Source of the DNA: Dehalococcoidia bacterium
GTDB taxonomy: Bacteria > Chloroflexota > Dehalococcoidia > SHYB01
NCBI GenBank assembly: GCA_965220155.1
Contig: OZ244810.1
Location: forward strand, 3,445,298 to 3,509,297
Direction of reading: 5' to 3'
Length of the DNA stretch: 64,000 bases
Numbering within the stretch: position 1 is the first letter of the stretch; the number at the start of each line of letters is the position of its first letter. Positions 1-64,000 of the stretch are shown piece by piece. Under the pieces are notes generated by a model. The model was not told the origin of the DNA. It made no database searches and saw nothing but the letters and a program-made list of their open reading frames with translations. The position numbers were made by a program, and so were the translations under genes.

Positions 1-897
1 GAATACTCCGATGCCCATTGGTTCGACGCCGGGTCGCAGGTCCGGGCGATGAACACGGAGGGGATCGACATCACCGTGCTCTTCCCCACACGCGCGCTAT
101 TCGTGGTCGACATCGACGGCATGGACCCTTACTACGGCGACGCCATCGCCCGGGCCTACAACGACTGGATGTACGACTTCTGCCAGGAGAGCCCCGAGCG
201 GATGTACGGGGCCGCCTGCATCAGCCCCCACGACATCGAGATGGCGGTCTCGGAGACCCGCCGATGTGTCGAGAAGCTGGGCTTCAAAGCGATTTACCTT
301 CGCCCGATCGTCATGAACGGGCGCAACTGGTACGACTCTTTCTATGATCCCCTGTGGGCTGAGTGCCAGTCGTTGGGGGTGCCGGTCTGCTTCCACGACG
401 GCGGGAGCGCGCGGTCGGTGTCGGAAACGGCGAAGATCGGGACTCACTTTCACTCGTTGATGCTTTCGCATACGGCGGGCTGGCACGCGCTGCAGATGGT
501 GACGGCCTCCGTCGCCTTCTGCGGCGGCGGCGTCCTGGCGCGCTTCCCCGATCTGAAGGTCGCGTTCCTGGAGGGCAACTGCTCGTGGGTGCCGTGGATG
601 ATGTGGCGGCTGGACGAGCACCAGGAATGGCGCGGGTTCGAGGCGCCGGAGCTGACGATGCGCCCCTCCGAGTACTTCAAGCGCCAGTGCTACGTCTCCA
701 TCGAATGTGACGAGTCGCCGGCCCGCTACATGGACGCCGAGGGTTACGGCCGAAACGTCGTCTTCTCGACGGACTATCCCCACCCCGACTCGAAATTCCC
801 CAAGGCGGTCGACAGCTTCATGGAGCTGGAGCTTTCCGAGGACGCTCGCGGCCGCTACCTGTGGGACAACTGCGCGCGCCTTTATCGGTTTGACTAG
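1..897 (+). CDS. Amidohydrolase-2 (PF04909/ACMSD-like) family metal-dependent hydrolase, 5' partial (frame continues upstream of window)
   Basis: ORF 49..897 in the same frame as position 1 with no upstream stop; FHDGG and HPHPD-type motifs typical of the PF04909 TIM-barrel amidohydrolases; paralogs elsewhere in window. Confidence 0.75.
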   Translation, partial: EYSDAHWFDAGSQVRAMNTEGIDITVLFPTRALFVVDIDGMDPYYGDAIARAYNDWMYDFCQESPERMYGAACISPHDIEMAVSETRRCVEKLGFKAIYLRPIVMNGRNWYDSFYDPLWAECQSLGVPVCFHDGGSARSVSETAKIGTHFHSLMLSHTAGWHALQMVTASVAFCGGGVLARFPDLKVAFLEGNCSWVPWMMWRLDEHQEWRGFEAPELTMRPSEYFKRQCYVSIECDESPARYMDAEGYGRNVVFSTDYPHPDSKFPKAVDSFMELELSEDARGRYLWDNCARLYRFD

Positions 898-993
898 CCA
901 GGCATCGCAGTTAGCTCAAACTGGATGCCGGCGGGATCATGAACGACTGGCGGTTTGACCAGCCAGGCATCGCAGTTAGCTCAAACTCGATCT
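886..993. repeat. Tandem direct duplication (about 65-bp period) of cggtttgac(t/c)agccaggcatcgcagttagctcaaact, first copy overlapping the stop codon of the upstream CDS
   Basis: Two near-identical 42-bp copies at 886-928 and 951-993 read directly from sequence. Confidence 0.7.
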
Positions 994-1062
994 GAGCCAA
1001 CGCCGCGCCGGCCATCGGAAGGAGGGCGGGCGCGACGGCCGCCCTGTTGCCGGGCAAAAAAG

Positions 1063-1096
1063 AAACCCCGGACGATGACCGTCCGGGGTTTCTTAG
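1063..1096 (-). terminator. Rho-independent terminator for the minus-strand SBP gene
   Basis: Minus-strand reading gives GC-rich hairpin aaaccccggacgg/ccgtccggggttt followed by TTTTTT. Confidence 0.7.
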
Positions 1097-1112
1097 CCGG
1101 TTCCGGATAGCC

Positions 1113-2849
1113 CTACTGGTCCAGCCAGAGCTGCTCGTGCCGGAAGATGTTGTGGTGGTTAAAACCCACGTTGGTGTAGTAGTTCTTCACGAAGGGCTGG
1201 TGCCCGATGAAGGACACCCGGTTGATGGCGGGGATATAGGCCCCGTAGTGCTCTTCGAGGATGATCCGCTGAACCTCGAACAGCATTTCTGCGCGCTTGG
1301 CAGAGTCCAACTCCCTGTCCTGCGCAGCGAGCAGCTCGTCAAGCCGGGGGATGGACCAATTGCCGTAGTTGCTCGAGCCGTCGGACAGCACCCAGTTGCT
1401 CAGGTAGTTCGCGGGGTCGTCGAAGCTGATGGACGCGGTGATCTGGTAGATGTCGAAGTCGCCACGCAACACGCGCTCGGTGTTCTCGCGGCCGGTCCCC
1501 GTAAGGAGGTCCGTCTTGAAGCCGAGGCCTCGGACTGTGTTTTCGGTGATCGACCCCCACTCGGGCCATGACGTGCTCGAGAGGATGGTCATGGTGAATT
1601 GGCTGGGGTCGACCCCGGCCTCTTTCAGCAGGGCCTTGGCCTGTTCGATCTCCGCCGGCTTGTCGCTGCCCCAACCCGGCTGGCCCTTCAGAAACGCTTC
1701 GGGGATACCCCATCGGCCACCCAACTCCGGCGCCAGCAGAGGAGCGGAGTAGGGGCTGCCGGCGCCGCCGCGCCAGATGTCGATCAGCGCCTGACGGTCC
1801 ACAGCCAGGTGGAACGCGCGCCGGGCCCGCTTATCGGTCCAGGGCGCCCGCTGGTTGAGGACGTAGAGGGCGGGACCCTGTCCGACCGTTACCGGAACCC
1901 ACCCGGTCGACTCAGTGAGACGCCTGACGATGTCGGGGTCAAGCTCGTTGCTGTTGAATGACGTGACGTGCAGCCGGGCGGTCCGGAAGGCCGCGATGAC
2001 GGTGTCGCCGCGGGCGAAGGTGTACTCGACCGCGTCAAGGTAGGGCAGGCCCTCTACGAAGTAGTCATCGTTCCGTACCAGGGACATGCCCTCCTGGGGG
2101 CGCATGTCTTCTAGCTTGAACGGGCCTGTGCCAACGGGATCTTTCTCGAACGCTTCGAGCTCCTCCGGGAACGGGATATGCGCCGGGTACATCAGGAAGA
2201 CGTTCCTGCCCATCACCCCGAGCAGTGAATTACTGGCCTCCTTCAGGCCCACGCGCACCGTGTATTCGTCGACCTGGGTGACGCTGTCGATGACCGCAAA
2301 TGCGTTCTTGAAGAATCTCATCGCATCGGAGCGCGGCTTCCAGGCCCTATCGATGTTGTAGGCCACGTCCTCGGCAGTAAGGGGGTCGCCATCGTGGAAC
2401 CGGATCCCCTTGCGAATCGAGAAGGTGAGCGTCTGACCAGCGTCGCTGTACTCCCAGCTCTCGGCGATGTCGCCGTAGAGGGGGCTGCCTTCCGCATAGT
2501 TGTCCGGCACCACGAGGTTGTTGTGCACCGGCTGCCAGATCTCCTCGCTTGCGAGCGCGGGTCCGCCGTTCTCGAAGCTGTCGTAGCCATAGGGCTCACT
2601 GGACAGGGCGGGGGCGTGCAGCGTGCCCCCCAGCTTTCCGGCTGTGGGCAACGACGTCATATTGAACTTGCCCATCATCATGGCCTCGGGCGTGGGCGTG
2701 GGCGTCGGCGGTACCGGCGTCGCCGTCGGGACCGGGGTTGCCGTCGGCTGAGGTGTGGCCGTCGGGTCCGCGCCACCGCATGCGGCGACGATAAGTGTGA
2801 CCGCGGCAACTGCGGCGAAGACGAGATGCTTCGGCCCAAGTCTCTTCAT
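1113..2849 (-). CDS. ABC transporter substrate-binding protein, family 5 (peptide/nickel/opine-type), lipoprotein
   Basis: Signal peptide plus lipobox (LIVAACGG), Pro/Thr-rich linker, family-5 SBP length and motifs. Start placed at internal ATG 2849 with GGAGGA RBS. Paralog of 24735 and 26691. Confidence 0.8.
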   Translation of the reverse strand: MKRLGPKHLVFAAVAAVTLIVAACGGADPTATPQPTATPVPTATPVPPTPTPTPEAMMMGKFNMTSLPTAGKLGGTLHAPALSSEPYGYDSFENGGPALASEEIWQPVHNNLVVPDNYAEGSPLYGDIAESWEYSDAGQTLTFSIRKGIRFHDGDPLTAEDVAYNIDRAWKPRSDAMRFFKNAFAVIDSVTQVDEYTVRVGLKEASNSLLGVMGRNVFLMYPAHIPFPEELEAFEKDPVGTGPFKLEDMRPQEGMSLVRNDDYFVEGLPYLDAVEYTFARGDTVIAAFRTARLHVTSFNSNELDPDIVRRLTESTGWVPVTVGQGPALYVLNQRAPWTDKRARRAFHLAVDRQALIDIWRGGAGSPYSAPLLAPELGGRWGIPEAFLKGQPGWGSDKPAEIEQAKALLKEAGVDPSQFTMTILSSTSWPEWGSITENTVRGLGFKTDLLTGTGRENTERVLRGDFDIYQITASISFDDPANYLSNWVLSDGSSNYGNWSIPRLDELLAAQDRELDSAKRAEMLFEVQRIILEEHYGAYIPAINRVSFIGHQPFVKNYYTNVGFNHHNIFRHEQLWLDQ

Positions 2850-3086
2850 TCGTTGTCCTCCAGGCATGTTCCCCCAACTCCAATAGCCGGTAAGTTGGGA
2901 ATTCGCCGAAGACGATAACCCTGTCGCACGGCCGTGTCAACTCTTGGCGCTCAGGCGCACTCGGGCATCGTCCGGGACCGCCGGGACCTTGTCTCTCGAA
3001 CTCAGTGGAGTGGGCGGGCCTGGAGCTCGCGGTGATAGACCCGTCGGGGAGCACGAGGCCGGGTGCCGGAGCTGATCAAGGCGGTG

Positions 3087-4130
3087 TCAGTCCAATACGA
3101 CACAGGCCCGGCCGGCCAGCTCCATCCGCTCGATGCTCCGCAGGGCCTCGCCGGCCTCCTCAAGTCGGCACAGCCTGGTGACTACGGGCCGCACCTGCCC
3201 TCGGGCGACCACTTCCACCGCCTCCGCAAGCTCCTGCCTGGTGCAATACCGTGAGCCGGTGAGGACGATCTCGGTGCCTACGAGATGGCCCGGACTGATC
3301 TCAAGCACGGCCTTCGTGTCGTACGATCCGACGAAGATGAGCCGTCCACCTTTCCCCAAACTCTTCAGGCTGGCCTCGAGGGTCTGCGGTAAGCCGACCA
3401 TCTCCACGACGGCATCCACGCCCCGGCCCCGCGTGAGGTCTCTCGCGGCCTCATCGATGCGGGCATCGCGAGCGTCTATGACGTGGTCGGCACCCATCTT
3501 TGTCGCCAGGGCCAGCTTCTCGGCGCTGATATCCACCGCAATGACCCTGGCCCCGAGCAGCTTCGCCATCTGCACCATGTGAATTCCGACCCCTCCACCC
3601 GCTCCGGTAATCAGCACCGTCTCGGGGGCCTGGACGCGGGCGCGCTCGCGCAGCACGTGCAGCGGGGTGCAGACCGCATCAGCCGTCACCGCGGCGTCGA
3701 CGTAGTCCAGCTCAGGCGGAATGCGGCACAGGTTCCGCGCGGGCAACACGACATAATCGGCCAGGCCTCCATCGGTCTGGACGCCGACGTACCCCGCGTG
3801 GCGGTCACACAGGTCTTCGCGGCCCACGTTGCACCATCGGCAGTCGCCGCAGGTGAGATAAAAGTACACGTTGACCCGGTCGCCTCGATGGAAGCCGGCG
3901 ACTCCCTCGCCCGTCCCCACGACGTCGCCCGCGATTTCGTGGCCGATGATACGAGGGAGCTTCGCGGGAAGGTCGCGCTGGCCCATGCGGCCTTTTAGGT
4001 TCCAGACAAGGGTCAGGCCAAGACCGCAAGCGCGTACTTTGACCAGAGCTTCTCCAGGGCCGGGCCGCGGGTCGTGGACCTCTTGCAGAACGAGGGGACC
4101 GTTGGCCTCGCTCAAGAACAGGGCCTTCAT
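3087..4130 (-). CDS. Zn-dependent alcohol dehydrogenase (MDR superfamily)
   Basis: GHEIAGDVV catalytic Zn motif, CGDCRWC structural Zn motif, GAGGGVG Rossmann; GGAGGGA RBS. Confidence 0.85.
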   Translation of the reverse strand: MKALFLSEANGPLVLQEVHDPRPGPGEALVKVRACGLGLTLVWNLKGRMGQRDLPAKLPRIIGHEIAGDVVGTGEGVAGFHRGDRVNVYFYLTCGDCRWCNVGREDLCDRHAGYVGVQTDGGLADYVVLPARNLCRIPPELDYVDAAVTADAVCTPLHVLRERARVQAPETVLITGAGGGVGIHMVQMAKLLGARVIAVDISAEKLALATKMGADHVIDARDARIDEAARDLTRGRGVDAVVEMVGLPQTLEASLKSLGKGGRLIFVGSYDTKAVLEISPGHLVGTEIVLTGSRYCTRQELAEAVEVVARGQVRPVVTRLCRLEEAGEALRSIERMELAGRACVVLD

Positions 4131-4349
4131 GGCCGCACCTCCCTCCGGGGCTCGTCCGCGCCACTATCGGCCCTTTTGCGGGCATCGGCAACACCGGGGT
4201 CTGCTCGCCCGCAGGCACCGTGGTCCGAATTGGCACCGCCGCGGCGTGCGGGTGGGTTGCCGCTGGAATGCAAACCGGCTGCGACTCCTGCTATTATCCA
4301 GCTCAAACGCCGAGGTGATCCGGCACATATCCGCGCACAAGAGGACCCG

Positions 4350-5483
4350 ATGAGCGAACCCCTGACGTCCGAGGTTGTCGAAGTTGATAGCGTATCCGCG
4401 GCGATGGACCTCGCGTGGGAGGAGGGGTGGACGGACGGTCTGCCTATCGTCCCGCCGACGGCAGACCGGGTCGCCCGCTTTCTGGAGGCCGGGGGCAGGG
4501 CGCCAGGCGACATTATCGGCGCGTACAAGGTCCGGAACCGAGAGATCAACGCGGAAAAGGTCGCCATCAACGCGGTCATGGCGGGCTGCAAGCCGGAGTT
4601 CATGCCCATCGTGAACGCGGCGATCGAGGCCGTCACTGACGAAGAGTTCCACATGAACCACATTGCCAGCACGTCCAGCCCTTGGCCGGCGTTTGTGGTC
4701 AACGGGCCCATCGCGGAGGAGGTCGGCCTCAACGCTGGGCTCTACGTGCTTGGCCCCGGCAGACGCGCCAACGCGACCATCGGACGGGCGGTCAGCCTCA
4801 CCCTGGCGAACTGCATGGACGCGAAGGTTGGGGGTGTCCAGCAAGGGGCAATGGGAAGCCCGTTTCGCCTAGGCGGGATGGTGATCGCCGAGAAAGAAGA
4901 TGATGTCTGGGAGCCGTTGTCGGTCATGCGGGGCTTCAAAAGGGGTGAGAGCGTCGTGACGGCTTTCAGCACCATGGAGGGCCCGCAGGACGTCCGCATT
5001 TACGGAATGCCCCATGTCGACACTGCCGAAGGGCTCACCTCGGTCCTCGCCGAGTATATGTCGGAGGGCTTCTTCTCCCCCGGTCCTCACCTTGTTCTTT
5101 TCTCTCCCTCCTGGCACCGGCTCTATCTGGAGGATGGCTGGTCCAAGCAGGACGTCATCCAGTACCTCGAAGACCATACGAGGAGCAGCGTTGCCCGGTT
5201 GCGAAGAAAGGGACGCCTGGGGCTCTACAAGGCCCACGAGGACAACCTGCATGAAGAGGAGTCCTCCGATATCGATCGGCTCATGGAGCCCGCCGAAAAC
5301 GGCGTGCCAATCATCGAGCCCCACGAGGAGGAGGAGTTCATGTACCACGCAAGGTCGGAACACCGCAGAACAGAGTATTCCGTGGCCGTGGCAGGTGGAG
5401 AGGTCGGGGCCTTCGCCATGATCTTCAAGCCGTACCCGACGGGACCGAACACCGTGAGCAAGGCCGTTCGCAAAGCGGGTTAG
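4350..5483 (+). CDS. Conserved uncharacterized protein, partner of UGSC selenoprotein (paralog 1 of 3)
   Basis: Start at ATG 4350 (AAGAGGA RBS), in frame inside longer GTG-start ORF. Shares motifs EGWTDGLP..PPT, AVMAGC(K/R)PEYMP, NH(I/L)ASTSSPWP, TIGRA(I/V)SLTLANCMDA with ORFs 45171 and 46350. Confidence 0.75.
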   Translation: MSEPLTSEVVEVDSVSAAMDLAWEEGWTDGLPIVPPTADRVARFLEAGGRAPGDIIGAYKVRNREINAEKVAINAVMAGCKPEFMPIVNAAIEAVTDEEFHMNHIASTSSPWPAFVVNGPIAEEVGLNAGLYVLGPGRRANATIGRAVSLTLANCMDAKVGGVQQGAMGSPFRLGGMVIAEKEDDVWEPLSVMRGFKRGESVVTAFSTMEGPQDVRIYGMPHVDTAEGLTSVLAEYMSEGFFSPGPHLVLFSPSWHRLYLEDGWSKQDVIQYLEDHTRSSVARLRRKGRLGLYKAHEDNLHEEESSDIDRLMEPAENGVPIIEPHEEEEFMYHARSEHRRTEYSVAVAGGEVGAFAMIFKPYPTGPNTVSKAVRKAG

Positions 5484-5513
5484 CCGAGCATAGTCAGAGA
5501 AGGGGTGAACGCG

Positions 5514-6080
5514 ATGGCCGATACAGGACGGCTGACACTGCTGGACCCTACGCTCCCCTACCCGAGCACCAAGGGTAAGCTAGCACCGCGCCTCGATACC
5601 CTGAACGGAAAGGTCGTGGGGTTCCTCGGGAACTCGTTCCCGGGCGCGGACAGAATGCTGGACAGAGTCCAGGAGATCGTCTCCTCAAAGTACGAACTGG
5701 AGGGGATGGTGGTCCGGCACAAGAGCTACCTGGGCGAACCGGCAACCAAAGAGATGTTCGATGAGATGGTCTCCTCCTGCGATGCCGTCTTCACTGCGAT
5801 AGGCGCTTGAGGCTCATGCTGCTCGGCCCTTGGGGTCGACGCGTTCGCTTTCGAGGAGAAGGGCATCCCGGTAGCAGCCCTGGCCATCGATACCCTGGTC
5901 GACAACGTCGGCAAGATGATCGGCCGGCTCCATGGATTTCCGGAATATCCGTACGTGATCATCCCCGCGCCGTTCATCGAGGGGGTGATGATCCCTGAAG
6001 ACATGTGGGAGCAGAAGATCCAGGACGCGGTGACGAAATCTGAGGAGCTTCTGACCGGTACATCGATCTCCGCCGGCTAG
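5514..6080 (+). CDS. UGSC-motif selenoprotein; in-frame TGA at 5808-5810 read as selenocysteine
   Basis: ORF 5505/5514..5810 ends ...FTAIGA-TGA and the same frame continues GSCCSALGVD... to TAG 6078-6080. Homologous over the whole length, including across the TGA, to the 47536 gene; hairpin 13 nt downstream of TGA. Confidence 0.75.
5823..5839 (+). other. Putative SECIS-like stem-loop downstream of the UGA of the UGSC gene
   Basis: ucggccc/gggucga stem (one G-U), 3-nt loop, starting 13 nt after UGA. Positionally and sequence-conserved with the hairpin at 47826. Confidence 0.55.
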
Positions 6081-6236
6081 GGCGTGTTCACACTAGCTGT
6101 GAGGCAAAGGCTTGCCAAAGTCGTGGCGGGGCTAAGGTGTCTGGCGGGCAGCGTCTTAGATTCCTCGGCTGCGCCTCGGAATGACACGGGGGGAGCGCTT
6201 TTCGTGTAGCGCGAGCATCGTGTAAACAGGCCCTAG
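6077..6236. mobile_element. MITE-like repeat, copy A (TIR gggcgtgttcacac / gtgtaaacaggccc, TA flanks)
   Basis: About 90% identical to copies at 13495 and 58943. Imperfect 14-bp terminal inverted repeats flanked by TA on both sides (within CTAG). Confidence 0.6.
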
Positions 6237-6288
6237 CGGTGGTCTCCTGCGGGGACCGCCCATCAGGCGGGGCCAGCACCGATCGAGT

Positions 6289-6322
6289 AGCAAAAGGGCG
6301 GCGGGTCAACCCGCCGCCCTTT
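6289..6322 (-). terminator. Rho-independent terminator for the minus-strand amidohydrolase gene
   Basis: Perfect 13-bp stem aaagggcggcggg/cccgccgcccttt, followed on the minus strand by TTTTG. Confidence 0.6.
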
Positions 6323-6356
6323 GAAATGCCGCTTTCGCCGATCGGCAGCGCCGCAG

Positions 6357-8048
6357 CTAGCGGTACTGACTGCTCTTGAGCACCTTGCCGGGGAGGTTGC
6401 CTGCCTCTTTTCCCTCCCAGATGGTGGGCTCGCCGTTGACCAATACGTATGGGACCCCATCCGCCTTCTGGACCCACCGCTTGAGGCCACCTGGGAAATC
6501 GTATATCAGCTCCTTGTCGTGGGCATCGATCCTGTCCGCATCGAAGACCATGACATCGGCTGCGGCCCCGACCCTGAGGGTCCCTCGGTCCCTGATGCCC
6601 AGATAACGGGCGGGCAAGGACGTGATCTTTCGAATACCTTCCTCGAGGCTCATCGCTCCACGGTCGAGGACCCATCGACGCAGGAAATAGGTGCCCTCGC
6701 CCGCTTTGCATTCAGCGCCCAAGTGGGCCCCCGCGTCAGAGACCATTGGCACGGCATGAGGGATGCTGTATGTCCGGGCCTTTTCTTCGTCGAACCAAGT
6801 GGACTCCGGCTGAAGGCGGGTCTCCAGCGTAGTCTTCAGGTCCTCGGAGACCACGAGGTCCAACAGGGCGTCCGCCAGGTGCTTGCCCTGCTCCTTGGCG
6901 ATCTGAGGGATGCTCATGCCTTCGAAGCGGCCGTTATCGGCCTTGTCCGCCTTCTTCACCGTCACGAGGTCCCAGTTGATGCGGGGCCGGCGCATCTTGA
7001 GACCGTCCATGGCGGCCTCTGCGTCGACCTCATCACGGAGGGTCTGCCGCAAGCTCGGGTCGCCGTACCCTTTCAGCCGCTCTGGGACCGGGCGGTCCAT
7101 GATCTTCATCCAGGTGTCCATGCTGTTGAAGTGGGTGGTGGTGTCGTGGAAGCTCACGAACTTATAGAAGGGCTGGCTGCCGGTGACCCCCCAGATCGCG
7201 GCCCCCTTCGCGGACGCGGCCCCCATCCATTCCCATGCGTCCCCGCCACCGAAACCGTTGAGCTGGATGGGCCTGCCGGAGGTCGCAGCCATGGCCATGA
7301 TCAGGTCCTTGTCCTCGGTCGTCATCCCCCGGAATAGGCCGCTGGGGATCAACCCCATGGATGTCGAACCAAGGTTTCGAAGGACGCCGGCCAGCTCGAG
7401 GAGCTCCTCCCTGGCGGCCTGCCGACTGGGGACAGGACGGGCCTCCATGTCGAAGTGGCTGGGCGCCAACGACGTCGTGAACCCGAAGGCGCCGGCATCC
7501 AGGCCGTCTCTTAGCACGCCCTTAAGCTTTATCACCTCTTCCGGGGTGGCGGTCCGCTCGAGGGCCTCCGGACCCATGACGTAATAGCGCATCGTCGAGT
7601 GGCCCAACATCGTCACCGCGTTAACCCCGAGCCCGTGGTCCAGGGAGGCTAGGTACTCGGGGAACGTCACCCAGTCCCAGGCGATCTCGGTCCTGAACAG
7701 GTCCAGGGGCATCTCCTCGACCCGCCCGAACATGCGGATGATGTAGTCCCGGTCCTCCGGCTTGACCGGCGCCATGCTGTACCCGCAGAGTCCCATCATC
7801 ACCGTCGTCACGCCATGCCACGATGACGATGAGCCCTTGGGCTCGAAAAGCAGCTGTCCGTCCATGTGCGTGTGCGGGTCGATGATCCCGGGGGAGACGC
7901 ACAGGCCGCTGGCGTCGATCACGCGATCTCCGCCGGTGAGCCGCTCGGCGATGGCCGTGATCCTGCCTTCGTCGATGAGCAGGTCACCCTCGTACCGGGC
8001 AGCCCCGGTGCCATCGATGATAGTGCCGTTCTTGATTAACGTACTCAT
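6357..8048 (-). CDS. D-aminoacylase / N-acyl-D-amino-acid deacylase family amidohydrolase
   Basis: IDPHTHMDGQ metal-binding motif and overall length typical of the family; start at ATG 8048 with AAAGGAG RBS (internal to longer ORF). Confidence 0.8.
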   Translation of the reverse strand: MSTLIKNGTIIDGTGAARYEGDLLIDEGRITAIAERLTGGDRVIDASGLCVSPGIIDPHTHMDGQLLFEPKGSSSSWHGVTTVMMGLCGYSMAPVKPEDRDYIIRMFGRVEEMPLDLFRTEIAWDWVTFPEYLASLDHGLGVNAVTMLGHSTMRYYVMGPEALERTATPEEVIKLKGVLRDGLDAGAFGFTTSLAPSHFDMEARPVPSRQAAREELLELAGVLRNLGSTSMGLIPSGLFRGMTTEDKDLIMAMAATSGRPIQLNGFGGGDAWEWMGAASAKGAAIWGVTGSQPFYKFVSFHDTTTHFNSMDTWMKIMDRPVPERLKGYGDPSLRQTLRDEVDAEAAMDGLKMRRPRINWDLVTVKKADKADNGRFEGMSIPQIAKEQGKHLADALLDLVVSEDLKTTLETRLQPESTWFDEEKARTYSIPHAVPMVSDAGAHLGAECKAGEGTYFLRRWVLDRGAMSLEEGIRKITSLPARYLGIRDRGTLRVGAAADVMVFDADRIDAHDKELIYDFPGGLKRWVQKADGVPYVLVNGEPTIWEGKEAGNLPGKVLKSSQYR

Positions 8049-8212
8049 GGACTCACTCCTTTCGCCGATGGAAGACGATGCCATTCTACGGCATGCAGTC
8101 CGAAATACGCAGCCGTCGGCGCGTCCTCAAGGAACGCGCCGGCCACAGCAATGGGCCGTCCGTGCGGATCCCGTCCGTGCAGATATTGCGGCTTGCGGGG
8201 TCGTCGGCGCCC

Positions 8213-9379
8213 CTACGCCACCTCGACGCGAGAGTAAAGCCGGGCCGGGTTCTCGCTAAAGACCTTTCGCTTCTGATCGTCAGTGATGTCCGTGCGCTCG
8301 GCCACGGTCTGAACGGAGCCGGGAAACTTGGCGTCATAGTGCGGGTAGTCCGAGGCGTACACGACGGTGCTCCCCAAGGTATCCAGCACAAAGGGGAGGG
8401 AGACTTCGTCCGGGTCGAAGGAGACGAAGCAGCGGCCGGTCTTGAAAAAATGGCTCGGCTCGTGCTTCAGCAGCGGGACCGTCTTCGGGAGCAGCTCATA
8501 GTGCTCATCCAGCCGCTCGGCCCACCACGGCAGCCATCCGCATCCCGCCTCCAGGAAGGCGACCCGAAGCTTGGGGAATAGCTCGAGGACGCCTCCGCCA
8601 ATGATGGTGGTTACGGCGCGCATCTGCTCGTAGGGGTTGCCGGAGGCGTGCATCTGGAACCAGGCTTCGGTCATCTCCCAGACCCCGAGGCCGTAGGGAG
8701 GCCCCGCAGCGCTTTGGTGGTGGATGGTAATAGGGATGTCGAGTTCCTGGGCCGTCCGCCACAGGGGATGGAAATCGGGGTGGTCGAGCTGCTTGTCGTC
8801 CATGTGTGTTGAGGTGAAGAAGCCCACCACGCTGGGGTCCTCGGCAGCCCGGAGCATCTCCTGAACGCCGGTCTCGATATGGCGCATGGATACGGGCGCC
8901 ACGAACCTGAGCCGGGGACTCGTGCTACAGAAGTCGGTCATCCAACGGTTGTAGCCCTGGTAGATCCCCGCCTCGAGACCGACGTCGTCCAGCGCGCTGT
9001 AGAAATTCATGGTACTGGGGAAGATGACCATGGTATCGATCCCCTCATCGTCCATGTCCAGCAGGCGCCCCTGGGCGTCGAGGGGGTCGATATAGGACCT
9101 GGTGCCCGGCTTGTTCGCGGAGGTCGAGCCCAGATCGGCTGGCTCTTTGGGATCGATGATTCCAAGAGGACGTCCCATCCCTACCTTCCGCTTCCCGGAC
9201 GCCCCAAGAGTCCACCCAGGCTGTGATGGGTCGTCATTCTTCCTGACCCGGTCAAGAATCCCCGCGAGTCCTGGCCCTCTGTCCCTGTCCATGTATCTAT
9301 CGGCCATCTGCTGCTGCATGTCGATTGATTCGACAATGTGACCGTCAGCGTCAATGACTTGGTAGCCAAACCGTCCCAT
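8213..9379 (-). CDS. Amidohydrolase-2 (PF04909) family hydrolase
   Basis: N-terminus MGRFGYQVIDADGH typical of family. Start at ATG 9379 with GGGAGGG RBS. Long upstream extension of the ORF is Arg/Pro-rich junk. Confidence 0.8.
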   Translation of the reverse strand: MGRFGYQVIDADGHIVESIDMQQQMADRYMDRDRGPGLAGILDRVRKNDDPSQPGWTLGASGKRKVGMGRPLGIIDPKEPADLGSTSANKPGTRSYIDPLDAQGRLLDMDDEGIDTMVIFPSTMNFYSALDDVGLEAGIYQGYNRWMTDFCSTSPRLRFVAPVSMRHIETGVQEMLRAAEDPSVVGFFTSTHMDDKQLDHPDFHPLWRTAQELDIPITIHHQSAAGPPYGLGVWEMTEAWFQMHASGNPYEQMRAVTTIIGGGVLELFPKLRVAFLEAGCGWLPWWAERLDEHYELLPKTVPLLKHEPSHFFKTGRCFVSFDPDEVSLPFVLDTLGSTVVYASDYPHYDAKFPGSVQTVAERTDITDDQKRKVFSENPARLYSRVEVA

Positions 9380-9513
9380 AGACGCCCTCCCATATTGCGG
9401 GGCTTGGGGATCGAGGCATGATGTCCGCGCCGAGGGCGGACGCCCCGCGACGGGTTGGACTATAGGTAGTGGTCCAGGGGATGTCAACGGACGCCGGCCG
9501 GGCGCCAGGGGCA

Positions 9514-10815
9514 TCAGGATTGATCTCGCGCAGGTATCTGCGGCCGCTTGGCAAGGAGCATCAGGCCGGCCGCGGCTATCGCTGCTCCGGCGAACAGCAA
9601 GAAGGCCAGGTTGTACGTCCCGGTCCGGTCGAAGATCAGACCGGCAATGAATGGTCCCACGATGACCCCGGCCAGATCCACGGTGGTGCCGAAACCGTTG
9701 ATGGTGGCGAAGTTCCGGCGGCCAAAATAGTCCCCACGCATCGCAAACGGGACGATTCCGCTGCCGCCCCATCCGACCGCCAGCAACACCAAGAAGAGGG
9801 CGGCAAGCCACAGGGGGCCGATGAGCTGGAACAGCAGAAGAGGGATGACCAGCGAGCCAACCATCCCGGCCCCGACGAGCCGCTTTTCGAAGCGGTCGAG
9901 CAGGAGTCCCGTGAGAAGCCGGACCGGGATGATTACGACCCCGAATATGGTGAATAGGCTGGTGGCCACCCTGAGAGAAAAGTCAAGGTCCGTCATGGCG
10001 GGAATAAAGTGGGCAGTCGAACCGGCTGCAACCAGATTCCGCAGCGCGCCGGAGCCTCCCACGAGCCAAAACGACGGGGCGCTCAACGCCTGCCTAGCGG
10101 TGAACTCCCCTTCGCCTTCTGCCGCATCCGCTGCCGATCCGGATACTCGAACGGCTGAAGTGGAAGGCAGCCGCCTGCCCCCGTCCGGCAGATATCCGTA
10201 GTCCTCCGGGCGGTGACGCATCAGCATCACAAGCGGATAACCGACGACCCAGATTGTTACTCCCATCAATAGGGTCGCCGTCCTCCATCCGTACGTATCC
10301 ACAAAGAAGCCGGTCACGTTGACAACCATCACGCCGAGGCCGACGCCGGCGAAGACGATTCCGATCGCCAACCCTCGCTTCCGGACGAACCAGTTGGCGA
10401 CCGCAGCGATACCCGGCGCAACGGTCCCGGCGCCGGACCCGATTCCCATGAAGAGGATGTAGTAAAGGATGAACAGTGTGATCGATTGGGCGGTACTTAC
10501 GAGCACGAACCCAAGGCCAAACAGTGTGATGCCAACAACCATGATCCGGCGGGGACCGAAACGGTCGATGAGGTAGCCCTGGAATGGCCCGAGAATCGCT
10601 CCCTCCAGCAGAGCGAGGCCCAGGATCAGCGAGATGACGGCGCGTCCCTTGTCGAACTCGTCGCTGAGGTCCTTCAGCATGGTGCTGAAACCGAAGTTGT
10701 AGAACCCCGAGGCCATCGCCGCCAAGACCGTCGACGCGAGGACTATCCACCACCCATAGAAGAAGGCCGGCCTGCGGGCAGTCAGAGCATGGGCAAAGCG
10801 AGACGGGGGGCGCAA
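9514..10815 (-). CDS. MFS transporter
   Basis: 12-TM hydrophobic profile, Gly-rich helices, MFS-like loops. Confidence 0.75.
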   Translation of the reverse strand: MRPPSRFAHALTARRPAFFYGWWIVLASTVLAAMASGFYNFGFSTMLKDLSDEFDKGRAVISLILGLALLEGAILGPFQGYLIDRFGPRRIMVVGITLFGLGFVLVSTAQSITLFILYYILFMGIGSGAGTVAPGIAAVANWFVRKRGLAIGIVFAGVGLGVMVVNVTGFFVDTYGWRTATLLMGVTIWVVGYPLVMLMRHRPEDYGYLPDGGRRLPSTSAVRVSGSAADAAEGEGEFTARQALSAPSFWLVGGSGALRNLVAAGSTAHFIPAMTDLDFSLRVATSLFTIFGVVIIPVRLLTGLLLDRFEKRLVGAGMVGSLVIPLLLFQLIGPLWLAALFLVLLAVGWGGSGIVPFAMRGDYFGRRNFATINGFGTTVDLAGVIVGPFIAGLIFDRTGTYNLAFLLFAGAAIAAAGLMLLAKRPQIPARDQS

Positions 10816-10973
10816 CGGTTACCTCGGGGTGAGCCTACGGGCATTCCATTCGGCTGGACGGTCAGCGGGGGTCCCGTTGTAGGCCGCGCAATTCTAGCAT
10901 GGCGGTCCTCCGGAGCCCTGGACTCTCTCCAAGTGCGAGGGGATAATCCGGCATCAACCCGAAGGAGCGTCCC

Positions 10974-12008
10974 ATGAAAGTCAGCATGACGTACGACCTC
11001 CGCAACCCGCCCCAGTGGCGGAGGCCCTTCCCGGAGTTCTACCGGGAGTCCCTGGACCACATGGCGTACATGGAGGACCTGGGCTTCGATGCCATCTGGC
11101 TGCAGCAGCACCACTTCGAAGAGTCCGCCTATGGCCCATCCTTCGCGGCGCTCGCGGGATTCCTGGCAGCCCGGACGAAGCGAGTGCGGGTGGGCTCCTT
11201 CATCAAGATTCTGCCGCTTTACCATCCGCTGCTCGTTGCGGAAGAGATGGCATTTCTCGATAACATTCTCGATGGCCGGTTGGACGTGGGGGTGGGTATT
11301 GGCCACCGGCTCCTTGAGTTCAACGTCCTGGGTGTTTCCCCGAAACAACGGCCCTCGAGGATGGAAGAGGGACTCGACATCATGAAGCTGGCATGGACTG
11401 AGGAGCGTTTCAGCTATCAGGGGCGAAGGTTTCAGCTGGACGACGTGGAGGTCTGGCCCAAGCCCATCCAGAAGCCGCATCCCCCTTTGTTCATGGCGGT
11501 ACGGTCACAGAAATCGGCTGAGCGAGCGGCCAGGTACCGGTGTCACCTCGCACCGGCCGCGACCGACCCGGAGGTCTACCACGCGTACACGTCCACTCTC
11601 CGGCGAATGGGCGAGGACCCGGCCGACTATCACGTGACCATCGGCCTCTCGGTCATCATCACGCAAGAAGACCCCGAGAAGGTCTGGGAGCGCCTGCTCC
11701 CGTATGCGGATTACTCCATGCGCTTCTATGACAACGTGGCACGCGAGATTGGGGACCCACCCATGCGCTCAGGCCTGCCCGGATCAGGGCCGATCGGGCC
11801 GGGGGAGTATCGCAGCCGTTTCGTCATCGGGACGGCCGACGACGTGCTCGAGGCCCTCGAGGGTATGCGGCCGAGCTGGTCGTGGGACGGCCTGAAGCTG
11901 GATGAGGTGGCATTGAGGACCCCTCCGCCCGGCCTCCCGCTCACCGACTACATGTCCACGTACGAGACCTTTGCCGCGGAGATCATGCCCGTCCTGCGCA
12001 CCTGGTGA
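10974..12008 (+). CDS. LLM-class flavin/F420-dependent oxidoreductase (luciferase-like monooxygenase)
   Basis: N-terminal (L)GFDAIWLQQHHF and LLM fold-length; GAAGGAG RBS. Confidence 0.8.
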   Translation: MKVSMTYDLRNPPQWRRPFPEFYRESLDHMAYMEDLGFDAIWLQQHHFEESAYGPSFAALAGFLAARTKRVRVGSFIKILPLYHPLLVAEEMAFLDNILDGRLDVGVGIGHRLLEFNVLGVSPKQRPSRMEEGLDIMKLAWTEERFSYQGRRFQLDDVEVWPKPIQKPHPPLFMAVRSQKSAERAARYRCHLAPAATDPEVYHAYTSTLRRMGEDPADYHVTIGLSVIITQEDPEKVWERLLPYADYSMRFYDNVAREIGDPPMRSGLPGSGPIGPGEYRSRFVIGTADDVLEALEGMRPSWSWDGLKLDEVALRTPPPGLPLTDYMSTYETFAAEIMPVLRTW

Positions 12009-12105
12009 CCGGGCGCACCATCGTCCGGACCCCTCCTGAATCCCCGGGCAGACGTACCGGGCTGGGCCCGAGAGCCGCGGGACCCGAAGCGGGCACCGGG
12101 ACCGG

Positions 12106-13392
12106 TCATGGGGAGTCGGACGCACGAACCGGGACCTTGGCCGGAGGCCCGGTCCCGTCTTCGGGCACGTTCGGGGTCCTATCGTCGACACGCCTCACGA
12201 TGATGATCGCAATGACCGCGGAAACTAGGAGGCCGACGACGGCAGCCGGCTGCCCAAACCCGAGAGTGGTCGCCACCAATCCCCACATGAGCGGTCCGAT
12301 AATCGAGGACAAGCGCCCGGTCATGCTAAACAGGCCCAGGTATTCGGCTTCCGAGCCTCGGGGGATGAACAGGAGCAGCAGGGGTCGGTCCGACACCCAC
12401 GTCCCGGCCATCCCGATTCCGGTCAGGATGCCTACGGCCCACCAGAGGATACCCGGAAGGCCGAGACTGGGAATAGCGACCCCCAACGCAAAGACAATCA
12501 CCCAGCACGAAAGGGCCGCGATCAGGGTGCGCCTGGGGCCAACTCTGTCTGCCACCATTCCCCAGACCACCCCGGAGGGCGCGGCGACCGCGATGCCGGC
12601 TAGGAAGATGACCTGAGTCAGCCGGACAGATAGGCCAACGGTGTCCGTGGCGTAGAGGATTCCGAATACCGAGGCTGTATTGACCGATAGGGTGAAGAAC
12701 GTCCGCGCCACCAAGAGCTTGCGCAGCCCGGGGTGACCTCGGACTGTGCCGAGCGCCCGCGACAGATGGTCCATCGCCGCTGCCAGGGTGTCCCTCGCGG
12801 GCGGCAATTGGCCGGACGTCCGCGACCGGTCCCTGACTGAGATGATCAACGGAAGAGCCAGGAGCAGGAACACCCCAGCCATGGTCCAGAACACCCAATC
12901 GTAATGCCCGGCTTTCAGGAACACGATAGTGATCCCTACCGCCGCCATCGAGCCGAGGTATCCGACCCCAACCGCAAGACCGCTTACGCGTCCCCGGTTC
13001 TGAGTGGTGCTCACCTCTGGCAGTAGTGCGTTGTAGCAGATCTGGGCGAGGTGAAAACCGGACAGCGCCACGGCGAACAGCGCAAGGGACAAAGAGAGCC
13101 CCGGTAACGCCAAGAAGAGGGTCGCGGCCACCGAAACGACCGTCGCGCCAAGCAGGAACGGGGTCCTTCTTCCCACCTGGTCTGAAATGCTTCCAAACAC
13201 CGGGGCGGCGATTAGGAGGAAAATCATCGTCCCGGTCAGGGTGAAGCCCACATCAGCATCCGTGCCATGTGCAACGTCGGTGACCCACAGGGGAAACGTG
13301 ATGCCGACGATGCCCGTGAGGTACGCTGAGTTGGCCAGGTCGTACAAGACCCACGAGGCGACAGCGGCTCTTCGGGGTCGGGTCTGTGCCAA
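12106..13392 (-). CDS. MFS transporter (UMF1/Atg22-like subfamily)
   Basis: N-terminus WVLYDLANSAY and TM profile. Confidence 0.7.
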   Translation of the reverse strand: MAQTRPRRAAVASWVLYDLANSAYLTGIVGITFPLWVTDVAHGTDADVGFTLTGTMIFLLIAAPVFGSISDQVGRRTPFLLGATVVSVAATLFLALPGLSLSLALFAVALSGFHLAQICYNALLPEVSTTQNRGRVSGLAVGVGYLGSMAAVGITIVFLKAGHYDWVFWTMAGVFLLLALPLIISVRDRSRTSGQLPPARDTLAAAMDHLSRALGTVRGHPGLRKLLVARTFFTLSVNTASVFGILYATDTVGLSVRLTQVIFLAGIAVAAPSGVVWGMVADRVGPRRTLIAALSCWVIVFALGVAIPSLGLPGILWWAVGILTGIGMAGTWVSDRPLLLLFIPRGSEAEYLGLFSMTGRLSSIIGPLMWGLVATTLGFGQPAAVVGLLVSAVIAIIIVRRVDDRTPNVPEDGTGPPAKVPVRASDSP

Positions 13393-13494
13393 GATGGCTG
13401 CTATAGTCGGGCTGGTCGGGAAATTATACTGGTTTCAGGCACAGCCTCGGGGGTCCATTGGCTACAGCTTGGGCGTCCAACGGTCAAGCGCTGG

Positions 13495-13650
13495 CTAGGG
13501 CGTGTTCACACTAGCTGTGAGGCAAAGGCTTGCCAAAGGCGTGGCGTGGCTAAGGTGCCTGGCGGGCAGCGTCTTAGATTCCTCGGCTGCGCCTCGGAAT
13601 GACATGGGGGAGCGCTTTTCGTGTAGCGGGAGCATAGTGTGTTCTGCGCA
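13495..13650. mobile_element. MITE-like repeat, copy B (3' end diverged/truncated)
   Basis: First about 125 bp near-identical to copies A and C; 5' TA flank present; 3' TIR missing. Confidence 0.55.
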
Positions 13651-13756
13651 TTTTGAGTTGCCCTTCGCCCTCGCGAGTCTGTCGACCCCCGTGTGGACGG
13701 CCGCTAATGGGCGACGGCACGCCTCCGGACCGGTACTCAAGAAGAGGTGAAGGCCG

Positions 13757-14644
13757 ATGAAACAGATCGTGTATAGCCATGTCGATGACGCACCCTGGAT
13801 GCACCTGTCCCCACTGGGGGCCGGGGAGCTGTTCAGCAAGGTGGTGTTGGAGCCGCGTCCACGCGTTGCCCAGCTCTGGTATGAGCCCGGATACGTGTTC
13901 CCCGCTCACCGGCATCCCATGGACGAGGTGCTCTATGTTCTGAACGGGGAGATGTCCGTAAGCGGGCATCTCCTCAAAAGGGGCTCATTAGTCTTCATAC
14001 CGAAAGAGACCGTCTATGGTCCAGAGTACACGGGACCATCTGGAGCGCTGTTTCTGAGGGTAGAGCTTTGGGATACCGAGGAAGGTCCACCAGGCGGCCG
14101 GTCCAGCAAGGCCGCATACGAGCCGTGGACCGGTCAGATGGGAAGCGACGGTATGCCGCGGTCTGGAGTCCCCAGGAGCCCCGTCCCAGAAGGGGAAATG
14201 CAGCCAGAGCCGGCCGCGGGGGCCCGCAGCGTCCATGCGGACGACGCAAGGTGGGTCCAGGTCCAGCTCCCGGAAGAGGGGGCTGATCTCTTCATGAGGC
14301 CGTTGCTCACGGGGGCCCCCAGCGTGTCGCAGTTCTGGTACCCGCAGGACTCAGGAGACCATCCACACTCCCATGAGATCGACGAGCTCCGATTCATTTT
14401 GAACGGCGAGATGGACCTGGCCGGCCGGCGTGTCACACCGCGAACAGCCATTTTCGTCCCCAAGAACACGCCGTTCCGCATGACCAACTTCAGCCCTGGG
14501 GGTGTCAAGCTCCTCCGGCTGGAGCTGTGGGATACGCACGCGGGGCGCCCCGAGCGGCCTGGACCTCCGGTCAAGAGGGAGAGCAGGACGTGGGAAGGAC
14601 CCCTCACGGCGGACGGCGTCCCCGATCTGGACGGAAACCGCTAG
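13757..14644 (+). CDS. Bicupin domain protein
   Basis: Two cupin motifs HRHPMDEVLYVLNGEM and HSHEIDELRFILNGEM; GAGGTGAAGG RBS. Confidence 0.7.
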   Translation: MKQIVYSHVDDAPWMHLSPLGAGELFSKVVLEPRPRVAQLWYEPGYVFPAHRHPMDEVLYVLNGEMSVSGHLLKRGSLVFIPKETVYGPEYTGPSGALFLRVELWDTEEGPPGGRSSKAAYEPWTGQMGSDGMPRSGVPRSPVPEGEMQPEPAAGARSVHADDARWVQVQLPEEGADLFMRPLLTGAPSVSQFWYPQDSGDHPHSHEIDELRFILNGEMDLAGRRVTPRTAIFVPKNTPFRMTNFSPGGVKLLRLELWDTHAGRPERPGPPVKRESRTWEGPLTADGVPDLDGNR

Positions 14645-14816
14645 TACATGAGCCCTGCCAGACCGCGAGAGGGTCCTCAGAGGGGTCCTGAGGGGAATCC
14701 GGCAGGACCGCCAGCCCCGCGGCGCCGATGATCTGGCGTTGGCGGAGACGAGCCAATCCGTCGGCTTGCTATAATTACCGGCGGAATTCGCCGCAGACCT
14801 CTTCCTCAGGACTGAA

Positions 14817-15983
14817 ATGACTATCCACACCATCCCGCCTCACGGCGGAACCCTGATCGATCGGCAGCTCAGAGGTCCCGAACGCGATGATGCAGCCCGT
14901 AGAGCGAAAGAGCTGAAACGAATCCAGCTGACCCCAACGGCAGCGTCGGACCTGGAGCTGATCGCGATCGGAGGCTTCAGCCCCCTGACCGGCTTTATGG
15001 GCAGCGCCGATTACACGCGGGTGGTCGAAGAGGCGAGGCTTGCCAGCGGGGTGGTGTGGTCGCTCCCAGTCGTGCTTCCGGTGACCGACGCGGAGGCTGG
15101 GCAAACGAACGTGGGAGACGACGTTGCCCTCGCGGAGAACGGGGCAGTCCTCGCCACCATGAACGTCGCAGAGAAATTCGCCTATGACAAGACACATGAG
15201 GCCGAGCACGTTTACCGCACCACCGATGAGGCCCATCCGGGGGTAGCCCGAGTCTATGGCCAGGGGGACGTCCTATTGGCCGGGGACATCTCGATGATCG
15301 ACCGCCCCGCCTCCTCTCGCATGTTCCCCGAACACCAGCTCCCTCCGGCGGCCAGCCGGCAGGCTTTCTTGGACCGGGGTTGGAAGAGGGTCGTGGCGTT
15401 CCAGACTCGGAACCCGATTCATCGGGCTCACGAGTACATCCAGAAGTGCGCCCTCGAGATGGTCGATGGGCTGTTCCTCCACCCCCTGGTCGGAGAGACC
15501 AAGGGGGACGACATCTCCGCAGCGTTGAGGATGAGGACCTACACGGAGCTCCTATCTCTGTACTACCCCAAGGACAGGACCCTGCTGGGAGTCTTTCCGG
15601 CGGCCATGCGCTACGCCGGTCCTCGCGAGGCTATTTTCCACGCCATCGTGCGGAAGAACTACGGCTGTACGCACCTGATCGTGGGCCGCGATCATGCAGG
15701 GGTGGGCAACTACTACGGGACATATGACGCGCAGCTCATCTTCGACGACTTTCAGCCCGGGGAGCTTGGGATCACCCCTCTTTTCTTCGAGCACACCTTC
15801 TACTGCAAGGCATGCGGCGGCATGGGGTCGAGCAAGACCTGTCCCCACGACTCGGCCCATCACATCACGCTGAGCGGAAGCCAGGTCCGCGCGATGCTTG
15901 GCGGCGGAGAGACCCCCCCCCCGGAATTCACCCGCGCCGAGGTGGCGAGGTTGTTGTCCACCGAGATGGCCACGAAGAGTTGA
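14817..15983 (+). CDS. sat: Sulfate adenylyltransferase (ATP sulfurylase)
   Basis: QTRNPIHRAHE and GRDHAGVG signature motifs. Confidence 0.9.
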   Translation: MTIHTIPPHGGTLIDRQLRGPERDDAARRAKELKRIQLTPTAASDLELIAIGGFSPLTGFMGSADYTRVVEEARLASGVVWSLPVVLPVTDAEAGQTNVGDDVALAENGAVLATMNVAEKFAYDKTHEAEHVYRTTDEAHPGVARVYGQGDVLLAGDISMIDRPASSRMFPEHQLPPAASRQAFLDRGWKRVVAFQTRNPIHRAHEYIQKCALEMVDGLFLHPLVGETKGDDISAALRMRTYTELLSLYYPKDRTLLGVFPAAMRYAGPREAIFHAIVRKNYGCTHLIVGRDHAGVGNYYGTYDAQLIFDDFQPGELGITPLFFEHTFYCKACGGMGSSKTCPHDSAHHITLSGSQVRAMLGGGETPPPEFTRAEVARLLSTEMATKS

Positions 15984-16063
15984 AGCCACTCCAGCGGCAC
16001 ACAACGGCGATCTCCCTGCATCGGATACTGGCACACCCAGATATTGGCTGCTTCTAGGGTCGC

Positions 16064-16927
16064 TTGGAATACATCTTCGAGATAGGCAACTTCGGCCTTC
16101 GCTGGTACAGCTTCCTGATCGCCGCTGGGCTGGTGGCGGGCGCCTGGATCGCCTCCATCGAAGCCAAGGGTTGGGGAGAGCGGGCCGACCACGTCTACAA
16201 CGCCGTTCTCCTGGCGCTCCCGCTCTCGCTGATCGGGGCGCGGGCGTATCACGTCGTCGACAAGTGGGGAGAGATTTACAGCAACGACCCTGCCCGTGTG
16301 TTCTTGATCAACGAGGGGGGACTCGCGATCTACGGGGCCGTTGCAGGCAGCATCCTCGCCATTTTCATCTACACCAAATGGAAAAAGCTCAAGTTCTCGC
16401 GGTGGCTTGATATCGGGGCCCCCGGCCTGATCCTGGGGCAGGCTATAGGCAGGTGGGGGAATTTCTTCAACCAGGAGATCTACGGCAGGCCGAGTGATCT
16501 TCCGTGGGCGATCACCATCGACCCCCTGAAACGGATCCTCGGCTATGAAGGGTTCGAGAAGTTCCACCCGTTGTTTCTCTACGAGTCCCTCCTCAACCTG
16601 ATTGCCTTCGGGCTGATGATGTATGCCCGGAGGCGTTTTCAGGCCCGCTTGTATCCCGGCGACATCGCGCTTCTCTACGGGGTCTTTTACGGAGCGGTAA
16701 GGCTCAGCCTCGAGAATCTCAGGATCGGCAACTGGACCATCGGCGGCGGCCTACCCACGGCCACCCTCATCTCGGCGCTTGTGCTGGCCATATGCGGCGG
16801 GGCCCTGATTTACCGTCACTGGCTCAGACCGAGGCTCGATGCCCGCAAAGGGTTGGGGACGGATTCACCTGAAGGCGACGCCCCCGAGGCCGGTCCCCAG
16901 GAGACTGCGCCGGCTCCTACCGAATAG
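16064..16927 (+). CDS. lgt: Prolipoprotein diacylglyceryl transferase
   Basis: Lgt signature GRWGNFFNQEIYG, multi-TM. TTG start is the first start-like codon after in-frame TAG at 16055. Confidence 0.8.
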   Translation: MEYIFEIGNFGLRWYSFLIAAGLVAGAWIASIEAKGWGERADHVYNAVLLALPLSLIGARAYHVVDKWGEIYSNDPARVFLINEGGLAIYGAVAGSILAIFIYTKWKKLKFSRWLDIGAPGLILGQAIGRWGNFFNQEIYGRPSDLPWAITIDPLKRILGYEGFEKFHPLFLYESLLNLIAFGLMMYARRRFQARLYPGDIALLYGVFYGAVRLSLENLRIGNWTIGGGLPTATLISALVLAICGGALIYRHWLRPRLDARKGLGTDSPEGDAPEAGPQETAPAPTE

Positions 16928-17002
16928 CCCTCTCCGCTCTGGTACCATATGCCCTGCCGCTACCCGGGCCCGTGAGCCTGCTGCGGTGATGGAGGCCCGT
17001 TC

Positions 17003-17926
17003 ATGGCTGACGCTCGCGACGTTGTGATCATCGGCGGCGGAGCCGCCGGGTTGGCGGCGGGACTGTACGCCGCCCGCTGGCGGCTGAATACCGTCCTGGT
17101 CGAAAGGATGGTCCCCGGCGGCCAGATCATCAACGCGGACATCATTGAGAACTACCCCGGACTGCACGAGGGGATCACCGGCGTGGACCTTTCGACCGCC
17201 CTCGAACAGCATGCCAGCGGCCAGGGGATGGAGAGCGCTTTCGGCGAGGTTACCTCCATAGACGTTTCGGGCAGCCCTATTGTGGTCAAGACCGACTTCG
17301 AGGAGCACCAGACCCGCTCCGTGATCATCGCCGTGGGGAGCGACCACAAGCACCTCGGGGTGCCGGGAGAGGCGGAGCGAGAGGGGCGGGGTGTTTCCTT
17401 CTGCGCCACTTGCGATGGGCCCTTCTACATCGATAAGGACATCGTGGTCGTCGGCGGCGGCGACGGGGCCCTGGACGAGGGGCTGTACCTGACCAAGATG
17501 GCAAGTAAGGTCACTGTCGTGCACCACGGGGACCAGCTTCAGGCCCAGACCGTCTACCAGGAGAGGGCCCAAGAAAACCCCAAGATGGAGTTTGTCTGGG
17601 ACTCGGTCGTCGATTCCATCGGGGGCGCCGACGGAGTCGAGAGCGTTTCGATACGAAACCTCAAGACAGGCGACAGAAGCGATATCGCGGTCTCCGGAAT
17701 CTTCCCCTACATAGGCCGGATGCCCAACACGAAACCCTTCGAGGGGACCGTTCCGATGGACGAGACGGGCCATATCATGGTCGATCTCAGAATGGCCACG
17801 GAGGTCCCGGGGGTGTTCGCGGCGGGTGAGTGCCGGTGGCAGTCCGCAGGCCAGCTGGCGAACCACGTGGGGGACGGGGTAACGGCCGCGTTCTCGGCGT
17901 ACCAGTACGTGCAGTCGATCCGCTAG
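17003..17926 (+). CDS. trxB: Thioredoxin-disulfide reductase-like flavoprotein
   Basis: GGGAAG FAD motif, redox-active CATCDG, second GGGDGA NADPH motif. Confidence 0.85.
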   Translation: MADARDVVIIGGGAAGLAAGLYAARWRLNTVLVERMVPGGQIINADIIENYPGLHEGITGVDLSTALEQHASGQGMESAFGEVTSIDVSGSPIVVKTDFEEHQTRSVIIAVGSDHKHLGVPGEAEREGRGVSFCATCDGPFYIDKDIVVVGGGDGALDEGLYLTKMASKVTVVHHGDQLQAQTVYQERAQENPKMEFVWDSVVDSIGGADGVESVSIRNLKTGDRSDIAVSGIFPYIGRMPNTKPFEGTVPMDETGHIMVDLRMATEVPGVFAAGECRWQSAGQLANHVGDGVTAAFSAYQYVQSIR

Positions 17927-17968
17927 GAACGTCGATTCGATAGGAACGTCGATTCGATAGGAAATAGG
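17924..17968. repeat. Tandem 17-bp repeat (taggaacgtcgattcga x2 plus partial) immediately after trxB stop
   Basis: Read directly. Confidence 0.6.
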
Positions 17969-18118
17969 CCGGCCCGTGGACTGCAGTCCCAGAAGTTGAC
18001 ATAACCCTCGCCGTTTGTCCGTCGACGCGCACCCATGTCCCCTCAAGGTCCCATTCCACCCCGCTACGGTCGGCCGGCCTGAAGGGCCCTACCTGGGGCG
18101 ATGGCCCGGGCGGCTGAG

Positions 18119-18373
18119 TCACCCGGCGGTCTTGCGAACGAAGACCCGAAATTCGTCGCCCTCGCGAACGAGTCCCAGCAGCTCGTTTCCGGTCCGGCGG
18201 CACCAGACGGGCATGTCTTCAGCGATCCCTTCGTCGTCAGAAAGCACTTCGATGACCTGTCCTACATGCATTGCGCGCATTGCCTTTGCCGTTTCCCAGA
18301 CAGGGACGGGGCAGTAGAGGCCGAGGGTATCGAGGGTCTCATCGGGAGCCGGCAGCCGGGAGCGGTCCGACAC
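18119..18373 (-). CDS. tusA: TusA-family sulfurtransferase
   Basis: 84 aa, LDTLGLYCPVP (CPxP) motif. Confidence 0.75.
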   Translation of the reverse strand: MSDRSRLPAPDETLDTLGLYCPVPVWETAKAMRAMHVGQVIEVLSDDEGIAEDMPVWCRRTGNELLGLVREGDEFRVFVRKTAG

Positions 18374-18381
18374 AGCCAGCC

Positions 18382-19569
18382 CTATCCGAAGGGGGACATC
18401 GCCCGGAGCCTGTCAACCACAGGGGGCAACTCCTGCAACAGGTAGTCGATCTGCTGCTCCGTGTTTCCGATGCCGATCCCAAAAGCCAGCGATCCCAGAC
18501 CAAGGGCCGCATCCACGCCGATCGCCTCGAGGACATATGAGTGTTGAAGGGCCTTAGCGCCGCAGGCGGAGCCGCTGGCGGACTGGATATCCGAGTCCAT
18601 CGCAAGCGAAAGCAGGACCCCCTCACCCTTTATCTGGTCGACCAGGCAGCTTACGTGGTTCGGGAGCCGGCGGCTGCGGTGCCCGGTAATCCGGACCCTG
18701 CTCATCCTGTCCAGACCCTCGAACAACCGGTCCCGCAAAGCGGCGGTGAGGGCGACCCGGCGTTCCATGTCCCGGGCGGCTGCCGCGCAGGCTACTCCGG
18801 TCCCGACAATGGCTGGAACGTTCTCTGTCCCCGGCCGGCGCCCCCCTTCCTGGGTCCCCCCCTCCATGAGAGGCGGCAGCCGCAGCCCGCGCCGGACGTA
18901 GAGGGCGCCGACACCCTTCGGCCCGTAGAACATCTGGGGGGACACCGTCATCAGGTCGACGCGCAGGTCGCCGACGTTCACCGGTACGACCCCCGCCGTG
19001 TTGGCCGCGTCGAGGTGGAAGCGGACGCCGGCCTCCCGGCAGACCGCACCGATTTCAGCCGCAGGCTCCAGGGTGCCGATCTCGTTGCTTGCGTGGGTGA
19101 CGCTGACGAGGACTGTGTCCGGGCGGAGCGCCCGCCTGACCTCCTGCGGGTCCACGAAGCCGTCCGAGTCGACCCGGAGATAGGTGACTTCGAAACCCTG
19201 CTTCTGCAGCGTTCTGCAAGGGTGGAGCACCGAGAAATGCTCGATAGCAGAGGTCACGATATGCCGGCCCTTGCCCCGGGGCATCGCGACCATTCCCTTC
19301 AGGGTCCAGTTATTGGACTCGGTGGCGCCGGACGTGAAGTAGACCTCGTGAGGGGAGGCCCCGATCATGTCGGCCACCTGCTGCCGGGCTTCCTCGACAG
19401 CGGTCAGGGATTCCTCGCCACCGGGGTAATTGCTTTGCGCGTTGTAGAAGCGGTCCGAGAAGTAGGGGAGCATGGCCTGCACGACTTCAGGCAGGCACGG
19501 AGTCGTGGCTGTGTGGTCCAGATAGACCCCGCCGGCCGGCCTGGAGATCGGTTTCGTCCCTGATGACAC
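18382..19569 (-). CDS. Cysteine desulfurase (NifS/IscS class V aminotransferase)
   Basis: LDHTATTP N-terminus; PLP-lysine/active-loop region FYGPKGVGALYVRR. Confidence 0.85.
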   Translation of the reverse strand: MSSGTKPISRPAGGVYLDHTATTPCLPEVVQAMLPYFSDRFYNAQSNYPGGEESLTAVEEARQQVADMIGASPHEVYFTSGATESNNWTLKGMVAMPRGKGRHIVTSAIEHFSVLHPCRTLQKQGFEVTYLRVDSDGFVDPQEVRRALRPDTVLVSVTHASNEIGTLEPAAEIGAVCREAGVRFHLDAANTAGVVPVNVGDLRVDLMTVSPQMFYGPKGVGALYVRRGLRLPPLMEGGTQEGGRRPGTENVPAIVGTGVACAAAARDMERRVALTAALRDRLFEGLDRMSRVRITGHRSRRLPNHVSCLVDQIKGEGVLLSLAMDSDIQSASGSACGAKALQHSYVLEAIGVDAALGLGSLAFGIGIGNTEQQIDYLLQELPPVVDRLRAMSPFG

Positions 19570-19624
19570 AGCAGTGTCCCCTAGTCACGCATGGTAACAC
19601 AGAGGCTGCGGCCTCGGTCAGCCG

Positions 19625-20170
19625 TCAGGGGTCGAGGCCCGGCAAGCCGTCGATGCTCTGGAGGTTGGTCTCGGTGCGATAGGCGGCCAGGGCTTCCGGC
19701 CCCTTGCGTTGCGCCCATGCCCGGAGCTGCGTCCGCTCGCCCACGAACTCATAGAGCGGGACCCCATAGCCGCATGAATCGGAGATCCGGGTGAGCGAGA
19801 CCCTTATGACGGCGCGGACGCCCTCGAGGGGCGGGAACTTGCCCACCAGCGTCTTGAACTCTGGGAGCCCGGGCCCGATGGCTTCGCCGCGGCCCTGGAG
19901 GCGGACTATCCTGGGGGGTCCCTCGAAGGCGCAAAACATCAAAGCGATCCGCCCGTTCTCGCGGAGATGGGAGATGGTCTCGACGCCGCTGCCCGTCAGG
20001 TCCAGGTAACCGATGGTGTGGTCGTCCAATACCGCGAATGTGTCGAGCCCTTTGGGGGAGAGGTTGACATGGCCATCCTCGCTGAGGGGCGCGGTCGCGA
20101 CGAAGAAGAGCTTCTGTCGGGTGATGAACGCGCGCAGCTTGTCGTCGATGCCGGGGAAGAGTGTCGCCAC
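19625..20170 (-). CDS. Pyridoxamine 5'-phosphate oxidase-family (FMN/F420-binding split-barrel) protein
   Basis: KLFFVATAP..GHVNLSPKG motifs. Start at GTG 20170 with AGGAGGG RBS, 11 nt after upstream CoA-transferase stop. Confidence 0.6.
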   Translation of the reverse strand: MATLFPGIDDKLRAFITRQKLFFVATAPLSEDGHVNLSPKGLDTFAVLDDHTIGYLDLTGSGVETISHLRENGRIALMFCAFEGPPRIVRLQGRGEAIGPGLPEFKTLVGKFPPLEGVRAVIRVSLTRISDSCGYGVPLYEFVGERTQLRAWAQRKGPEALAAYRTETNLQSIDGLPGLDP

Positions 20171-20181
20171 GGACCGCCCTC

Positions 20182-21408
20182 CTAGAAGAGCACCTTCTCT
20201 TCGGTCAGCTTCGCCAGGTCCGACTCGGAATAACCCAGCAGGTCGCCGAAGACCGCTTCGTTGTGCTGCGCCACCATGGGGCCGGGGAGCCGCACGGAGA
20301 CGGGTGTGTCGCTGAACTTCCAATGACCGCCATAGATCACCTCGCTCCCGAGAGGATGCTCCACGCGGAGCCAGGAGGCACGGGCCTCAAAGTGGGGGTC
20401 AGTGTAGAGGTCCCGGGCGCTCAGTGCCGGGAATGCGGGGACGCCTTCATTCTGCAGAATCTCCGCGGCCTCGTAATGGGTGTGCCGAAGCGTCCAATCA
20501 GAGACCAGCTCGTCCAACTCCGCTTCGCGGCGCTTACGCCGGAACTTGTCACCGAACCGGGGCTCCCGGGCCCAGGGAGGCTCCCCCATCGCTCTGCACA
20601 GCCCTTCCCACTCCTCCTGCGCGTAGACGGCAATGGCGACCCAGTTGTCCTCTCCCTGACACCGGTAGACGTTGTGGGGAACATGGATGGGGTCCCGATT
20701 GCCTACGGTAGCCGGCAGGCGGCCATTCAGCTGGTAGTCGAGCATTGGACCCGCGAGCATCGTCGACATCGCCTCCCACTGGGAAAAGTCGATGTGTCTG
20801 CCCTGACCCGTGGCGTTTCGGTGCCGGAGGGCGGCGAGGACGGCGAAGAGCCCTACGAGCCCCGCAGCCGGGTCGGTGATCGCCGTCCCAAAGGGTATGG
20901 GGCGCTCCCCTTCATACCCTTGAATCGTGTCCAGGCCCGCTAGGCAGCTCAGCACACTACCCAGGGTGTTGATCCGATAGAGGGGGCCCCATTGGCCGGC
21001 CGCCGAAGGGGAGATCATGATCAGGTCCGGGCGTACCTTTCGGAGCTCCTCGTAGCCCAGGCCAAGCTTCTTCATGGTCCCAGGGGTCCAGTTCTCGGCT
21101 ATGACATCAGTCTCGCTGACCAGCTCCTTCAACAGGTCGCGGCCATGCTGGGTGTCCAGATTTATCGATATCCCCTGGTTGTTTCGGCTGAGGTTGTGAG
21201 GCCACAGGGCATGATCGGGGTCGGCTATCCCTCCCATGAAGGGCGGTATGCCCTTGAGCGGCTCCAGCCGCTGCCGGGAGTCGATCTTGATGACTTCGGC
21301 CCCCATGTCTCCGAGCAGGTGGGTAATGGTCGCGCAGACCCAGAACCAACCCAGGTTGATCACTCTGAGCCCGGCAAGCGGTTTGGGGTTCGAAGCCGTC
21401 TGTTCCAT
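20182..21408 (-). CDS. CoA transferase, family III (CaiB/BaiF)
   Basis: N-terminal LAGLRVINLGWFWVCATITHLLGDMGAEVIKID signature. Confidence 0.85.
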   Translation of the reverse strand: MEQTASNPKPLAGLRVINLGWFWVCATITHLLGDMGAEVIKIDSRQRLEPLKGIPPFMGGIADPDHALWPHNLSRNNQGISINLDTQHGRDLLKELVSETDVIAENWTPGTMKKLGLGYEELRKVRPDLIMISPSAAGQWGPLYRINTLGSVLSCLAGLDTIQGYEGERPIPFGTAITDPAAGLVGLFAVLAALRHRNATGQGRHIDFSQWEAMSTMLAGPMLDYQLNGRLPATVGNRDPIHVPHNVYRCQGEDNWVAIAVYAQEEWEGLCRAMGEPPWAREPRFGDKFRRKRREAELDELVSDWTLRHTHYEAAEILQNEGVPAFPALSARDLYTDPHFEARASWLRVEHPLGSEVIYGGHWKFSDTPVSVRLPGPMVAQHNEAVFGDLLGYSESDLAKLTEEKVLF

Positions 21409-21472
21409 GGAAGGGTGTAGGTGCTATCGAGTTGACGAAGGGCCACGGGGCCGCCCGTTAGGCGCTGCGCTA

Positions 21473-22690
21473 TCAGATGGCGCCGGAATACCGCAGCTCC
21501 CGGAGGTCCTCCCGGGAACGTCCCAAGATCCCGACGTAGACCTCTTCGTTGTGCTGGCCGAGCATAGGCGCGGGCCGGACGACCTTCCAGGCCCCTTCTC
21601 CTATGTCGTAGGGCGCCCCGGGCAGCCGCAGCGTGCCCGCTGCCGGGTGCTCGACGTCCATGAAGTACCCCCTTGCGTGAAGGTGCTCGTCGCTATATAG
21701 GTCGGCGACGGTATTGAGGGGCGCCGCTGGAACCATCTCGGCCTGGCAGAGCTGGAATATCTCCCTTGGGGTGTGGGACAGCAGCCACTCGTCCATCAGC
21801 GCCTGTATCTCCTCGGCGTAGACGGACCTCTGGAGGGAGGTGCCCTTGAACAGCTCCGACTGCGCCCACTCAGGGTTGCCCATAGCGCTGACGAGACCTT
21901 CCCATTTGTCGGCCGAGATCGCCTGAAGCGCGACCCAGCCGTCCTTACAACGGTTCATGGTGCGCGGAACATGGTGGACCAGACCGACGGCGCCGGCGCG
22001 GCTCTTTGTGGCGCCTTTGTCGTGGAAATCGCTCACCTCGACGGCGTTTAAGAGATGGCTGAGGGCCTCGGCCTCCGATGCGTCGATCCACTGCCCATTC
22101 CCCGTCTTGTCCCGGGCATGGAGGGCCAGTGAAGCAGCCGCGGCCGCATTGAACGCCCCCCAGTGGGACCCCTGGTCCCAGATGCCGCTGATCGGCTCCC
22201 GCTCCGGGTCCCCAAGGTACATGTGCCCTGTGCCGCTCCCCAGCCAGCTGATGAGCCCGCTGCCACGGTAACCAGCATAGGGCCCGGAGCGGCCCAACGA
22301 CGAGATGCTGACCATGATCAGCCGCGGGTTCACTTCAGCAAGGCTTGGATAATCGAGGCCCAGCCCTGAAAGGAACCCGGGGTCCGACCATTCGATCAGC
22401 ACGTCGGCCCACTCGCACAAGCCTCGGAACACCTCCTGGCCGGCGGGAGTCGATGGGTCGAGGGTTACGCCCCGCTTGTTGCAGTTCAGGTAGAGGTGAA
22501 GTCCGCTGAGCTCCGTTTCCGGATCGTCTCCGGGGAAGGGGCCGTAGACCCTGACCTGGTCGTCCCCCAACGGGGACTCGATGCGAACGACGTCCGCCCC
22601 CAAATCGGCGAACATCTTCCCGGCGTAGCAGACGTTGATCCAGGGCCCATACTCCAAGACCCGCACGCCTCCCAGCTCGCCGAACGCCAT
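21473..22690 (-). CDS. CoA transferase, family III (CaiB/BaiF)
   Basis: N-terminal GVRVLEYGPWINVCYAGKMFADLGADVVRIE signature. Confidence 0.85.
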   Translation of the reverse strand: MAFGELGGVRVLEYGPWINVCYAGKMFADLGADVVRIESPLGDDQVRVYGPFPGDDPETELSGLHLYLNCNKRGVTLDPSTPAGQEVFRGLCEWADVLIEWSDPGFLSGLGLDYPSLAEVNPRLIMVSISSLGRSGPYAGYRGSGLISWLGSGTGHMYLGDPEREPISGIWDQGSHWGAFNAAAAASLALHARDKTGNGQWIDASEAEALSHLLNAVEVSDFHDKGATKSRAGAVGLVHHVPRTMNRCKDGWVALQAISADKWEGLVSAMGNPEWAQSELFKGTSLQRSVYAEEIQALMDEWLLSHTPREIFQLCQAEMVPAAPLNTVADLYSDEHLHARGYFMDVEHPAAGTLRLPGAPYDIGEGAWKVVRPAPMLGQHNEEVYVGILGRSREDLRELRYSGAI

Positions 22691-22903
22691 TCGCTCTCCC
22701 GCAGTCCTTCGGATGGGCTAAGGTGGGGCGAGTATAGCCGACGGAATTCGCCGGTAGCAAGGCAACATATCAGGTGTAGCGCCTCCGAGCATCCATAGGG
22801 CTGACGTTGCCCGCCCGCCTCATGCCAGGGTCTCGTTCCTCGAAATCGGACCGGCGTCACCGGCCCGCGTCACGGGCGTCATACAATAGGCCCCGACTCA
22901 TGG

Positions 22904-24598
22904 TTGGGGCCCCGACCCATGGCTGCCTCCATGGGCCAAGTCCGTCGAGAGGAGAGAAGGTTGGACTCGCTGTACGACAACCCGGGGCGCCTCGGTATGG
23001 TCGTCGGGGGCTCGCTGGCGCGCGGCGTCGAGGTCAGGCTCGACGGCGATGTTTCGGTGGAGGACCTGGCCGTCGGCCGCTTTGTGACGATCCAGGGCCG
23101 CCGGCGCAGATTTTTTGGGGTCCTCACGGATATTGCGCTGGCCAGTACCGACGAGAGCATCTCCAGTACCCCACCAGACGTCTCGGACCCCTTCATCGCA
23201 GGAGTCGTCTCGGGCACCAACGCCTTCGGCACGGTCCACGTGACCCCCTACCTCAGCCTCGGGGCGGAGGAGCAAGTGGGGGATGGCCCCCTGCCCGCCA
23301 AGACCATACCCCCGCATTTCTCGCTGGTGCGGGAAAGCGATGCCTCGGAAGTGCAGCTTGTCTTCGGGGAGAACGACGCTCGGCACATCTGGGTTGGCAG
23401 CCCCCTGGACATGGGGGAGGCCCCCGTTTGCCTCGACGTGACGCGGCTAGTGGAGAGGAGCACGGGCGTATTCGGCAAGACCGGGACCGGCAAGTCTTTT
23501 CTGACGCGCATCCTGCTTGCGGAGATGGTCCAGAAGAGCGAAGCCGTGTCGCTCGTCTTCGATATGCACGGTGAGTACGGCTGGCAGTCGCGCGCCGAGC
23601 GCGGGGGAGAGGTGAAGGGCCTCAAACAGCTGTTTCAGTCGAAAGTCGCGGTATTCACGCTGGACCCGGAGAGGGCTCTCCAGCGGGGGGTCAGCGCCGA
23701 CTTCGATGTACGGATCTCATTCGACGACATTACGGCGGAGGACATCGCCACCCTCGCGGGAACGCTGGGACTGTCCGAGGCGATGGTGCAAGCGGCCTTC
23801 CGGCTGGAGCGGCGCCTCGGCAGAGGATGGGTGACCCGGTTCTTGTCAGTGGAGACGAAAGAGGAGTTCGGCGACCTGGCGGGAGGGCTGGAGCATGAGG
23901 GTACGCTCTCCGCGCTGCATAGAAAACTGGAGATGCTCGGGCGTTTCGGGTTCTTAGGAGAAGGAGTAGGGGGGGAGAATGCGGTCCGGACCATGATGGA
24001 ATACCTGGACCGCGGGACCCACGTGGTGCTCGAGTTTGGGAAATACACAGACAATCTGGCTGCGTACGTTCTCGTTGCGAACATCCTGAGCCGGCGGGTC
24101 CATGACCGCTACGTGGAGCAGATGGAGCGGGCGATGGGAGAGCGCGGCAGGGAACCCAGGCCGCTGGTCATCGTCATCGAGGAGGCGCACAAGTTCCTGG
24201 CCCCCGACATGGCGGGCCAGACGACTTTCGGGACGATCGCCCGGGAGATGCGGAAGTACAACGTTACCTTGCTGGTAATCGACCAGCGCCCCGGCGGCAT
24301 CGACCCGGAGGTGATGTCGCAGGTCGGCACCAAGATCACCTGCCTCCTCGACAACGACCGGGACATCGACTCGGTGTTGGCAGGGGTCTCGGGGCGGAAC
24401 GAGCTCCGGGCGGTGCTGGCCAAGTTGGAGACGAGACAGCAGGCGCTTATCTTTGGCCACGCGGTGCCGATGCCTGTGGTCGTCCGCACCCGGACGTACG
24501 ACGCTGAGTTCTACCGCAGCGTCGGCTTCGCGGGAGAGGCGGAGCGGGGGGCGCGGGTCGAGCGAGACGTCGAGGGCCTCTTCGGGAAGCGCCGGTAG
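22904..24598 (+). CDS. HerA/FtsK-like P-loop ATPase (DUF87-type) with N-terminal HAS-barrel-like region; start uncertain (alt ATG 22931/22955)
   Basis: Walker A GKTGTGKS, Walker B LVIVIEEAHKFL, arginine finger region; no adjacent NurA. Confidence 0.6.
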   Translation: MGPRPMAASMGQVRREERRLDSLYDNPGRLGMVVGGSLARGVEVRLDGDVSVEDLAVGRFVTIQGRRRRFFGVLTDIALASTDESISSTPPDVSDPFIAGVVSGTNAFGTVHVTPYLSLGAEEQVGDGPLPAKTIPPHFSLVRESDASEVQLVFGENDARHIWVGSPLDMGEAPVCLDVTRLVERSTGVFGKTGTGKSFLTRILLAEMVQKSEAVSLVFDMHGEYGWQSRAERGGEVKGLKQLFQSKVAVFTLDPERALQRGVSADFDVRISFDDITAEDIATLAGTLGLSEAMVQAAFRLERRLGRGWVTRFLSVETKEEFGDLAGGLEHEGTLSALHRKLEMLGRFGFLGEGVGGENAVRTMMEYLDRGTHVVLEFGKYTDNLAAYVLVANILSRRVHDRYVEQMERAMGERGREPRPLVIVIEEAHKFLAPDMAGQTTFGTIAREMRKYNVTLLVIDQRPGGIDPEVMSQVGTKITCLLDNDRDIDSVLAGVSGRNELRAVLAKLETRQQALIFGHAVPMPVVVRTRTYDAEFYRSVGFAGEAERGARVERDVEGLFGKRR

Positions 24599-24734
24599 TC
24601 GGAGCCATCGGGTTTGCAGCCGCGGGACATTGGGGGTCTTTACGATCGGGTTGTGAAGAGGGGTTGTGAAAGGGTATACAATGTTTGACAGGGCAGCGGC
24701 CTGCCATGGGCAGCGCCTACCGGAAGGAGACTTC

Positions 24735-26510
24735 ATGAGGACCCGCTATTTTGTCTTGATCGCGGTTGTAGGCGTGTTGGCCATGATTGTGAGCGCGTGC
24801 GGCGGCGGGGCTGATCCAACGGCCGTACCCACGGCCGTGCCAACGGCGACCCCGAGACCGACGGCAGTCCCGCCGACTGCCACGGCGATGATGATGGAAC
24901 AGCCCGACGCGACGGCAACCCCCCAACCCACGGCTACGCGGCCGCCAGTACCCACGGCGACTCCGACGGTGGTCCCGACGGCAATGCCGGCTGGGCCCCC
25001 AGTGAAGCGGGGCGGCACCGTCCGCTTTAACATGACGTTCGATCCCGCCACCCTGGAAGTCACCAAGGTCGAGACCTACACGGTCTTCTTCCAGCTGGAC
25101 GAGATATGGTCCAACCTGGTCCAGTACAAGTCTGACTTCTACACCCAGGTGGAGTTCATCGGCGACCTGGCAGACCGATGGGAAGTCAACGACGCCGGGG
25201 ACAAGTACACCTTCTTCATGAATCCCAATGCCCGCTGGCAGAACCTACCACCTCTGAACGGGAGGAAGATCACTTCCGCCGACGTCAAGTACGGCTACGA
25301 GCTGTTCAAGGACGAGGAATACAAGAGCCAGATGAGAAGCAGGCTCAGGGCGATCGACAGTATCGACACCCCGGACGACAGTACGCTCGTGCTGAACCTG
25401 ACAGAAGCGGCCAACAACGTGCTGTTCGATCTCGCCTGGCCCACGCTCAAGATCCACGCAAGGGAGGTGGTTGATCAGGGCCTGATCGGGACGGAAGAGG
25501 GGCTCATCGGAAGCGGGGCCTTCATCTTCCAAGAGTGGCAAAAGGGCAGCGTCATCAAAATGGCGCGCAGCACGAACTATTGGCGGGACGGCTCAGATGG
25601 TAGCGCGCTCCCGTATCTCGATTCCATTGAGTCGATCATCGTGGCTGATCCCATAACCATCTCGGCCGCCCTGGGAACAAACAAGTTGGACTTCGCGAAT
25701 ATCACGGGAGTCAGGAAGTCACAGGCCGAGCCGCTGTTCGAAAACACATCGGTAGAGGTCATTCCCGGGCACAGCGGGAGTGTCCGAATCCTGTGGATGA
25801 AGCATGACTACGAGCCCTTCTCCCATAAGCTGGTGCGCCAGGCGATCTTGAAGGCCGTCGACCCCGCCGAGATCAAGAAGGCCGCACTCGAAGCGGGAGA
25901 TATGCCGCTGGAGAGCTTCGTCTACTCGACGGCGGGAGACAAGCAGCTATCCCAAGAGCGGCTCGCAGAGATCCAGAAACAAGACTTCCCGGCTGCCAGA
26001 GCGCTTCTTGCGGAGGCGGGCTTCGCCGACGGCTTTGACTTGGAAATCATCGCCCAAGGGAATACGTCGCCGTCGCCCGAGATTCTCGCCCTAGCGCAAC
26101 AAAATCTCCAGGAGATAGGGCTCAGGGTCGACATCCTGCCCCTGAGCACTGGCGACTTCGGCGCCCGCAGATCAAATCTGAACTTCCAAATGTACTCGGG
26201 CTCGCTGAATCTTCAGGCTGACCCGGTATCCCAGCTAGGGAGTCAGTTCCGCACGGGCGCAGGAAGAAACTATGGAGGTTTCTCGAGCGCCGAGGCAGAT
26301 CGCCTGATGGACATGGCCAAGGCGGAGTTCGACCAGGCGAAACTCAAGGACCTCCTGCACCAGGCCCAGGAGGTCCTGTGGGACGAAGTGCCGGGCATCC
26401 CCCTTTCCCCTGGGCCCTCCTACCAGGTCCAGGCGGTGTACTTGAAGGGCTTCAAGAACAACTTCGCCTGGGGCAACCAGGGGCTGAAATTCGCCTGGCT
26501 GGACAAATAG
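24735..26510 (+). CDS. ABC transporter substrate-binding lipoprotein, family 5 (tandem paralog 1)
   Basis: Start ATG 24735 with GGAAGGAGAC RBS; signal peptide plus lipobox VSAC; about 80% identical to 26691 gene. Confidence 0.85.
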   Translation: MRTRYFVLIAVVGVLAMIVSACGGGADPTAVPTAVPTATPRPTAVPPTATAMMMEQPDATATPQPTATRPPVPTATPTVVPTAMPAGPPVKRGGTVRFNMTFDPATLEVTKVETYTVFFQLDEIWSNLVQYKSDFYTQVEFIGDLADRWEVNDAGDKYTFFMNPNARWQNLPPLNGRKITSADVKYGYELFKDEEYKSQMRSRLRAIDSIDTPDDSTLVLNLTEAANNVLFDLAWPTLKIHAREVVDQGLIGTEEGLIGSGAFIFQEWQKGSVIKMARSTNYWRDGSDGSALPYLDSIESIIVADPITISAALGTNKLDFANITGVRKSQAEPLFENTSVEVIPGHSGSVRILWMKHDYEPFSHKLVRQAILKAVDPAEIKKAALEAGDMPLESFVYSTAGDKQLSQERLAEIQKQDFPAARALLAEAGFADGFDLEIIAQGNTSPSPEILALAQQNLQEIGLRVDILPLSTGDFGARRSNLNFQMYSGSLNLQADPVSQLGSQFRTGAGRNYGGFSSAEADRLMDMAKAEFDQAKLKDLLHQAQEVLWDEVPGIPLSPGPSYQVQAVYLKGFKNNFAWGNQGLKFAWLDK

Positions 26511-26535
26511 CGGCATCGACTCGCTGAGCGGACCC

Positions 26536-26563
26536 AAGAGGGGCGGTCGTAGACCGCCCCTCT
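26536..26563 (+). terminator. Terminator-like hairpin (duplicated with SBP gene; lacks T-tract)
   Basis: agaggggcggtc/gaccgcccctct perfect 12-bp stem; followed by CGCGTTCGC not U-tract. Confidence 0.4.
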
Positions 26564-26690
26564 TCGCGTTCGCACCTGGGCCGCGACCCCTGGCGGGGAC
26601 GGCGAAAAGGTCCGGGAGTTGACAGAAGCGAACACCGGCACTAGATTATCGTCGACTCGGCACCGAAAGTGCCTATCGGAAGGAGACGCC

Positions 26691-28463
26691 ATGAAGATGC
26701 GATATTTTGCGTCCGCCGCGCTCTTGGGGGTGTTGGCCCTGATTGTGAGCGCGTGCGGAGGGGGGGCTGATCCAACAGCCGTACCCACGGCCGTGCCAAC
26801 GGCGACCCCGAGACCGACGGCAGTCCCGACTGCCACGGCGATGATGGAAAAGCCCGACGCGACGGCAACCCCCGCACCCGCGGCGACGCGGCCGCCGGTG
26901 CCTACGGCGACTCCGACCGTGGTCCCGACGGCAACCCCGGCTGGACCCACGGTGAAGCGCGGCGGCACCATCTCCTTCTCCATGCCAACCGACCCCGCCA
27001 CCCTGGAAGTCACCAAGGTCGAGACCTACACCGTCTACTTCAACATGGACGAGATATGGTCCAACCTGGTCCAGTACAAGTCTGACTTCTACACCCAGGT
27101 GGAGTTCATCGGCGACTTGGCCGACCGCTGGGAAGTCAACGAAGCCGGGGACAAGTACACCTTCTTCCTCAATCCCAATGCCCGCTGGCAGAACCTACCA
27201 CCTCTGAACGGCAGGAAGCTGACCTCCGCAGACGTCAAATGGAGCTTCGAGCTCTACTTGGATACGGACTACGCGAGCCAGATGCGCAGCCGGGTTGCCG
27301 CGATCGACACCATCGACACCCCCGATGACACCACGGTGGTGCTGAACCTGACGGAACCCGCCAATAACGTGCTGTTCGATCTCGCCTGGCCGACACCAAA
27401 GATCCAGGCCCGGGAGCTGATAGATCAAGGCCTGATCGGGTCGGAAGAAGGGCTCATCGGCAGCGGACCCTTCATCTTCCAGGAATGGCAAAAGGGCAGC
27501 GTCGTGAAGATGACGCGGAGCACCAATTACTGGAAGGACGGCTCAGACGGCAAGGGACTTCCTTACGTCGATGCCTTGAATGTATTGGTCATTGCCGACC
27601 CTCAGACGGTATCGGCCGCCCTGCGGACGGCGAAGTTGGACTTCGCGAATATCGTCGGTGTCTCTACACGGGCGCAGGCCGATCCTCTCAGCGAGATCGA
27701 TGGGCTGTCGGTTATCCCCGGGCACCCAGGGAGCATCCGGGTCCTGTGGTTCAGGCATGACTATAAGCCTCTCGACAACAAACTGGTGCGCCAGGCCCTG
27801 CTAAAGGCCCTCGACCCCGTGGCCATCAAGAGGAACGCCCTTGCCTCGCCGGACATGCCGCTGGAGAGCTTCGTCTACTCGACGGCGGGAGACAGGTCGC
27901 TGCCCCAGGAGCGCCTCCTGGAGATCCAGGGCGTAGACGTCCCGGCTGCCAGGGCCCTTCTGGCAGAGGCGGGCTTTTCCGATGGCTTCAAGATCGAGGT
28001 GCTCGTCCAGGGGCCCTCATCCCCGGGTCCCGAGATCGCGGCGCTGATCCAGCAGCAGTGGCAAGAGGTGGGGATCGCCGTGAGCATCGCGGCTCCGACC
28101 CAGTCCGTTTTCATTCCCCGCCGACGAAATGGGGACTTCCACGTCGCCTCCACCTTCCTGAACCTTCAGGCTGATCCTGTGGCCCAGCTAGGGACTCAAA
28201 TGCGCACGGGTGCGGGCAGGAACTACGGGGGGTACTCCAATCCCGAGGCCGATGCTCTCATGGACAAGGCCAAGGGGGAGTTCGACCAGGCGAAACTCAA
28301 GGAGATCCTGTACCAGGCGCAGGAGGTCCTTTGGGAGGATGTGCCGGCCATTCCCATGTCCCAGGGGCAGTCCTTCCAGATCCAGTGGGACTACCTGAAA
28401 GGCTTCAAGAACAACTTCGCTTGGGGCAACCAGGGGCTGAAATTCGCCTGGCTCGACAAATAG
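26691..28463 (+). CDS. ABC transporter substrate-binding lipoprotein, family 5 (tandem paralog 2)
   Basis: Start ATG 26691 with GGAAGGAGAC RBS; lipobox; family-5 SBP. Confidence 0.85.
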   Translation: MKMRYFASAALLGVLALIVSACGGGADPTAVPTAVPTATPRPTAVPTATAMMEKPDATATPAPAATRPPVPTATPTVVPTATPAGPTVKRGGTISFSMPTDPATLEVTKVETYTVYFNMDEIWSNLVQYKSDFYTQVEFIGDLADRWEVNEAGDKYTFFLNPNARWQNLPPLNGRKLTSADVKWSFELYLDTDYASQMRSRVAAIDTIDTPDDTTVVLNLTEPANNVLFDLAWPTPKIQARELIDQGLIGSEEGLIGSGPFIFQEWQKGSVVKMTRSTNYWKDGSDGKGLPYVDALNVLVIADPQTVSAALRTAKLDFANIVGVSTRAQADPLSEIDGLSVIPGHPGSIRVLWFRHDYKPLDNKLVRQALLKALDPVAIKRNALASPDMPLESFVYSTAGDRSLPQERLLEIQGVDVPAARALLAEAGFSDGFKIEVLVQGPSSPGPEIAALIQQQWQEVGIAVSIAAPTQSVFIPRRRNGDFHVASTFLNLQADPVAQLGTQMRTGAGRNYGGYSNPEADALMDKAKGEFDQAKLKEILYQAQEVLWEDVPAIPMSQGQSFQIQWDYLKGFKNNFAWGNQGLKFAWLDK

Positions 28464-28484
28464 GGCATCGCTCGCTGAGCGGAC

Positions 28485-28522
28485 CAAGAGGGGCGGTCGT
28501 AGACCGCCCCTCTTTTTGTTTG
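28485..28522 (+). terminator. Rho-independent terminator
   Basis: Same 12-bp stem as at 26536 followed by TTTTTGTTT. Confidence 0.8.
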
Positions 28523-28643
28523 GGGACCAAAGCCCCGAGGACGGTTCCCCGGGCCCGCTCCCACCGTTAGAATGGGGCGGCTGCCGCCAGCGCATTCCGA
28601 GCGTCGTCAAGGCAGGCAGCTAGACCTCACACCGGAGGCAGGG

Positions 28644-30119
28644 ATGGTAAGAAGCACCGAATCCGCGTCGGCCCGGGTGCGGGCCCGACTGAACCACCCG
28701 GTGATCGACGCCGACGGCCACCTTTTGGAAGTGTCGCCGGTACTGCTGGACTACGTGAAACAGATCGGCGGGACCGATATGGCGGAGAAATACGAGAGCT
28801 CCGCCCCGATCCAGCGGTTTCACCGGCAGCAGGTCGTCAACACTCCGCTGGACCAGCGCCGGCACCACTGGGCCACGCTCACAACGTGGTGGATGTTCCC
28901 GACCAAGAACGGACTCGACAGGGCAACCGCCCAGTACCCCAAGCTGTTGAACGAGCGCCTCGACGACTTGGGCATCGACTTCGCGATCCTGTACCCAACC
29001 GAAGGGCTGATCCTTCCCGTCATCCAGGACCAGGAGCTGCGACGGGTGGCTTGCCGCGCGGTGAACACGTATATGGCCGAGACCTTCGGCGGCTACTCCG
29101 AACGCATGACACCCGTCGCCCAAGTCCCTACGCACACACCGCAGGAGGCGATCGAGGACCTGGACTTCGCGGTGAGCACCCTTGGCCTTAAAACGGCCGT
29201 CTTCTCAGGGTACGTCGTGCGGCCCGTCCCAAGGGTCGCCGAGGACTTTCCCCGGGCTGCCGGGTACGCCCCACGGCTGGACCTGCTGGCTCTCGACAGC
29301 GACTACGACTATGACCCGCTGTGGGAAAAGTGCCGCGAGCTCAAGGTAACACCGACGTTTCACAACACCAGCATGGGGATCGGCACCCACCGGTCTATCT
29401 CCAATTTCGTCTTCAATCACCTCGGGGGAGCCGCCGATGGCCTCAATCCCGTTGCCCGGGCCCTGGTCCTCGGCGGCGTGACCAACCGGTTCCCCGACCT
29501 GAACTTCGCTTTCCTGGAGGGGGGCGTCGCCTGGGGGGTAGCCCTTTATTCAAGCCTCATCGACCACTTCGAAAAGCGGAACATCGAGGCGCTAGACTGG
29601 GTCGACCCCAGGAAGCTCGACCCGGTGCGACAGGGCAGGTTGCTGGAAGAGTATGGCGAGGGAAGGGTCCTCGATCTGAGCAAAGAGGTCCAGGACTCCT
29701 TCTACCATGGCCCGCCGGTCCCATCGCCCGACCAGATAGATGAGTTCGCAGCATGCGGGGCAAAGCACCCCGAGGACTTCCAGAGGCTATTCGCCAAGCC
29801 CTTCTACTTCGGCTGCGAGGCGGACGACAAGCTGTCCAGCCTGGCGTTCAACGCCAGGCTCAACCCTTTCGGGGACCGGCTGAACGCCATCCTGGGCTCG
29901 GACATCGGCCACTGGGACGTGCAGCAGATGGACAGGGTGATCGCGGAGGCATACGAGCTGGTCGAAGACGAGCTCTTGAGCCCGGATGACTTTCGGGCCT
30001 TCACTTTCGAGAATGCCGTCCGGCTCCACGCGACTGTGAACCCCGGGTTCTTCCGAGGGACCTCGGTCGCCGCGGCCGCCGAAGGGACCATGGGAGGCGC
30101 TCCAGCAGGGCGATCATAG
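28644..30119 (+). CDS. Amidohydrolase-2 (PF04909) family hydrolase
   Basis: HPVIDADGHLLE N-terminal motif; start ATG 28644 with GGAGG RBS. Confidence 0.8.
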   Translation: MVRSTESASARVRARLNHPVIDADGHLLEVSPVLLDYVKQIGGTDMAEKYESSAPIQRFHRQQVVNTPLDQRRHHWATLTTWWMFPTKNGLDRATAQYPKLLNERLDDLGIDFAILYPTEGLILPVIQDQELRRVACRAVNTYMAETFGGYSERMTPVAQVPTHTPQEAIEDLDFAVSTLGLKTAVFSGYVVRPVPRVAEDFPRAAGYAPRLDLLALDSDYDYDPLWEKCRELKVTPTFHNTSMGIGTHRSISNFVFNHLGGAADGLNPVARALVLGGVTNRFPDLNFAFLEGGVAWGVALYSSLIDHFEKRNIEALDWVDPRKLDPVRQGRLLEEYGEGRVLDLSKEVQDSFYHGPPVPSPDQIDEFAACGAKHPEDFQRLFAKPFYFGCEADDKLSSLAFNARLNPFGDRLNAILGSDIGHWDVQQMDRVIAEAYELVEDELLSPDDFRAFTFENAVRLHATVNPGFFRGTSVAAAAEGTMGGAPAGRS

Positions 30120-30182
30120 CGATCCCGCAGGTCCCCGGACGGCGTGCTAGCTTCGGGCGACCCTTACCGGTCCGGGAGGCCC

Positions 30183-31925
30183 ATGACCAGCCAGCCATCG
30201 ACACGCTTCGAACGCAATGTCCCGGTCCCAATGCGGGACGAAACGGTGCTCCGCGCCGATGTCTACCGTCCCGACGACCGTGAGCCCCATCCGGTGCTGG
30301 TGAACCGGACGCCGTATGGCAAGGATGGGGTCCTCGCGTTCCTCAACACTTATCGCGCGGCCCAACGAGGGTATGTCGTCGTCGTCCAGGACTGCCGGGG
30401 CCGGTATGCCTCGGAGGGGGACTGGTACCCCTTCCTCAACGAGGGAGAGGACGGCTACGACACGATCGAGTGGGCCGCCGCCCAGCCATGGTCCACCGGA
30501 AAGGTTGGGATGTTCGGACCCTCGTATATGGGCGTTACCCAATGGCTTTGCGCCATGGCCCAGCCGCCGCACCTAGCGACCATCGCCCCCTCGGTCACCG
30601 CATCTGACTATCACGATGGGTGGGTCTACCAGTCGGGGGCCTTTCTCTTGGGCTTCGCCCTGAGCTGGACGCTATCGTCCTTTGCCGTCTCTCAGGCCCC
30701 GAGGCTGGGGCTTGGCAGGGAGGAGACCGCCGCTCTGCAGCGGGAGCTTGTCCGCGGGGTGGAGGAGCCGGGACCTTCGTACGGCCACCTGCCGGTCAAA
30801 GACTTGCCGCTGCTCCAGCACCCCGGGCTAGCGCCGTACTACCAGGACTGGCTCGAGCATCCCTCCGAGGACGAGTACTGGAAGCGCTGGAAGGTCCAGG
30901 ACTCTTACTCCAAGATCGGAGTCCCGGTTCTCAACATCGGCGGCTGGTACGACATCTTTCTGGGCGGGACCCTGCGCAACTTCACCGGGATGCGCCTGGG
31001 CGGCGGCTCTCCGGAGGCGAGGGAGCATTCGCAACTCATCGTCGGGCCCTGGGCCCATGCGGGGGCGTTCGGCAATGTCGTCGGCGACGTGAACTTCGGC
31101 TCCGGGGCCACCGGCGTTGCCATCGGGCTCGGCGCGAGGATTGGGAAGTGGTTCGATTACTGGCTGAAGGGTGAGCGAAACGGCATAACGGACGAGCCGC
31201 CGGTCACGGTCTTCACCATGGGTGCGGGTCAGTGGAAGACGCTCGAGCGGTGGCCCGGGGCCGACGTCGAATTCGTCAAGTGGTATCTCCACAGCCGGGG
31301 CAAGGCCAACAGCCTGGAAGGTGATGGGGCCCTGACTCCGGAAGCCCCGTCCGAGGAGCAGTTCGACTGCTATCTCTACGACCCGCGCAACCCAGTCCCC
31401 ACAAAAGGGGGCGGCCTCTGCTGCAGCCCCACCATGTCGCCGGGAGGCCCCTTCGACCAGCGCCCTATCGAGAGCCGGCCCGATGTCCTCGTGTACACCT
31501 CCGGCCCTCTCGAGCGCGACATGGAGGTCACGGGGCCCCTGACCGTGAAGCTGTGGGCGTCGTCATCAGCCATCGACACAGACTTTACAGCCAAGCTCGT
31601 GGACGTCCATCCGAACGGGTATGCGCAGAACCTGGCGGATAACCTGGTCCGCGCTCGGTACCGGGAATCCGTAGAAAACCCGGTGTTCCTGGAGCCGGAC
31701 AAGCCCTACGAGTACACCATCGATCTTTACGCTACCAGCAACGTGTTCAAGGCGGGACACGCAATACGGTTGGAGATTTCGAGCAGCAACTTTCCCCGGT
31801 TCGACCGCAATACCAACACGGGGGGTCTCATCGCCAGGGAGCGGGAGACGAGGCCCGCGCTTCAGATGGTCTTCCACGACGTCCAGAGGCCGTCGCACGT
31901 CGTGCTGCCCACCGTTCCGGCGTAG
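30183..31925 (+). CDS. CocE/NonD-family alpha/beta hydrolase (X-Pro dipeptidyl-peptidase S15-like)
   Basis: VLVNRTPYGKD and GPSYMG nucleophile-elbow motifs; about 580 aa with C-terminal beta-sandwich. Confidence 0.8.
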   Translation: MTSQPSTRFERNVPVPMRDETVLRADVYRPDDREPHPVLVNRTPYGKDGVLAFLNTYRAAQRGYVVVVQDCRGRYASEGDWYPFLNEGEDGYDTIEWAAAQPWSTGKVGMFGPSYMGVTQWLCAMAQPPHLATIAPSVTASDYHDGWVYQSGAFLLGFALSWTLSSFAVSQAPRLGLGREETAALQRELVRGVEEPGPSYGHLPVKDLPLLQHPGLAPYYQDWLEHPSEDEYWKRWKVQDSYSKIGVPVLNIGGWYDIFLGGTLRNFTGMRLGGGSPEAREHSQLIVGPWAHAGAFGNVVGDVNFGSGATGVAIGLGARIGKWFDYWLKGERNGITDEPPVTVFTMGAGQWKTLERWPGADVEFVKWYLHSRGKANSLEGDGALTPEAPSEEQFDCYLYDPRNPVPTKGGGLCCSPTMSPGGPFDQRPIESRPDVLVYTSGPLERDMEVTGPLTVKLWASSSAIDTDFTAKLVDVHPNGYAQNLADNLVRARYRESVENPVFLEPDKPYEYTIDLYATSNVFKAGHAIRLEISSSNFPRFDRNTNTGGLIARERETRPALQMVFHDVQRPSHVVLPTVPA

Positions 31926-31996
31926 AGGGGTTGGGGAGCCTATGTTCGAGTTTGATGGTTACGCCGAAGCGGTAAGCCGCTCCTGGTGGGATAGAC

Positions 31997-34069
31997 TCAC
32001 TGCGCGAGATCGGTCAGAAATTCCGACGCGGGCTTGACACCGGTTACGAGGAGATGGTCCCGAGCGCGTGTGCAGGCGACGTAGAGGAGATTCCTTTCCG
32101 TGTTGTAGACCTCCTCCAGGTCTTCCACCTCGGCGATGGACTCGATGCGCGACTGGCTGGGAATGACTTCGTCATCACACGCTATGACGGCGACGGCGCG
32201 GAACTCCAGTCCTTTCGCAAGATGCATCGTGCTCACAGAGACGCCGCCATCCGTGGGGTCTAAACTCTCAGAGAGCAAACGGTGCGGGAGGCCCGCGGCT
32301 TCGATACCGGAGAGTGCGCGTTGAATTTCACCGTCAGACCGAACGAAGACCGCGGTCTCGTCCGCTTTCATCCCTCTGCCGACCAAGTCCTTTAGCCAGT
32401 CCGCCAAGCAACCTGCTTCGCCCTCGACCGTCTCCAGCACCTTTATAACGGGACGGGGACCACTGAATACGGAAACTGTCGAACGACGCTCTTCAGTGTT
32501 GCCGTCGACGTCGGCCAACTCGGGACCCAGGAGGCGGTCCGCCTGATCCCGAATCTGGTGTGACGTCCGATAGTTGATGCGCAGCGTGTGAGAGCGTCCC
32601 CGGATGTCCACCCCCAGGGTCTTCCACGAGAATGGCTGTTGGAAGATGCGCTGACCGAGGTCGCCAGCGAAGAAGAGGCTGTTGCTGCTCCCTGATCCCA
32701 GCACCGCGAGGAACCGTAGCTGGGCTACACTCACGTCTTGGGCTTCGTCAACTACCACGAAGTCGAAGGGGCGACGTTCGCTCCCCTGGAACAGTGAAGC
32801 TAGCTTGTCGTACATCTCGGGATGCGTCATGAGTCCCTTGCTTCTCAGCCCGCTCCGGATGCGTTCGAAAACCGACCAGAGCTCCCGGCGATGACCCTCC
32901 GGCAGCCGTCGTCTGCGTCCAAGGCGCAACACGTCCCGGTAGGCTTCCCAGCTCTCCAACTGCCAATCGTCCACGACCTGTTCCCATTCCGCACTCAAGA
33001 ACTGCCGGGAGAACCTGTCAGAGCCAACTTCAGCGGCGGCTTCCTTAATGAGTTGGGCTATCACTGCCGGGGGCGCCACGGCGGCGGCGCCAAGGTTCCG
33101 CCGGTACAACTGTTGGCCAATGGCGGATATGGAACGCACCTCAACCCTCTCCCCGAGCCGAGGCTCGCCGCTTATCAGGACTCGCAGCTTTGCTCGCAGG
33201 GCGTTCGCCAGGGTGTCCGAAAACGTCGTCAGCAGCACCCTGCCGTGGTCGTTGGCCCGCGCCAGATGCACTGCCCGATGTAGGGCAACCACGGTCTTGC
33301 CGGTACCAGCCGAACCCGAGACTCTGGCCGGGCCACCGAAGTCGCGCTCCACAATATCTCGCTGCGCCGGATGCAAGAATACAGACCACCTCTCCCACGG
33401 GTAGTCGAGGGCCCGAGCGAGCTCTTCGTGGCCGGACACGACCAAAAAGCGGCGTTGGGCATCCGGGTGATCGAAGGGGCCGGTTCCAGCGGGAACCGGC
33501 TGGGGCAGGGGGACCTCTCCACCGGTTGCCAACTGAAGAAGCGCTTCTGCCGCTTCCCCTGGCAGGTGACCGGCCACGTCGAGAATCGTGTCCTCGTTGG
33601 CGTGGCGGACATCGTCCAACCAATCTTGCGGGATGCCATAGCTCAGGAGGCGGCCATCGGACACGCCCGCCAGCAGGGCCGGTTTGGGAGGAGCTTCAAG
33701 CTCCCTGGTGACGTATGTCGGAACCGCGACCTCCTGGACCGTCTCCCGCACCTCGACCAACTGGGCGGCGCCCGTATTCGGATGGGTCTCGAGCCTACGG
33801 CGTTCGGCCCATCTGTAGGCGCGGTCGTGGTGATCGACATAACACAGCAGGACACTGCTCTGCGACCGGTGGACGATGACCCGCAGGTCCTGGCTGACGC
33901 GGACGGACCAGAAGTTGGGGTCCCTGGCTGTGCTCAGCCGGTGGAGCTGATGCCCGGGCTGGGCTGGATTCACCTGGAAATCGAAGGCTACGGTCTTGAC
34001 GGCCCTCTGTTCGTCTCTAGTCAGCCTGGCAAGGCTGTCGATGAAGGTGTCGGCGATGCGGAACTGCAC
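31997..34069 (-). CDS. UvrD/REP-like SF1 helicase with N-terminal RelE/ParE-like domain
   Basis: Walker A GSAGTGKT, Walker B VVVDEAQD, motif VI TMHLAKGLEF. N-terminal ~100 aa show RelE/ParE-like pattern (WSVRVSQDLRVIVHR..VLLCYVDHHDRAY). Confidence 0.7.
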   Translation of the reverse strand: MQFRIADTFIDSLARLTRDEQRAVKTVAFDFQVNPAQPGHQLHRLSTARDPNFWSVRVSQDLRVIVHRSQSSVLLCYVDHHDRAYRWAERRRLETHPNTGAAQLVEVRETVQEVAVPTYVTRELEAPPKPALLAGVSDGRLLSYGIPQDWLDDVRHANEDTILDVAGHLPGEAAEALLQLATGGEVPLPQPVPAGTGPFDHPDAQRRFLVVSGHEELARALDYPWERWSVFLHPAQRDIVERDFGGPARVSGSAGTGKTVVALHRAVHLARANDHGRVLLTTFSDTLANALRAKLRVLISGEPRLGERVEVRSISAIGQQLYRRNLGAAAVAPPAVIAQLIKEAAAEVGSDRFSRQFLSAEWEQVVDDWQLESWEAYRDVLRLGRRRRLPEGHRRELWSVFERIRSGLRSKGLMTHPEMYDKLASLFQGSERRPFDFVVVDEAQDVSVAQLRFLAVLGSGSSNSLFFAGDLGQRIFQQPFSWKTLGVDIRGRSHTLRINYRTSHQIRDQADRLLGPELADVDGNTEERRSTVSVFSGPRPVIKVLETVEGEAGCLADWLKDLVGRGMKADETAVFVRSDGEIQRALSGIEAAGLPHRLLSESLDPTDGGVSVSTMHLAKGLEFRAVAVIACDDEVIPSQSRIESIAEVEDLEEVYNTERNLLYVACTRARDHLLVTGVKPASEFLTDLAQ

Positions 34070-34098
34070 ATACTACTCCTGCTTTAGTTCCAGCGCCC

Positions 34099-35019
34099 TT
34101 AGGACACCACTTGCCAATCTTGACGGGAGGACTCGACCTGGACCAGTCTTTCTTGCACACTGTCCAATCTCTGATGTAGTGATTTCGCGTTGCGTCGATC
34201 AAAGTACTTCGCCAGATATTCCCGAGCCGCTTCTATCACGAACATGCCTACCGGACTGAGAAGCTCACCATCAGTTGAGAGGTGATCGGATTTGGGTTCA
34301 AACCCTTCGTCCTTGGGCAGCAGATGGTTTTTGATCAGATCGACCCAGTCCCCGTGGATCGCGTGGGAAGGGATCCTTTCCAAGACGGTATATGCAGGCC
34401 AGTCGAACCCGATGGCGGTGAGTTTATCTCGGAAACTACCTCCCCAGCTTCCTGTTTTCGGGTTAACCTCTGCGAGTATCACCCGTGACTGTTCGCACGT
34501 GTCGTTTATTGAATTGAGCATACTCTCTTCGATAGCCAGTTTTTCTCCACCTCTGGCCCTTATATTTCCCTGAATAATGTCGTGAAGTTCGCACTCAGCG
34601 ACGAGGCTATTCTTTACGAATCTGTCGTAGATTGCATCATCGTCTTTGAGCAACAAATATCGAAGGTTTACTGCGGATTCAATGATACATCTGTTTAATG
34701 CTTGAACTGTTTCTCCGTGCTCAATATCAGCAGATAACTTAACGACCGATAGCATGAATTTGGATATGCGGACCAGCAATCCCGCACAGATACCCTGGTT
34801 ACGGTCGAACTTGAGTGCATCTCCAGTTGTGCCCATATAAGCGGCGCTACTGACGCAAGTCAATCCGACAGCTTCTTTATATAATTCGTACACCAGCGCT
34901 CCGAATTGGCCATTTGTTCGGCACGCCTCAAGCACTTCATCGGTTACCTCTACCGGAGGTCCCACGAGGTTTTCTATGTCGTCAATAGGTTCCACTACTA
35001 CAACGCCCCTGTTATTCAA
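34099..35019 (-). CDS. Hypothetical protein, markedly lower GC than neighbours (island orphan gene)
   Basis: 306-aa ORF tightly packed between mod and helicase genes (gaps 48 and 29 nt). No recognisable family; weak Rx6H (RIPSHAIH). Confidence 0.55.
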   Translation of the reverse strand: MNNRGVVVVEPIDDIENLVGPPVEVTDEVLEACRTNGQFGALVYELYKEAVGLTCVSSAAYMGTTGDALKFDRNQGICAGLLVRISKFMLSVVKLSADIEHGETVQALNRCIIESAVNLRYLLLKDDDAIYDRFVKNSLVAECELHDIIQGNIRARGGEKLAIEESMLNSINDTCEQSRVILAEVNPKTGSWGGSFRDKLTAIGFDWPAYTVLERIPSHAIHGDWVDLIKNHLLPKDEGFEPKSDHLSTDGELLSPVGMFVIEAAREYLAKYFDRRNAKSLHQRLDSVQERLVQVESSRQDWQVVS

Positions 35020-35067
35020 GTCGCAAGGGTAACGTAACCTTTGACAAACGCTGACCGAACATTTCCT

Positions 35068-37890
35068 TTACTCTACCCGGAAGACCTTCATCACCTCGTC
35101 GCCCAGGTGGTTGATGATCTTGACGGCGATGCGGCCGGTCGACGGCTTGCCAAAGGGGCGGGAGATGCCGCTGTGCAGGGTGGCCCAGGCGTCCGCATTG
35201 ATCTCGGCCTTCAGGGTGGTCTTGAGCGCCTTGTACGGGTCGCTGGCGCCTAGGAAGTAGGCGTGGCGGACGAAGAAGGCCTCCTGGTTGTAGTCGGTGT
35301 CGATGAACCAGCAGGCGATGCCGTCCGGCCCATCGCTGCGCACCTCCCCGGTGTTGGGGTGGAAGACGTCCACACCGTTGACCTTCACTTGAACCTGCCC
35401 GTCGTCGGCGTCGAGGATGTCGATATCCGGCTCTCCGAAAATGACGAACAGGTTGCCCTTACCCGTGTTCTTCAGATCGTCGGCCATGTGCAGGTCCGCG
35501 TTCATGCGGGCCTTGAGCACCGGAATGCGGCCCAGCTTCTCGAACTCCGTCGAATGGGCGTCGTAGTTGAAGGCGCAGGCGATGAGCACGTCGAATCTCG
35601 CGTCGGCGGCCTCCCGCGCCGCTTCCACCAGGTCGGGGCGGGAGACGGTGCCGAACTCCGGACCGACGAAGATGGCGGAGCGCCGCTCGGTGCCGGATCC
35701 CTCGTCTTCCGGTGTCCCTCCCTCCACGTAGCGGCCCTCGGCGCACACCAAGCGGCCCGGCCACGGCGCGAGGGAGGTGAACTCGATACGGTCCTCCCGG
35801 TGCGCCTGCTGCACGCCGGAGACCTTCAGGTTGTCGAGGATGACCTGGGCGAAGTCATACTCCCGCCCATACGCGGCGCCCGGCTCGGCGATGCGGTCGA
35901 AGGTGTCGCCGTGCTCGTCCACCTCCAGCGTCCGGTGGGGCGAGATGCTCTCGACGGTGAAGGGGCCTGCGACGCGGACCTTGCCCCGGTCCTCGTAGGG
36001 CTTGTCGTACAGGTACTCGTAGTCGGCCTTGGCGGCGATGGATGCGTCTATCTCTTTCCGCCGGGCGATGCGGGCCTGCCACCAGCTAGCGTGCGAGTCC
36101 TTTGCGCTCTTGGGCCAGGACTCATCAGCATCTCGGGGAATCTCCCACTCCTCCCATGACGTGCCCATGGCGCTGTTCAGTTTCTCCCGCAGGGGCTCGA
36201 GCTCCTCCTGGGCCGTCTCCCAGATGACGTCTATCTCGGCGTTGTTGGCGATGGCCCGCAGGGTGACGTGGGGCACCCGCTCGTAGACGAACCCCTGGCG
36301 GATGTCCCCGTAGGTGGGAGATTCCGAAGGGGCCTTGCGGGTGACCTCCGCCTCCTTGAGCTGCCCATTGCGGCTGTCGGCCAGCAGGTAGTAGGGGTAG
36401 CGGGCGCCCATGATGCGGGCGCGGGCTAGGGCCAGGGCGACGCGGGAGGTGTCGATGGTGATCCACCGCCGCCCCCACTGCTCAGCGACAAATGCCGTGG
36501 TTCCTCCTCCACAGGTGGGGTCCAGCACCAAGTCACCAGGGTCAGTTACCATGTTCATACACCGAGAGATGACCTTTGGATTAGTCTGGACAACGAAAGT
36601 CCGAGCCTCTGAGAAGCCGCTGACGGAGGTGTCTCGCCAAACATCTTGAATTGGTATAGCTAGAAAGTCGGCGAAGAACCTTTTGTAACGAAGGCTATTT
36701 CCTATTACAAACAACCGACCAGCTCTTCCCAGTCGCCTCATGCCCTCAGGCAGTGTCCGCCACCTCTGGCCGCTCGGTAGTCTGAACATTCGTTCTTGAA
36801 ACTCGAAGTTGAAAAGTGTGGTGCTCGCTGCACCAGCGGTGTATACACTCTGATGGCTGAACAGTCTGCCGTCGTAATTGTGGCCGAGCGCAGCAGCAGC
36901 GACCTCGTTGGATGTCAAAGTTCGGACATCTCCCGGGGTCGATTCAATCCACGTGTACTGGCTCGTTCCCTCTCCTCCGACCTCTTTCAACGCATAAGGC
37001 TTACGGAACTTCGCCTTCGAACGGTCTCTGGCAAACCAAAGGATGTAGTCGTTGACATTTGGCAGAAACTGCGCCTCAAGTCCCGCCGTCTTCATAAACG
37101 GGATCATATTCACGTAGTTGTCTCGCCCAAAGACCTCATCCATAAGCGCCCGGACGCGGTGGACGTTCTCCTCGCCGATCTGCACGAAGACGGAACCAGA
37201 GTCGGTGAGCAGGTCGCGGGCGACAGCAAGGCGGTCGCGCAGGTAGGTCAGGTGGGAGTGGATGCCGTCGCGCCAGGTGTCGCGGAAGGCCCTGACCTGC
37301 TCCGGCTCCCGGGTGATGTGCTCGCGGTTGCCGTCCCGCACGTCCCGGCTGGTGGTGGACCACTGGAAGTTGGAGTTGAACCGGATGCCGTAGGGCGGAT
37401 CGATGTAGATGCACTGGACCCTGCCCCGCAACCCCTCCCGCTCGGCCATCGACGCCATGACCTGGAGGCTGTCGCCCAGGACCATGCGGTTGGACCAGTT
37501 GGCGTCGTGCTGGTAGAACTCGGTCCTGGCGTCCTCGGAGGGCAGGCCGTTGAAGTCGGCGAACATGTCTGTCTGGTAGTCGCCGGAGCCATTGCCGTTC
37601 CTTGACCGGCGCACGAGGTCGTCGATGAGCGCCTTGGGATGCACCCGCTCCTGGATGTACAGAGGCGGCGCGTTGACCACCAGGTCGGACCAGTCCTGCT
37701 CGTCCTTGCCGCGCCAGACGAGCTGCGGGTCCAGGTCGCGGTTGCGCCGCTCGTAGGCGAGCCTGACCGGGCTCTGCTCCTCCTCGCGCATGAGAGGCTG
37801 GTGCTCCGCGCTGGGCAGGTTCCGGCGGGTGGACTCCTTGTGCTTAGTGGCCTCGACGGACTTGCGTTGATTGCCTCGCGCTCTGGGCAT
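35068..37890 (-). CDS. mod: N6-adenine DNA methyltransferase, beta-class (Type III Mod-like) with about 450-aa C-terminal extension
   Basis: Motif IV IYIDPPYG precedes motif I DPTCGGGTTAF (beta order), NYVNMIPF region; 940 aa. Confidence 0.8.
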   Translation of the reverse strand: MPRARGNQRKSVEATKHKESTRRNLPSAEHQPLMREEEQSPVRLAYERRNRDLDPQLVWRGKDEQDWSDLVVNAPPLYIQERVHPKALIDDLVRRSRNGNGSGDYQTDMFADFNGLPSEDARTEFYQHDANWSNRMVLGDSLQVMASMAEREGLRGRVQCIYIDPPYGIRFNSNFQWSTTSRDVRDGNREHITREPEQVRAFRDTWRDGIHSHLTYLRDRLAVARDLLTDSGSVFVQIGEENVHRVRALMDEVFGRDNYVNMIPFMKTAGLEAQFLPNVNDYILWFARDRSKAKFRKPYALKEVGGEGTSQYTWIESTPGDVRTLTSNEVAAAALGHNYDGRLFSHQSVYTAGAASTTLFNFEFQERMFRLPSGQRWRTLPEGMRRLGRAGRLFVIGNSLRYKRFFADFLAIPIQDVWRDTSVSGFSEARTFVVQTNPKVISRCMNMVTDPGDLVLDPTCGGGTTAFVAEQWGRRWITIDTSRVALALARARIMGARYPYYLLADSRNGQLKEAEVTRKAPSESPTYGDIRQGFVYERVPHVTLRAIANNAEIDVIWETAQEELEPLREKLNSAMGTSWEEWEIPRDADESWPKSAKDSHASWWQARIARRKEIDASIAAKADYEYLYDKPYEDRGKVRVAGPFTVESISPHRTLEVDEHGDTFDRIAEPGAAYGREYDFAQVILDNLKVSGVQQAHREDRIEFTSLAPWPGRLVCAEGRYVEGGTPEDEGSGTERRSAIFVGPEFGTVSRPDLVEAAREAADARFDVLIACAFNYDAHSTEFEKLGRIPVLKARMNADLHMADDLKNTGKGNLFVIFGEPDIDILDADDGQVQVKVNGVDVFHPNTGEVRSDGPDGIACWFIDTDYNQEAFFVRHAYFLGASDPYKALKTTLKAEINADAWATLHSGISRPFGKPSTGRIAVKIINHLGDEVMKVFRVE

Positions 37891-37929
37891 GAGCGTCGTT
37901 TTCCTCTCTACTGAACTATCCCGTGAAGA

Positions 37930-38349
37930 TCATTGGGCGCTGAAGGGGTCGAGCACTCGGACGCCCAACCCCTCAACGTCGGAAACGTTTCGAGTTATTA
38001 GGGTGACATCATGTACCATCGCGGTGGCGGCAAGCAGGCCGTCAACCACGGGAACCGGACGAATGGCGGATATCTGTCCCCACGTATCCGCAATCATTTC
38101 GTCGATGGGCAGGATGCGACCGGCAAAACTCAGAGCAGTTGCTCTGAGCCAGCTTTCCAGAACGTTGGTCCGCTGCGGATCACGCCTCCGTCGTATCTGT
38201 TCTATGCCTCTGCGCATCTCTCCAAGCGCCAATACGCTAAGAAATATGTCAGTTTCCTCCACCCCCGCGTACCAAGTTCTAACGTTGATGTCACAGCGGT
38301 CGCCTTTGCGGAGCTCCGAGATGACGTTGGTATCAAGCAGATATGTCAA
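37930..38349 (-). CDS. vapC: PIN-domain ribonuclease, VapC-like toxin (no cognate antitoxin gene)
   Basis: LLDTNVISE N-terminal acidic motif, conserved D/E/D, C-terminal ITRN. TTG start overlaps res stop (TTGA). Confidence 0.7.
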   Translation of the reverse strand: MTYLLDTNVISELRKGDRCDINVRTWYAGVEETDIFLSVLALGEMRRGIEQIRRRRDPQRTNVLESWLRATALSFAGRILPIDEMIADTWGQISAIRPVPVVDGLLAATAMVHDVTLITRNVSDVEGLGVRVLDPFSAQ

Positions 38350-41300
38350 AACTCAATGTCTCTCGGGAACTCGCGGGGTCGGACCAAGTACTCCTCGTCA
38401 ATGGGACAGGATGCGAGCAGCTCCTTGGCGCTCATGGCGCTATAGTCAGGGATTCCTGATTCCCTCACGATCCTCTGTATCAGGTTGTCGAACCCCGTCT
38501 CGATTTTATACACGTCCACAAACTCAGCGAAGGCCCAACGTCCGTATCGACCGAGGCCGTTGACGCCGGGAATCCAATAGGTCTCCATGGCGTCCTTCTT
38601 GGCCTTTGCGTCTTCGCCGCGGTATCCCTTGATCTCCACGACCAGATTCAATGGGTCTTCGCTGCCATCGTCTATCTGGACGATGAAGTCCGGTATGTAC
38701 GTGCGGGTTAGGGAGCCGTACTGGTAGGGCACTTCCAGACCCAGGTTGTGGTTCTTGGCGTATGCTCTCACCCTGGGGTGCGCTTCCGCCACGCGGCAGA
38801 GCTCGGCCTCCCAGTCGCTGTCCAAGATAACCCAATTGAGGTGACATTTGCGGGGGTCCGTCTCCCAGCGGCTCTCTTTGGACGTGCTGAAACTCACGTG
38901 AGCGGTCGAGCCGGTGGGATTGAAGGGATCGAGCATTGCCTTGACAGGTCGTTGGCCGGCGTGAGCGCGGATAATGGCGGCCGCGATGCGCTCGCAGGCC
39001 ATGTCGGCCAGCTCTTGATACATGAGCTGCGCCGGGTAGGCGCCGCCCTTGCAACGCAGGCTGCCGTCGAGCCATTGGCTGACTATCCCTTTCAGCTTGC
39101 CAAAGAGGTGAAGCTTTGGCTCCTCGTTCTGGTCGCGCCATTTCGTGTAGAGGAGCCGCTGGGTGAGGTGCATCAGTAGGGTTGAGCGCCGGAGGTCTCT
39201 CGTGTGCACCAAGTTGAGATCGACGCCTTCACCGATAATGCCTTGGTTCCTCGTGACGGTTGGCCCAGTGAGACCGGGCGTCAGCTCCAAGACAGAGTCT
39301 TCAGTGAACGCGGCGGTCAACTCCTCCTTGGCAAGCTCGACGCGATAACCTCGAACGCGCGGGAAGCTGATTTCCAAGGAGTCGCGGTCGGGGCGAACGG
39401 CTCTGACCTGTATGGTCCGGCGGGGCGGCTGAGGCGGCGCAACGACGGGCTTGGCCGTGAAGTCGAAGGGGATGCCAAGGACCTCGGCGTACTCGACGTT
39501 GAATAGGTCTTGATCGTTCAGGTCGTAGGACTGGCGGCGCAGCGCCCGGCCGATGACCTGCTCACACAGCAGTTGGGTCCCGAAGGCTCGGACACCGAGG
39601 ATATGGGTGACCGTGTTGGCGTCCCAGCCCTCGGTCAGCATCGAGACGGATACGACGCAGCGGATGGAGTCTCCGAGGCTATTCTCTTTGCCGACGGTGT
39701 TCATGACCTCCCTGAGAAGGTCTTGGTCGGGGATGTTGCCGGCCTGGACCTGATCGCCGCTGCGTTGTTGTCTCTCCCGGCGGAACCGCTCGATTTCAGG
39801 AGCGGCGATAGTCCGGAAGTTCTGGTCCAACGCGTCGCCGGACTCGAGCTGTTCGCTGTCTATCAGCAACGTCCGAGGACGGGGCAGATGGTTGCCGTAT
39901 TCGTCGAAGTTGCGGAACAGCTCCAGCCGACCGTTTTCGAGGGAGCTCGAGCCGTCTTCGTTCTCGCGATGAAAGCCCGAGATGTAGTCGTAGACCAGCT
40001 TGGAGGTGGCCGTGTTGTTACAGACGACGATGAAGCACGGTGGGACCGGCACGTCGGCCTGGCGCCACAGATCGAAGGTCTTCTCGTAGTGCCCGTAGAG
40101 CGCCTGCAACGCCGTCTGAAGCTTGGTGGGGATCTCGAGGGGATCGAGATTCTTGGATTTACCGCGGCCCTTCCGCGGCATTTCAGGACGAATATTCTCC
40201 CATAGGGCGCGGAAGGTGGGCATGTCCCCGCCTGGGATGTTGTCGGATACAGGCACGCGCGGCAGCTTGACGATGCCGCACTCGATGGCGTCCATCAGGG
40301 AGAAGTCGTTCACCGTCCAGGGGAAGAGCGTACCCTCGGCATAACCCGAACCGCGCAGGAAGAAAGGCGTTGCGGACAGGTCGATGACCTGCTGGATGCC
40401 CAACTTGCGCTTGACGATTTCGAGTCCTGAAATCCAAACACGGGCCTCTTCGGTGTTCTTTTCGGCCTCTCTCCTGTCTTCACCTTTCAGCGTTTCCTCG
40501 TCATCCTCACCCGGCTTGCGACGGTAGCAGTGATGCCCTTCGTCGTTGAGCACCAGGACGTTCTTGATGCCCATGAGCTCCGGCATCACCCGCTGGACCA
40601 TCTGGCCCTCGGTCTCGATGGTGTTCAGCTCGGGGCCTCTGCCCTGGAGGAGGGCGCGGCCGCCACCGGAGACAGCCAGGACCTCTCGCAACTTGAAAGC
40701 ATGAAAGTTGGTAATGACGATCCTGGCCTTGCCGAGATCGTCGAGCATGTCCGCTGGAACCAGCTCACGACTTGCGTAGTAGCTGTCCGGGTCGTTAGGT
40801 TGCAGGACGCGCAGACGGTCCTTGATGGTGATGCCAGGGGCGACGACGAGAAAGCCGCGGGTGAACTTGCTACTGTTTGGACGCCGGACCGCGTTGATGG
40901 TGTGCCAGGCGATGAGCATCGCCATGACGGTGGTCTTTCCGGTGCCCGTCGCCAGCTTGAGAGCCAAGCGCATGATCTCAGGGTTAGCTTCCGTATTCGC
41001 CGCCTGGAGATTGTCCAAGAACCGCCGCCCTGTCGGCCTCAACTTCGGGGCGACCTCAGTAAGCCAGATGACCGTTTCCGCCGCCTCAATCTGGCAGAAG
41101 AAGGGACGCAGGCTGCTGAAGCTGTGGTGCCGCCAGTGTTGCAGCAGCCGAGCGGTCTCGGGCGTGACGCCCCAGTCGTTCGAACTCGGAATGGCCCGCC
41201 AGGCGTCCACCTGCTGGCGGATGCCGTTAACAACGGCTGTAGTGGCCTCGTATTGCTGGTGCTCAGTCGATAGCCCTTTGCCTTCGTCAAACACGAAGCC

Positions 41301-41474
41301 CCGCTGAAGCGCCCTGCGCTTGCGCGGCTTTGGGATTGGCGTGATGAATTCCGCCTTGCGTCGATAGTCGACTATCTGTTGCGTCGGCTGGCCCTGGGCA
41401 TCCAATTCCCAGTGCCTCTTTGGATACTCATAAGGGGAGTTCAGTATGGGACTGTCGAAGAATCGCTCTTCCAT
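38346..41474 (-). CDS. res: Type III restriction endonuclease Res-like subunit (SF2 helicase plus C-terminal PD-(D/E)xK nuclease)
   Basis: Walker A TGTGKT, DEGHH (DEAH-like) motif II, C-terminal PDF..VVEIKGY (D..ExK) motif; N-terminus typical of T3 Res. Confidence 0.8.
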   Translation of the reverse strand: MEERFFDSPILNSPYEYPKRHWELDAQGQPTQQIVDYRRKAEFITPIPKPRKRRALQRGFVFDEGKGLSTEHQQYEATTAVVNGIRQQVDAWRAIPSSNDWGVTPETARLLQHWRHHSFSSLRPFFCQIEAAETVIWLTEVAPKLRPTGRRFLDNLQAANTEANPEIMRLALKLATGTGKTTVMAMLIAWHTINAVRRPNSSKFTRGFLVVAPGITIKDRLRVLQPNDPDSYYASRELVPADMLDDLGKARIVITNFHAFKLREVLAVSGGGRALLQGRGPELNTIETEGQMVQRVMPELMGIKNVLVLNDEGHHCYRRKPGEDDEETLKGEDRREAEKNTEEARVWISGLEIVKRKLGIQQVIDLSATPFFLRGSGYAEGTLFPWTVNDFSLMDAIECGIVKLPRVPVSDNIPGGDMPTFRALWENIRPEMPRKGRGKSKNLDPLEIPTKLQTALQALYGHYEKTFDLWRQADVPVPPCFIVVCNNTATSKLVYDYISGFHRENEDGSSSLENGRLELFRNFDEYGNHLPRPRTLLIDSEQLESGDALDQNFRTIAAPEIERFRRERQQRSGDQVQAGNIPDQDLLREVMNTVGKENSLGDSIRCVVSVSMLTEGWDANTVTHILGVRAFGTQLLCEQVIGRALRRQSYDLNDQDLFNVEYAEVLGIPFDFTAKPVVAPPQPPRRTIQVRAVRPDRDSLEISFPRVRGYRVELAKEELTAAFTEDSVLELTPGLTGPTVTRNQGIIGEGVDLNLVHTRDLRRSTLLMHLTQRLLYTKWRDQNEEPKLHLFGKLKGIVSQWLDGSLRCKGGAYPAQLMYQELADMACERIAAAIIRAHAGQRPVKAMLDPFNPTGSTAHVSFSTSKESRWETDPRKCHLNWVILDSDWEAELCRVAEAHPRVRAYAKNHNLGLEVPYQYGSLTRTYIPDFIVQIDDGSEDPLNLVVEIKGYRGEDAKAKKDAMETYWIPGVNGLGRYGRWAFAEFVDVYKIETGFDNLIQRIVRESGIPDYSAMSAKELLASCPIDEEYLVRPREFPRDIEF

Positions 41475-41594
41475 TTCAACCGACCTCGCGAGCGCTATTC
41501 GTCATTCTCACCCGAAACCAACGACCCGCTTTCTCCAATGCATCAATATCGGGCTTCGGGACCCAAGCCGCCTTTTGAAGAGGGGTTGGGGAGC

Positions 41595-42737
41595 CTACCC
41601 CGCGGCCCCGAGCCCCAGGGCGCCGCGGACCTCTTCGGCTACGAGGTAGGCGGCGGTGCGCTCGGGGGCGTCTCCCATTCTCAGGAGGTTCTTGGTGAAG
41701 CCTACCGCCAGGCCGGTATCCGGGTCGGCGAAGCCGATCGAGCCGCCAGCGCCCGGGTGACCGAATGCCCCGGGCGGGCCCATAGCGGAGAGGGCGCCGC
41801 CACCCAGGAAATAGCCCATCCCTTTACGAGTGGGCTGGCCGATGACCACGTCCAGCTCGTCGGTCTGGAATGTCCGGGCGGTCTCGACCCGGTCGGCGGT
41901 CAGCAGCCGGGCTCCCCCCAGGGCCCCCGCGCCGGCCAGCATCGCATAATGCCGGGCGATGCCCCGGGCGCTCATGATTCCTCCAGCCCCGGGGATGGAG
42001 GCGCGGCGAACATCGGGACGGTTGAAGATTTTGCCGGCGGTGGTGACGGCCCGAGGGATCGCCCGCATGAGAAGAGAATCAGGGGCCGGCGGCGGCGCGT
42101 CCGGCGGCGGCGGGGCGTTCCGAAGAGTGGCCACCCTGCCCTCGACCGTGTCAGGGATGCCGAGGTACAAGCCTTCGATCCCCAGGGGTCGGCATATCTC
42201 GTCCTGCACAAACTGTGAGATTGGCCTGCCGTCGATTCGCCGGACGACCTCCCCGAGGACCCAGCCGAAGGTGTAGCCGTGGTAGCCGGTCTTGGTGCCG
42301 GGCTCCCAAAGGGGCTCCATGGCAGCCAATGCCTGGCACATTCCGTTCCAATCGCACATCATCTCCGGGGTGGCGCCGTCCGGCATCTGAGGAATCCCGA
42401 TCCGATGAGTCAGGCCGTCTCGCACGGTGGCCCGGTGTTTGCCGTTCTGTCCGAACTCCGGCCAGTATTCCTTGATTGGCGTGTCATACTCCAAGCGGCC
42501 GCGGTCGGCCAGCATGTGGATGCAAGTTGCCGTGATTCCCTTGGTCGTCGAGAACACCGTGAAGAGGGTCTCTCCGTCCACGGGGCGGCCCGTGTCCTGA
42601 TCCGCAAGCCCCGCCCAGGCATCGACAACGAGCTCTCCATCAAGGTAGGCGGCGGCTTGAAGCCCCATCTCCTCCCCGGACTCCACCAGCGTTTCGAGCA
42701 CTATTCTTACCCGTCGGGTCGCCTGTTCATCCACCAT
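41595..42737 (-). CDS. Beta-lactamase-family serine hydrolase
   Basis: S-x-x-K motif FSTTKG, class C/esterase-like length. Confidence 0.75.
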   Translation of the reverse strand: MVDEQATRRVRIVLETLVESGEEMGLQAAAYLDGELVVDAWAGLADQDTGRPVDGETLFTVFSTTKGITATCIHMLADRGRLEYDTPIKEYWPEFGQNGKHRATVRDGLTHRIGIPQMPDGATPEMMCDWNGMCQALAAMEPLWEPGTKTGYHGYTFGWVLGEVVRRIDGRPISQFVQDEICRPLGIEGLYLGIPDTVEGRVATLRNAPPPPDAPPPAPDSLLMRAIPRAVTTAGKIFNRPDVRRASIPGAGGIMSARGIARHYAMLAGAGALGGARLLTADRVETARTFQTDELDVVIGQPTRKGMGYFLGGGALSAMGPPGAFGHPGAGGSIGFADPDTGLAVGFTKNLLRMGDAPERTAAYLVAEEVRGALGLGAAG

Positions 42738-42791
42738 CTTTTTACTCCGTTGGGCCTCAGCTTTACTCCACTAGTGCTCGACTCGAAGCCG

Positions 42792-42835
42792 GGTCCTCCA
42801 GATTACCCGGAGCGGTCCTCCAGATCACCCGGAGC
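42792..42835. repeat. Tandem 22-bp direct repeat (ggtcctccaga(t/c)tacccggagc x2) in the hydratase-hydrolase intergenic spacer
   Basis: Read directly. Confidence 0.6.
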
Positions 42836-42836
42836 G

Positions 42837-43649
42837 CTAGCGGCCCTCGAATACCGGCTTGCGTTTCTCAGCGAAGGCTTTAGCCGCTTCCTTGTTGTCC
42901 TCAGAGGCCATCGTGATCGCTTCCACCGCCAAGGAGAAGTGATGCGTGTTCACGACTTGCTGCCAGATGTGCTGGTTGAGGGAGGCCTTGGTCCAGCGGA
43001 CCGCCAAGGGGGCCCCTGCCGCCAGCTCTTCGGCAAGGTCCCTCGCCTTCTCCATGACCTGCTCTTGGGGCACGACGTAGTTCACGAGTCCCATCTCGCC
43101 CGCTTTGGCGGCGGGGACCAGCCGTCCCGTCATCAGCAGCTCCTTGGCCCGATTCATCCCAATCAGGAACGGCCAAACGAGGGTGCCGCCATCGCCCGCG
43201 ACGAGTCCCACGTTGACATGGGTGTCGCCGATGCGCGCCGTCTCGGACATCACCGTGATGTCGCACATGAGCGCAAGCGTCGAGCCCAGGCCGACCGCGT
43301 CGCCATTAACGGCCGCAATGATTGGGGGCTCGAGGTTGAGGAAGTGATGGATCAGCCACTTGCCCGTCTTGACCGCGGCGCGAAGCGGCCGGACCTCGCC
43401 TTGCCTTGCCCGCTCGGCCATGGCCTTGACGTCGGCCCCGGCACAGAAGGCCCGCCGGCCGGACCCCGTGAGGATAACGGCCCGGACATCGGTATCGAGA
43501 TTGAAGGCCTGGAGCAACTCCTCGAGCCCGTCATGCAGCTCGGGAATCACAGAGTTCATCCGCTCCGGCCGGTTGATGGTTACCGTCGCTACGTGGTCCC
43601 TTACTTCGACGAGGAGGTGGCTCTCCTCGTAGCGCCCATAGTCCGCCAT
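42837..43649 (-). CDS. Enoyl-CoA hydratase/isomerase (crotonase) family
   Basis: FCAGADVK oxyanion-hole motif, about 270 aa. Confidence 0.85.
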   Translation of the reverse strand: MADYGRYEESHLLVEVRDHVATVTINRPERMNSVIPELHDGLEELLQAFNLDTDVRAVILTGSGRRAFCAGADVKAMAERARQGEVRPLRAAVKTGKWLIHHFLNLEPPIIAAVNGDAVGLGSTLALMCDITVMSETARIGDTHVNVGLVAGDGGTLVWPFLIGMNRAKELLMTGRLVPAAKAGEMGLVNYVVPQEQVMEKARDLAEELAAGAPLAVRWTKASLNQHIWQQVVNTHHFSLAVEAITMASEDNKEAAKAFAEKRKPVFEGR

Positions 43650-43816
43650 GGTCCCCCCGATGGTAGTTTTGGTCGGTCCCGCGGTCCCGCCGGGGAATTA
43701 TGGCAAGACACGGCGAAAGAGGAAAGGCGTCGGAGGGGCCGGTAGCACGCCCCAGCTATGGTAGACTCGGCCTAAATCCGGAGGCAGCCCCGGCACCAGG
43801 CTGGGAGGAGTCACCC

Positions 43817-44962
43817 ATGAAGCTGAGCTTGGCGTATGAGATGCAGCGCCCGACGTTGGATGACCATGCGGTCATCGAGGAGACCATCGAGCAATGCGTC
43901 TTTGCGGACGAGATGGGATTCGACACGATCTGGTTCGTGGAGCACCACTTTCTCACCGGGTTCTCCATGTCGCCATGCCCGGAGGTGATCTTCGGCGCCC
44001 TGAGCCGTCTGACCAAGCGCGTCCGGCTTGGCTTCGGCGTCGTCATTCTCCCCTACCATAACCCGATCCGTGTGGCCGAGCGTGTCGCCATGGTGGACCA
44101 CATGTCCCAGGGCCGCGTCGAGTTTGGCACAGGCCGCTCGGCCCCCTACGAGCAGACGGGGATGGGCATCGACCCCCGCGACACGCGCGACATGTGGGAA
44201 GAATCCCTCGAGATGGTGCCGCAGATATGGGAGAACGAGATGTTCTCCTGGGAGGGGAGGTTCTGGAACGTGCCTCCAAGGGAGGTGCGGCCAAAACCGT
44301 ACCAGAAGCCTCATCCACCAATATGGGTGGCGGCATTGCAGAAGTCTACGTACGAGCTGGCGGCGAAGAAGGGGATCGGCGTGATGGCCTTGAGCGTCGT
44401 AGCACCAGCGACCCTCGCTAAACACATCGAGCAGTACAAAGACAGCGTGCGCAAAGCGAGACCGGTTGGAAAGAGCATCAACGACCAGTGGCTCAGCGCA
44501 ACGATGGGTTACTGCGACATGGACAACAAGGCAGGCCGGGAGCTTTCGGCACGGTCGCTGAAGACCCTGTTTGGCCCCGACAAGCCTTACCTGAAAGACC
44601 AGACCGATGTCTACGAAAAGCTGGTCGAGTCCTGGGGCGGCGTACCAGACCACCTGGAGGCGAACTTCGGGCGCTACATCAAGAAGGAGCAGGGGGACGC
44701 GGGGGTGGACCTTTCAGGGGGCTCGACACAGATCTCCCAGGCTGTGTGGGAACAATTCGATGCCGATACCCTTGCGGACAGGGGCGTCATCATCGCGGGC
44801 GATCCGGACAGCTGCCTGCGAGGCATCAAGGCCCACGAAGCGGTCGGTGTGGACCAGCTCCAGTTCATCATGGCCACGGAGACGATCCCTCACGAGAAGG
44901 TGATGTCCTCGATTGAGCTATTCGGAAAACACGTGATACCCAAGCTCAACGGTAAAGACTGA
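43817..44962 (+). CDS. LLM-class flavin/F420-dependent oxidoreductase
   Basis: GFDTIWFVEHHF motif; start ATG 43817 with GGAGGAG RBS (internal to longer ORF). Confidence 0.8.
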   Translation: MKLSLAYEMQRPTLDDHAVIEETIEQCVFADEMGFDTIWFVEHHFLTGFSMSPCPEVIFGALSRLTKRVRLGFGVVILPYHNPIRVAERVAMVDHMSQGRVEFGTGRSAPYEQTGMGIDPRDTRDMWEESLEMVPQIWENEMFSWEGRFWNVPPREVRPKPYQKPHPPIWVAALQKSTYELAAKKGIGVMALSVVAPATLAKHIEQYKDSVRKARPVGKSINDQWLSATMGYCDMDNKAGRELSARSLKTLFGPDKPYLKDQTDVYEKLVESWGGVPDHLEANFGRYIKKEQGDAGVDLSGGSTQISQAVWEQFDADTLADRGVIIAGDPDSCLRGIKAHEAVGVDQLQFIMATETIPHEKVMSSIELFGKHVIPKLNGKD

Positions 44963-45059
44963 GGCCCAAGCGAGAGCAGCGCCATCGCGCCGTCAACCGG
45001 TAACTCCTTCGAAGAAGCCCGCAGTCGGCGATGTTTCAGTCAGTCGGCGATGTTACAAT

Positions 45060-45170
45060 GCCTCTGATGACCTTTGCCCTGATGAGCTTTGCCGCTGATG
45101 ACCCCCCGATGACCCTTCGCCCCTGATGACCCTTCAGGCCAACCTGGACCCTCGATAGGCCGGTCAGGCG
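45060..45170 (+). promoter_or_regulatory. Leader region with 5-6 tandem about 13-bp repeats containing (c)tgATGACC, producing nested mini-uORFs (e.g. MTLQANLDPR)
   Basis: Repeats at 45064, 45078, 45093, 45106, 45122 read directly; the repeat unit mimics the MTL start of the downstream genes. Confidence 0.45.
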
Positions 45171-46307
45171 ATGACACTCGATACACGAGACGTAACGGCG
45201 GACAGCGAAGTCGCCGCCATGGAGTACGCCTGGGCCGAAGGCTGGACCGACGGCCTGCCCATCATCCCGCCCACGCCCGAGCGTGTAACGGCCTTCCTCG
45301 AGTATGCCGGACTGGACCCGGACCAGGAAATCGGGCAGTATGCCGTCCGGAACCGCGGAATCACCGCCGCCAAGATAGCCTCCAACGCTGTCATGGCCGG
45401 GTGCAGGCCCGAATACATGCCCGTGGTGGTGGCCGCCATCGAGGCGATCACCGAGCCCGATTTCAAGATGAACCACCTGGCCAGTACCTCCAGCCCCTGG
45501 CCTGTCTTCATCGTGAACGGGCCGATCATCAAGGAGCTGGGCCTCAACAGCGGGGCGTACGTGCTGGGGCCCGGGAGCAGACCAAACGCGACCATTGGCA
45601 GGGCCATCAGCCTGACCCTGGCCAACTGCATGGATGCGAAGGTCGGCGGCGTGCAGCAAGGGATCATGGGCATCCCCGCCCGTGCGGCAGGACAGGTCAT
45701 CGCTGAAAATGAGGATATCTCCTGGGAGCCCCTGAGCATGATGCGGGGATTCCCCCGCGGGGTCAGCACCCTGACGGCCGCGACCCACTATATGGCGGGG
45801 CCCCGGCAGGTGATCGCTCTGCCTGAGCACCTGCCTAAGGAGAACGCGGCATTGGCCCTGGCCAACATGCTGAGCGAGTACTGCGGAGAGGGCTCCCTCA
45901 CTTCGGTACAGACCGTGCTTCTATCCCCGTCGTTCCAACGGGCCTTTGCCTCCGAGGGATGGAGCCGGAAGGATGTCAGGGACTACCTCGTCGAGAACGT
46001 GAAAGCCTCGGTCGCATCCCTGAAGCTCCGCCACCGCTGGCTGGCCGAGACCTGGGAAGAGCCCCTGGTCCATAGCTCGGCCCCAATCTACCCTGGCGAC
46101 GAGAGCAAGTTCGTCTACCACGGGAAGGGCGAAGATTTCGGCAGGAAGATCGGCGGCCACGCGGCGACGCACCCGCGCAAGGACATGGACTACATCATCG
46201 CGGTCGCGGGCTCCGACATTGGGCAGATGTACGCGTGTTTCTTCCGGCCCTACATTCCCGATGGGGCCAATACGAAAGTCATTCGCCCACCAGCGAGCAA
46301 GGGCTGA
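45171..46307 (+). CDS. Conserved uncharacterized protein, partner of UGSC selenoprotein (paralog 2)
   Basis: Shares all family motifs with 4350 and 46350 ORFs. Confidence 0.75.
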   Translation: MTLDTRDVTADSEVAAMEYAWAEGWTDGLPIIPPTPERVTAFLEYAGLDPDQEIGQYAVRNRGITAAKIASNAVMAGCRPEYMPVVVAAIEAITEPDFKMNHLASTSSPWPVFIVNGPIIKELGLNSGAYVLGPGSRPNATIGRAISLTLANCMDAKVGGVQQGIMGIPARAAGQVIAENEDISWEPLSMMRGFPRGVSTLTAATHYMAGPRQVIALPEHLPKENAALALANMLSEYCGEGSLTSVQTVLLSPSFQRAFASEGWSRKDVRDYLVENVKASVASLKLRHRWLAETWEEPLVHSSAPIYPGDESKFVYHGKGEDFGRKIGGHAATHPRKDMDYIIAVAGSDIGQMYACFFRPYIPDGANTKVIRPPASKG

Positions 46308-46349
46308 CGGGCCGCCGGGGACTTGGGGTCCAGGCGGGAGACAAGGACG

Positions 46350-47477
46350 ATGACCCTTCAATCGAACATGGTCGAAGCGGCCAGCGAGATCGACGCGATC
46401 GAGCGCTTCATGGCCATGGAATGGTCCGACGGGCTGCCAGTCGTCCCGCCGACTCCCGAGCGGGTCACCCAGCTTCTGGACTACATGGGGATGGAGCCCG
46501 GGCTCGAGATCGGCCGATCAGAGGTCCGCAACAGGAGCATCACCGCCGAGCACGTCGCCACCAGCGCGGTGGCGGCCGGGTGCAGGCCGGAGTACATGCC
46601 CGTCATCGTCTCGGCCCTGGAAGGGGTCATGGACCCCGACTTCCACATGAACCACCTGGCAAGCACGTCGAGCCCATGGCCTATGTTCATCGTCAACGGG
46701 CCGATCATCGAGGAAATCGGGCTCAACGACAGCACCTATGTTTTGGGGGTTGGCAGCAGGGCGAATATGACCATCGGCCGGGCGATCAGCCTAACCCTGG
46801 CCAACTGCATGGACGCCAGGACAGGCGGCGTCCAGCTTGGCGTGATGGGGAACGGCGCCCGCGCCGCCGGCCTCGTGATGGGAGAGCGGGAGGACTCGAC
46901 GTGGGAGCCCGTGAGCGTCACCAGGGGATTCTCCCCTGGGACCAGCACCGTCACCGTCATCAGCACCTTCGAGGGCACTCCCCGCCAGATATACTTTGGT
47001 CCCGAGCAGATGCCGGCAACCAACCGCGCGGAGGCCACGGCGCACTGGATATCCTACTTCTTCGGAGAGGGCTTTTGCGGAGGGGGCACGCACCTGGTGC
47101 TCCTCCCCCCAGTTGCCCGGCAGGTCTTTCTCGACTCCGGGTGGAAGAAGGAGGACCTGCGGCGCTACCTCGTGGAGAACGTGAGGGCATCGGTGGCGTC
47201 GCTGAAGCGTCGGTTTCTGTGGCCGCCGGGACCGGGGGAGGAGCCCACGACGGAAGGCTCAGCCCCAATTCATCCAGGGGACGAGGACAGGTATATTTAT
47301 CTAGGGCAAGAACCGCTGCCTGGAGGGGACACCTTCGGGAGGGCGCGGCGCAAGGCGGACTTCATTATCGCAACCTCGGGGTCCGAGATAGGGCACTTCC
47401 ATCTGATCATCACCAGCTCCTTTCCATCCGGGCCCAACCCCGTGACGAAGGTCATCCGCCAGTCAGCGAAGAAGTAG
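46350..47477 (+). CDS. Conserved uncharacterized protein, partner of UGSC selenoprotein (paralog 3)
   Basis: Start at ATG 46350 (MTLQSNM...), family motifs conserved. Confidence 0.75.
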   Translation: MTLQSNMVEAASEIDAIERFMAMEWSDGLPVVPPTPERVTQLLDYMGMEPGLEIGRSEVRNRSITAEHVATSAVAAGCRPEYMPVIVSALEGVMDPDFHMNHLASTSSPWPMFIVNGPIIEEIGLNDSTYVLGVGSRANMTIGRAISLTLANCMDARTGGVQLGVMGNGARAAGLVMGEREDSTWEPVSVTRGFSPGTSTVTVISTFEGTPRQIYFGPEQMPATNRAEATAHWISYFFGEGFCGGGTHLVLLPPVARQVFLDSGWKKEDLRRYLVENVRASVASLKRRFLWPPGPGEEPTTEGSAPIHPGDEDRYIYLGQEPLPGGDTFGRARRKADFIIATSGSEIGHFHLIITSSFPSGPNPVTKVIRQSAKK

Positions 47478-47535
47478 AACCGCGAGGTCTTTACTAGAGG
47501 TCTTTAGTCAGAGGACTTTACTTAAAGGAGGCACC

Positions 47536-48078
47536 ATGAAGCTCGTCGACCCGACGATCGGCGTCAGCGCGGCCACCGGGCTGCTCGCAACCAGGGTGGA
47601 GACGCTGGACGACAAAGTCGTTGGCTTCATTTGCAACGGCTACCCCGGAGCGGAGCGCTTCCTGAGACGGGTCGATGAGATCGTCTCGGAAAAGTACAAG
47701 CTTCGGGGCAAGGTGTGGCACATCAAGGACTACATCGGCGAGCCCGCCAAGCCGCACATCCAGGAGGACGTCATCGCCAACTGCGACGTCATCATCACCG
47801 GCCTGGGCGCTTGAGGGTCATGCTGTTCGGCCGTTGCGGCCGAAGCGATTACCCTGGAAGGACACGGCAAGCCGGTAGCAGCTTTCGCGGTGGACACCTT
47901 CGCCAGGACGGTCGGGAAGGCGATGGCCCGACTCCACAGCTTCCCAAACTATCCCCTGGTGGAGATCCCGGCGCCCTTCTTCGAAAGCACGGCGCCTTCC
48001 GACTCCGATTTCGAGACAAAATCGCTGGCCGCAGTCGCCAAGGCGGAGGAGCTCCTCTTTGGCGGGAAACTGGAGTAG
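47536..48078 (+). CDS. UGSC-motif selenoprotein; in-frame TGA at 47812-47814 read as selenocysteine
   Basis: ORF ends ...ITGLGA-TGA then same frame continues GSCCSAVAAE... to TAG 48076-48078. Homologous to the 5514 gene across the TGA. RBS AAAGGAGG. Confidence 0.75.
47826..47844 (+). other. Putative SECIS-like stem-loop downstream of UGA
   Basis: Perfect 7-bp stem uucggcc/ggccgaa with 5-nt loop guugc, starting 12 nt after UGA. Confidence 0.6.
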
Positions 48079-48087
48079 CCCCCCATT

Positions 48088-48149
48088 CGGTTAGGGCCAA
48101 CAAAGGAGTCAGGCCTAACCGAAACGCCAGGTAGCCTGGCGTTTCGGTT
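48088..48149 (+). terminator. Two consecutive strong hairpins after UGSC gene (terminator-like, no U-tract)
   Basis: cggttagggcc/ggcctaaccg with 13-nt loop, then perfect 15-bp stem aaccgaaacgccagg/cctggcgtttcggtt with 3-nt loop. Confidence 0.5.
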
Positions 48150-48205
48150 ACCGTTGCGGCACACCCCGGTTGTGCTCTCGAACGAGCGTCTCTGATACGC
48201 GGGCC

Positions 48206-49159
48206 ATGCGGACTCGGACCTTCGGAAGGCTTGGCGATGTCAGCGCCCTTACGCTCGGGGGCGGCGGTATCGGCCAGGTGTGGGGGGAGACCACTCGCGA
48301 GGAATGCGTCGCCACCGTTCGAGAGGCTATCGATTCGGGCATCAGCTTCCTCGACGTGGCCCCATCCTACGGCAATGGGGAAGCAGAGGCGGTGGTCGGT
48401 GAGGCCTTCGACGGCAGACTCCCAGACGGCGTCCGGGTATCCACCAAGTGCCACGTAGGCGCCATCGCACCCGGTGAGGTGCTTTCCCATCTGGAGGGGA
48501 GTCTCGATGAGAGTCTGCGTCTCCTGCGGCTAGAGAGGGTGGACCTCTTCATCCTTCATGGGAACCTGGTCCCGAGCGGCGCCGCCGGCGGTACGCGCCA
48601 GACCCCGATAGGACTGTTCTTCAACGCCGTGCGCCCGGCCTTCGAGCGATTGGTAGAGCGGGGCCGGATCGGGGCGTGGGGGATCTCCGGTATTGGCGAG
48701 CCCGGGGCGGTCCTCGAGGCGCTCCAGACGGACCCGGCCCCATGGGCGGTGCAGGCCATCAGCAACCTCCTCGATTCTCCCGGGGGGACCCAGCGCTTCG
48801 ACGGACCAGCGCAGCCTCGGAACATCATCGCTATGGCCAGCGAGCGGGGTGTGGGCGTCATGGGTATTCGGGCCGTCCAAGCCGGAGCTCTGACCGATCG
48901 CATCGACCGCGACCTCCCGGCGGAGCACCCGGAGACGGTGGACTTTCGCCGCGCCATGCCCTTTCGCGAGCTGGCCAGGAAGGTGGGTGAGTCGCCGGCA
49001 TCCCTCGCTCATCGCTATGCGCTAGCCATGAACGGCGTTTCAACAGTCGTCCTCGGGGTCAAGAACCGGGCCGAGCTCCGGGAATGCGTCGCGGCCGAGG
49101 AGCGAGGCCCCCTCGAGCAAGAGCTGATATCGGCGATCGACGAGGCGGCGGGACGCTAG
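48206..49159 (+). CDS. Aldo/keto reductase
   Basis: GGGGIG..SFLDVAPSYGNGEAE motifs; start ATG 48206. Confidence 0.85.
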   Translation: MRTRTFGRLGDVSALTLGGGGIGQVWGETTREECVATVREAIDSGISFLDVAPSYGNGEAEAVVGEAFDGRLPDGVRVSTKCHVGAIAPGEVLSHLEGSLDESLRLLRLERVDLFILHGNLVPSGAAGGTRQTPIGLFFNAVRPAFERLVERGRIGAWGISGIGEPGAVLEALQTDPAPWAVQAISNLLDSPGGTQRFDGPAQPRNIIAMASERGVGVMGIRAVQAGALTDRIDRDLPAEHPETVDFRRAMPFRELARKVGESPASLAHRYALAMNGVSTVVLGVKNRAELRECVAAEERGPLEQELISAIDEAAGR

Positions 49160-49232
49160 CAGCCGGCCCGCGCTTCGCGCAACAGCTGTCGCTTGGCTCC
49201 ACCGGGAGGCAGGCGCGATCATTCGACAGGGC

Positions 49233-49342
49233 CCCCGATGCGGCATGATTCCCGACCCGGTAGACTACGACACGTCCAGTTTGTAGATCGCGCGGGCCTT
49301 GAGTCCCCGATGCGGCGCGATTCCCGGCCCGGTAAACTACCC
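49233..49342. repeat. Two copies of about 37-bp direct repeat ((c/t)ccccgatgcggc(a/g)(t/c)gattcccg(a/g)cccggta(g/a)actac) upstream of isomerase gene
   Basis: Read directly; possible operator sites. Confidence 0.5.
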
Positions 49343-49361
49343 CGTCAAAGGGAGGTGACCG

Positions 49362-50171
49362 ATGCGCACACTTTCCGTGCATGAACTGACCTTCGCCCCT
49401 GAGCTGCCGCTGCAGGATGCCGTGGAGCAGACGGCGCGGGCCGGCATCAGGGCTATTGGGCTCAGCGGACCAAAGGTGGACGAGTACGGCTTCGACCGGG
49501 CCAAGCGGCTGATCAGGGATGCAGGGCTCGAGGTCTCGGGACACACGGGCCTTGGGTTCTGGACGCTGCCCGGCGACCATGCCCCAATGGTCGAAACGGG
49601 CAAGCGGGTGATCGACGAAGCGGCCGAGCTCGAGGCGGATTTCGTCCTGGTGAAGACGGGGCCCAGGGGCAACCTCACCTTGGCCGAGGCCAGGGCCCGC
49701 TTCTTGGACGGGGTGCGCCAGCTAGCCGGAAGAGCCCTGGAATCCAACGTCGACCTGGCCCTCGAGCCCTCCCACCCGATGTTCGCCTTCTTCTCCATCG
49801 TCTACACCCTGCGGGACGCCCTGGACCTTGCGGCGGAGGTCGAGGGCATGGGCGTCATTCTGGACACTTTCCACTCCTGGTGGGACCCCAGGCTGCCCGA
49901 TGATATTCGAAAGGACATCGATCGGATTTACAACGTCCAGCTCAGCGATTACGGCAGGACCGACGAGCCGGTGCGGCTGTCCGGCGGAGGCGGTCGCTTC
50001 CCTCTCGGCGAGGGCCTGATCCCGCTTCGGGAGATCATGCACGACCTCGACGACGCCGGCTACGCCCGGAACTATGACCTGGAGATCATCGGAGACTTCT
50101 CGCCGGAGCGGCGCAGGACCTTGCTGGCCGACTCCAAGAGGTATTTCGACGCCCTCTGGGAAGGGCGGTAG
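49362..50171 (+). CDS. Sugar phosphate isomerase/epimerase (xylose isomerase-like TIM barrel)
   Basis: Family-typical N-terminus and length; GGAGGTGA RBS. Confidence 0.75.
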   Translation: MRTLSVHELTFAPELPLQDAVEQTARAGIRAIGLSGPKVDEYGFDRAKRLIRDAGLEVSGHTGLGFWTLPGDHAPMVETGKRVIDEAAELEADFVLVKTGPRGNLTLAEARARFLDGVRQLAGRALESNVDLALEPSHPMFAFFSIVYTLRDALDLAAEVEGMGVILDTFHSWWDPRLPDDIRKDIDRIYNVQLSDYGRTDEPVRLSGGGGRFPLGEGLIPLREIMHDLDDAGYARNYDLEIIGDFSPERRRTLLADSKRYFDALWEGR

Positions 50172-50240
50172 CCGTGCGATTGTTTCCGTAGCGCATCTGC
50201 TCCCGTAGAGGGAGTTGGGCGAGGGCGATCGATCTTTCTC

Positions 50241-51374
50241 TCAGTCCTTCAGGGCCGGGATGACCTCTTTCCCGTACAGCTCCAGGGAGCGCATGGTGTC
50301 CTTGTGGGAAAGGGGCCCGCTCTGGGCCTCGAGTAACAACGACCCGATGCCCAGCCTTTCCTTGACATAACGCAGCTTCTTGATCACGGTATCCGGGCTG
50401 CCCACCACCAGGTGGTAGTTCTCCTGCAGCTCCTCGTAGGTCTGCTCCGACGTCCCCCTGCGCCGCCGGGGGGGCGGGGCGCCGGGCGGCGGAAGGGCGA
50501 CGTAGCCTGGAGGGGACATGTACTCCCTGGGCGCCCTGGTGGGGTAGTTCGTCCTCCAGAGGATCGCCTTCCCCGCCTCCTGCGCCTTTTCATCGGTGTC
50601 GTTCACGTGGCAGCAGATCATGAAAGCGAACTTCTCCGGCCCAGGCTCCCATCCATCGGCGGCCGCAAAGGCCCGGTACTTGCCGAACAGGTCCTCCGCC
50701 ACGTCGAGCGGCGTGAGGAAAGCCGCATACGTATAGCGGTATTTTGCCGCCCATTCGATCGTCTCGGTGCTTCCGGTCCCCGGGGTCCACACGGGGGGAT
50801 GGGGTTTCTGCAGCGGCAGCACCCACGGGTTCACCGTCCGGAAGTGATAGTGTTTGCCTTCCCAGCGGAACGGCCCCGGCTCGGTCCATGTCTTGATGAT
50901 CAGGTCGTGGGCCTCCTCGAAACGCTCCCGGTTGTGGACGGGGTTGGTGTTGTTGGCCCAGCTCTCCACGCCGATGCCGCGCACCACCCCGGAAATGATC
51001 CGTCCCTGGGAGATCACGTCCACCATCGCGATCTCTTCGGCCAAGCGCGGCGGGTTGTCGCTGACCGGGAGCATGTTTCCCAGCATGAGGATCTTCGCGT
51101 TCCTGGTGGTGCGCGCCAGAATCCCCGCGCTGATGTTCACCTCGACGTCCATGCAGGATGGCGTGTTGTGATGCTCGTTGATCATGAGTCCGTCGAAGCC
51201 CACCTCGTCCGCGAACTGGTACTCGTCGAAGTACCGCTTGAACAGGTCGCTGGCCTTGGCGGCGTCGAAATAGGTGTTGGGGAAGGTGAGGCGCATCGCG
51301 GGGAATTTTTCCGCTTCGGACTCCGGGAACTCGGCGTAGGGCATCTCCGTGAAGTAGTAGACGTCTAATGGCAT
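50241..51374 (-). CDS. LLM-class flavin/F420-dependent oxidoreductase
   Basis: VGFDGLMINEHH motif, about 377 aa. Confidence 0.8.
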   Translation of the reverse strand: MPLDVYYFTEMPYAEFPESEAEKFPAMRLTFPNTYFDAAKASDLFKRYFDEYQFADEVGFDGLMINEHHNTPSCMDVEVNISAGILARTTRNAKILMLGNMLPVSDNPPRLAEEIAMVDVISQGRIISGVVRGIGVESWANNTNPVHNRERFEEAHDLIIKTWTEPGPFRWEGKHYHFRTVNPWVLPLQKPHPPVWTPGTGSTETIEWAAKYRYTYAAFLTPLDVAEDLFGKYRAFAAADGWEPGPEKFAFMICCHVNDTDEKAQEAGKAILWRTNYPTRAPREYMSPPGYVALPPPGAPPPRRRRGTSEQTYEELQENYHLVVGSPDTVIKKLRYVKERLGIGSLLLEAQSGPLSHKDTMRSLELYGKEVIPALKD

Positions 51375-51404
51375 GGGGGTCCTCCGGGGGCGACGAAGCC
51401 GGTC

Positions 51405-52190
51405 CTAGGCAAGAAAGTCCAGGGCGAGTTTGACGAATTCCTCGGGCTTTTCGATCTGGGGGCTATGCCCGCAATTCTCGATGGTGACGAGGTCCGAGCC
51501 GGGGATGGCTTGCCGGTACAGGTCGCCGCACTCCACCGGTATCAGCCGGTCCTGCCGCCCCCACACCATCCTGACGGGGATCCTCACGCGGCCCAGACGG
51601 GGGGGCAGCGTGGGGTCGAACATGTAGGGCTTCCAGCAGAGGCGCACGGCCATCTCGCGGTTTCGCTCCACGAAATAGCGTTCCTCCGGCGTGGGGTCCC
51701 CACCGTAGAGCTGGTCGTATTCCGGCGCCTGCGCGGGATCGTGGAAGATGAGCTGGTTCACCGCGGCGGGAGGGATGAGGAAGATGTCGGTAATCTCTCC
51801 TTCCCGGGGCTGCACCCCCGCCGCCCCGACCAGCATCAGCTTGCGGAAGGCGTGCCGGCACACCGTCGCGACCTCAGCCGCCAGCCAACCGCCCATCGAA
51901 AAGCCGATGGCGCGGGACCCCTCGAGGCCCTGGTCTTCCAGGAACCAGGTGTAGAAGCTGGCCAAGTCGTGCATCGTCTCGAGCCAATCGGGCCGCTCCG
52001 ACTTGTCGAAGCCGGGGTGCGACGGCATGTAGACGGTATAGTGCTCCGCCAGGGACCGGGCAAAGGATACGGCCCCCCGGTTCCCCCCGGCGCCGTGGAG
52101 CAGCACAAGCGGCTCCCCGGACCCTCCTTTGAACACTTGGATCTCGGCTCCGCCCACATTCGCAAAGTCCTCGGTGAACGCTACCGTCAT
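51405..52190 (-). CDS. Alpha/beta hydrolase (meta-cleavage-product hydrolase-like)
   Basis: HG oxyanion motif LVLLHGAGGN, nucleophile elbow GFSMGG. Confidence 0.8.
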   Translation of the reverse strand: MTVAFTEDFANVGGAEIQVFKGGSGEPLVLLHGAGGNRGAVSFARSLAEHYTVYMPSHPGFDKSERPDWLETMHDLASFYTWFLEDQGLEGSRAIGFSMGGWLAAEVATVCRHAFRKLMLVGAAGVQPREGEITDIFLIPPAAVNQLIFHDPAQAPEYDQLYGGDPTPEERYFVERNREMAVRLCWKPYMFDPTLPPRLGRVRIPVRMVWGRQDRLIPVECGDLYRQAIPGSDLVTIENCGHSPQIEKPEEFVKLALDFLA

Positions 52191-52287
52191 CTGGGGCCCT
52201 CCGGAAGTCTGGAGCCAAGTCTAGCACGACCTCTTGTCGATGCCGGTATGCTGGGCCTTTTCATTACCGGAAATGAGGAGAACGACC

Positions 52288-53391
52288 ATGATGAATGGGT
52301 CCCCGCTGATTTCCTCGGACTCCCACGTCATCGAGCCGCCGGAGACCTGGACCGAGAGGATCGACCCCAGGTACCGTGACCGCGCCCCGCGCCTGGTCGC
52401 CGAGGAGGCGGCGGACTGGTGGCACGCGGAGGACTTGCGCCTGATCTCGTTCATCGGCGGGATCCAACCCGGGCTGCGGTTCGAGGAGCCCGAAAAGATG
52501 CGCAGGGAGGGCCGTTTCGATGAGGTGTGGAAGGGCGCCTACCTGCCGCAGGAGCGCGTCAAGGACATGGACGCCGACGGGGTAGACGTCGACATCCTGT
52601 ACCCCACGGTGTCCCTTCTCATCTACGGGATCAGGGAGACCGGCTACCTCACCGCGGTCTGCGACGGCTACAACCGGTGGCTTGCGGAGTTCTGCGGCGC
52701 CTACCCGGACCGACTGAAGGGCATCGCCGTCATCAACATCGACGACGTGGAGTCCGGGGTCCGGCAGCTCGAACAGGCCGCCCGCCTGGGTCTGGTCGGT
52801 GCGATGGTCCCCGCATATCAACCGGACGAAAGCGGGTACCACTCCCCGGCCTACGACCCGTTGTGGGCCGCGGCGCAGGATATGAAGGTCCCTCTGAGCT
52901 TGCACGTCGCAACGAACCGGCCCGACCCTACCCGCGGCTTCGCGACCCCGGCGACTTCAGCCGTCCTCGAGTACTGGGCCGAAGTCTCGATCGCCAACAT
53001 GGTCCTGTCGGGCGTGTTCGAGCGCTTCCCAGGGCTCAACGTCGTTTCCGTGGAGCACGAGGCCGCCTGGGCGGCCCACTTCCAGCGGCAGCTCGACTAC
53101 GTGTACACGCAGAGAGTGCGCCGCGAGGACTGGCCGAGGTACTCAGACGCCAGGCTGCCCTCCGATTTCTTCAAGAGCAACGTGCTGATCAGCTTCCAGG
53201 AGGACGGTCTGGCCATCGAGCTGCGGGATAGGATCGGCGTCGAGACCCTCATGTGGGGGTCCGACTATCCGCATGCCGAAAGCACGTTTCCGAAGACCCA
53301 AGAGATCCTGGCCGACATTCTCTCGGACGTCCCGGACGGTGAACGGGCGATGATCGTCGGCGGAAACGCCGCCAGGGTCTACGGGATGTGA
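52288..53391 (+). CDS. Amidohydrolase-2 (PF04909) family hydrolase
   Basis: LISSDSHVIEP N-terminal motif; start ATG 52288 with GGAGA RBS. Confidence 0.8.
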   Translation: MMNGSPLISSDSHVIEPPETWTERIDPRYRDRAPRLVAEEAADWWHAEDLRLISFIGGIQPGLRFEEPEKMRREGRFDEVWKGAYLPQERVKDMDADGVDVDILYPTVSLLIYGIRETGYLTAVCDGYNRWLAEFCGAYPDRLKGIAVINIDDVESGVRQLEQAARLGLVGAMVPAYQPDESGYHSPAYDPLWAAAQDMKVPLSLHVATNRPDPTRGFATPATSAVLEYWAEVSIANMVLSGVFERFPGLNVVSVEHEAAWAAHFQRQLDYVYTQRVRREDWPRYSDARLPSDFFKSNVLISFQEDGLAIELRDRIGVETLMWGSDYPHAESTFPKTQEILADILSDVPDGERAMIVGGNAARVYGM

Positions 53392-53599
53392 CGGACTCAC
53401 GAGGCTGGGGCGATGGGCGCTAGCCTGTGTCAACACTAAAGCTTGGCGCCGAAAACTCCGGACCTGTCATTGCTATGAAAATGGGCACCGTCGCGCCGCT
53501 GTTTCGTAGGCGCGGGTTTGAAACCCGCCTCCCGGCCCGTCGTTCCCCGCCTCCGGCCTTGTCCTGGACCGCCGCCGATTTTCATCCCCTTACGTGGCC

Positions 53600-53790
53600 T
53601 TCACAAGGCCATAGTGATTCCGAACGCAGTGAGGAATCTAGGGGGTCTCGCTCGGAATCATGGTGCAACTCGACTGACGGTCCTCTCCTTTGGGGCGTTG
53701 CGTTTCTAGTGGTCCAAGTTTGGGTGCAAGGGTCTTAGATTTCTCACTACGCTGCGCTACGTTCGAAATGACATGTTCGGGGGCTGCTAG
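53600..53790. repeat. Degenerate MITE-related element containing an inverted duplication of the repeat core (attccga..gaggaatctag / cttagatttctc..cgaaatgacat)
   Basis: Partial similarity to core of copies A-C in both orientations. Confidence 0.35.
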
Positions 53791-54416
53791 TCGCCGGTCC
53801 ACTCCACCCCCCAGGCCTGGGCGATCCGCTCCGCCGACGTGAGCACCGCCATGTTCCGAAGGGTATACCGGATGAGGGCCTCGGCGTATTCCGGAGGGTC
53901 CGACGCCGCACAGTCGGTGGGAAGGACCACCGTGTAGCCGCGGTTGACCGCTTCGATGGTCATGCCGTTCACCGCGATGTTCAAGGAGACGCCCGTGGGC
54001 ACGACCGTCCTGATCCCCATTGCTCTGAGCTCGTCGTGCAGCCCCGACTCGTAGAAGGCGGTCATGCCGTAGGCCCTCTGCGAGACCAGGTCCGAGGGGT
54101 GGGGCGTCAGCTCCGGGACGATGGGCCCGGGACCTGCCGAGGGGGCAGCGCCGCCTCCCTCGCCGCCCCTGAATCGTCTGAAGCCGCTGCCGACCCGGCT
54201 CGCGGTGCGCCCCTGGACCGTGCAATGGACCACCTGGGCGCCGGCGGCCCGAGCGCACTCCAAGAGCTTCGCCAGCCGAGGCAGCATTCCGCTGTCCAAG
54301 ACCGACTGCCGGAGGCCCGGCAAGCCGCCTTTCTCCCCAATGATCCCTTCCTGGCACTCGCTTATTAGGACTGCCGTCTCCGATGGTTTCAGCATCTCGT
54401 CGATAGCTACAGGCAT
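53787..54416 (-). CDS. Isochorismatase-family cysteine hydrolase
   Basis: Family-typical length and motif layout. Confidence 0.75.
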   Translation of the reverse strand: MPVAIDEMLKPSETAVLISECQEGIIGEKGGLPGLRQSVLDSGMLPRLAKLLECARAAGAQVVHCTVQGRTASRVGSGFRRFRGGEGGGAAPSAGPGPIVPELTPHPSDLVSQRAYGMTAFYESGLHDELRAMGIRTVVPTGVSLNIAVNGMTIEAVNRGYTVVLPTDCAASDPPEYAEALIRYTLRNMAVLTSAERIAQAWGVEWTGD

Positions 54417-54475
54417 CCTGGCGCTTCCTCACTGCTTCGCAGAGCTGGGTAGGGGGATTATACCGTGAGGCCGTC

Positions 54476-55411
54476 CTACGCCTGGCGGCCGGCAAGCCGC
54501 CGCTCGAAGGTGATGGTGTCCAGGATCCTCTGGGCCAGTGGAGGGTGTTCGAACCCCAGCTCCGTCTTTACGCGCTCCGGGTCCACCAGCCGAATCAGGT
54601 CGTAGACCCGACCTTCCTCCGGGTCGAAGCCGATGTCGGCGTCCGGGATGAACTCTCTCGTGATGTCCGCGATCTCCTGGAACGTGGCGACCTGGCCGCC
54701 GCTGAGGTAGGCGGGGTAGCGAATCGACGGGGCCTGGGAAAGGCGGAAAAAGATCTCAGCCACGTCCTCGACGTGGACCAGCAGGAACGGGACGTTCGGA
54801 TCGGAGCGGACGGTCACGGGCTTGCCCAGGGCCGCATCGGCGACCATATGGCTGGCGCCCACGGGACCGAACCGACGGGGGGCGGCTCCCCAGACGTAGG
54901 CGGGCCGTACGGCGGCCATGCTCATCCCGTAGCGCTCGGCGTACTGGCCCGCGACGACCTCGTTGAACTGCTTGGCCCAGCCGTACAGGCTGTTGGGATA
55001 GCCGGGGTCGTCCTCCGAAACGACCGTCTGGTCCCCGTAGGCCCGCTGCGGCCCGTGCCGGGCGATGGAGCTGGCGTAGAGCACTCTCCGGACGCCCGTC
55101 AGGCGCGCCGCCTCGAAGGCGTTGTTCATCCCCATCACGTCGATGCGGACGGCCTCCTGCGGAGGAGCGTCGGTCCTCAGCACGTAGGCCATGTTGATCA
55201 CCTGGTCGACGCCGTTTTCGGTGATGGCGGCGATGATGTCGTCGACGTGGGTGATATCCCCCTGCACGAACCGGTACCGGCCGGCCAGGTCGTCGAGGCG
55301 GAAGGTATTCGGGCTGCTATCGAAACACACCGGCTCCTGCCCGGCTTGGACGAGCCGGCGCACGATCCTCGACCCTATGAAGCCTGTACCGCCAATCACG
55401 AGGACTGTCAT
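54476..55411 (-). CDS. NAD-dependent epimerase/dehydratase (SDR extended family)
   Basis: N-terminal VLVIGGTGFIGSRIV Rossmann motif. Confidence 0.8.
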   Translation of the reverse strand: MTVLVIGGTGFIGSRIVRRLVQAGQEPVCFDSSPNTFRLDDLAGRYRFVQGDITHVDDIIAAITENGVDQVINMAYVLRTDAPPQEAVRIDVMGMNNAFEAARLTGVRRVLYASSIARHGPQRAYGDQTVVSEDDPGYPNSLYGWAKQFNEVVAGQYAERYGMSMAAVRPAYVWGAAPRRFGPVGASHMVADAALGKPVTVRSDPNVPFLLVHVEDVAEIFFRLSQAPSIRYPAYLSGGQVATFQEIADITREFIPDADIGFDPEEGRVYDLIRLVDPERVKTELGFEHPPLAQRILDTITFERRLAGRQA

Positions 55412-55531
55412 CTTTCCGCCTCCGGAGTGTGTCGGGTTGCGCGACAGCTATACCGTACGCTGACGCATCAAGGGCCCAGACCGTATACTGGCGTCTCTGA
55501 AGCGGTCCACCAGCGGAAGGAGCAAGCCAGG

Positions 55532-56383
55532 GTGAAAACCGGCATTTTCGTTTTCCATACCGACACGTCCCTCGACCCGGCCATCCTCGCCAGGAGAGCC
55601 GAGGAGCTGGGCTTCGATTCGTTCTGGGTCCCCGAGCATACCATTATTCCCGCGCACACCACGTCGCCTCACCGCGGCTCGGCGGACGGCTCGATCCCGG
55701 AGCCCTACTATCGGATCACAGACCCCTTCGTCGCGCTGGCGCGGGCCTCGGGGGCCACGAAGACGATCAAGCTTGGGACTGGGATATGCCTCGTGCCGGA
55801 GCGGAACCCCCTGGTGCTCGCCAAAGAGGTCGCGACGCTGGACCAACTCTCGGGGGGCCGGTTCATCTTCGGGATTGGGGCTGGATGGCTCAGGGAAGAG
55901 TCGGAGATCCTGGGGGGCGACTTTCCCCGCCGGTGGAGCCAGACTCGTGAAGCCGTCCTGGCGATGAAGGAGCTGTGGACGAAGGAGCCCGCGGAACATC
56001 ACGGCAAGTACTACGATTTCCCGCCCGTCCACTCTCGCCCGAAGCCGGCGCAAAAGCCCCACCCGCCCATCTACCTGGGCAGCACGGACAAGAAGGTCCT
56101 CGAACGGATCGCGGAATGGGGGGATGGATGGATGCCCATCCGGGTCACGATGGAGGACCTGAAGCGCGGCCGGGGGACCCTCGATGAGCTGGCTGCCGCC
56201 GGGGGCCGGGACCCTCGGTCGATCAAGATCCTGGCCTTCGGGGGCTCCGGACAGTACCGGGACCGCAAGAGCCTCGGCGAGCTCGAGGAGGCCGGCGTCG
56301 ATCAGGTGACCGTCTGGCTCGAGCAGACGGAGGGGGACGCAGCCCTGGCGGAGATGGAGCAGGTCGCCGGCCAGGTCCTCTGA
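55532..56383 (+). CDS. LLM-class F420-dependent oxidoreductase
   Basis: GFDSFWVPEH motif; GTG start 55532 with GGAAGGAG RBS (internal to longer ORF). Confidence 0.75.
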   Translation: MKTGIFVFHTDTSLDPAILARRAEELGFDSFWVPEHTIIPAHTTSPHRGSADGSIPEPYYRITDPFVALARASGATKTIKLGTGICLVPERNPLVLAKEVATLDQLSGGRFIFGIGAGWLREESEILGGDFPRRWSQTREAVLAMKELWTKEPAEHHGKYYDFPPVHSRPKPAQKPHPPIYLGSTDKKVLERIAEWGDGWMPIRVTMEDLKRGRGTLDELAAAGGRDPRSIKILAFGGSGQYRDRKSLGELEEAGVDQVTVWLEQTEGDAALAEMEQVAGQVL

Positions 56384-56414
56384 CGGCCCGTCTTCCGGGG
56401 CCACCATCAAGCTA

Positions 56415-57528
56415 GTACTCACTATCAATAGACAGCGTTAGGTGATAGACTCCCTCCATGGGAGTTGCAACACCTATCGATTTGACTGACGACGAACGGG
56501 ACACCTTGACGACCTTGGTGCGCAGTGCCACCGCTGAGCAGCGTCTGGTGCAACGAGCCCGCATAGCGCTGGAAGCAGCAGCGGGTAAGCCGACGAAGGA
56601 GGTCGCCGCCTTGTTGCACGTGCGCCCCGCCACGGTGAGCAAGTGGCGCACCCGGTTTGCCCAACACCGTGTGGCGGGATTGGCCGACGCGCCTCGGACA
56701 GGGAAGCCCCGCGTGTATGACGAGACGACGGAGCGGCGGATAGTGGCGCAGTTGGACCAGCCGCCGCCGGATGGGTACACGACCTGGACGGGCGGGCTGG
56801 TGGCAAAGGCGTTGGGAGACGTTCCGGCGCTTCAAGTGTGGCGGGTCTTGCAGAAGCACGGGATTCCCTTGCAGCGACGGCGCAGCTGGTGCGTGAGCAC
56901 CGACCCCCAGTTCGAGCAGAAGGCTGCTGACATCGTGGGGTTGTACCTGGACCCGCCGGAGAATGCCGTGGTGGTCAGCGTGGACGAGAAGCCCGCCATC
57001 CAGGCTCTGGAGCGCGCCCAGGGGTGGCTGCGGCTCCCCAACGGCAAGGCGGTTCGCGGGCATACCCATGAGTACAAGCGCCACGGGACCACGACCCTCT
57101 TTGCTGCCTTGGAAGTGCATACCGGGACCGTCGCCGTGGGCCACTACCGCCGTCGCCGCCGTCGGGAGTTCCTGGACTTCATGAACCGGGTGATCGCCCA
57201 ACATCCCGAAACGGAGCTGCATGTGATCCTCGACAACCTGAACACGCATAAGCCCAAGCATGACCGGTGGCTTGCCCGCCACCCGTCGGTCTCTTTCCAT
57301 TACACACCGACCCATGCTTCCTGGCTGAACCAAGTGGAGGTGTGGTTCAGCATCCTGACCCGAGCCGTGCTCCGGGGCCTGAGCGCCACGTCTCCCCACC
57401 AGGTACGCCAAGCCATTGACCGCTTTACTGATTCGCGTAATGAACACCCCGTGCCCTTTGAGTGGACGAAGAGTGTGGCGCACCCCGGTGGGCTCAAACA
57501 ACGTTACGCTGATTTAGGATACTAGGTA
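56415..57528 (+). mobile_element. IS630-family insertion sequence (1114 bp) with about 28-bp imperfect TIRs and TA target duplication
   Basis: Left end TA|gtactcactatcaatagac.., right end ..gatactaggtac|TA (revcomp ctagtacctagtatc). Confidence 0.8.
56458..57525 (+). CDS. IS630-family transposase (HTH plus DDE, single ORF)
   Basis: N-terminal HTH (ATVSKWRTRF), DDE region with LDNLNTHK motif; stop codon within right TIR. Confidence 0.85.
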   Translation: MGVATPIDLTDDERDTLTTLVRSATAEQRLVQRARIALEAAAGKPTKEVAALLHVRPATVSKWRTRFAQHRVAGLADAPRTGKPRVYDETTERRIVAQLDQPPPDGYTTWTGGLVAKALGDVPALQVWRVLQKHGIPLQRRRSWCVSTDPQFEQKAADIVGLYLDPPENAVVVSVDEKPAIQALERAQGWLRLPNGKAVRGHTHEYKRHGTTTLFAALEVHTGTVAVGHYRRRRRREFLDFMNRVIAQHPETELHVILDNLNTHKPKHDRWLARHPSVSFHYTPTHASWLNQVEVWFSILTRAVLRGLSATSPHQVRQAIDRFTDSRNEHPVPFEWTKSVAHPGGLKQRYADLGY

Positions 57529-58039
57529 CTAGACATAATCGAGACCCTTCGTGTTGGGGTTCAGTTTAGCGTTGTAGCCATAGGACTGACCGATGCTGCT
57601 CAGCTAGCCCCCACCGCTCACGACAGTACCTCAGCGGCACCACGCGCGAGGGGGTCGGTTTGCGGGCCACCAGCTGAAGCGCGGCTAGTCGTCTGGGTGG
57701 GCTAGTTTGACACCAATGGCATTGACAACCCCCAACAAGCCCCAATAGCCGTTCTGCGGCCCGCGATCCTTGCGTACCCCCATTGGCGTTCTCCTAGACG
57801 GTTACTCATGGCTCCAACATTCCACGCAGAGGCCCCAAGGGGGGTCTGGGCAGAAGTGGGTTCGCCGCTGACGCTCAGCTTTGAGACACAGGAATCTCAA
57901 GCGAAGAACACTCTAGCCAGTGGTTGCACCAACCGCCAGCAGCGAAGTGCAGGTTGCGCTGATGCTAACGGGCTAAGCTCTAACCTTCCCGCTCACCAGC
58001 AGTAGCAGCGCATCCCGCTGGCCGGTCAGCATCATCCCT

Positions 58040-58702
58040 TCAAGAAGAGCTTGCGATGGGTGGGTCTATTAGCTCACATTCATCCAGTGAAACGATATGA
58101 GAGGAAATTGAACCAATTGTCCCAATAGCCGCGATTCGGTCTCCAATATTGAGAACACTTAGTCTGGCACGCCAAATATCCGTGTCGAACCATAACGCCA
58201 CTAACGGCTGGGAGTTGGCAGGTTGTAGATGTACACCTACCTCCCGGGACACAGTGGATACGTCATTAACGGTCCCTTCCACTCTCATCCATTGACCAAT
58301 GTGGCGCCTGCTGATGTCTTTCGCTGCTAATTCTGTCTTCCCTGCTACTTCGGCTACCAGTTCGGCGGGCGTCCTTGGAGAGAAAACCTTGCCTGGAAAT
58401 TGACGACTAGTTTGCCATTGGACTGGAGGTGGTTGGGGTTGTGTTGGTATGGGAGGCTCATGAGGCTGCCATTGCACTGGAGGCGGCCCTGCCGGTTGGA
58501 GCTTAGACGGATCACGCTCCTCCATAAGCCACAAAACAGCCATCGTCAGAATCCCGCCTGTCACCACAAACACCAAAGACACTAATCCTGACACATCCTT
58601 TGTTATGGCGTACTCGACGACCCCAGCAAGGACACCAGGCAATATCAAGGCTACTGCGACGGCCACCCAATGTCGTTTTGCGTTTCTAATGACTTTTCGC
58701 AT
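58040..58702 (-). CDS. Hypothetical membrane-anchored protein (N-terminal TM, Pro-rich linker, C-terminal beta-rich domain); low GC
   Basis: ORF only; composition differs from flanks; adjacent to IS630. Confidence 0.45.
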   Translation of the reverse strand: MRKVIRNAKRHWVAVAVALILPGVLAGVVEYAITKDVSGLVSLVFVVTGGILTMAVLWLMEERDPSKLQPAGPPPVQWQPHEPPIPTQPQPPPVQWQTSRQFPGKVFSPRTPAELVAEVAGKTELAAKDISRRHIGQWMRVEGTVNDVSTVSREVGVHLQPANSQPLVALWFDTDIWRARLSVLNIGDRIAAIGTIGSISSHIVSLDECELIDPPIASSS

Positions 58703-58942
58703 TTAGCTGGTGTAAACCTCCATAGAAACACATCGCTAGTTTCATTGCGCCAGGGCTTGGGAGTGAACCCCTATTTCCCCACCCATACCTCCCCCGACAC
58801 CAGGCTTAGGCAGCAGTATGTTACGCTGCTCACCAAAGGCACGGGCCTCCGCTATGTTGGATCGGATATGTTCGTCCCATGGTAGCACTACGCGACTTAC
58901 TTCCCCGAGCTGCGTGGGCTCTAGCCGCCGGTGAACAGACCT

Positions 58943-59121
58943 CTAGGGCGTGTTCGCACTAGCCGTGAGGCAAAGGCTTGCCAAAGGCGTGGCGGGGCTG
59001 AGGTGGCTGGCGGGCAGCGCCTTAGATTCCTCGGCTGCGCCTCGGAATGACATGGGGGAGCGCTTTAAGACACGGGGGAGCGCTTTTCGTGTAGCGCGAG
59101 CGTAGTGTAAACAGGCCCTAG
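58943..59121. mobile_element. MITE-like repeat, copy C (with internal 19-bp duplication)
   Basis: About 90% identical to copy A; both TIRs and TA flanks intact. Confidence 0.6.
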
Positions 59122-59139
59122 GGCGGAAGGGAGAGCCGG

Positions 59140-60300
59140 CTATTCCCGCCCGAAGCAACGAGCGGCGTTCCCGCTCATCAGTCGCTCGATCACCTCGCCG
59201 GGCGCGCCGTGTTTCCGAAGGTTGTCGATGGCCTCACCGGGCGGCATCGTGTCATGGGCCGGGTAACGCGACCCCCAGGCGCCGATGTGCTCGAACTCGT
59301 CGTACAGGACCGCCACGGAGCTTTCCCAGGCGTCGAAGCTGATGACAGTGGGCCGCTCTCGGAAGACACGCTCGGGCTCCAGGCTCAGGTCCTTGATGCC
59401 GGAGGGCATCAGGGTCAGGTAACCCTCGAGCTTTTCGAAGGCCATGGGCAGCCAGCTCGCTCCGCCGTGCACGAAGGCGATACCCAGATTGGGGTAGTCC
59501 TCCATGAAGCCCGAAAAAGCGAAGGCCGTGAGGGCGGTCGCGTTGTCCATCATGGGAGCCGCCGCCTCGGCTACGTTATGCCCGATCTGCAGGTTGCCGG
59601 CGACGCGCTCGATGAAGTGCCCCTGTGAGGTCCAATCGGGGTTGGTGCCCCCTGGGGAGGGGCGTATACAGGCCACGATCCCCCGCTCCTCCAGGGCGGT
59701 GAACACCGGCTTGAACACCGGGTGATTCAGGTACCTGCCACCAACGAACGCCGGCCGCACCGCCGCGGCTCTGAATCCCTTGTCGGCCACCCGATCCGCC
59801 TCGTCCGCGGCGAACGCAGCGTCCTGCAAGGGAAGGACCGCCGCGGGAAGAAGCCGGTCGGGGGCGGCCCGAGAGAAATCCCATATCCAGTCGTTGTAGG
59901 CCCTCGCCAGAGCATAGGCGACGTCCGGGTTTTCGACGAGCGGAAAATACTCGGCGAACACCGTTGGGAACAGGACGGCGCTGCCGATGCCCATCGCGTC
60001 CATGTCTCTCAGGCGCGCGGTTGGGTCGTAAGCGCCTGGGGTGATCGGCCTGAACGCCCTGGGGTCCAGGTCGCCGATCTCGTCCGGAGTCATGCCCGGC
60101 TCGTAGATGGCCTGCCGGATGAGGGCGCCCTGGTTCATCGCCGGGAAGGCCTTGCCGTTGACGATGACGGTTACGGCTCCCGAATCGCTGACACGATGGT
60201 AGAACGAAGAACGGGCCGCGACCCGGTACTCCGGATCGAGGTAGCGCTCCCAGATATCCAGCGGCTCGAAGACCGCACTATCGATGTCGAAGACGTCCAT
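59140..60300 (-). CDS. Amidohydrolase-2 (PF04909) family hydrolase
   Basis: Family motifs, paralog of others in window. Confidence 0.8.
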   Translation of the reverse strand: MDVFDIDSAVFEPLDIWERYLDPEYRVAARSSFYHRVSDSGAVTVIVNGKAFPAMNQGALIRQAIYEPGMTPDEIGDLDPRAFRPITPGAYDPTARLRDMDAMGIGSAVLFPTVFAEYFPLVENPDVAYALARAYNDWIWDFSRAAPDRLLPAAVLPLQDAAFAADEADRVADKGFRAAAVRPAFVGGRYLNHPVFKPVFTALEERGIVACIRPSPGGTNPDWTSQGHFIERVAGNLQIGHNVAEAAAPMMDNATALTAFAFSGFMEDYPNLGIAFVHGGASWLPMAFEKLEGYLTLMPSGIKDLSLEPERVFRERPTVISFDAWESSVAVLYDEFEHIGAWGSRYPAHDTMPPGEAIDNLRKHGAPGEVIERLMSGNAARCFGRE

Positions 60301-60403
60301 GGGTAGGAACGAGGAGGCTCAGCGACGCCTCACCATGTCTGGCCGTCTTGGTGCATCTTGGGAACAGGTAGAGATGGCCTACGCGTGCCGGAGAAAGGGC
60401 TGC

Positions 60404-61828
60404 TTACCATGTCTGACCATCTCCCTGCGTCTTGGCGACGGCCCCGTGCTTTCTGGGGTTTGCCTCCCGCTCCCACCACTGATCGAAGGCCTGGTCCTCC
60501 TTGGGGAACCAGTCCGGCCGGACTATCGGCGCGGGCTCTTCGGTCACGAACTGGTGCTGCTCCAAACCGTAGAAGCGCGCGGCATTTGCCCCCATGAACT
60601 TCCGCTGCACCGCGGCCGGCACCTCCGCCTCTTCCATCGAGCGAAGGGCGCTCCAGGCATCGGCGCCATCGTGGTGGTAGCTGTCCGAGGCCCAGACGGC
60701 AACGTCCTCGAAATACTGCCATCGCCGGAAGATGGCGGGCTCGTCGCCCTCGAATCCTACGATGCACTGATCGAAGAAGGCCTCGCTGGGAGTCCTCCGC
60801 GCGTCGAACCGCCTCTCGTTCTTGTAGAGCTTGAACAGATGATCGCAGCGTTCCAGCAGGAGGGGCAGCCAGGAGGCGTTGGCCTCGAGGACCGCCATCT
60901 TGAGCCGGGGGTAACGGTCGAGGAAACCCGACAGCAGGATCTGTGAAAGCCAGGCCAGTCCCTCGAAGACAAAGGCAAAGGCCTGGGAGTCCACGCTCCG
61001 GCCCGTGCCCAGGCCGGTCCTGACCACCATCTCTCCGGGGGAGTCCATGGATGTCCTGGGCTCCTCGCCGTACATGGTGAAGGTGTGCATGCCCAGGACG
61101 ACCTGCGTCTCTTCGAAGGTCTTGAACAGCGCATCCATCGGGCGGACCCGCGGAGCGACCCGCGTGGCGTCCGGCAGGATGCGGTTGGGGTAACGGCCCC
61201 TCGCATCGGAGGGGCGGACCAGCGCGACCGGGAACTTCCTCTCGGCTATCCGCTTCAACTCGTCGATCGCGTGGAAGTTCGTTTGCAGCGGCAACACGCC
61301 CGCGCCGAACAGCCGCTTCGGGTCCGTGTCGCAGAAGTCCCGGAGCCAGTCGTTGTAGGCTCCAGCCAGGGCGCGGGCCCCGTTGGCGTCCTCCACGTAC
61401 GGCAGGTGGACGATCATCGCGGTGGGGACAATCAGCACCTGGTCGATCCCCATCAGGTCCATGTCGCGGAGCCTGGGCTCGGGATAGTAGGACCCCTTGT
61501 GGTTCACGTAGTCCATCTGCTCCTGGGTCAAGGGGTACATGGACTGAACGCGGCGCATCAGCTTCCGGTTCATGCCCGGCCCGGCGATCGAGCCCGAGTG
61601 GTAGGCGCGGTTCTCATCGAACTCGTGCTCCCCCGCCCCCGTGACCTGCCACCGCCCGTTGATGACGGCGCGGCGGCCGTCGTTCCAGTAGGACCGCTTG
61701 ACCAGATCGCGGTCCACGGGCTTGACGAAGTCCCATATCCCCTTGGGGTCCTGCACGTGGGCGTCACAGTCCAGGATGGGGAAATCCTTGGTGAGCCTGG
61801 TCGCTTCCCGCTGTTTCGTGATGGTCAT
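60404..61828 (-). CDS. Amidohydrolase-2 (PF04909) family hydrolase
   Basis: ILDCDAH N-terminal motif, family length. Confidence 0.8.
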   Translation of the reverse strand: MTITKQREATRLTKDFPILDCDAHVQDPKGIWDFVKPVDRDLVKRSYWNDGRRAVINGRWQVTGAGEHEFDENRAYHSGSIAGPGMNRKLMRRVQSMYPLTQEQMDYVNHKGSYYPEPRLRDMDLMGIDQVLIVPTAMIVHLPYVEDANGARALAGAYNDWLRDFCDTDPKRLFGAGVLPLQTNFHAIDELKRIAERKFPVALVRPSDARGRYPNRILPDATRVAPRVRPMDALFKTFEETQVVLGMHTFTMYGEEPRTSMDSPGEMVVRTGLGTGRSVDSQAFAFVFEGLAWLSQILLSGFLDRYPRLKMAVLEANASWLPLLLERCDHLFKLYKNERRFDARRTPSEAFFDQCIVGFEGDEPAIFRRWQYFEDVAVWASDSYHHDGADAWSALRSMEEAEVPAAVQRKFMGANAARFYGLEQHQFVTEEPAPIVRPDWFPKEDQAFDQWWEREANPRKHGAVAKTQGDGQTW

Positions 61829-61844
61829 GGTCTCTCCTTCCGCC

Positions 61845-62926
61845 CTACGAGCCAGGTACCAGCACGGTCCTGGTGACCTCTCCGCTCTTCATTGCTTCCA
61901 CGGCCTCGTTGGCCTCCTCGAGAGGCCGTTGCCGCGTGATGAGCTCGTCGATCTTGAGAGTCCCTTCCACATACAGGTCGACGATCTTGGGAAAATCCAC
62001 CCACGGGTTGGCGTCGATGAACCCGCCGCTGGACACGGTCTTGCCAAGCCCGGCGGGGAAGCTGACCTCCGAGCCTCGGGGGGCAATCCCCACGACGACC
62101 ATGTGCCCGCCCGGCGCCGTGGCGTCGAAGGTCTGGCGGATGGTCTTGACCGTGCTGATGACCTCGAAGCCATAGTCGGCGCCGCGCCCGCCGGTGAGGT
62201 TCCGGACCTCTTCCACCGGGTCCACCTTCGAGGCGTTCACGAGGTGGGTGGCGCCAAACTGCTCCGCTTTCTGGAGCTTGAAGTCCAGGACGTCCACGGC
62301 GATGATCCTGCCCGCCCGGGCCAGCGCGCACATCTGGACCACGTTGAGGCCCACCCCTCCACAGCCGACGATCACCACGCTGCTCCCGATGGGCACCTTG
62401 GCCCGGTTGATGACGGCGCCCATGGCGGTGCTGATCCCGCACCCTACGAGGCACACCTTGTCCAACCCGACATCACGGCGGACCCTGATCGCGCCGCGCT
62501 CCGGCACGACGGCATACTCGGCGAAGGATGAAACATTGGAGAAGTGGTGAATCACCCGTCCGTCACGGCTGATGCGGCTCGTGCCATCGAGAAGGAACCC
62601 CGGCCTGCTATTGGCGCATGCGGAGTTCCGGCCCGAGGCGCAGGGAGCGCACTTACCGCAACCGGGGAACATATTGATCAGAACGTGGTCTCCCTTGGTG
62701 ACTTCGGTCACCCCGGCTCCCACGCTTTCGACGATTCCCGCGGCCTCGTGGCCGGGAACGATCGGGACCCCGAAGGCGGGCATGTCCCCTTCCTGGGTAT
62801 GGCGGTCGGTGCCGCACACACCGGTAGCCGCGATCTTGACGAGGACCTCCCCGGCCTTCGGGTCGGCCAGGTTGACCGTATCCAGGGTCAGTGGGTTGTT
62901 GTACTCGTAGACGACCGCCGCCCTGA
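61845..62926 (-). CDS. Zn-dependent alcohol dehydrogenase (class III/FDH-like)
   Basis: ATGVCGTDRH catalytic Zn motif, GCGKCAPC structural Zn motif. Start at TTG 62926 (MLEIRAAVV..) with AAAGGA RBS. Confidence 0.8.
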
Positions 62927-63152
62927 TCTCCAGCAAGGCTTTTTCCTTTCGGCCACAACCGCGGCGGTTGGCCCAACCGCCGGGCCACTCATAGCAACGA
63001 GAGGTCAAGTAGGTAGGACTATACAGTCCGCAGGCCCAAGCGGCCAGTCCCATCCCTGTCTCCCCAGGACCAGCCCACGATTGACACCCCGCGGGCCCGC
63101 TCCTACATTAGCCATCTGACATTCCCGGAGAGCCCGCGAGGAGCCGACTCTC

Positions 63153-64000
63153 ATGCAGCCTCTGACAGGCATGACGGTCCTGGACCTGACCTGGCACGTG
63201 GCCGGGCCGTATGCAACGAAGATGCTGGCGGACTACGGGGCCGAAGTCCTGAAGGTAGAAAGGCCCCTGACCGGTGACCCCGCCCGCACCTACGGCCCCT
63301 TCCCCGGCGACATCCCGCACCTGGAGCGCTCAGGCACCTTCCTCCACCTCAACACGAATAAGCGCTCGATCACCGCGGACCTCAAGTCCGAGACAGGCAA
63401 GCGGATGGTCCGTGAGCTGGTGCGAGATGCCGACATCCTGGTGGAGAGCTTCTCACCGCATGTCATGGCATCCCTCGGGCTCGACTACCCAGCGTTGGCG
63501 CGGGTGAACCCTCGGATCGTCATGTGCTCCCTGAGCAACTTCGGCCAGGCGGGCCCCTACCGGGACTGGAAGGCGACGGACATGACGATCAACGCCTTGA
63601 GCGGACTCATGCTGACCACCGGTGTGGCCGACAAACCTCCACTGAAGCCCGCCGATCATCTGATGGCCTACCAGGCAGGGTCCCTGGCCGCCACCGCCGT
63701 CATGGGGGCGGTCCTGCACAGCCGGTGGGCCGGCGAAGGACAGCACATCGATATCGCGGTCTATGAGGTTGCGGCCGGCAGCTCCGACAGGCGCGCCACG
63801 GCTATCGTCTCCTATGAGTACAGCGGAGAGCCGCTAGCCCGGCAGGACCGTACCGGCTCCGCGCTGCCGGCGGGGACTTTTCCCTGCGCCGACGGTTATG
63901 CCAGCTTCATGATCAGTCCGCCCGCCCGGTGGGTCCGTTTCGCCCAAATGGTGGACAGGCCCGACCTCCTCGACGATCCCCGGTTCCAGGACCCGACCTC
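63153..64000 (+). CDS. CoA transferase, family III (CaiB/BaiF), 3' partial
   Basis: Manual translation from ATG 63153 gives MQPLTGMTVLDLTWHVAGPYATKMLADYGAEVLKVERP..., the family N-terminal signature; ORF runs off window end. Confidence 0.8.
   Translation, partial: MQPLTGMTVLDLTWHVAGPYATKMLADYGAEVLKVERPLTGDPARTYGPFPGDIPHLERSGTFLHLNTNKRSITADLKSETGKRMVRELVRDADILVESFSPHVMASLGLDYPALARVNPRIVMCSLSNFGQAGPYRDWKATDMTINALSGLMLTTGVADKPPLKPADHLMAYQAGSLAATAVMGAVLHSRWAGEGQHIDIAVYEVAAGSSDRRATAIVSYEYSGEPLARQDRTGSALPAGTFPCADGYASFMISPPARWVRFAQMVDRPDLLDDPRFQDPT

Follow-up and report, generated by a model that had tools for sequence, protein, structure and literature searches.

The first UGSC-containing proteins to be noted were those of Hyphomonas neptunium and an Olavius symbiont (PMC1976440). 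The 2008 Global Ocean Sampling paper counts UGSC among the most abundant selenoproteins of its data, where 255 Sec forms stand against 21 Cys forms; it gives the family a UxxC motif and a "likely Trx-like fold" and mentions a fusion to a domain called "Unknown_1" (PMC2398784). UGSC is curated as a selenoprotein family (PMC13188914), and its function was still listed as unknown in reviews of 2022 and 2026 (PMC9312934, PMC13188914).

The window analyzed here, a 64-kb stretch of a Dehalococcoidia genome of roughly 3.6 Mb, carries two genes of this kind, each preceded by a gene for a protein of roughly 375 residues (Table 1). The reading that we prefer, with a probability of about 0.92, is that both genes encode UGSC selenoproteins in which UGA is decoded as selenocysteine (Sec), that the hairpin downstream of the UGA serves as the SECIS element, and that the product is a redox centre working with the adjacent partner.

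Table 1. Coordinates of the two UGSC-family genes, their in-frame UGA codons and hairpins, and the partner genes
Feature	Position in window	Strand	Remarks
Partner gene 1	4350..5483	+	377 aa; family outside Pfam/NCBIfam; ends 30 nt before UGSC copy 1
UGSC-family selenoprotein gene, copy 1	5514..6080	+	188 aa including predicted Sec at residue 99; single frame; Pfam PF24696 124 bits, NF041046 78 bits
In-frame UGA of copy 1, read as Sec (U of U-G-S-C)	5808..5810	+	TGA or Cys at this column in homologs
SECIS-type hairpin, copy 1	5823..5839	+	stem 5823-5829/5833-5839, loop UUG 5830-5832; family covariation; covariance model 30.6 bits
Partner gene 2	45171..46307	+	378 aa; paralog in tandem, preceding partner gene 3
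Partner gene 3	46350..47477	+	375 aa; ends 58 nt before UGSC copy 2
UGSC-family selenoprotein gene, copy 2	47536..48078	+	180 aa including predicted Sec at residue 93; PF24696 110 bits, NF041046 79 bits
In-frame UGA of copy 2, read as Sec	47812..47814	+	TGA at the same column in homologous genes
SECIS-type hairpin, copy 2	47827..47843	+	stem 47827-47833/47837-47843, loop UUG; z = -2.56; covariance model 31.0 bits

The initial annotation had described copy 1 as one frame running through an in-frame TGA to the TAG at 6078-6080, and had placed the TGA of copy 2 at the equivalent position; translation bears out both. The TGA is the sole internal stop of either copy; in copy 1 it lies in the context FTAIGA-(TGA)-GSCCSALG, within the longer stretch SSCDAVFTAIGA-(TGA)-GSCCSALGVDAF, while copy 2, which also terminates at a TAG, reads ITGLGA-U-GSCCSAV. 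The predicted Sec peptides are AIGA-U-GSCCSALGVDAFAFEEK for copy 1 and GLGA-U-GSCCSAVAAEAITLEGHGK for copy 2. In both copies the 87–89 codons 3′ of the TGA are open, and the two proteins are 47% identical before the TGA and 49% identical after it, so the part that would remain untranslated if the TGA were a stop is conserved as well as the part that precedes it. At the nucleotide level the genes are 58% identical overall. The identity of 25 out of 27 nt reported for 5802-5828 against 47806-47832 was reproduced and is the highest of all 27-nt windows of the gene pair; identity at third codon positions is 77% near the TGA vs 42% gene-wide. No other in-frame TGA with a Cys-containing motif in the 64-kb window looks real beyond the two UGSC sites.

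With U read as C, copy 1 matches the Pfam profile PF24696 "UGSC family" with 123.9 bits, its residues 9–181 aligning with profile positions 2–171 of 172, and copy 2 with 110.4 bits over positions 2–151 of 172. Both scores exceed the gathering cutoff of 25 bits and cover most of the domain, which places the two proteins in the family. The NCBIfam model NF041046 "UGSC family (seleno)protein" gives 77.6 and 78.8 bits for copies 1 and 2 (E about 1e-22); it is an equivalog model with a curated cutoff of 125 bits, which neither copy reaches, and the clear homology combined with a score below the cutoff indicates a divergent subgroup. The U/C-G-[SGA]-C motif is present at the conserved column, with C99, G100 and C102 invariant in a 34-sequence alignment. 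Judged from their sequences, the two copies belong with L009:6387 and L015:6391 to a divergent Chloroflexota subgroup that has GA-U-GSCC and a UUG apical loop, where most members of the family have GD-U-GSC(T/S) and a GUG loop. Both genes are members of a curated, long-known selenoprotein family whose genes are routinely halved by gene callers, and recognizing them is the correct catch of a systematic annotation error and no discovery.

An exhaustive profile HMM search with the N-terminal half as the query returned 912 cluster representatives. About 137 of the best 150 of them stop exactly one residue short of the Sec column, just as open reading frames cut at UGA should. The same best 150 include eight full-length homologs (152–197 residues) that place a Cys at this column, in the motifs GDCGSC, GSCGAC or GDCGGC, and one homolog that has lost the motif. 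A word-indexed protein search with the full-length query, U being written as C, found a single relative because Sec forms are stored truncated, which made the profile search with the N-terminal half necessary. In 86 DNA sources (80 loci from species-representative genomes and several metagenome contigs), searched in six frames with TGA translated as U, the Sec column is TGA in 85 of the 85 UGSC genes recovered from other genomes, which come from many phyla, and the frame after the TGA is open. A near-identical relative of copy 2 on a 989-nt ENA metagenomic contig (L086:340-385) has TGG for TGA at the Sec column, TGG for TGC at the conserved C-D motif and further changes to G nearby; owing to the two TGG codons it is predicted as a 180-residue protein with Trp at both positions. 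These changes are probably a read or assembly error.

Public records hold only N-terminal pieces of the two genes, 98 residues for copy 1 and 92 for copy 2, much as the initial annotation had anticipated of standard gene calling. These are exactly the products to be expected if the TGA were a true stop, the genes being either decaying pseudogenes or genes for naturally short proteins of 92–98 residues with a remnant frame downstream, and such a reading would also agree with the Sec machinery not being seen in the window. Its probability is close to nil, given the open and equally conserved downstream halves of both paralogs, a Pfam profile alignment that spans the TGA, a TGA followed by an open frame in every one of the 85 genes, and Cys-form homologs that are full length. 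The observations on family match, TGA conservation, Cys homologs and hairpin (below) together support reading the in-frame UGA as Sec. Of the refuting outcomes named in the initial annotation, neither a failure of full-length homologs to align through the TGA nor a Cys placed at some other column was observed.

Of the 31 Pfam-supported genes of the window, 11 end in TGA; the genetic code in use is therefore the standard one, without reassignment of this codon. Neither selA, selB, selD nor tRNA-Sec lies within the 64 kb, and the decoding machinery is therefore assumed; the same stretch has no tRNA genes and no Rfam matches. Readthrough of the UGA might in principle insert an amino acid other than Sec, namely Cys carried by a Cys-charged Sec-like tRNA, or Trp or Gly through near-cognate suppression or a reassigned code. 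Sec-to-Cys recoding of UGA has been reported from a few bacteria, and the selenium machinery missing from the window and the TGG of L086 are in keeping with this explanation. It has a very remote chance of being correct: TGA acts as a normal stop in the 11 window genes, a conserved, covarying hairpin at SECIS distance is the hallmark of recoding of the SelB type, curators list the family among the selenoproteins (NF041046; PMC13188914), and L086 looks error-prone.

The stem-loop that had been proposed to start at the 13th nucleotide past the UGA of copy 1 is present in both copies as a 7-bp stem, separated from the TGA by a 12-nt spacer (copy 1, UCGGCCC-UUG-GGGUCGA; copy 2, UCGGCCG-UUG-CGGCCGA). 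Both genes consequently show an in-frame UGA with a conserved hairpin within about 11–13 nt, the arrangement characteristic of bacterial selenoprotein genes. The two hairpins differ at two pairs, C-G to G-C at pair 22-26 and G-U to G-C at pair 19-29. With the closing pair opened, the loops read CUUGG in copy 1 and GUUGC in copy 2. Folding downstream of the TGA, suggested earlier as a check, gave a mixed answer, since the hairpin is there and covaries across the family, but the folding energy of copy 1 is no better than that of shuffled sequences (z = -0.28), that of copy 2 giving -2.56. As folding of single sequences is weak evidence here, support for the hairpin is drawn from comparative data. 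Rfam contains no SECIS or other credible family that matches, either across the whole window at the gathering threshold or around both sites at E <= 10.

In a gapless alignment of 71 distinct sequences covering 42 nt from the TGA onward, columns 14–22 and 26–34 are paired in 85% of the cells, against 75% in shuffles, and the covariation score is 0.265 against 0.098, a value reached by none of 500 shuffles; in control alignments with slid registers the covariation is at most 0.115. Double changes occur at pairs 19-29 (n=21), 20-28 (n=5) and 21-27 (n=12). The loop positions G23 and U24 are conserved in at least 90% of sequences, and the family consensus loop is GUG, mostly GU(G/A/U); the UUG of both window copies departs from it, which counts against the preferred reading. 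A covariance model built from other genomes alone, with the window sequences left out, assigns 30.6 bits to the hairpin of copy 1 and 31.0 bits to that of copy 2 and picks out no other site in the window, the runner-up scoring 8.5 bits; since the model also captures coding conservation, its evidence partly overlaps with that of the protein match.

Because the hairpin lies inside the coding sequence, it is conserved in part through the protein. The possibility that it is entirely a by-product of the conserved peptide (S-x-S-V-x-D), with no RNA function, draws on the five Cys-form genes, which still keep 5–6 of the 7 complementary positions, so that some of the complementarity arises from the codons as such, and on the z-score of copy 1. 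We give it a small chance at best. Double compensatory changes that alter amino acids preserve the pairing, the signal is lost in slid registers, and a C-G to G-C swap separates the two window copies. The loop U24 is, moreover, the wobble base of a Ser AGU codon in most Sec forms, even in GC-rich genomes (alignment columns 22–24, e.g. L034:6382-6384), whereas the GU loop is found in 0 of the 5 Cys forms, all of which fall short of the full 7 pairs, and the sole Cys-form gene retaining that Ser (L087) uses AGC. The conserved U of the AGU codon reads as a clean synonymous-site signal of selection at the RNA level. For the 25 of 27 identical nucleotides, taken by the initial annotation as a sign of SECIS constraint, the outcome is divided: family covariation and synonymous-site conservation speak for such a constraint, but the conserved peptide GA-U-GSCCSA accounts for much of the identity.

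The partner proteins belong to a family that neither Pfam nor NCBIfam models; its database homologs number more than 6,000, and every one is annotated as "hypothetical". The protein contains two nearly invariant Cys residues. Searches of PDB sequences with the UGSC profile and with the partner profile gave no real match, and the partner has no solved structural relative there. Among 100 partner genes at the fetched loci, 81 have an adjacent UGSC gene on the same strand, in the order partner then UGSC in 64 and UGSC then partner in 17, and the partner is found near four of the five Cys-form UGSC genes. In one Chloroflexi MAG (L004:2467-4194, JACPQD010000021.1) a single open reading frame fuses a UGSC domain (GIGA-TGA-GGC) to a partner domain (NLWTDGLPIMPPT). 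The "Unknown_1" domain of the 2008 paper is probably the same partner family (PMC2398784). No third neighbour recurs, either by tblastn with the window neighbours or when 598 ORFs from 81 loci are clustered de novo. The 13-kb stretch around the L004 fusion contains three UGSC genes interleaved with genes for SBP_bac_5 solute-binding proteins. A cultured organism, Sheuella amnicola NBD-18 (L077), also carries the module.

In the window itself many genes encode luciferase-like (LLM/F420-type) oxidoreductases, Amidohydro_2/3 proteins, family III CoA-transferases and SBP_bac_5 proteins (10974-12008, 43700-44962, 50241-51374, 54545-56383 and others). A catabolic gene set with so many paralogs is typical of Dehalococcoidia/SAR202-like Chloroflexota, and the closest database relatives are Chloroflexi MAGs. 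Relative to a roughly 98%-identical sister genome (L001), positions 31943-41579 are a 9.6-kb insertion, flanked by an 18–19-nt direct repeat (AGAGGGGTTGGGGAGCCTA) and encoding, all on the minus strand, a UvrD-like helicase, a DUF5677 protein, a DNA methylase, a PIN-domain protein and a ResIII helicase. The insertion resembles a mobile island for restriction-modification or defence.

A model of P0136, a Cys-form homolog, is Rossmann/flavodoxin-like with five β-α units. An extended arm, predicted with high confidence yet free of secondary structure, is made up of the N-terminal 33 or so residues, among them the conserved LDPT motif, and the position of Sec is at the N-terminus of the helix after the central β-strand. 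The UGSC fold is accordingly predicted to be Rossmann/flavodoxin-like and not thioredoxin-like, in contrast to the fold given in the 2008 paper (PMC2398784).

In the mechanism that we propose, the 7-bp hairpin would act as a bacterial SECIS, recruiting SelB and Sec-tRNA(Sec) to the ribosome, and insertion of Sec at the UGA would yield full-length proteins of 188 and 180 residues instead of fragments of 98 and 92. The Cys three residues past Sec in U-G-S-C most likely resolves the Sec to a selenenylsulfide, and it is this chemistry that suggests a role for the UGSC protein as a redox centre, a small α/β protein whose U-x-x-C pair would cycle through the selenenylsulfide. The protein most likely works with the adjacent protein of roughly 375 residues, which might be a second subunit or a redox partner.

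To a specialist the selenoprotein call itself would come as no surprise. UGSC ranks among the most abundant of the aquatic selenoprotein families. Nearly all public relatives of both genes are stored as hypothetical fragments of 92–98 residues, and the selenoproteome of these Chloroflexota is therefore undercounted. The partner linkage and the predicted non-thioredoxin fold are modest additions beyond the known family, and they make the function of UGSC experimentally approachable; the tight pairing with the 375-residue partner, sometimes as a fusion, offers a concrete two-gene unit for expression and assay.

Several known systems invite comparison. With the UxxC/CxxU selenoproteins of the thioredoxin fold (Trx-like, Prx-like and SelW-like), UGSC shares a UxxC motif that starts a helix after a β-strand. 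The Stickland-type reductases, glycine reductase (GrdA/GrdB/GrdE) and D-proline reductase (PrdA/PrdB), resemble the UGSC pair in logic alone, in that a UxxC selenoprotein of small or medium size is encoded beside a larger non-seleno subunit; UGSC bears no sequence relationship to them, and its partner has no PDB match. A relation to GrdB/PrdB was rejected, as 0 of 34 UGSC sequences match the GRDB profile PF07355 at E <= 1, and to propose a pyruvoyl or other cofactor would be pure speculation.

Like the bacterial SECIS elements, such as the SelB-binding element of E. coli fdhF, the window hairpin lies within the coding sequence, starts 11–13 nt past the UGA and has a short apical loop with G and U, its sequence otherwise being specific to the gene family. 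Its stem, by contrast, is only 7 bp long, closed by a loop of 3 nt, or 6 bp long if the loop is taken as 5 nt; a bulged U is not evident, no Rfam model matches, and SelB binding is putative.

The closest likeness is to the UGSC family itself (PF24696, NF041046; representative ABI76733.1 from Hyphomonas neptunium; Zhang & Gladyshev 2007-2008). The window proteins share its length, the end-to-end profile match, U-G-S-C at the same column, the TGA followed by a hairpin, the large excess of Sec over Cys forms and a host range of aquatic and soil bacteria. They are set apart from typical members by a score of 78 against the 125-bit cutoff, by GA-U-GSCC in place of GD-U-GSC(T/S), and by a UUG in place of a GUG loop.

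Follow-up and report, generated by a model that had tools for sequence, protein, structure and literature searches.

An ordinary miniature transposon, probably of IS5-family origin, with a REP-type hairpin as passenger in a Dehalococcoidia genome

A short intergenic repeat recurs within a 64,000-nucleotide stretch of Dehalococcoidia DNA (the window, meaning here the whole stretch that was analysed), and the question is what kind of repeat it represents. An earlier note on this DNA had described a MITE-like family of three to four copies and proposed a non-autonomous element derived from Tc1/IS630 or, alternatively, a structured small RNA. The repeat proved genuine: it is an unremarkable, apparently decaying miniature transposon, and the small palindrome at its core belongs to a repeat type already known from many bacterial phyla. 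The observation made earlier was partly confirmed, and its interpretation partly supported.

Copies of the repeat in the window

Three copies were found, a number that refers to the 64-kb window:

Copy 1, 6080..6233, plus strand: complete MITE of 154 bp, recognised by its TIR and TA ends; left TIR 6080-6093 (GGGCGTGTTCACAC), right TIR 6220-6233 (GTGTAAACAGGCCC); flanking TA at 6078-6079 and 6234-6235, in the context C-TA...TA-G; insertion shared by 9/9 related long-read contigs
Copy 2, 13498..~13640, plus strand: MITE with a truncated right end; left TIR 13498-13511, left TA 13496-13497; equally truncated in 8/8 related contigs reaching the site
Copy 3, 58946..59118, plus strand: complete MITE of 173 bp, located by alignment and TIR search; left TIR 58946-58959 (GGGCGTGTTCGCAC), right TIR 59105-59118; flanking TA at 58944-58945 and 59119-59120

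The element ranged in size from ~155 to 175 bp (154 and 173 bp for the complete copies). The copies were related, as had been claimed; their pairwise identity over aligned positions was 94–96%, compared with the earlier estimate of about 90% over some 160 bp. The TIRs of copies 1 and 3 matched at 12 of 14 positions, or at 15 of 17 if the CTA was counted. The ends of copy 3 were those of copy 1 except for one A>G change in the left TIR, and its interior showed a 20-nt tandem duplication at ~59055–59074. The 14-bp TIRs and TA flanks attributed to the whole family were therefore a property of these two copies; in copy 2 GTGT alone was left of the right TIR, the last ~10 nt and the right TA being missing. 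The 16-mer TAGGGCGTGTTCACAC, with at most two mismatches, had five occurrences in the window, whereas shuffles gave an expectation of 0.02. A fourth, degenerate copy had been placed at 53600–53790. This locus had no TIR match, its similarity to the MITE was limited to the ~30-nt core hairpin, and it was not retained as a copy.

Alignment of the three copies revealed flanks that differed right up to the TA and boundaries that were exact at the TIRs. All three were intergenic, as first described, and the gene contexts were convergent, divergent and co-directional; in copy 1 the upstream gene ended in a TAG stop made up of the left TA and the first G of the element. The coding capacity was nil, with internal chance ORFs of 45 aa at most and longer spurious ORFs that just crossed the element. 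The MITE-like character recognised earlier, that of a non-coding, TIR-bounded, TA-flanked and dispersed repeat, was upheld.

Both strands of the element gave good folds (z about -3.9 vs shuffles), and the hairpin inside it has stems that covary across genomes. Both observations would suit a structured small-RNA or cis-regulatory RNA family whose closing helix would consist of the "TIRs". However, a good fold is expected of any TIR-bounded element, the proposed closing helix coincides exactly with the end of an IS family (described below), and the covarying hairpin occurs alone in many phyla, without the remainder of the MITE. Neither the window nor 12 related loci gave an Rfam match at the gathering score, and searches of two window sub-regions, with E limits of 10 or 1, returned chance-level matches and no family. 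The mixed gene contexts also argue against an RNA gene, as does the tolerance, among strains, of a missing end and of inserts of 0.1–2 kb within the element. We consider the RNA alternative, raised in the earlier note, to be extremely improbable.

Terminal repeats and the candidate parent elements

The left 20 nt of the MITE, CTAGGGCGTGTTCACACTAG, were identical to the ends of IS elements of ~0.82 kb. This 20-mer matched at least 120 metagenome contigs, and the sequence behind it corresponded either to the 5' end of a transposase gene (MEITEEQY...LPVQRGNV) or to its reverse-complemented 3' end (...RIFSRFEKLD...). Among the metagenome matches listed, ~45 complete elements of 809–828 bp had CTAGGGCGTGTTCACACTAG-type sequence at both ends. 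These elements contained two ORFs encoding a frameshifted IS5-family transposase. The conceptually fused orfA-orfB reached 242 bits on the NCBIfam model transpos_IS5_3 (NF033580, cutoff 110) and also matched Pfam DUF4096 and DDE_Tnp_1. The two-ORF elements of ~0.82 kb are of the type that ISfinder calls IS427-like. An annotated IS with identical TIRs was located on the Burkholderia thailandensis plasmid NZ_CP010016.1.

The flanks followed a simple rule. TA was present at both ends in 39 of the 43 non-redundant complete elements with the MITE TIRs, the flank types being CTA...TAG in 32, CTA...TAA in four and TTA...TAG in three. A 4-bp (CTAG) duplication was also considered for this IS family and gave a poorer fit than TA, seven of the 43 elements being of the CTA...TAA or TTA...TAG types. 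Seven other metagenomic elements of about 150–185 bp (153–183), the size class of the window MITE, shared its TIRs and had unrelated interiors; one of the seven contained two GTAG-type REPs.

The MITE and the IS5_3 elements have in common the terminal repeats (TA followed by GGGCGTGTTCACAC) and the TA flanks in YTAR/CTAG. Unlike these elements, the MITE has no transposase gene and its interior is unrelated beyond ~20 nt. Two positions of its right TIR depart from the commonest IS end; the G8>C variant of this right TIR recurs in some IS copies (L140, L220 and L128), at the end next to orfA. Among the matches listed, the sequence family of the window MITE was present in one species alone, unlike the IS5_3 elements.

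The Tc1/IS630 derivation that had been proposed supposes a MITE moved, at TA within CTAG, by the IS630 transposase of the window or by a relative. The window does encode such an element:

56415..57529, plus strand: IS630-family insertion sequence with TIRs GTACTCACTATC / GTACCTAGTATC
56413-56414 and 57530-57531: TA flanking this insertion sequence, in CTAG context

Its transposase is intact (243 bits on transpos_IS630), and TA flanks in CTAG, seen on both sides of this copy, are an IS630 signature too. MITEs of the IS630 family, such as the pneumococcal RUP, resemble the window MITE in being ~100–200 bp in length, intergenic, bounded by TIRs and flanked by a TA duplication; they differ from it in TIR sequence and in the family of the cognate transposase. 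The flanks do not discriminate between the two families since the IS5_3 elements are flanked alike. The TIRs of the window IS630, on the other hand, share nothing with GGGCGTGTTCACAC, a difference that the earlier note had correctly recorded, and the examined members of the ~45 elements with the MITE TIR encoded an IS5-family transposase, none of them an IS630-type gene. A derivation from IS630 is thus very unlikely.

The TIR identity with copies encoding an IS5_3 transposase, the TA/YTAR rule of the flanks and the independent MITEs of the same size are direct observations. We propose that the element is, in all likelihood, a non-autonomous IS5-family MITE with the REP hairpin as a passenger. 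In this model, the MITE ends would be the TIRs of the ~0.82-kb two-ORF, frameshifted IS5-family insertion sequence. The transposase of that IS, acting in trans, would bind the 14–16-nt ends and move the excised ~155-bp element into a YTAR (mostly CTAG) site, whose central TA would be duplicated. The REP hairpin would already have been part of the master copy, since it is common to all three copies. We infer, rather than observe, the mobilisation of this particular MITE and the origin of the flanking TA as a target duplication, as no empty site was encountered in related contigs by exact-protein look-ups with six flanking genes and one 99%-identical homologue. The empty-site alleles that a TA duplication predicts are CCGGCTAGCGGTG at copy 1 and GACCTCTAGGGCGG at copy 3.

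The REP hairpin and its second resident

The internal palindrome seen earlier in the conserved core is real, and corresponds to a CGTC/TGTC-tagged REP unit:

6157..6186, minus strand: REP unit in copy 1, with the tag TGTC at 6183-6186
13575..13604, minus strand: REP unit in copy 2, of the same type as in copy 1
59023..59052, minus strand: REP unit in copy 3, of the same type as in copy 1

Read on the minus strand, the core consists of the tag TGTC, an arm ATTCCGAGG, the loop CGCAG, an arm CCGAGGAAT and the tail CTA. The 29-nt core occurred three times in the window against 0 expected from shuffles. Its 22-mer was exact in at least 110 loci belonging to at least seven phyla, with unrelated flanks, and single genomes of Dehalococcoidia and Acidobacteriaceae each held at least 10 such loci. 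BLAST of the whole MITE against the 110 genome loci listed matched the 30–60-nt REP module alone, and never the full length. The interior of the MITE is unrelated to the IS and contains a single REP hairpin, of a kind that Chloroflexota-type and many other genomes commonly carry; this core hairpin is far more widespread than the MITE itself.

The tag was TGTC in the three window copies (3/3), and elsewhere TGTC in 111 of 129 instances (86%) and CGTC in 11 (8.5%). The 9-nt arms begin with AT and have a tandem G.A mismatch at positions 6–7, leaving 5 + 2–3 Watson-Crick pairs. The 5-nt loop CGCAG can alternatively be drawn as a GCA triloop closed by C-G. The tail was CT or CC plus a variable base (AATCT 53, AACCT 28, AACCC 22, AATCC 19), and an inverted partner lay within 200 nt in 30 of the 129 instances. 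The stems covary across genomes, and it is on this covariation that the structure rests, not on energy, as the nearest-neighbour folding energies of the 30-nt unit (z -1.0 to -1.7) were not significantly better than those of shuffles. Searches of the full-text literature with the core as DNA or RNA words gave irrelevant primer or siRNA matches only.

Di Nocera, De Gregorio & Rocco (2013, PMC3733652) described a superfamily of REPs that takes in Neisseria dRS3 and Rickettsia RPE-4/-6. Its units have a terminal tag that is unpaired and reads CGTC or, in many cases, TGTC, a stem of 8–9 bp that starts with AT, a loop of 4–5 nt and a short unpaired tail. The units found here share with it the unpaired 5' tag and the 5-nt loop, as well as a dispersed, intergenic distribution as singletons or inverted dimers without an associated transposase; they resemble it in their 9-nt arms starting with AT and in their short C-rich tail, which is close to the consensus but not identical. 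They differ by the tandem G.A mismatch in the arm centre, by an effective GNA triloop on a 2–3-bp inner stem, and by a tail CTN/CCN vs the CCA consensus. Canonical CGTC-1-like units (ATTCCCRC-GAAA-GYGGGAAT) occur in genomes that hold these REPs. Repeats with more than one stem mismatch were left out of the 2013 survey (PMC3733652), and the phyla encountered here outside its CGTC list are Chloroflexota, Acidobacteriota, Planctomycetota, Armatimonadota and Bacillota.

REPs nested in larger palindromes are on record: in H. neapolitanus CGTC-1 dimers lie in 41-bp palindromes, and in A. variabilis GTAG-15 dimers sit in long palindromes (PMC3733652, section 7). As in these cases, the REP of the window is central in a larger dispersed element bounded by inverted repeats. 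The difference is that the outer repeats are here the ends of a specific IS family, so that the MITE/REP composite has a known mobilisation route. Such precedents lend some colour to a REP/BIME-like composite spread by a REP process (a HUH/RAYT-like enzyme or recombination), with accidentally IS-like ends; for example, a REP could have landed between solo IS ends, after which gene conversion or segmental duplication would have made the copies. There is also a resemblance between REP modules of Dehalococcoidia and the one considered here, taken with ~60 nt of flank, and transposition is not proven by any empty site in related contigs. Yet exact TIR boundaries with flanks differing up to the TA fit transposition and not segmental duplication, and the target favoured by the IS family, C-TA...TA-G, is the setting of both complete copies (1 and 3). 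Moreover, no Y1/HUH transposase was present among the recurrent neighbour-ORF families checked at the 110 REP loci listed; clustering gave housekeeping-type families (ABC-F, peptidase S9, sigma-54 activator, SDR and others). A spread by a REP process is in our opinion improbable, and the IS5-family MITE with a REP passenger is preferred. A Dehalococcoidia-specific ORF cluster, also considered as a REP partner, was rejected as a paralogous secreted protein and not a transposase.

The locus at 53.6 kb is organised differently:

53465-53471 and 53617-53640, plus strand: variant REP unit, split (TGTC ATT / ATTCCGAAC GCA GTGAGGAAT CTA)
53472-53616: 145-nt insertion between the tag and the stem of this unit
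53736..53773, minus strand: second variant REP unit (TGTC ATTTCGAAC ...GCGCAGC... GTGAGAAAT CTA)

The REP units of 53465–53773 are mutually inverted with their tags outward, forming an "HH dimer". The inserted segment is a non-coding element of ~145 nt with the ends GCTATGAAAATGGGCAC ... GGCCATAGTG, a site-specific insertion between REP tag and stem that is polymorphic among strains. ATT is found on both sides (53469–53471 and 53617–53619). Known mobile elements targeting REPs include IS1397 and ISKpn1 in BIME loops, and members of IS110/IS1111 in REPs. The ~145-nt element resembles them in using one fixed position and orientation in the REP hairpin; it differs in its small size, in being non-coding, and in sitting where tag and stem meet, flanked on either side by ATT. 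The REP hairpin is also the landing site of a second small mobile element.

It is conceivable, although we would not favour it, that the REP hairpin is the biologically important part, an independent module spread horizontally by an unknown enzyme, travelling as a passenger in MITEs that derive from unrelated IS families, and offering a specific landing pad to a small element that is active at present. The module side of this reading leans on the 22–30 nt identical in at least seven phyla with unrelated flanks; the landing-pad side invokes three independent, strain-polymorphic insertions between tag and stem.

Strain comparison and annotation of the loci

A check for insertion polymorphism between strains, as the earlier note had suggested, found the MITE at the same sites in all related contigs and revealed variation of another kind, namely truncations and insertions within the copies. 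Copies 1 and 2 were in place in every related long-read contig that covered them (9/9 and 8/8, respectively), and copy 3 was present in the one other strain found. Copy 1 was interrupted by ~2 kb in three strains. Copy 2 had a 27-nt border deletion in four strains and an insertion of 110–142 nt in three, and in the other strain copy 3 was shortened by ~40 nt on the left and by 3 nt in the right TIR. The short-read contigs of the same samples all stopped inside the MITE copies, which supports their status as repeats in the source. The element-specific 22-mer GTGAGGCAAAGGCTTGCCAAAG had 0 matches in JGI metagenomes. For one flanking enzyme, the nearest named homologues shared about 60% identity with it and bore the labels Chloroflexota or Binatia.

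No IS with the MITE TIRs and no IS5_3-like ORF was detected in the 64-kb window by tblastn, nor was an autonomous partner IS seen in the related loci examined. The MITE family in this species looks old and decaying, and not like an sRNA gene, in view of the fixed sites and of the truncations and interruptions in strains. The lost end, the two right-TIR changes, the deletions and insertions within copies and the lack of a partner IS in the 64-kb window point in the same direction. Evidence for recent activity is confined to the REP-targeting element of ~145 nt.

In an annotation, the three MITE loci are to be entered as remnants of IS5-family MITEs, and not as sRNA genes or MITEs of IS630 type, and the locus at 53.6 kb as a REP dimer into which a mini-element has inserted. 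MITEs whose IS5-type ends are identical, and whose interiors are unrelated, arose repeatedly. REP hairpins can be the cargo of MITEs, and in this way they gain a second means of spreading. The CGTC/TGTC-tagged class now reaches Chloroflexota, Acidobacteriota, Planctomycetota and other phyla; the variant concerned has a tandem G.A mismatch and would not have passed the filters of earlier surveys. Should the REP hairpin prove to be the important part, long-read population data of this species would be a natural system for the movement of "orphan" CGTC-type REPs.

The repeat copies and their ends

Copies of the MITE, a short intergenic repeat, corresponded to families D5 and D8 in the repeat search of the window. 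The MAFFT alignment of the three window copies showed common sharp boundaries and unrelated flanks, with an identity of 94–96% over the aligned positions only:

6080–6233: MITE copy 1, TA-flanked, within C-TA...TA-G
13498–~13640: MITE copy 2, left end kept, right terminal inverted repeat (TIR) reduced to GTGT
58946–59118: MITE copy 3, TA-flanked, within C-TA...TA-G
56415–57529: IS630 copy, 243 bits on transpos_IS630, TA flanks in CTAG

Copies 1 and 3 started with GGGCGTGTTC(A/G)CAC and finished with GTGTAAACAGGCCC; copy 3 contained an internal tandem duplication of 20 nt. With up to two mismatches, the 16-mer TAGGGCGTGTTCACAC was found five times in the window (0.02 predicted by shuffles), at three left and two right ends of MITE copies, and the 29-nt core three times (0 expected). 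Of the three to four copies described in the earlier note, three stand, with a caveat for the end of copy 2. The "degenerate copy" at 53600–53790 was devoid of TIR and had only a hairpin motif of approximately 30 nt in common with the MITE.

The MITE assignment was borne out by the TIRs, the TA flanks, and the sharp boundaries with unrelated flanks. The proposed Tc1/IS630 derivation was not: the TIRs of the window IS630 (GTACTCACTATC / GTACCTAGTATC) were unrelated to those of the MITE, whose ends are the same as those of an IS5-family IS. The MITE flanks follow the TA/YTAR rule. The presence of TA flanks in CTAG around the IS630 copy as well accounts for the earlier reading.

The left 20 nt of the MITE, CTAGGGCGTGTTCACACTAG, had matches in at least 120 JGI metagenome contigs, often at contig ends, as a repeat should behave. 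Inward of the match, a transposase gene either began (MEITEEQYARIKDSLPVQRGNV...) or ended in reverse complement (...RNEIERLFRRLKGFRRIFSRFEKLD...). Among the matches listed, approximately 45 contigs carried complete elements of 809–828 bp, their ends formed by CTAGGGCGTGTTCACACTAG in perfect inverted repeat, with two overlapping ORFs. The conceptual fused product scored 242 bits against NCBIfam transpos_IS5_3, whose cutoff is 110, and also matched Pfam DUF4096 and DDE_Tnp_1. A Burkholderia thailandensis plasmid carried a homologue with identical TIRs and a T8 slippery run, annotated "IS5 family transposase". In 39 of 43 non-redundant complete elements among the matches listed, TA was present at both ends; the flanks were CTA...TAG in 32, CTA...TAA in four and TTA...TAG in three. 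These counts fit duplication of TA within a YTAR target better than a 4-bp CTAG duplication.

Two positions of the MITE's right TIR deviated from the IS end seen most often. One of these changes, G8>C, was shared by some IS copies (L140, L220, L128) at their orfA-proximal end, so that the MITE looks like the combination of one IRR-type and one IRL-type end. Seven further metagenomic elements among the matches listed (153–183 bp) shared these TIRs, with interiors unrelated to each other and a base composition matching that of the host; MITEs with these IS5-type ends have arisen repeatedly. An IS5_3-type DDE transposase would have mobilized the MITE in trans, and insertion would have duplicated TA at CTAG. 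No IS5_3-like ORF was found in the window. In two contigs (L126, ~860–900; L141, ~3830–3880), the 16-nt TAGGGCGTGTTCACAC was present in two to three tandem copies at one end of an IS5_3 element, a reiterated terminal repeat.

Conservation and apparent decay in related strains

Short-read contigs found by exact-protein look-ups all ended within a MITE copy. The 54-aa ORF adjoining copy 1, used as the query, gave nine long-read contigs from other samples, and copy 1 occupied an identical site in every one. It was interrupted in three, at MITE position ~75–82 (window ~6155, just 5' of the internal hairpin, or REP) by approximately 2 kb that included an NmrA-like gene along with a remnant of an IS256-type transposase (L250, 10237–12247; L254, 7272–9455; L256, 7776–9946). 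The 8-nt overlap in L254, MITE positions 75–82, may be an 8-bp target duplication. Copy 2 showed an identical right-end truncation in all eight contigs reaching its site, with a 27-nt deletion between GGGCGT direct repeats at its left border in four contigs, and an insertion of 110–142 nt in its REP in three. Copy 3 was reached in one other strain via a 99%-identical homologue of the adjoining gene. There, the left ~40 nt were replaced by a MazE/PemK/Eco57I island, the right TIR had a 3-nt deletion, and the REP bore an insertion of the type found in copy 2.

No empty site was observed in the related contigs (nine at copy 1, eight at copy 2, one strain at copy 3), indicating that the copies predate the divergence of the strains examined. 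A structured small RNA had been suggested as an alternative, and the damage to the copies among strains argues against an RNA gene. The copies are old and unprotected by selection, which speaks for a decaying transposon family, one that would now be inactive in the source lineage.

Next to copy 1, positions 5505–6080 (plus strand) formed a single 191-codon frame with one in-frame TGA (5808–5810). The TGA lies in ...AIGA-U-GSCC..., where U-G-S-C is the motif of the Pfam "UGSC family", and the gene probably encodes a selenoprotein. In every strain the frame was divided by gene callers into two ORFs, of 98 aa and 54 aa. The TA flank and the first G of copy 1 make up its TAG stop. Elsewhere, two adjacent 614-aa ORFs (24666–26510 and 26619–28463) formed a tandem gene duplication of approximately 1.95 kb with 72–89% nucleotide identity (repeat families D2–D4, D6 and D9), each followed by the perfect 29-nt palindrome AAGAGGGGCGGTCGTAGACCGCCCCTCTT.

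The REP hairpin

On the minus strand of the window the REP unit reads TGTC-ATTCCGAGG-CGCAG-CCGAGGAAT-CT(N), with an outer stem of 5 bp, a tandem G.A mismatch, an inner stem of 2–3 bp and a GNA triloop. Nearest-neighbour folding energies were unremarkable, so the case for the structure rests on covariation. Variants obtained as by-catch in the fetched loci had both stems changed and the architecture kept (outer stems ATTCC, ATCCC, ATTTC, ATCCT, ATTCT; inner stems GGC/GCC, CC/GG, GC/GC, AC/GT; loops GCA, GAA, GTA, GGA). The GA..GA feature occurred in 144 units of 33 distinct types versus 0–1 in shuffled controls, in a search that imposed outer-stem complementarity and left the inner stem and GA pairs free, 76 of the 144 being the exact variant that served to fetch the loci.

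The core 22-mer CCTCGGCTGCGCCTCGGAATGA was found at no fewer than 110 loci in GTDB genomes, among them Acidobacteriota (Granulicella mallensis and Bryocella elongata, both isolates, included), Chloroflexota (Dehalococcoidia, Thermomicrobiales, Litorilinea), Planctomycetota, Armatimonadota, Clostridia, Binatia, Alpha- and Gammaproteobacteria, and "Deltaproteobacteria". Among the matches listed, lineages had only ~30 nt in common, with lineage-specific flanks. No recurrent transposase was seen near the REP around the 110 loci listed.

In its anatomy the unit resembles the "CGTC-tagged REP" superfamily described by Di Nocera et al. 2013 (PMC3733652), with a CGTC, often TGTC, tag, a stem of 8–9 bp beginning with AT, a loop of 4–5 nt and a 3-nt tail. 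Such REPs are singletons and inverted dimers, for the most part intergenic, without dedicated transposase, and include Neisseria dRS3 and Rickettsia RPE-4/-6 (PMC3733652). Further observations link the window hairpin to this class. Genomes with the tandem-GA type also had canonical CGTC-1-like units (GTC-ATTCCCRC-GAAA-GYGGGAAT) next to it. We infer that the peptides reported in the supplement from intragenic Rickettsia units (SFLRKQES, LDSRFRGND, WIPWSNHGMT; PMC3733652) back-translate to the ATTCC...GGAAT frame of the window hairpin. REPs inside larger palindromic repeats are on record (PMC3733652), the same arrangement as in the MITE. A stretch of ~60 nt around the MITE's REP resembles Dehalococcoidia REP modules, which suggests that the interior derives from host-type REP-bearing DNA. 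The REP would be passenger DNA.

Several other arrangements were observed. A GC-rich MITE of 183 bp sharing the IS5-type TIRs (L136, MKWU01004047.1, 4248–4430) had a pair of inverted GTAG-tagged REPs in its interior (GTAGGTCGGATTAGCGCAGCGTAATCCGAC, GTAGGTCGGCTTGGCCGAAGGCGTAAGCCGAC), and is a second, independent instance of REPs carried as MITE cargo. In an Acidobacteriota MAG (L028, CAVZQL010000018.1, 1526–2800), 84-nt units, each with the exact 22-mer, were repeated in tandem no fewer than 12 times; this array is a satellite-like repeat incorporating the REP, a CRISPR being rejected because the "spacers" were identical. In Granulicella (L006, L007, L010, L037, L054, L087), the REP, a microsatellite-like run (AAGAGC/AACAGC)n and a second REP type, GCAGATTCC-CTGCG-GGAATGACAAC, form a lineage-specific composite module. 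Short tandem duplications began exactly at the REP tag (window 59050–59075; L249, ~17834–17875; L002, 1550–1590), an example being GACAYGGGGGAGCGCTTT, present twice in copy 3 as well as in strain L249, and half-sites of the form GGAATGAYATGGG were repeated in Dehalococcoidia. They may reflect the way in which sequence next to REPs gets copied.

An element inserted in REPs

53465–53773: dimer of variant REP units, tags outward
53472–53616: 145-nt element splitting the left unit of the dimer

The left unit reads TGTC-ATT / GCTATGAAAATGGGCAC...GGCCATAGTG / ATT-CCGAAC..., the non-coding element being located exactly between the tag (+ATT) and the stem, with ATT on each side. It was also present in other strains (L249, ~17690–17833; L253, ~17688–17810; L255, ~14516–14627; L258, ~5229–5445), reaching ~250 nt in L258, and had no Rfam match. 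The same element, ~75% identical, occupied the REP of copy 2 in three strains and that of copy 3 in one other strain; the REPs of window copies 2 and 3 were without it. Position and orientation relative to the REP were the same at all three REPs. These are three independent insertions, site- and orientation-specific and polymorphic among strains, and it is thus this element rather than the MITE that shows signs of recent mobility. The REP may be an incidental hairpin in transcripts or single-stranded DNA, and would attract the other element.

The feature is a real IS5-family MITE with a CGTC/TGTC-tagged REP inside, both of kinds already known. Two leads are more interesting than the MITE itself, namely the mini-element that targets REPs and the tandem-GA REP variant found across phyla.

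Follow-up and report, generated by a model that had tools for sequence, protein, structure and literature searches.

Restriction-modification (R-M) systems of Type III are canonically two-gene operons in which mod is followed by res; cleavage needs two inversely oriented unmethylated sites, and Mod hemimethylates. A second point of reference is the anticodon nuclease PrrC, which is embedded in an R-M operon, kept latent via the Type Ic enzyme EcoprrI and released upon phage-factor attack. Defence genes embedded in Hma, BREX, DISARM and Type I R-M loci are described in passages of Payne et al. (PMC8565338) and of a later preprint (bioRxiv 10.1101/2024.01.29.577857), and Hma itself is given in the former as a helicase, an m5C methyltransferase and an ATPase.

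Here, we compare these systems with a locus of a Dehalococcoidia bacterium (GCA_965220155.1, contig OZ244810.1). The stretch analysed, referred to as the window, spans 64,000 nt (3,445,298-3,509,297 of the forward strand). A sequence-only reading of it had described a defence island of five tightly packed, co-directional genes of mosaic GC content that were acquired horizontally, and all of this holds. Five ORFs lie on the minus strand at 31997-41474 in the order Res, PIN, Mod, DUF5677 and helicase; the first two overlap by 4 nt (TTGA), the remaining intergenic gaps are 39, 48 and 29 nt, and GC content drops to 0.50 in the 306-aa ORF, the flanks lying at 0.60-0.66. We consider it likely that these genes represent a three-gene Type III-like R-M operon with two cargo hot spots, in which the C-terminal tail of Res would hold an embedded PIN toxin inactive. 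The features are as follows:

31924..31942, no strand: left copy of a 19-nt direct repeat, beginning at base 2 of the TAG stop (31923-31925) with which the flanking CocE/NonD hydrolase gene (plus strand) ends
31997..34069, minus strand: SF1 UvrD-type helicase, third core gene, 690 aa, with an N-terminal RelE/ParE-fold domain; matches to the UvrD N- and C-terminal domains
33785..34069, minus strand: RelE/ParE-fold domain, helicase residues 1-95; H43, D50, H67, H80, H81, Y85 and R91 invariant in 42 homologues
34099..35019, minus strand: DUF5677 protein (PF18928), slot-2 cargo, 306-aa ORF of low GC (0.50), all-alpha fold
35068..37890, minus strand: Mod, second core gene, beta-class N6/N4 DNA methyltransferase of 940 aa with a long C-terminal region (PF01555, PDLC03632)
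37865..38507, minus strand: slot-1 cassette, comprising the tail-encoding 3' end of res, the PIN gene and a spacer; no counterpart in sister locus L081, which has MNT and HepT there
37930..38349, minus strand: VapC-type PIN ribonuclease, 139 aa (PF01850); it begins with TTG, which overlaps the TGA stop of res (TTGA)
38346..41474, minus strand: Res, first core gene, 1042 aa, joining an SF2 helicase-like ATPase to a C-terminal PD-ExK endonuclease (NF046055, PF04851, motifs)
38349..38435, minus strand: C-terminal tail of Res, MSAKELLASCPIDEEYLVRPREFPRDIEF, about 30 residues long and outside the family model, homologous to free VapB-type antitoxins over their C-terminal part
41579..41597, no strand: right-hand copy of the 19-nt direct repeat, a perfect match to the left one, AGAGGGGTTGGGGAGCCTA; CTA, its last three letters, forms the stop codon of the flanking esterase gene on the minus strand

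The genes sit on an inserted island of about 9.6 kb (31943-41578) bounded by the 19-bp direct repeat. Allowing up to three mismatches, the repeat has two matches in the window, a number reached by none of 100 shuffles. The sister locus carries the same pair; in 57 other complete loci no flanking direct repeat was seen, shared words there reaching 12 nt at most. Exact-protein look-ups with the two flanking genes, aimed at an empty insertion site, returned a short contig of identical arrangement or nothing. The window gave no tRNA or Rfam match and no promoter-like sites, and terminator-like sites occur at chance level.

Res is a clear member of the BPTD_3080 family of restriction endonucleases (NCBIfam NF046055; 1334.9 bits against a cut-off of 800, model positions 1-969 of 970 on residues 6-998). 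This family is large, with at least 8000 homologous clusters at E<=1e-10, the best 120 of them at about 73-95% identity; its name 'BPTD_3080' had no match in literature searches. The pair of Res and Mod resembles Type III R-M systems of the EcoP1I/EcoP15I type in that Res combines an SF2 ATPase with a PD-ExK nuclease and the beta-class Mod lies nearest to solved Type III Mods. Motifs for both are found in the Res translation (GTGKT; NDEGHH, that is DEGH; IPDF...VVEIKG, that is PD...EIK), and PF04851 matches at 30 bits (cut-off 22.5), with PF19778 under its cut-off (20.1 against 23.4 bits). Against the canonical Type III endonuclease model NF012027, however, Res scores far too low (24.3 bits, cut-off 564), and the PADLOC REase_III models match it only partially at 13-24 bits. 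Because the similarity to characterised Type III Res proteins is weak and the PDB holds no sequence match, the cleavage mechanism of Res is assumed.

Mod matches PF01555 (7.5e-29) and, over its full length, the PADLOC model MTase_III PDLC03632 (1357 bits). Its motifs CIYIDPPYG near residue 165 and then DPTCGGGTT near residue 455 follow the beta-class order, and its top PDB matches, 6k0w (5.9e-14) and EcoP15I 4zcf (2.3e-11), are both Type III Mods. We rejected an identity with Hma, which by the description cited above needs an m5C methyltransferase, whereas Mod is of the N6/N4 type; no Hma model is among the PADLOC matches listed, which are all those for Res, PIN and DUF5677 and, for Mod and the helicase, the top 25. 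Mod identity to the sister strain breaks at 37120-36595 and at 35422-35383, and the differing central part is probably the target-recognition region. Compared with Type III systems, res here precedes mod, Mod exceeds theirs by about 300 aa, a third gene is near-obligate and cargo lies between the subunits. The gene order and the extended 940-aa Mod had been singled out before as unusual; both are real, but neither is an oddity of this locus, as they recur in all related loci.

The sequence-only reading had also proposed that the PIN gene is translationally coupled to res, which the overlap of start and stop codon bears out. What it missed is that a PIN gene without an antitoxin gene of its own is paired with what appears to be the toxin-binding tail of an antitoxin, fused to the C-terminus of Res. 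The PIN protein (PF01850, 2.4e-14) is 45-55% identical to annotated VapC toxins, with plasmid-borne ones at 54-55%, and is predicted to be catalytically intact, with D6, E44 and D103 kept in at least 95% of 24 sequences. Measured from the Res stop, its start is at -4, -17 or +2 nt in 25 of 25 loci, so close that there is no space for a further gene. No separate antitoxin gene was found at the Res/PIN junction, and the window contains no other tail-like sequence.

The NF046055 model stops at residue 998, and the tail is an addition in a subset of homologues; the closest Res homologue, at 95% identity, lacks it. The last 30 or so residues share homology with the C-terminal portion of free VapB antitoxins. 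A VapC encoded on an Acuticoccus plasmid is 54% identical to the PIN of the window, and its cognate antitoxin ends in GGLKALLTAAPLDDIDLERQRDLGRDVSL; within this end, LKALLTAAPLDDIDLERQRDLGRDVSL can be set against FKELLAAAPLEGIDLSRPRELPRNIEF in the Res tails. An Allochromatium antitoxin shows lesser similarity at its C-terminus. Both antitoxins are annotated as hypothetical proteins upstream of VapC homologues. Free antitoxins with this type-1 tail were found neither in the window nor in the fetched loci, and were recovered solely via plasmid VapC homologues.

The tail travels and co-evolves with the PIN gene. Among 80 Res loci, a PIN of the window class is adjacent in 25 of 29 with the tail and in none of the 51 without it (25/4/0/51; Fisher p=6.5e-17). 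Tail distance follows PIN distance (rho 0.54, Mantel p=0.0005) more closely than it follows Res-core distance (0.22). Where the PIN is present, a pN/pS of 0.24-0.31 indicates purifying selection on the tail; this value alone is usable, because indels have probably shifted the alignment of the control regions, whose positions were taken by counting back from the stop codon. Other antitoxin families are encoded as separate genes in some loci and as in-frame Res fusions elsewhere, and five such fusions have the cognate PIN downstream (L073, L083, L045, L052 and L062). Taken as they stand, these comparisons suggest that Res probably doubles as the antitoxin of the PIN toxin.

In analogy to VapBC, the PIN resembles VapC, the Res tail resembles an antitoxin C-terminus and the toxin gene overlaps the reading frame of the 'antitoxin'. 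The difference is that the free antitoxin and its DNA-binding domain are absent, and the tail instead ends a restriction enzyme of 1042 aa. Because the tail belongs to Res and comes without a DNA-binding domain, VapB autoregulation would be lost and PIN expression would follow the R-M operon.

How might such a system work? Mod would methylate the host DNA, and Res, through its ATPase and PD-ExK nuclease and together with the helicase, would destroy unmethylated incoming DNA. The PIN RNase would be made via translational coupling to Res and kept inactive by binding to the Res tail. Removal or truncation of Res, be it by frameshift or nonsense mutations, loss of the island or proteolysis, would then free the toxin, and phage anti-restriction factors that block Res could be a further trigger. 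Once freed, the PIN toxin would arrest the cell, which would make it an addiction lock that secures the restriction gene, or else an abortive-infection arm in reserve. We discarded, as a general explanation, an internal start that yields a free tail peptide: the in-frame Met that precedes SAKELL is not conserved in other tails.

The likeness to PrrC-EcoprrI is apparent: an RNA-cleaving toxin gene lies within an R-M operon and is, in our proposal, restrained by the restriction enzyme. PrrC, in contrast, is an ABC-ATPase/HEPN-type nuclease without an antitoxin-derived tether, whereas the tether proposed here is a VapB tail fused to Res, for which activation by phage factors is hypothetical. The Res tail thereby bears on the long-discussed idea, for which PrrC-EcoprrI stands, that R-M systems come with suicide modules as a backup, or with addiction locks, and the fusion would offer a concrete and testable molecular link from a restriction enzyme to a latent toxin. 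More tentatively, and as something we hold to be possible rather than probable, the restriction enzyme might itself serve as the antitoxin. Res proteins of this family would have acquired, on several occasions, toxin-binding tails from at least three antitoxin families, two of which are still followed by the cognate PIN gene; the tethered RNase would report on the integrity or activity of Res as a built-in guard and kill or arrest cells in which Res is lost, truncated or disabled, for example by phage anti-restriction proteins, and the system around it would be an undescribed three-component restriction system that needs the RelE-fold-UvrD helicase.

A rival view takes the tail as a non-functional scar of cassette insertion or deletion, with Res being no antitoxin and the PIN being inactive, otherwise neutralised or tolerated. 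Fusion remnants are indeed tolerated: three tail types occur without a cognate PIN in six loci (L004, L007, L016, L044, L057 and L082), and in L045, L052 and L062 a type-2 tail segment is retained inside as a stacked remnant. Because tails persist without a cognate PIN, a tail may be a harmless relic, and its presence alone is no proof of function. Yet in loci with the PIN, selection on the tail is purifying and the tail co-varies with the PIN; the tail motif is that of the free antitoxins of 54%-identical VapCs, and the catalytic acids of the PIN are kept. Neither the window nor the spaces between the genes offer an alternative antitoxin candidate, and several antitoxin families have been fused independently. 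We therefore regard a mere scar as unlikely and favour a tail that restrains the PIN.

The third core gene encodes the RelE-fold-UvrD helicase, whose motifs GSAGTGKT, DEAQD and YVACTRAR are intact. That a toxin-fold domain is joined to an SF1 helicase had been suspected earlier, and structure prediction agrees: an AlphaFold2 model of residues 1-232 (pLDDT 79.5) has as its top Foldseek PDB matches YoeB 2a6r, RelE 2khe/3bpq/3g5o, YafQ and ParE, with probability 1.0 and target TM-scores of 0.67-0.76. A phmmer search of the N-terminus against PDB sequences gave no match, and the fold search decided. Many homologues bear the JGI label 'mRNA-degrading endonuclease RelE', and RefSeq names them '3'-5' exonuclease' or 'UvrD-helicase domain-containing protein' without assigning a role. 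The domain shares with the RelE/YoeB/YafQ/ParE toxins the beta-alpha-alpha-beta-sheet fold and has conserved His, Arg and Tyr residues; those toxins, however, are free proteins of about 90 aa with their own antitoxin, whereas here the fold is part of a 690-aa protein with no adjacent antitoxin, which sets it apart from a free toxin.

Could the helicase be an independent single-gene defence — GajB-type, NERD+UvrD or a RelE-domain protein — that merely adjoins the R-M genes? Its best PADLOC matches are GajB (partial) and a 'NERD+UvrD' candidate, and its motor matches UvrD and GajB models, but domain and PADLOC scans found no GajA-like gene in the island, so that it does not qualify as Gabija. 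The RelE-domain protein HEC-07, embedded in Hma, was chosen and tested as a defence candidate according to passages of the preprint (bioRxiv 10.1101/2024.01.29.577857), and 18 of 62 Res-anchored loci have no helicase within 10 kb. Against this, Mod lies directly or closely upstream in 46 of 47 helicase-anchored metagenome loci, with Res as well in 21 of 22, the genes often abut (3 nt), and length (690 aa) and sequence are conserved across phyla to the same degree as in Res. An unconnected helicase is thus distinctly improbable, more so than a mere scar. We infer a putative role of the helicase in restriction from linkage alone.

All three genes together constitute a predicted operon that is conserved and widespread across many phyla. 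The order Res, Mod, helicase is kept co-directionally in every related locus with more than one of these genes. Linkage is seen from either end: besides the helicase-anchored counts just given, 44 of 62 Res-anchored loci for which 9 kb or more of downstream sequence is available have the helicase downstream. RefSeq has the same three-gene operon annotated on plasmids; in Pseudomonas avellanae (plasmid NZ_CP091148) it is free of cargo, with abutting genes. If the operon reading is true, a third gene ignored by annotation would work with a very widespread R-M family, Pseudomonas and E. coli plasmids included.

The gaps between Res and Mod and between Mod and the helicase are variable slots of 3 nt to about 5 kb, which contain PIN, NYN, Fic, MNT/HepT, Schlafen-AlbA_2, Bro-N, GmrSD and AAA/ABC ATPase genes. 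Here lies the likeness to the embedded defence genes of Hma, BREX, DISARM and Type I loci: in the passages that describe these, variable genes are also nested between core genes, and the repertoire overlaps in GmrSD-like genes, ABC/AAA ATPases, PIN, NYN and HEPN. A core subunit that absorbed the antitoxin of its cargo, as Res seems to have done, does not occur in those passages (PMC8565338, bioRxiv 10.1101/2024.01.29.577857). If true, our reading would extend the embedding principle to the BPTD_3080-type R-M family.

The exchange of cargo is seen best in the sister locus L081, which occupies the same chromosomal site with core genes 95-96% identical and carries MNT-HepT and three other genes instead. 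It is 96.5% identical up to about Res residue 989, the block ending at 38508; identity resumes in Mod at 37864 and amounts to 95% from the helicase onward, while both slots are unrelated. This comparison represents a clean natural case of cassette swapping between near-identical strains.

That all five genes are one integrated, co-evolved layered defence module, as first proposed, agrees with their tight co-directional packing and with the recurrence of the five-gene layout, tail-bearing Res included, in the Dehalococcoidia genomes L008, L009 and L021, but is the least credible reading and is in large part refuted by comparative data, given the different cargo of L081 at the same site, the presence of the PIN class in 25 and of DUF5677 in 5 of 80 Res-anchored loci and of neither in 80 helicase-anchored metagenome loci, the standalone DUF5677 homologues and the cargo-free operons. 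What the locus holds instead is a three-gene core with two exchangeable cargo genes. Homologous islands do not always lack the three genes added to res and mod: the helicase is nearly always present, PIN and DUF5677 sometimes. The earlier impression that no named system has this composition was right as far as the PADLOC scan and literature searches reach. L092 has a similar layout, with a 136-aa slot-1 gene that the window PIN does not match.

The 306-aa ORF had been taken for a gene without recognisable family; it does match Pfam DUF5677 (PF18928; 1.6e-13, 51.5 bits, cut-off 27.1), a small family, and all homologues listed carry this domain. These occur in slot 2 of related systems and also by themselves, surrounded by housekeeping genes or placed in unrelated toxin-antitoxin islets; the protein is an independent single-gene cargo. 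Its structure model is confident (pLDDT 88.5), with structural matches to generic helical bundles only. The homologues suggest a start about 8 codons downstream of that of the longest ORF, and one gene call places it 42 codons downstream.

Five consecutive genes on the minus strand, confirmed by ORF calls and domain scans, occupy 31997-41474 of the window:

38346-41474, minus strand, Res: NCBIfam 'BPTD_3080 family restriction endonuclease' (1335 bits against a cut-off of 800, residues 6-998), plus PF04851
37930-38349, minus strand, PIN: PF01850 match
35068-37890, minus strand, Mod: PF01555, and an end-to-end match to the PADLOC MTase_III model PDLC03632
34099-35019, minus strand, 306-aa ORF: Pfam DUF5677 match
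31997-34069, minus strand, helicase of 690 aa: UvrD N-terminal and C-terminal domains

At the first junction, TTGA, the TTG start of PIN overlaps the TGA stop of res, and the remaining intergenic gaps measure 39, 48 and 29 nt. The GC content dips to 0.50 over the DUF5677 gene against 0.60-0.66 around it, in agreement with the mosaic composition reported by the sequence-only reading. That reading had also taken the genes for a single five-gene system. The finding itself is real, as the genes exist and are co-directional, but this interpretation is only partly right: three genes form the core, while PIN and DUF5677 are exchanged cassettes. The 306-aa ORF, described as having no recognisable family, belongs to DUF5677, and the 940-aa length of Mod, listed as unusual, is typical of its family, since PDLC03632 is matched from end to end.

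The extent of the core emerges from comparison across genomes. A scan with Res, keeping one genome per species, yielded 80 loci, which were searched by tblastn with the five window proteins. They derive mostly from Dehalococcoidia/Chloroflexota, but also from Desulfobacterales, Planctomycetes, Acidobacteria, Latescibacterota, Nitrospirota and others, with a Res identity of 69-77% throughout (n=80). Wherever a locus yielded more than one of these genes, they were co-directional and in the order Res, Mod, helicase, so that res preceding mod is no oddity of this locus, contrary to what had been supposed. Mod is found in all loci with enough DNA, and a full-length helicase with 57-68% identity in 44 of the 62 that extend 9 kb or more downstream. 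The converse search, on 80 metagenome loci fetched with the helicase, is decisive: Mod lies upstream in 46 of 47 loci with at least 4 kb of upstream sequence, and among the 22 that reach 9 kb or more, 21 have both Res and Mod there. The core is thus three genes, not five, and the linkage of the helicase to Res and Mod is almost obligate. Homologue clusters number at least 8000 for Res and at least 8000 for the helicase, and nearly all of the best 120 helicase homologues listed are exactly 690 aa long. On the conjugative plasmid p1NCPPB4222 of Pseudomonas avellanae (NZ_CP091148, 18967-27027) the operon is free of cargo and its core genes abut; it is annotated as 'BPTD_3080 family restriction endonuclease / site-specific DNA-methyltransferase / 3'-5' exonuclease'. 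Helicase homologues also occur on fifteen E. coli plasmids.

The proposed fusion of an SF1 helicase with a toxin-fold domain stands. The SF1 motifs are intact (GSAGTGKT, VVVDEAQD, TMHLAKGLEF, YVACTRAR), and in the predicted structure residues 1-95 show a beta-alpha-alpha-beta4-alpha topology whose best fold matches are YoeB, RelE, YafQ and ParE; JGI annotations agree with a RelE-type N-terminus. H43, D50, H67, H80, H81, Y85 and R91 are the same in all 42 homologues compared; conservation exceeds 90% at R57 and R63. By analogy with the catalytic His, Arg and Tyr of YoeB and YafQ, the domain would be compatible with an active RNase. Residues 41-522, including part of the RelE-like domain, match the phage family phrog_1967 'DNA helicase' of PHROGs (7.7e-83), hence relatives of this helicase are also carried by phages or prophages.

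Cargo is found in the two gaps between the core genes. Slot 1, between Res and Mod, ranges from 22 nt to 3 kb, and slot 2, between Mod and helicase, from 3 nt to about 5 kb. Clustering of the plus-strand ORFs in these gaps followed by a Pfam scan revealed in slot 1 several PIN classes, NYN, Fic, Schlafen-AlbA_2 with HATPase_c_4, Bro-N, DUF3800, DUF1828 and HTH proteins. Slot 2 contains DUF5677 (5 loci), GmrSD, a 926-aa SMC/AAA_21 ATPase, other AAA ATPases, AlbA_2 and unknowns. Slots of this kind are seen most clearly in the comparison with a sister strain (L081), whose operon is flanked by the same esterase and CocE/NonD genes. Its identity to the window is 96.5% from the flank to position 38508 (Res residue ~989), 95.4% from the helicase onward, and 91-95% in Mod apart from a replaced central segment. 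Yet its slot 1 holds MNT and HepT, its slot 2 three genes other than DUF5677, and its Res (1017 aa) lacks the C-terminal tail of the window protein. As the core is near-identical and the slot contents differ, the Res tail with PIN (37865-38507) and DUF5677 (34069-35068) are exchanged cassettes. Within Mod (940 versus 1084 aa), the segments 36595-37120 and 35383-35422 have no blastn match in the sister strain; the replaced segment is probably an exchanged target-recognition region, and the two strains would then probably differ in methylation specificity.

DUF5677 remains an independent cargo. In one locus (L088) it shares a small islet, free of any R-M system, with MNT, an AAA_15/21 ATPase and two Phd-PIN pairs, and in three others (L089-L091) it stands alone amid housekeeping genes. 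In L094 (8831-10144), a locus that has no R-M system, the gene is bordered on one side by 28 residues left over from the C-terminal end of Mod and on the other by the opening 64 residues of the helicase; about 7 kb away a large serine recombinase is encoded. A former system may have decayed here and left a scar, or a cassette may have moved together with its homology arms, and the arrangement fits the idea that cassettes might move, or decay, with attached pieces of the flanking core genes. One preprint lists the DUF5677 domain among those enriched near defence islands marked by serine recombinases. Its predicted structure is a confident all-alpha model, for which a structural-neighbour search gave nothing informative.

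The proposed connection between PIN and Res is the tail, the last ~30 residues of Res, homologous to the C-terminal part of free VapB antitoxins. About 40 of the best 120 Res homologues carry it, have 1040-1057 aa and end in KELLA(A/S)(A/C)P(L/I)..(I/Y)(D/L).RPR.(F/L)PR(D/N)I(E/D)(F/L); the remaining ones, including the closest (95% identity), lack this ending and mostly have about 1009-1029 aa. PIN itself, with D6, E44 and D103 conserved, shares 45-55% identity with plasmid toxins annotated as VapC. Upstream of the best match, an Acuticoccus plasmid VapC (54%), a small gene in antitoxin position, annotated as hypothetical protein, ends GGLKALLTAAPLDDIDLERQRDLGRDVSL, plainly the motif of the Res tail. 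On the Allochromatium vinosum plasmid pALVIN02 (L086, NC_013862, 3808-4445) a VapC with 55% identity and its own small upstream gene, annotated as hypothetical, with an antitoxin-like C-terminus ending ...DLERPRDFGRRDVEWDI, lie between Type I hsdM and hsdS, so the toxin lineage of the window PIN is also embedded in Type I R-M operons.

Tail and PIN also co-vary. In the 80 loci every Res accompanied by a window-class PIN carries the tail and no tail-less Res has such a PIN (25/4/0/51, Fisher p=6.5e-17), and the distance from the Res stop to the start of this PIN is always -4, -17 or +2 nt. Tail divergence follows PIN divergence (Spearman 0.54, Mantel p=0.0005) more closely than Res-core divergence (0.22). 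The tail evolves under purifying selection (pN/pS 0.24-0.31, with pS close to saturation).

Other antitoxin families behave like the window tail, being a separate gene in some loci and fused to Res in others. The '...WLADAGGSxP...PRRRSE' antitoxin is separate in L040, L048 and L061, and fused in L073 and L083 with its own PIN directly downstream. The C7 type is separate in L048, L060, L072 and L077, and fused in frame in L045, L052 and L062 after a remnant of the previous type, its PIN overlapping by 14 nt. L039 and L051 have a third type ('...AMRVxxELQG...RKxTRDEMNER') as a separate gene; in L057 and L082 it is fused, and no PIN is left there. The Res C-terminus of L045, L052 and L062 (about 13000-13393) carries in tandem a type-2 'WLSDAGGGEP..SRRRSE' piece and the C7-like antitoxin, and only the PIN cognate to the second segment is present downstream. 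The arrangement resembles layers left by one cassette insertion after another.

Two further arrangements were seen in slot 1. In L004, L007 and L016 (about 13220-14036) a Res with the window's kind of tail is followed, in place of the usual PIN, by a protein of 241-269 aa whose C-terminal domain is NYN (PIN-like); in L004 a 58-aa ORF overlaps the Res stop. L048 (13186-15300) has three tandem PIN modules between Res and Mod, the first predicted to be neutralised by the tail, the others antitoxin-PIN pairs of other classes.

In VapBC structures (Shigella VapBC, Rickettsia VapBC2, FitAB, M. tuberculosis VapBC5) the C-terminal segment of the antitoxin winds around the toxin and closes off the toxin's active site. 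By this analogy we infer that Res binds and neutralises PIN. Mod would protect host DNA, and Res and helicase would restrict foreign DNA; PIN, its translation coupled to Res, would be held by the tail and set free as an RNase upon loss, truncation, degradation or blockage of Res. A 3-kb gene is otherwise easily inactivated, and such an arrangement could act as an addiction lock on it; a role as backup abortive-infection arm, as with PrrC-EcoprrI, is equally conceivable. The predicted role of Res as antitoxin is a striking, recurrent and testable feature.

How does this system relate to known ones? Its Mod chemistry and Res domain plan are Type III-like, but it departs from Type III R-M in failing the canonical Res family model, in gene order and in the two-gene definition. 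Hma was rejected, as its methyltransferase is of the m5C type (PMC8565338). With Hma, BREX, DISARM and Type I R-M it shares an 'embedded defence' architecture, described in PMC8565338 and bioRxiv 10.1101/2024.01.29.577857. The most fitting class is an R-M system that carries embedded toxin-antitoxin or defence cargo. In the limited literature searchable here, neither the Res-Mod-RelE/UvrD trio nor the fusion of an antitoxin tail to a restriction subunit was found described, and within these bounds the statement that this is not a named system is supported.

The whole island is bracketed by a perfect 19-nt direct repeat (AGAGGGGTTGGGGAGCCTA):

31924-31942, left copy, starting inside the CocE stop codon
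41579-41597, right copy, ending with the esterase stop codon

Two matches arose in 0 of 100 shuffles. Because each copy overlaps one of the two flanking stop codons, a single copy would be the entire spacer expected between these convergent genes at an empty site. Both copies are also present in the sister strain, each with the same one-base variant (an extra C). The pair would fit an insertion that duplicated its target, or an att-like core, yet the island contains no integrase; no comparable flanking repeats were found in 57 other complete loci, and exact-protein look-ups of the two flanking genes gave no empty insertion site. At 42792-42835, immediately upstream of where the esterase gene starts (42737), a 22-nt unit (GGTCCTCCAGATTACCCGGAGC, 95% identical) occurs twice in tandem.

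Follow-up and report, generated by a model that had tools for sequence, protein, structure and literature searches.

Genes and features of the locus

The window (by which we mean the whole 64,000-nucleotide stretch of Dehalococcoidia DNA that was analysed) contains a block of minus-strand genes that runs from Res to a helicase, with Mod and two variable genes, here called cargo, in between, and is bounded by perfect direct repeats. The features are as follows, with amino acid (aa) numbers for each protein and the source of each assignment in brackets.

31924..31942, no strand: right copy of the 19-bp direct repeat AGAGGGGTTGGGGAGCCTA (repeat search and blastn)
31997..34069, minus: RelE-like/UvrD-type helicase gene (ArmD-like), 690 codons plus stop (open reading frame and translation)
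32000..33379, minus: SF1A helicase core, aa 231-690 (translation, Pfam and structural matches)
33380..33751, minus: predicted flexible linker followed by a small helical region, aa 107-230 (pLDDT and DSSP of the full-length model)
33752..33799, minus: predicted beta-hairpin extension with the motif LExHPxTGAAQ, aa 91-106 (secondary structure of the models)
33800..34069, minus: predicted RelE/YoeB-fold domain, aa 1-90 (AlphaFold2 models, Foldseek against PDB)
34099..35019, minus: DUF5677 cargo gene, 306 aa, in the slot between Mod and helicase (Pfam PF18928, E 1.6e-13)
35068..37890, minus: Mod, a 940-aa beta-class N6/N4 DNA methyltransferase (Pfam N6_N4_Mtase, PADLOC MTase_III)
37930..38349, minus: PIN-domain (VapC-like) cargo gene, 139 aa, in the slot between Res and Mod (Pfam PIN, E 2.4e-14)
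38346..41474, minus: Res, a 1042-aa SF2 ATPase with a C-terminal nuclease motif (NCBIfam NF046055, Pfam ResIII and RE_endonuc)
41579..41597, no strand: left copy of the 19-bp direct repeat AGAGGGGTTGGGGAGCCTA (repeat search and blastn)

The helicase gene, for which the original prediction gave no strand, reads on the minus strand from a GTG at 34069 to a stop codon at 31997-31999, and a Shine-Dalgarno sequence, AGGAG, lies at 34076-34080, 6 nt 5' of the GTG. The peptides that had been quoted from it are all found in the translation, FRIADTFIDSL as aa 3-13, WSVRVSQDLRVIVHR as aa 54-68 and VLLCYVDHHDRAY as aa 73-85. It is a real and intact gene. Thousands of homologues of about 690 aa exist and the N-terminal domain (N-domain) is among the better-conserved parts, with about 75% identity in fragments as against about 66% for the whole protein, and the gene and its domain architecture are thus far beyond chance. 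Promoter and terminator scans of the block gave scores no better than those of shuffled sequence.

Domains of the helicase and its relationship to ArmD

The protein had been proposed to carry a RelE/ParE toxin fold in front of a complete SF1 helicase, and both parts of that description hold. In the case of the N-domain, AlphaFold modelling, which had been put forward as a check, returned a RelE/YoeB-type fold. The AlphaFold2 model (pLDDT 88.9) has the order beta-alpha-alpha-beta-beta-beta-beta, and DSSP gives strands at residues 2-5, 42-44, 53-57, 62-68 and 72-80 and helices at 7-14 and 18-33, all at pLDDT of about 90. The domain is therefore predicted to have the N-terminal strand, two helices and antiparallel sheet of three or four strands of the RelE/ParE superfamily. 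Foldseek comparison with PDB gave 26 matches at E <= 1e-3, nearly all to RelE-superfamily toxins, the top ones being YoeB, RelE and YafQ (probability 1.00, TM 0.66-0.75 normalised to the toxin). YoeB (2a6r) was matched at E 1.1e-5 with TM 0.71, M. tuberculosis RelE/RelK and YafQ were also matched, and ParE2 came lower with TM 0.55, which places the model nearer to RelE, YoeB and YafQ than to ParE.

With regard to sequence, the matches of the N-domain are marginal. The Pfam family PF05015 (RelE-like HigB toxin, HigB-like_toxin) is matched below threshold at E 0.001, with 20 bits against a cut-off of 27, and the N-domain of the window reaches no Pfam RelE-type gathering threshold. Of 10 diverse family members, 6 match PF05015 at E <= 0.05 (best E 5.9e-5). 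Profile comparison with E. coli RelE gave no alignment, hhalign with YoeB aligned only 31 residues at 56% probability, and the PDB sequence-profile search gave only marginal matches (YoeB, E 1.3). There is no model for the domain in PADLOC or NCBIfam; many of the homologues already have a RelE COG name at JGI. The domain is mildly basic, with a mean pI of 7.35 (range 5.6-9.75) that is below that of classical RelE. A profile search of representatives gave 3035 clusters, and among the best 150 of these there was no new architecture, all being close relatives or fragments.

The beta-hairpin that follows is conserved and specific to the RelE-helicase family, with P97 invariant and T99 and Q103 nearly so, the ArmD clade discussed below included. 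In the region that joins it to the core, residues 110-125 have pLDDT <50, and the conserved motifs LLxxGxP and LPxEAxEAL lie within aa 107-230.

The core has the full set of SF1A motifs of the UvrD/Rep/PcrA type: Walker A GSAGTGKT (252-259), VVVDEAQD (438-445) with motif II DEAQD (441-445), motif III GDLGQRI (469-475), NYRTSHQI (499-506), motif V TMHLAKGLEF (614-623) and motif VI VACTRAR (664-670). The core motifs are invariant in 119 homologues. Both Pfam domains are found above their gathering scores (UvrD-helicase, E 3.4e-17; UvrD_C, E 2.3e-19), and the closest structural matches are PcrA, UvrD and Rep at E 1e-17 to 1e-14. The best PADLOC match is to the GajB model PDLC00132, at 96 bits. 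GajB, from the Gabija defence system, is likewise an SF1 helicase of the UvrD type, but it lacks a RelE head and the match is partial, covering the core only. The block in the window has no GajA (OLD/ATPase-Toprim) partner and is thus not a Gabija system.

The combination of a RelE-like head and a UvrD helicase has been published for ArmD of ARMADA II (Bell et al., bioRxiv 2025, PMC12458937), and with this description and the JGI labels the architecture is not new. The helicase of the window is 32% identical (E 2e-97, collinear over residues 5-686) to the protein that occupies the place of ArmD in an ARMADA II block on an E. coli plasmid. The clade to which the window helicase belongs is sister to that of ArmD, which closes the operon in ARMADA type II. 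Both have the RelE-like head, the HPxTGAxQ hairpin, the helical linker and the UvrD-type core, and in both systems the helicase is last in an operon with a DNA methyltransferase and an SF2 ATPase. The partners differ. The E. coli ArmD-type helicase lies in an SNF2 / methyltransferase / DEAD-helicase / helicase block that is also found in Thermus, Nostoc, Microvirga and Haematobacter, and the ARMADA II partners are an SNF2 (BrxHII-like) helicase, ArmA, a PglX-like methyltransferase of about 1600 aa, ArmB, and a YprA-like helicase-nuclease of about 2100 aa, ArmC. In the window there are instead a Res of about 1040 aa with a PD-ExK nuclease and a beta-class Mod of about 940 aa; the block has no SNF2 or YprA-like gene, and is not an ARMADA type II system.

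The catalytic residues of YoeB are Glu46, Arg65, His83 and Tyr84. Alignment by hmmsearch and hhalign puts R57, R63 and H81 of the N-domain in register with R59, R65 and H83 of YoeB, and matching by strand register, not superposition, pairs position 43 with Glu46 and Y85 with Tyr84. An alignment across the RM-linked clade (that of the window helicase, named for its link to restriction-modification, RM) and the ArmD clade shows no variation in either at R63, H81, D82 and Y85, and almost none at R57. At position 43 there is either His or Glu, the ArmD proteins having mostly Glu and the RM-linked ones His. We suggest that the RelE-like head is a putative endoribonuclease, with the equivalents of YoeB Arg65 and His83 kept. 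The ribosome-dependent mRNA interferases YoeB, RelE and YafQ (type II toxins) resemble the N-domain in fold, and with YoeB the Arg and His also align. The N-domain is unlike them in having no antitoxin gene, in being fused to a motor of about 600 aa, in its extra beta-hairpin and in lying below the family thresholds.

The Res-Mod operon and its cargo

Res scores 1335 bits against a cut-off of 800 for NF046055, "BPTD_3080 family restriction endonuclease", and matches Type III Res models weakly (E 1e-6 to 1e-4). Its motifs are GTGKT at aa 177, DEGH at aa 311 and PD...ExK, as PDF...EIK, at aa 928-949. Mod matches the PADLOC MTase_III model PDLC03632 over its full length with 1357 bits, and with DPPY at aa 164 and a GGG SAM-binding motif near aa 460 it has the beta-class arrangement of Type III Mod proteins, (D/N)PP(Y/F) plus SAM motif. 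Its central region is variable, and DNA homology with a close relative breaks there. The pair thus resembles classical Type III systems (EcoP15I/EcoP1I) in the beta-class Mod with DPPY and a variable centre, and in a Res that is an SF2 ATPase with PD-ExK. It differs in the gene order, which is res-mod and not the classical mod-res, and in having the RelE-helicase as a third conserved gene together with internal cargo slots.

The arrangement is widely conserved. There are 62 loci in related genomes with at least 3.5 kb of sequence upstream of the helicase, and in 57 of them Res, a Type III-class Mod, 0-9 variable genes and lastly the helicase form a block on the same strand. Stop and start codons within the operon often overlap or abut. 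In Pseudomonas avellanae p1NCPPB4222 (18967-27027) the operon has no cargo. The window Res is 65-76% and the Mod 60-82% identical to those of other loci. The three are inherited together, the co-variation of the helicase with either of the others being as strong as that between Res and Mod themselves (Mantel correlations of 0.60 for helicase and Mod, p 0.001; 0.55 for helicase and Res, p 0.002; 0.53 for Mod and Res). The RM-linked helicase clade covers at least about 500 species-level genomes in most bacterial phyla. More distant Res relatives lack the helicase, as in the BPTD_3080 systems of Rhodococcus and Sphingobium, which indicates that it marks one RM clade and not defence islands generally. 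In Picosynechococcus PCC 7002 plasmid pAQ5 there is a third gene after Mod, and it is unrelated to the RelE-helicase.

These data bear on the suggestion, made in the original prediction, of a toxin-helicase effector, which as an autonomous abortive-infection or toxin-antitoxin-like protein would stand beside the RM genes only through clustering in a defence island. The toxin-fold head, the match to PADLOC models of GajB, a sensor helicase, and the presence of other stand-alone defence genes within the same block are all in keeping with this. However the order and strand relative to Mod are fixed in 57 of the 62 informative loci across many phyla, the start of the helicase gene overlaps or adjoins the Mod stop, the co-variation with Res and Mod equals that between Res and Mod, the three core genes persist through exchanges of cargo, and the distant Res relatives have no such helicase. 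We consider an autonomous effector very unlikely, and regard the gene as the conserved last member of a Res-Mod-[cargo]-helicase operon. The nucleic-acid sensing that was predicted for it is, like any toxin activity, putative. The role in phage defence that was predicted at the same time is plausible, given the RM operon and the homologue ArmD, which in two studies contributes to ARMADA II anti-phage defence (PMC12458937; 10.1101/2025.09.22.677730).

Known defence genes are frequent in the variable positions, among them PtuA of Septu, IetA with an S8 protease, a UG10 reverse transcriptase and SIR2 with HerA, and many other genes there are unannotated. The variable genes are swapped among relatives while Res, Mod and helicase stay. 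In the Res-Mod slot, where the window has the PIN gene, with its start overlapping the Res stop, relatives have MNT and HepT. A strain with a 96%-identical helicase has other genes in place of the DUF5677 cargo, which in the Dehalococcoidia DNA has a GC content of 0.50, low beside the roughly 0.58-0.66 of adjacent 1-kb segments, and whose protein has no PADLOC or NCBIfam match.

The block has the look of a mobile element. It has been inserted between two metabolic genes of convergent orientation, and where the AGAGGGGTTGGGGAGCCTA copies lie a close relative has direct repeats of 290 bp at the same junctions. The Res-Mod-helicase arrangement is also found on plasmids, and the distribution of the helicase is patchy and the result of horizontal transfer. 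GenBank phages have no full-length homologue, and in IMG/VR such homologues are on only 8 contigs. Apparent mobility, seen in the direct repeats, the plasmid copies and identities of 60-75% across phyla, is what one would look for in an addiction module, in which the RelE-like toxin stabilises the block by post-segregational killing and the helicase body or Mod is the antidote. The presence of a RelE-fold domain with no antitoxin gene also fits. A type II toxin-antitoxin pair has a small, adjacent, co-transcribed antitoxin gene, and none is found beside the helicase: Mod directly precedes it, with no gene between, in 19 of the 57 loci (gaps of -3 to 157 nt), and the downstream genes are not conserved. 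However a toxin joined covalently to its antidote allows no differential decay, restriction-modification pairs are already self-stabilising, and in the absence of phage armD deletion strains grow no differently (10.1101/2025.09.22.677730), and we find an addiction role highly improbable.

The same distribution has to be set against the view that this is a housekeeping repair helicase, a UvrD/PcrA paralogue with an accessory domain. PcrA, UvrD and Rep are indeed the best similarities in PDB and NCBIfam, but the scores are far under the NCBIfam equivalog cut-offs (64.9 bits against 911 for PcrA and 52.9 against 419 for HelD), and the patchy distribution by horizontal transfer, the plasmid copies, the strict RM linkage and the insertion of the block between metabolic genes leave it the faintest of chances.

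With regard to earlier work, neither the coupling to a Type III-like restriction system nor the cargo slots are treated in any paper that we found. No paper in the literature searched contains "BPTD_3080", and searches on Type III restriction with UvrD and RelE turned up no account of a Res-Mod-helicase system. The word "helicase" is absent from Makarova et al. 2009 (PMC2701414), and Makarova 2013 and the polyvalent-protein paper have no relevant content on RelE-helicase fusions.

Possible function

We think it probable that the RelE-helicase is a conserved third part of a Type III-like RM operon that works with Res and Mod and carries a latent RNase head. The sequence data would suggest a physical association between Res/Mod and helicase. 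The three would act together on invading DNA, with the helicase loading, for example, at nicks, ends or stalled complexes made by restriction. The tethered RelE/YoeB-like domain would be a latent endoribonuclease, with His or Glu at the presumed YoeB general-base position, restrained inside the protein itself or through the complex until the ATP-driven motor freed it or brought it into position to cut RNA, be it mRNA on the ribosome or transcripts on the target DNA. The outcome would be an RNA-level block on top of DNA restriction.

What is known of ArmD is relevant here. In a BL21-AI plasmid system deletion of armD or the K266A substitution abolishes defence and D454N reduces it, the Walker A lysine thus being essential (PMC12458937); in native EHEC the effect of armD deletion is weaker than that of other arm deletions (10.1101/2025.09.22.677730). 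The mutagenesis in the ARMADA studies covered only the ATPase motifs of ArmD (PMC12458937; 10.1101/2025.09.22.677730). Protection by ARMADA II is direct and non-abortive, with no growth arrest or loss of viability (PMC12458937), and a strong toxin that shuts down translation is accordingly less likely in that relative. Non-abortive protection also fits poorly with a simple suicide toxin (PMC12458937).

The RelE-like domain could alternatively be a non-catalytic adaptor that docks the helicase on Res/Mod, RNA polymerase, the ribosome or nucleic acid, the protein then being purely a motor on DNA, there to process the products of restriction or to reset Res-Mod complexes that have stalled. Such a role would sit well with the non-abortive, ArmD ATPase-dependent defence of ARMADA II (PMC12458937) and with the position of the N-domain below RelE family thresholds. 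The family-specific hairpin and W87 equal the putative catalytic residues in conservation, which is what an interface would show, and two histidines that never vary in the RM-linked clade, H67 and H80, are absent from ArmD. On the other hand the residues kept in both clades, which share about 32% overall identity, are just the counterparts of the catalytic Arg and His of YoeB together with the C-terminal Tyr, and position 43 alternates between two possible general bases, which is unexpected for a mere contact. We see the adaptor as rather unlikely, and prefer the latent RNase.

As an extension of the latent RNase proposal we put forward, as a tentative possibility only, that one complex provides restriction at two levels and that the operon is also a carrier of mobile cassettes. 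Res/Mod would recognise and cut unmethylated DNA, and the SF1 motor would deliver or unlock the RelE/YoeB-type RNase, which would destroy invader transcripts or ribosome-bound mRNA. The two internal slots would serve to swap complete defence systems exactly at gene boundaries.

The RM-linked clade has the same type of helicase as ArmD in a much simpler three-gene system of recognisable parts. With only Res, Mod and helicase it is tractable for asking if DNA restriction is coupled to RNA cleavage, and also how a toxin-fold RNase is controlled with no antitoxin. The slots hold both known defence genes and unannotated genes, and the invariant boundaries at the end of Mod and the start of the helicase could thus be used as anchors to mine for new defence genes.

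PrrC of EcoprrI is an NTPase-linked anticodon nuclease in a Type Ic RM operon, where it is kept latent as a possible second line of defence. The resemblance to the RelE-helicase is in logic only and the folds are unrelated, PrrC having an ABC-type ATPase with an anticodon nuclease and belonging to a Type I system. Cami1 (CARF-RelE), an ancillary nuclease of type III CRISPR that was matched by the N-domain model (8phj, 8phb), is also a RelE-fold RNase inside a larger defence sensor, but its sensor is a CARF domain that binds cyclic oligoadenylate and not a helicase, and beyond the RelE fold the two proteins are not related in sequence. One of these matches, 8phj, has Cami1 bound to the 70S ribosome, a precedent for the action of a large RelE fusion on ribosomes.

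A helicase in a Type III-like restriction operon

The helicase gene is the last of an operon on the minus strand, downstream of a restriction enzyme gene (Res) and a Type III-class methyltransferase gene (Mod), with a further gene in each of the two gaps, Res-Mod (slot 1) and Mod-helicase (slot 2).

38346-41474, minus strand: Res, 1042 aa, NCBIfam NF046055 "BPTD_3080 family restriction endonuclease", 1335 bits against a cut-off of 800
37930-38349, minus strand: PIN-domain (VapC-like) ORF, 139 aa, in slot 1, its start overlapping the Res stop by 4 nt
35068-37890, minus strand: Mod, 940 aa, PADLOC Type III methyltransferase model, 1357 bits
34099-35019, minus strand: DUF5677 protein, 306 aa, upstream of the helicase on the same strand
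31997-34069, minus strand: helicase ORF, 690 codons plus stop

The helicase start codon is GTG at 34069, with an AGGAG box 6 nt upstream, and all of the peptides quoted in the original prediction are located where expected in the translated ORF. The SF1 motifs that it reported are confirmed. UvrD-helicase (E 3.4e-17) and UvrD_C (E 2.3e-19) both pass the curated Pfam thresholds in the helicase part, and every SF1 motif (Walker A GSAGTGKT, DEAQD, GDLGQRI, NYRTSHQI, TMHLAKGLEF and VACTRAR) is unchanged across 119 aligned homologues. PcrA, UvrD and Rep are the nearest solved structures for this part. An orthologue of a housekeeping helicase is ruled out, with the top NCBIfam equivalogs scoring 10-20 times under their cut-offs.

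Res carries the motifs GTGKT, DEGH and a C-terminal PD...ExK, and Mod has DPPY and a GGG SAM-binding motif. Relatives of the helicase were sought in one genome per species and at least 512 were found, spanning nearly every bacterial phylum, with 59-66% identity among the 80 loci that were kept. A Mod family gene lies upstream on the same strand in 57 of the 62 loci that have at least 3.5 kb of upstream sequence, and is usually preceded by a Res family gene. Mod directly abuts the helicase in 19 loci, stop and start codons often overlapping or abutting, and in 38 of the 57 the two are separated by 1-9 variable genes, also on the same strand. Identity between the window and other loci is 65-76% for Res and 60-82% for Mod. 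A comparison of pairwise distances over the 19 complete loci gives correlations of r 0.60 (p 0.001) for helicase and Mod, r 0.55 (p 0.002) for helicase and Res and r 0.53 for Mod and Res, so that the link of the helicase to each is equally strong. The three-gene block is also found on plasmids of Pseudomonas avellanae and Rhizobium. The more distant BPTD_3080 systems that we examined, from cyanobacteria, Rhodococcus and Sphingobium (Res identity 45%, 39% and 33% respectively), lack the helicase. Given this fixed linkage, the co-variation with Res and Mod and the absence from distant systems, the helicase is a defining third gene of one Type III-like restriction clade and not a chance neighbour, and it is very probably an ArmD-like third component of the restriction system. 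There is no antitoxin gene with the helicase. The suggestion of a phage-defence effector is right in spirit as to defence but wrong in scope, the protein being an operon component rather than a solitary effector.

Across nearly all bacterial phyla, for example Patescibacteria, Spirochaetota, Chloroflexota and Actinomycetota, identity is about 60-75% for each of Res, Mod and the helicase (L001-L080, the kept loci). Such conservation is unusual among defence systems and suggests that the genes move horizontally often while under strong constraint.

The RelE/YoeB-like head

At the sequence level the RelE signal of the N-terminal domain is weak but consistent. PF05015 (RelE-like HigB toxin) matches it at E 0.001, under the Pfam cut-off, and also matches 6 of 10 diverse relatives; the domain profile reaches YoeB in the PDB at E 1.3 only, and hhalign pairs residues 51-81 with YoeB 53-83. 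Many homologues are already named "mRNA-degrading endonuclease RelE" by the JGI pipeline. The domain belongs to the better-conserved regions of the protein, and with a mean pI of 7.35 vs 5.46 it is more basic than the remainder.

The AlphaFold2 model of residues 1-110 (mean pLDDT 88.9, pTM 0.82), a check that had been proposed, runs in the order beta, alpha, alpha and four strands, with a helix and an additional beta-hairpin after them, and the full-length model agrees on this secondary structure. Foldseek gave 26 PDB matches at E <= 1e-3, nearly all RelE-superfamily toxins, with TM 0.66-0.75 for YoeB, M. tuberculosis RelE/RelK, Thermus and archaeal RelE, and YafQ. ParE2 matches are lower (TM 0.55). 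Beyond the 1e-3 cut-off, at E 2.3e-3, the list includes Cami1, a fusion of CARF and RelE whose structure was determined on the ribosome. Since Foldseek favours YoeB, RelE and YafQ over ParE2, the predicted domain is RelE/YoeB-like rather than ParE-like, and clearly so at fold level; the fold proposed in the original prediction is confirmed.

The catalytic residues of YoeB are Arg65 and His83, with Glu46 and Tyr84. Two gap-free alignments to YoeB agree in placing R57 with Arg59, R63 with Arg65 and H81 with His83. The 119 close homologues all keep H43, H67, H80, H81 and Y85, and nearly all keep R57, R63 and D82. In an alignment that takes in the distant ArmD clade, 30-42% identical across the 260 N-terminal residues aligned, the sole invariants of the first 106 residues are S55, R63, I65, H81, D82, A84, Y85, W87 and P97, with R57 nearly invariant. 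Position 43, in strand 2, is occupied by His in the restriction-linked clade and in Thermus; the remaining four ArmD-clade sequences have Glu there. By strand register this position would be the place of the YoeB general base. The conservation is consistent with a retained acid-base RNase site, without proving one.

Kinship with ArmD and possible mode of action

ARMADA type II, described in a 2025 preprint (PMC12458937), consists of ArmA (SNF2), ArmB (PglX-like methyltransferase), ArmC (YprA-like helicase) and ArmD. An E. coli plasmid has exactly such a block, and the window helicase aligns with its last gene product from residue 5 to residue 686 at 32% identity (E 2e-97), a span that takes in the RelE-like head, HPxTGAxQ hairpin and linker. 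Plasmids of Thermus, Nostoc, Microvirga and Haematobacter have relatives of 30-38% identity in an ARMADA-type context. The RelE-helicase architecture is then already known, and what is new is recruitment of an ArmD-type helicase to a Type III-like restriction system; its pairing with Res and Mod instead of ARMADA genes was not found in the searchable literature.

Defence is abolished by deletion of armD or mutation of the Walker A lysine, and a Walker B mutant is partly active (PMC12458937); in native EHEC the armD requirement is weaker (10.1101/2025.09.22.677730). The RelE-like residues were left unmutated in both studies (PMC12458937; 10.1101/2025.09.22.677730). ARMADA II protection is direct, with viability kept (PMC12458937), and this non-abortive phenotype favours the main rival to a catalytic head, that of a non-catalytic docking module. 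In favour of catalysis, the precisely YoeB-aligned Arg, His and Tyr survive across clades and position 43 alternates between His and Glu. That the head is an active RNase effector is a tentative reading, which we would put somewhat short of probable.

Gene integrity, fold, motifs, operon membership, the absence of an antitoxin gene and the defence role of a homologue are established. The SF1 motor would work with Res and Mod on foreign DNA, and the tethered head may be a latent RNase, restrained within the protein or complex, that would add an RNA-level block. Access of the head to ribosomes is conceivable because the linker at residues 110-125 is flexible (pLDDT <50 in the full-length model) and Cami1 offers a precedent. 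We regard the interest as moderate, resting on the role of the RNase-like head and the cargo-carrying design of the operon.

Cargo slots and the insertion site

The slot 2 genes of the 38 loci fall into 76 sequence clusters, among which Pfam and PADLOC identify PtuA of Septu (2e-134), IetA (E 2e-74) paired with an S8 protease, SIR2 with HerA, a UG10 reverse transcriptase, an AEP-RT fusion, PD-Lambda-5, Fic, OLD/GajA-like ATPases and Mrr/NERD nucleases. Slot 1 holds inserts in 14 of 36 loci. The restriction-type block of Rhizobium plasmid L085 has inserts in both slots. Embedded extra genes are also present in ARMADA II blocks, a NYN-domain gene and two opposite-strand ORFs in Thermus plasmid L083 and one ORF in Haematobacter plasmid L087, and cargo carriage may be a habit common to operons ending in a RelE-helicase.

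In the window no separate antitoxin ORF is visible beside the PIN ORF. The C-terminus of Res might be a fused antitoxin remnant, because its last 40 or so residues (38346-38500, the 3' end of the gene) differ from those of a close relative. The DUF5677 gene has a GC content of 50%, vs about 58-66% in neighbouring 1-kb windows, and has no PADLOC or NCBIfam match.

Two metagenomic strains with helicases 96% and 94% identical to that of the window have the same chromosomal neighbours. Both have MNT and HepT in slot 1; slot 2 holds three different genes in the 96% strain (L088) and an IS-interrupted DUF5677 gene in the other. Cargo turnover is quick. Compared with L088, the window loses DNA homology precisely at the stop codon of Mod (35068) and regains it precisely at the first codon of the helicase (34069), the genes in between being unrelated, so that slot 2 exchange is a cassette-like replacement at gene boundaries. 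The middle of Mod (36595-37120, minus strand), between the DPPY and SAM-binding motifs, presumably the target-recognition region, shares no DNA similarity with the Mod genes of close relatives, which are otherwise 91-95% identical; this suggests that the Mod of the window recognises a different sequence.

Two convergent metabolic genes flank the Res-PIN-Mod-DUF5677-helicase block, which as a whole is an insertion between them, bracketed by a direct repeat whose copies contain the stop codons of both genes.

31924-31942 and 41579-41597, no strand assigned: perfect 19-bp direct repeat, AGAGGGGTTGGGGAGCCTA

In L089, a close relative, these junctions carry direct repeats of 290 bp that are 98% identical (673-962 and 12208-12496). 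There is no recombinase, integrase or transposase gene within the window block.

Downstream of the block are two tandem paralogous SBP_bac_5 solute-binding protein genes (24666-28463, plus strand, 614 aa each), adjoined by amidohydrolase and S15 peptidase genes; the copies in L088 have about 79% DNA identity to each other. This region looks like ordinary peptide-uptake metabolism.
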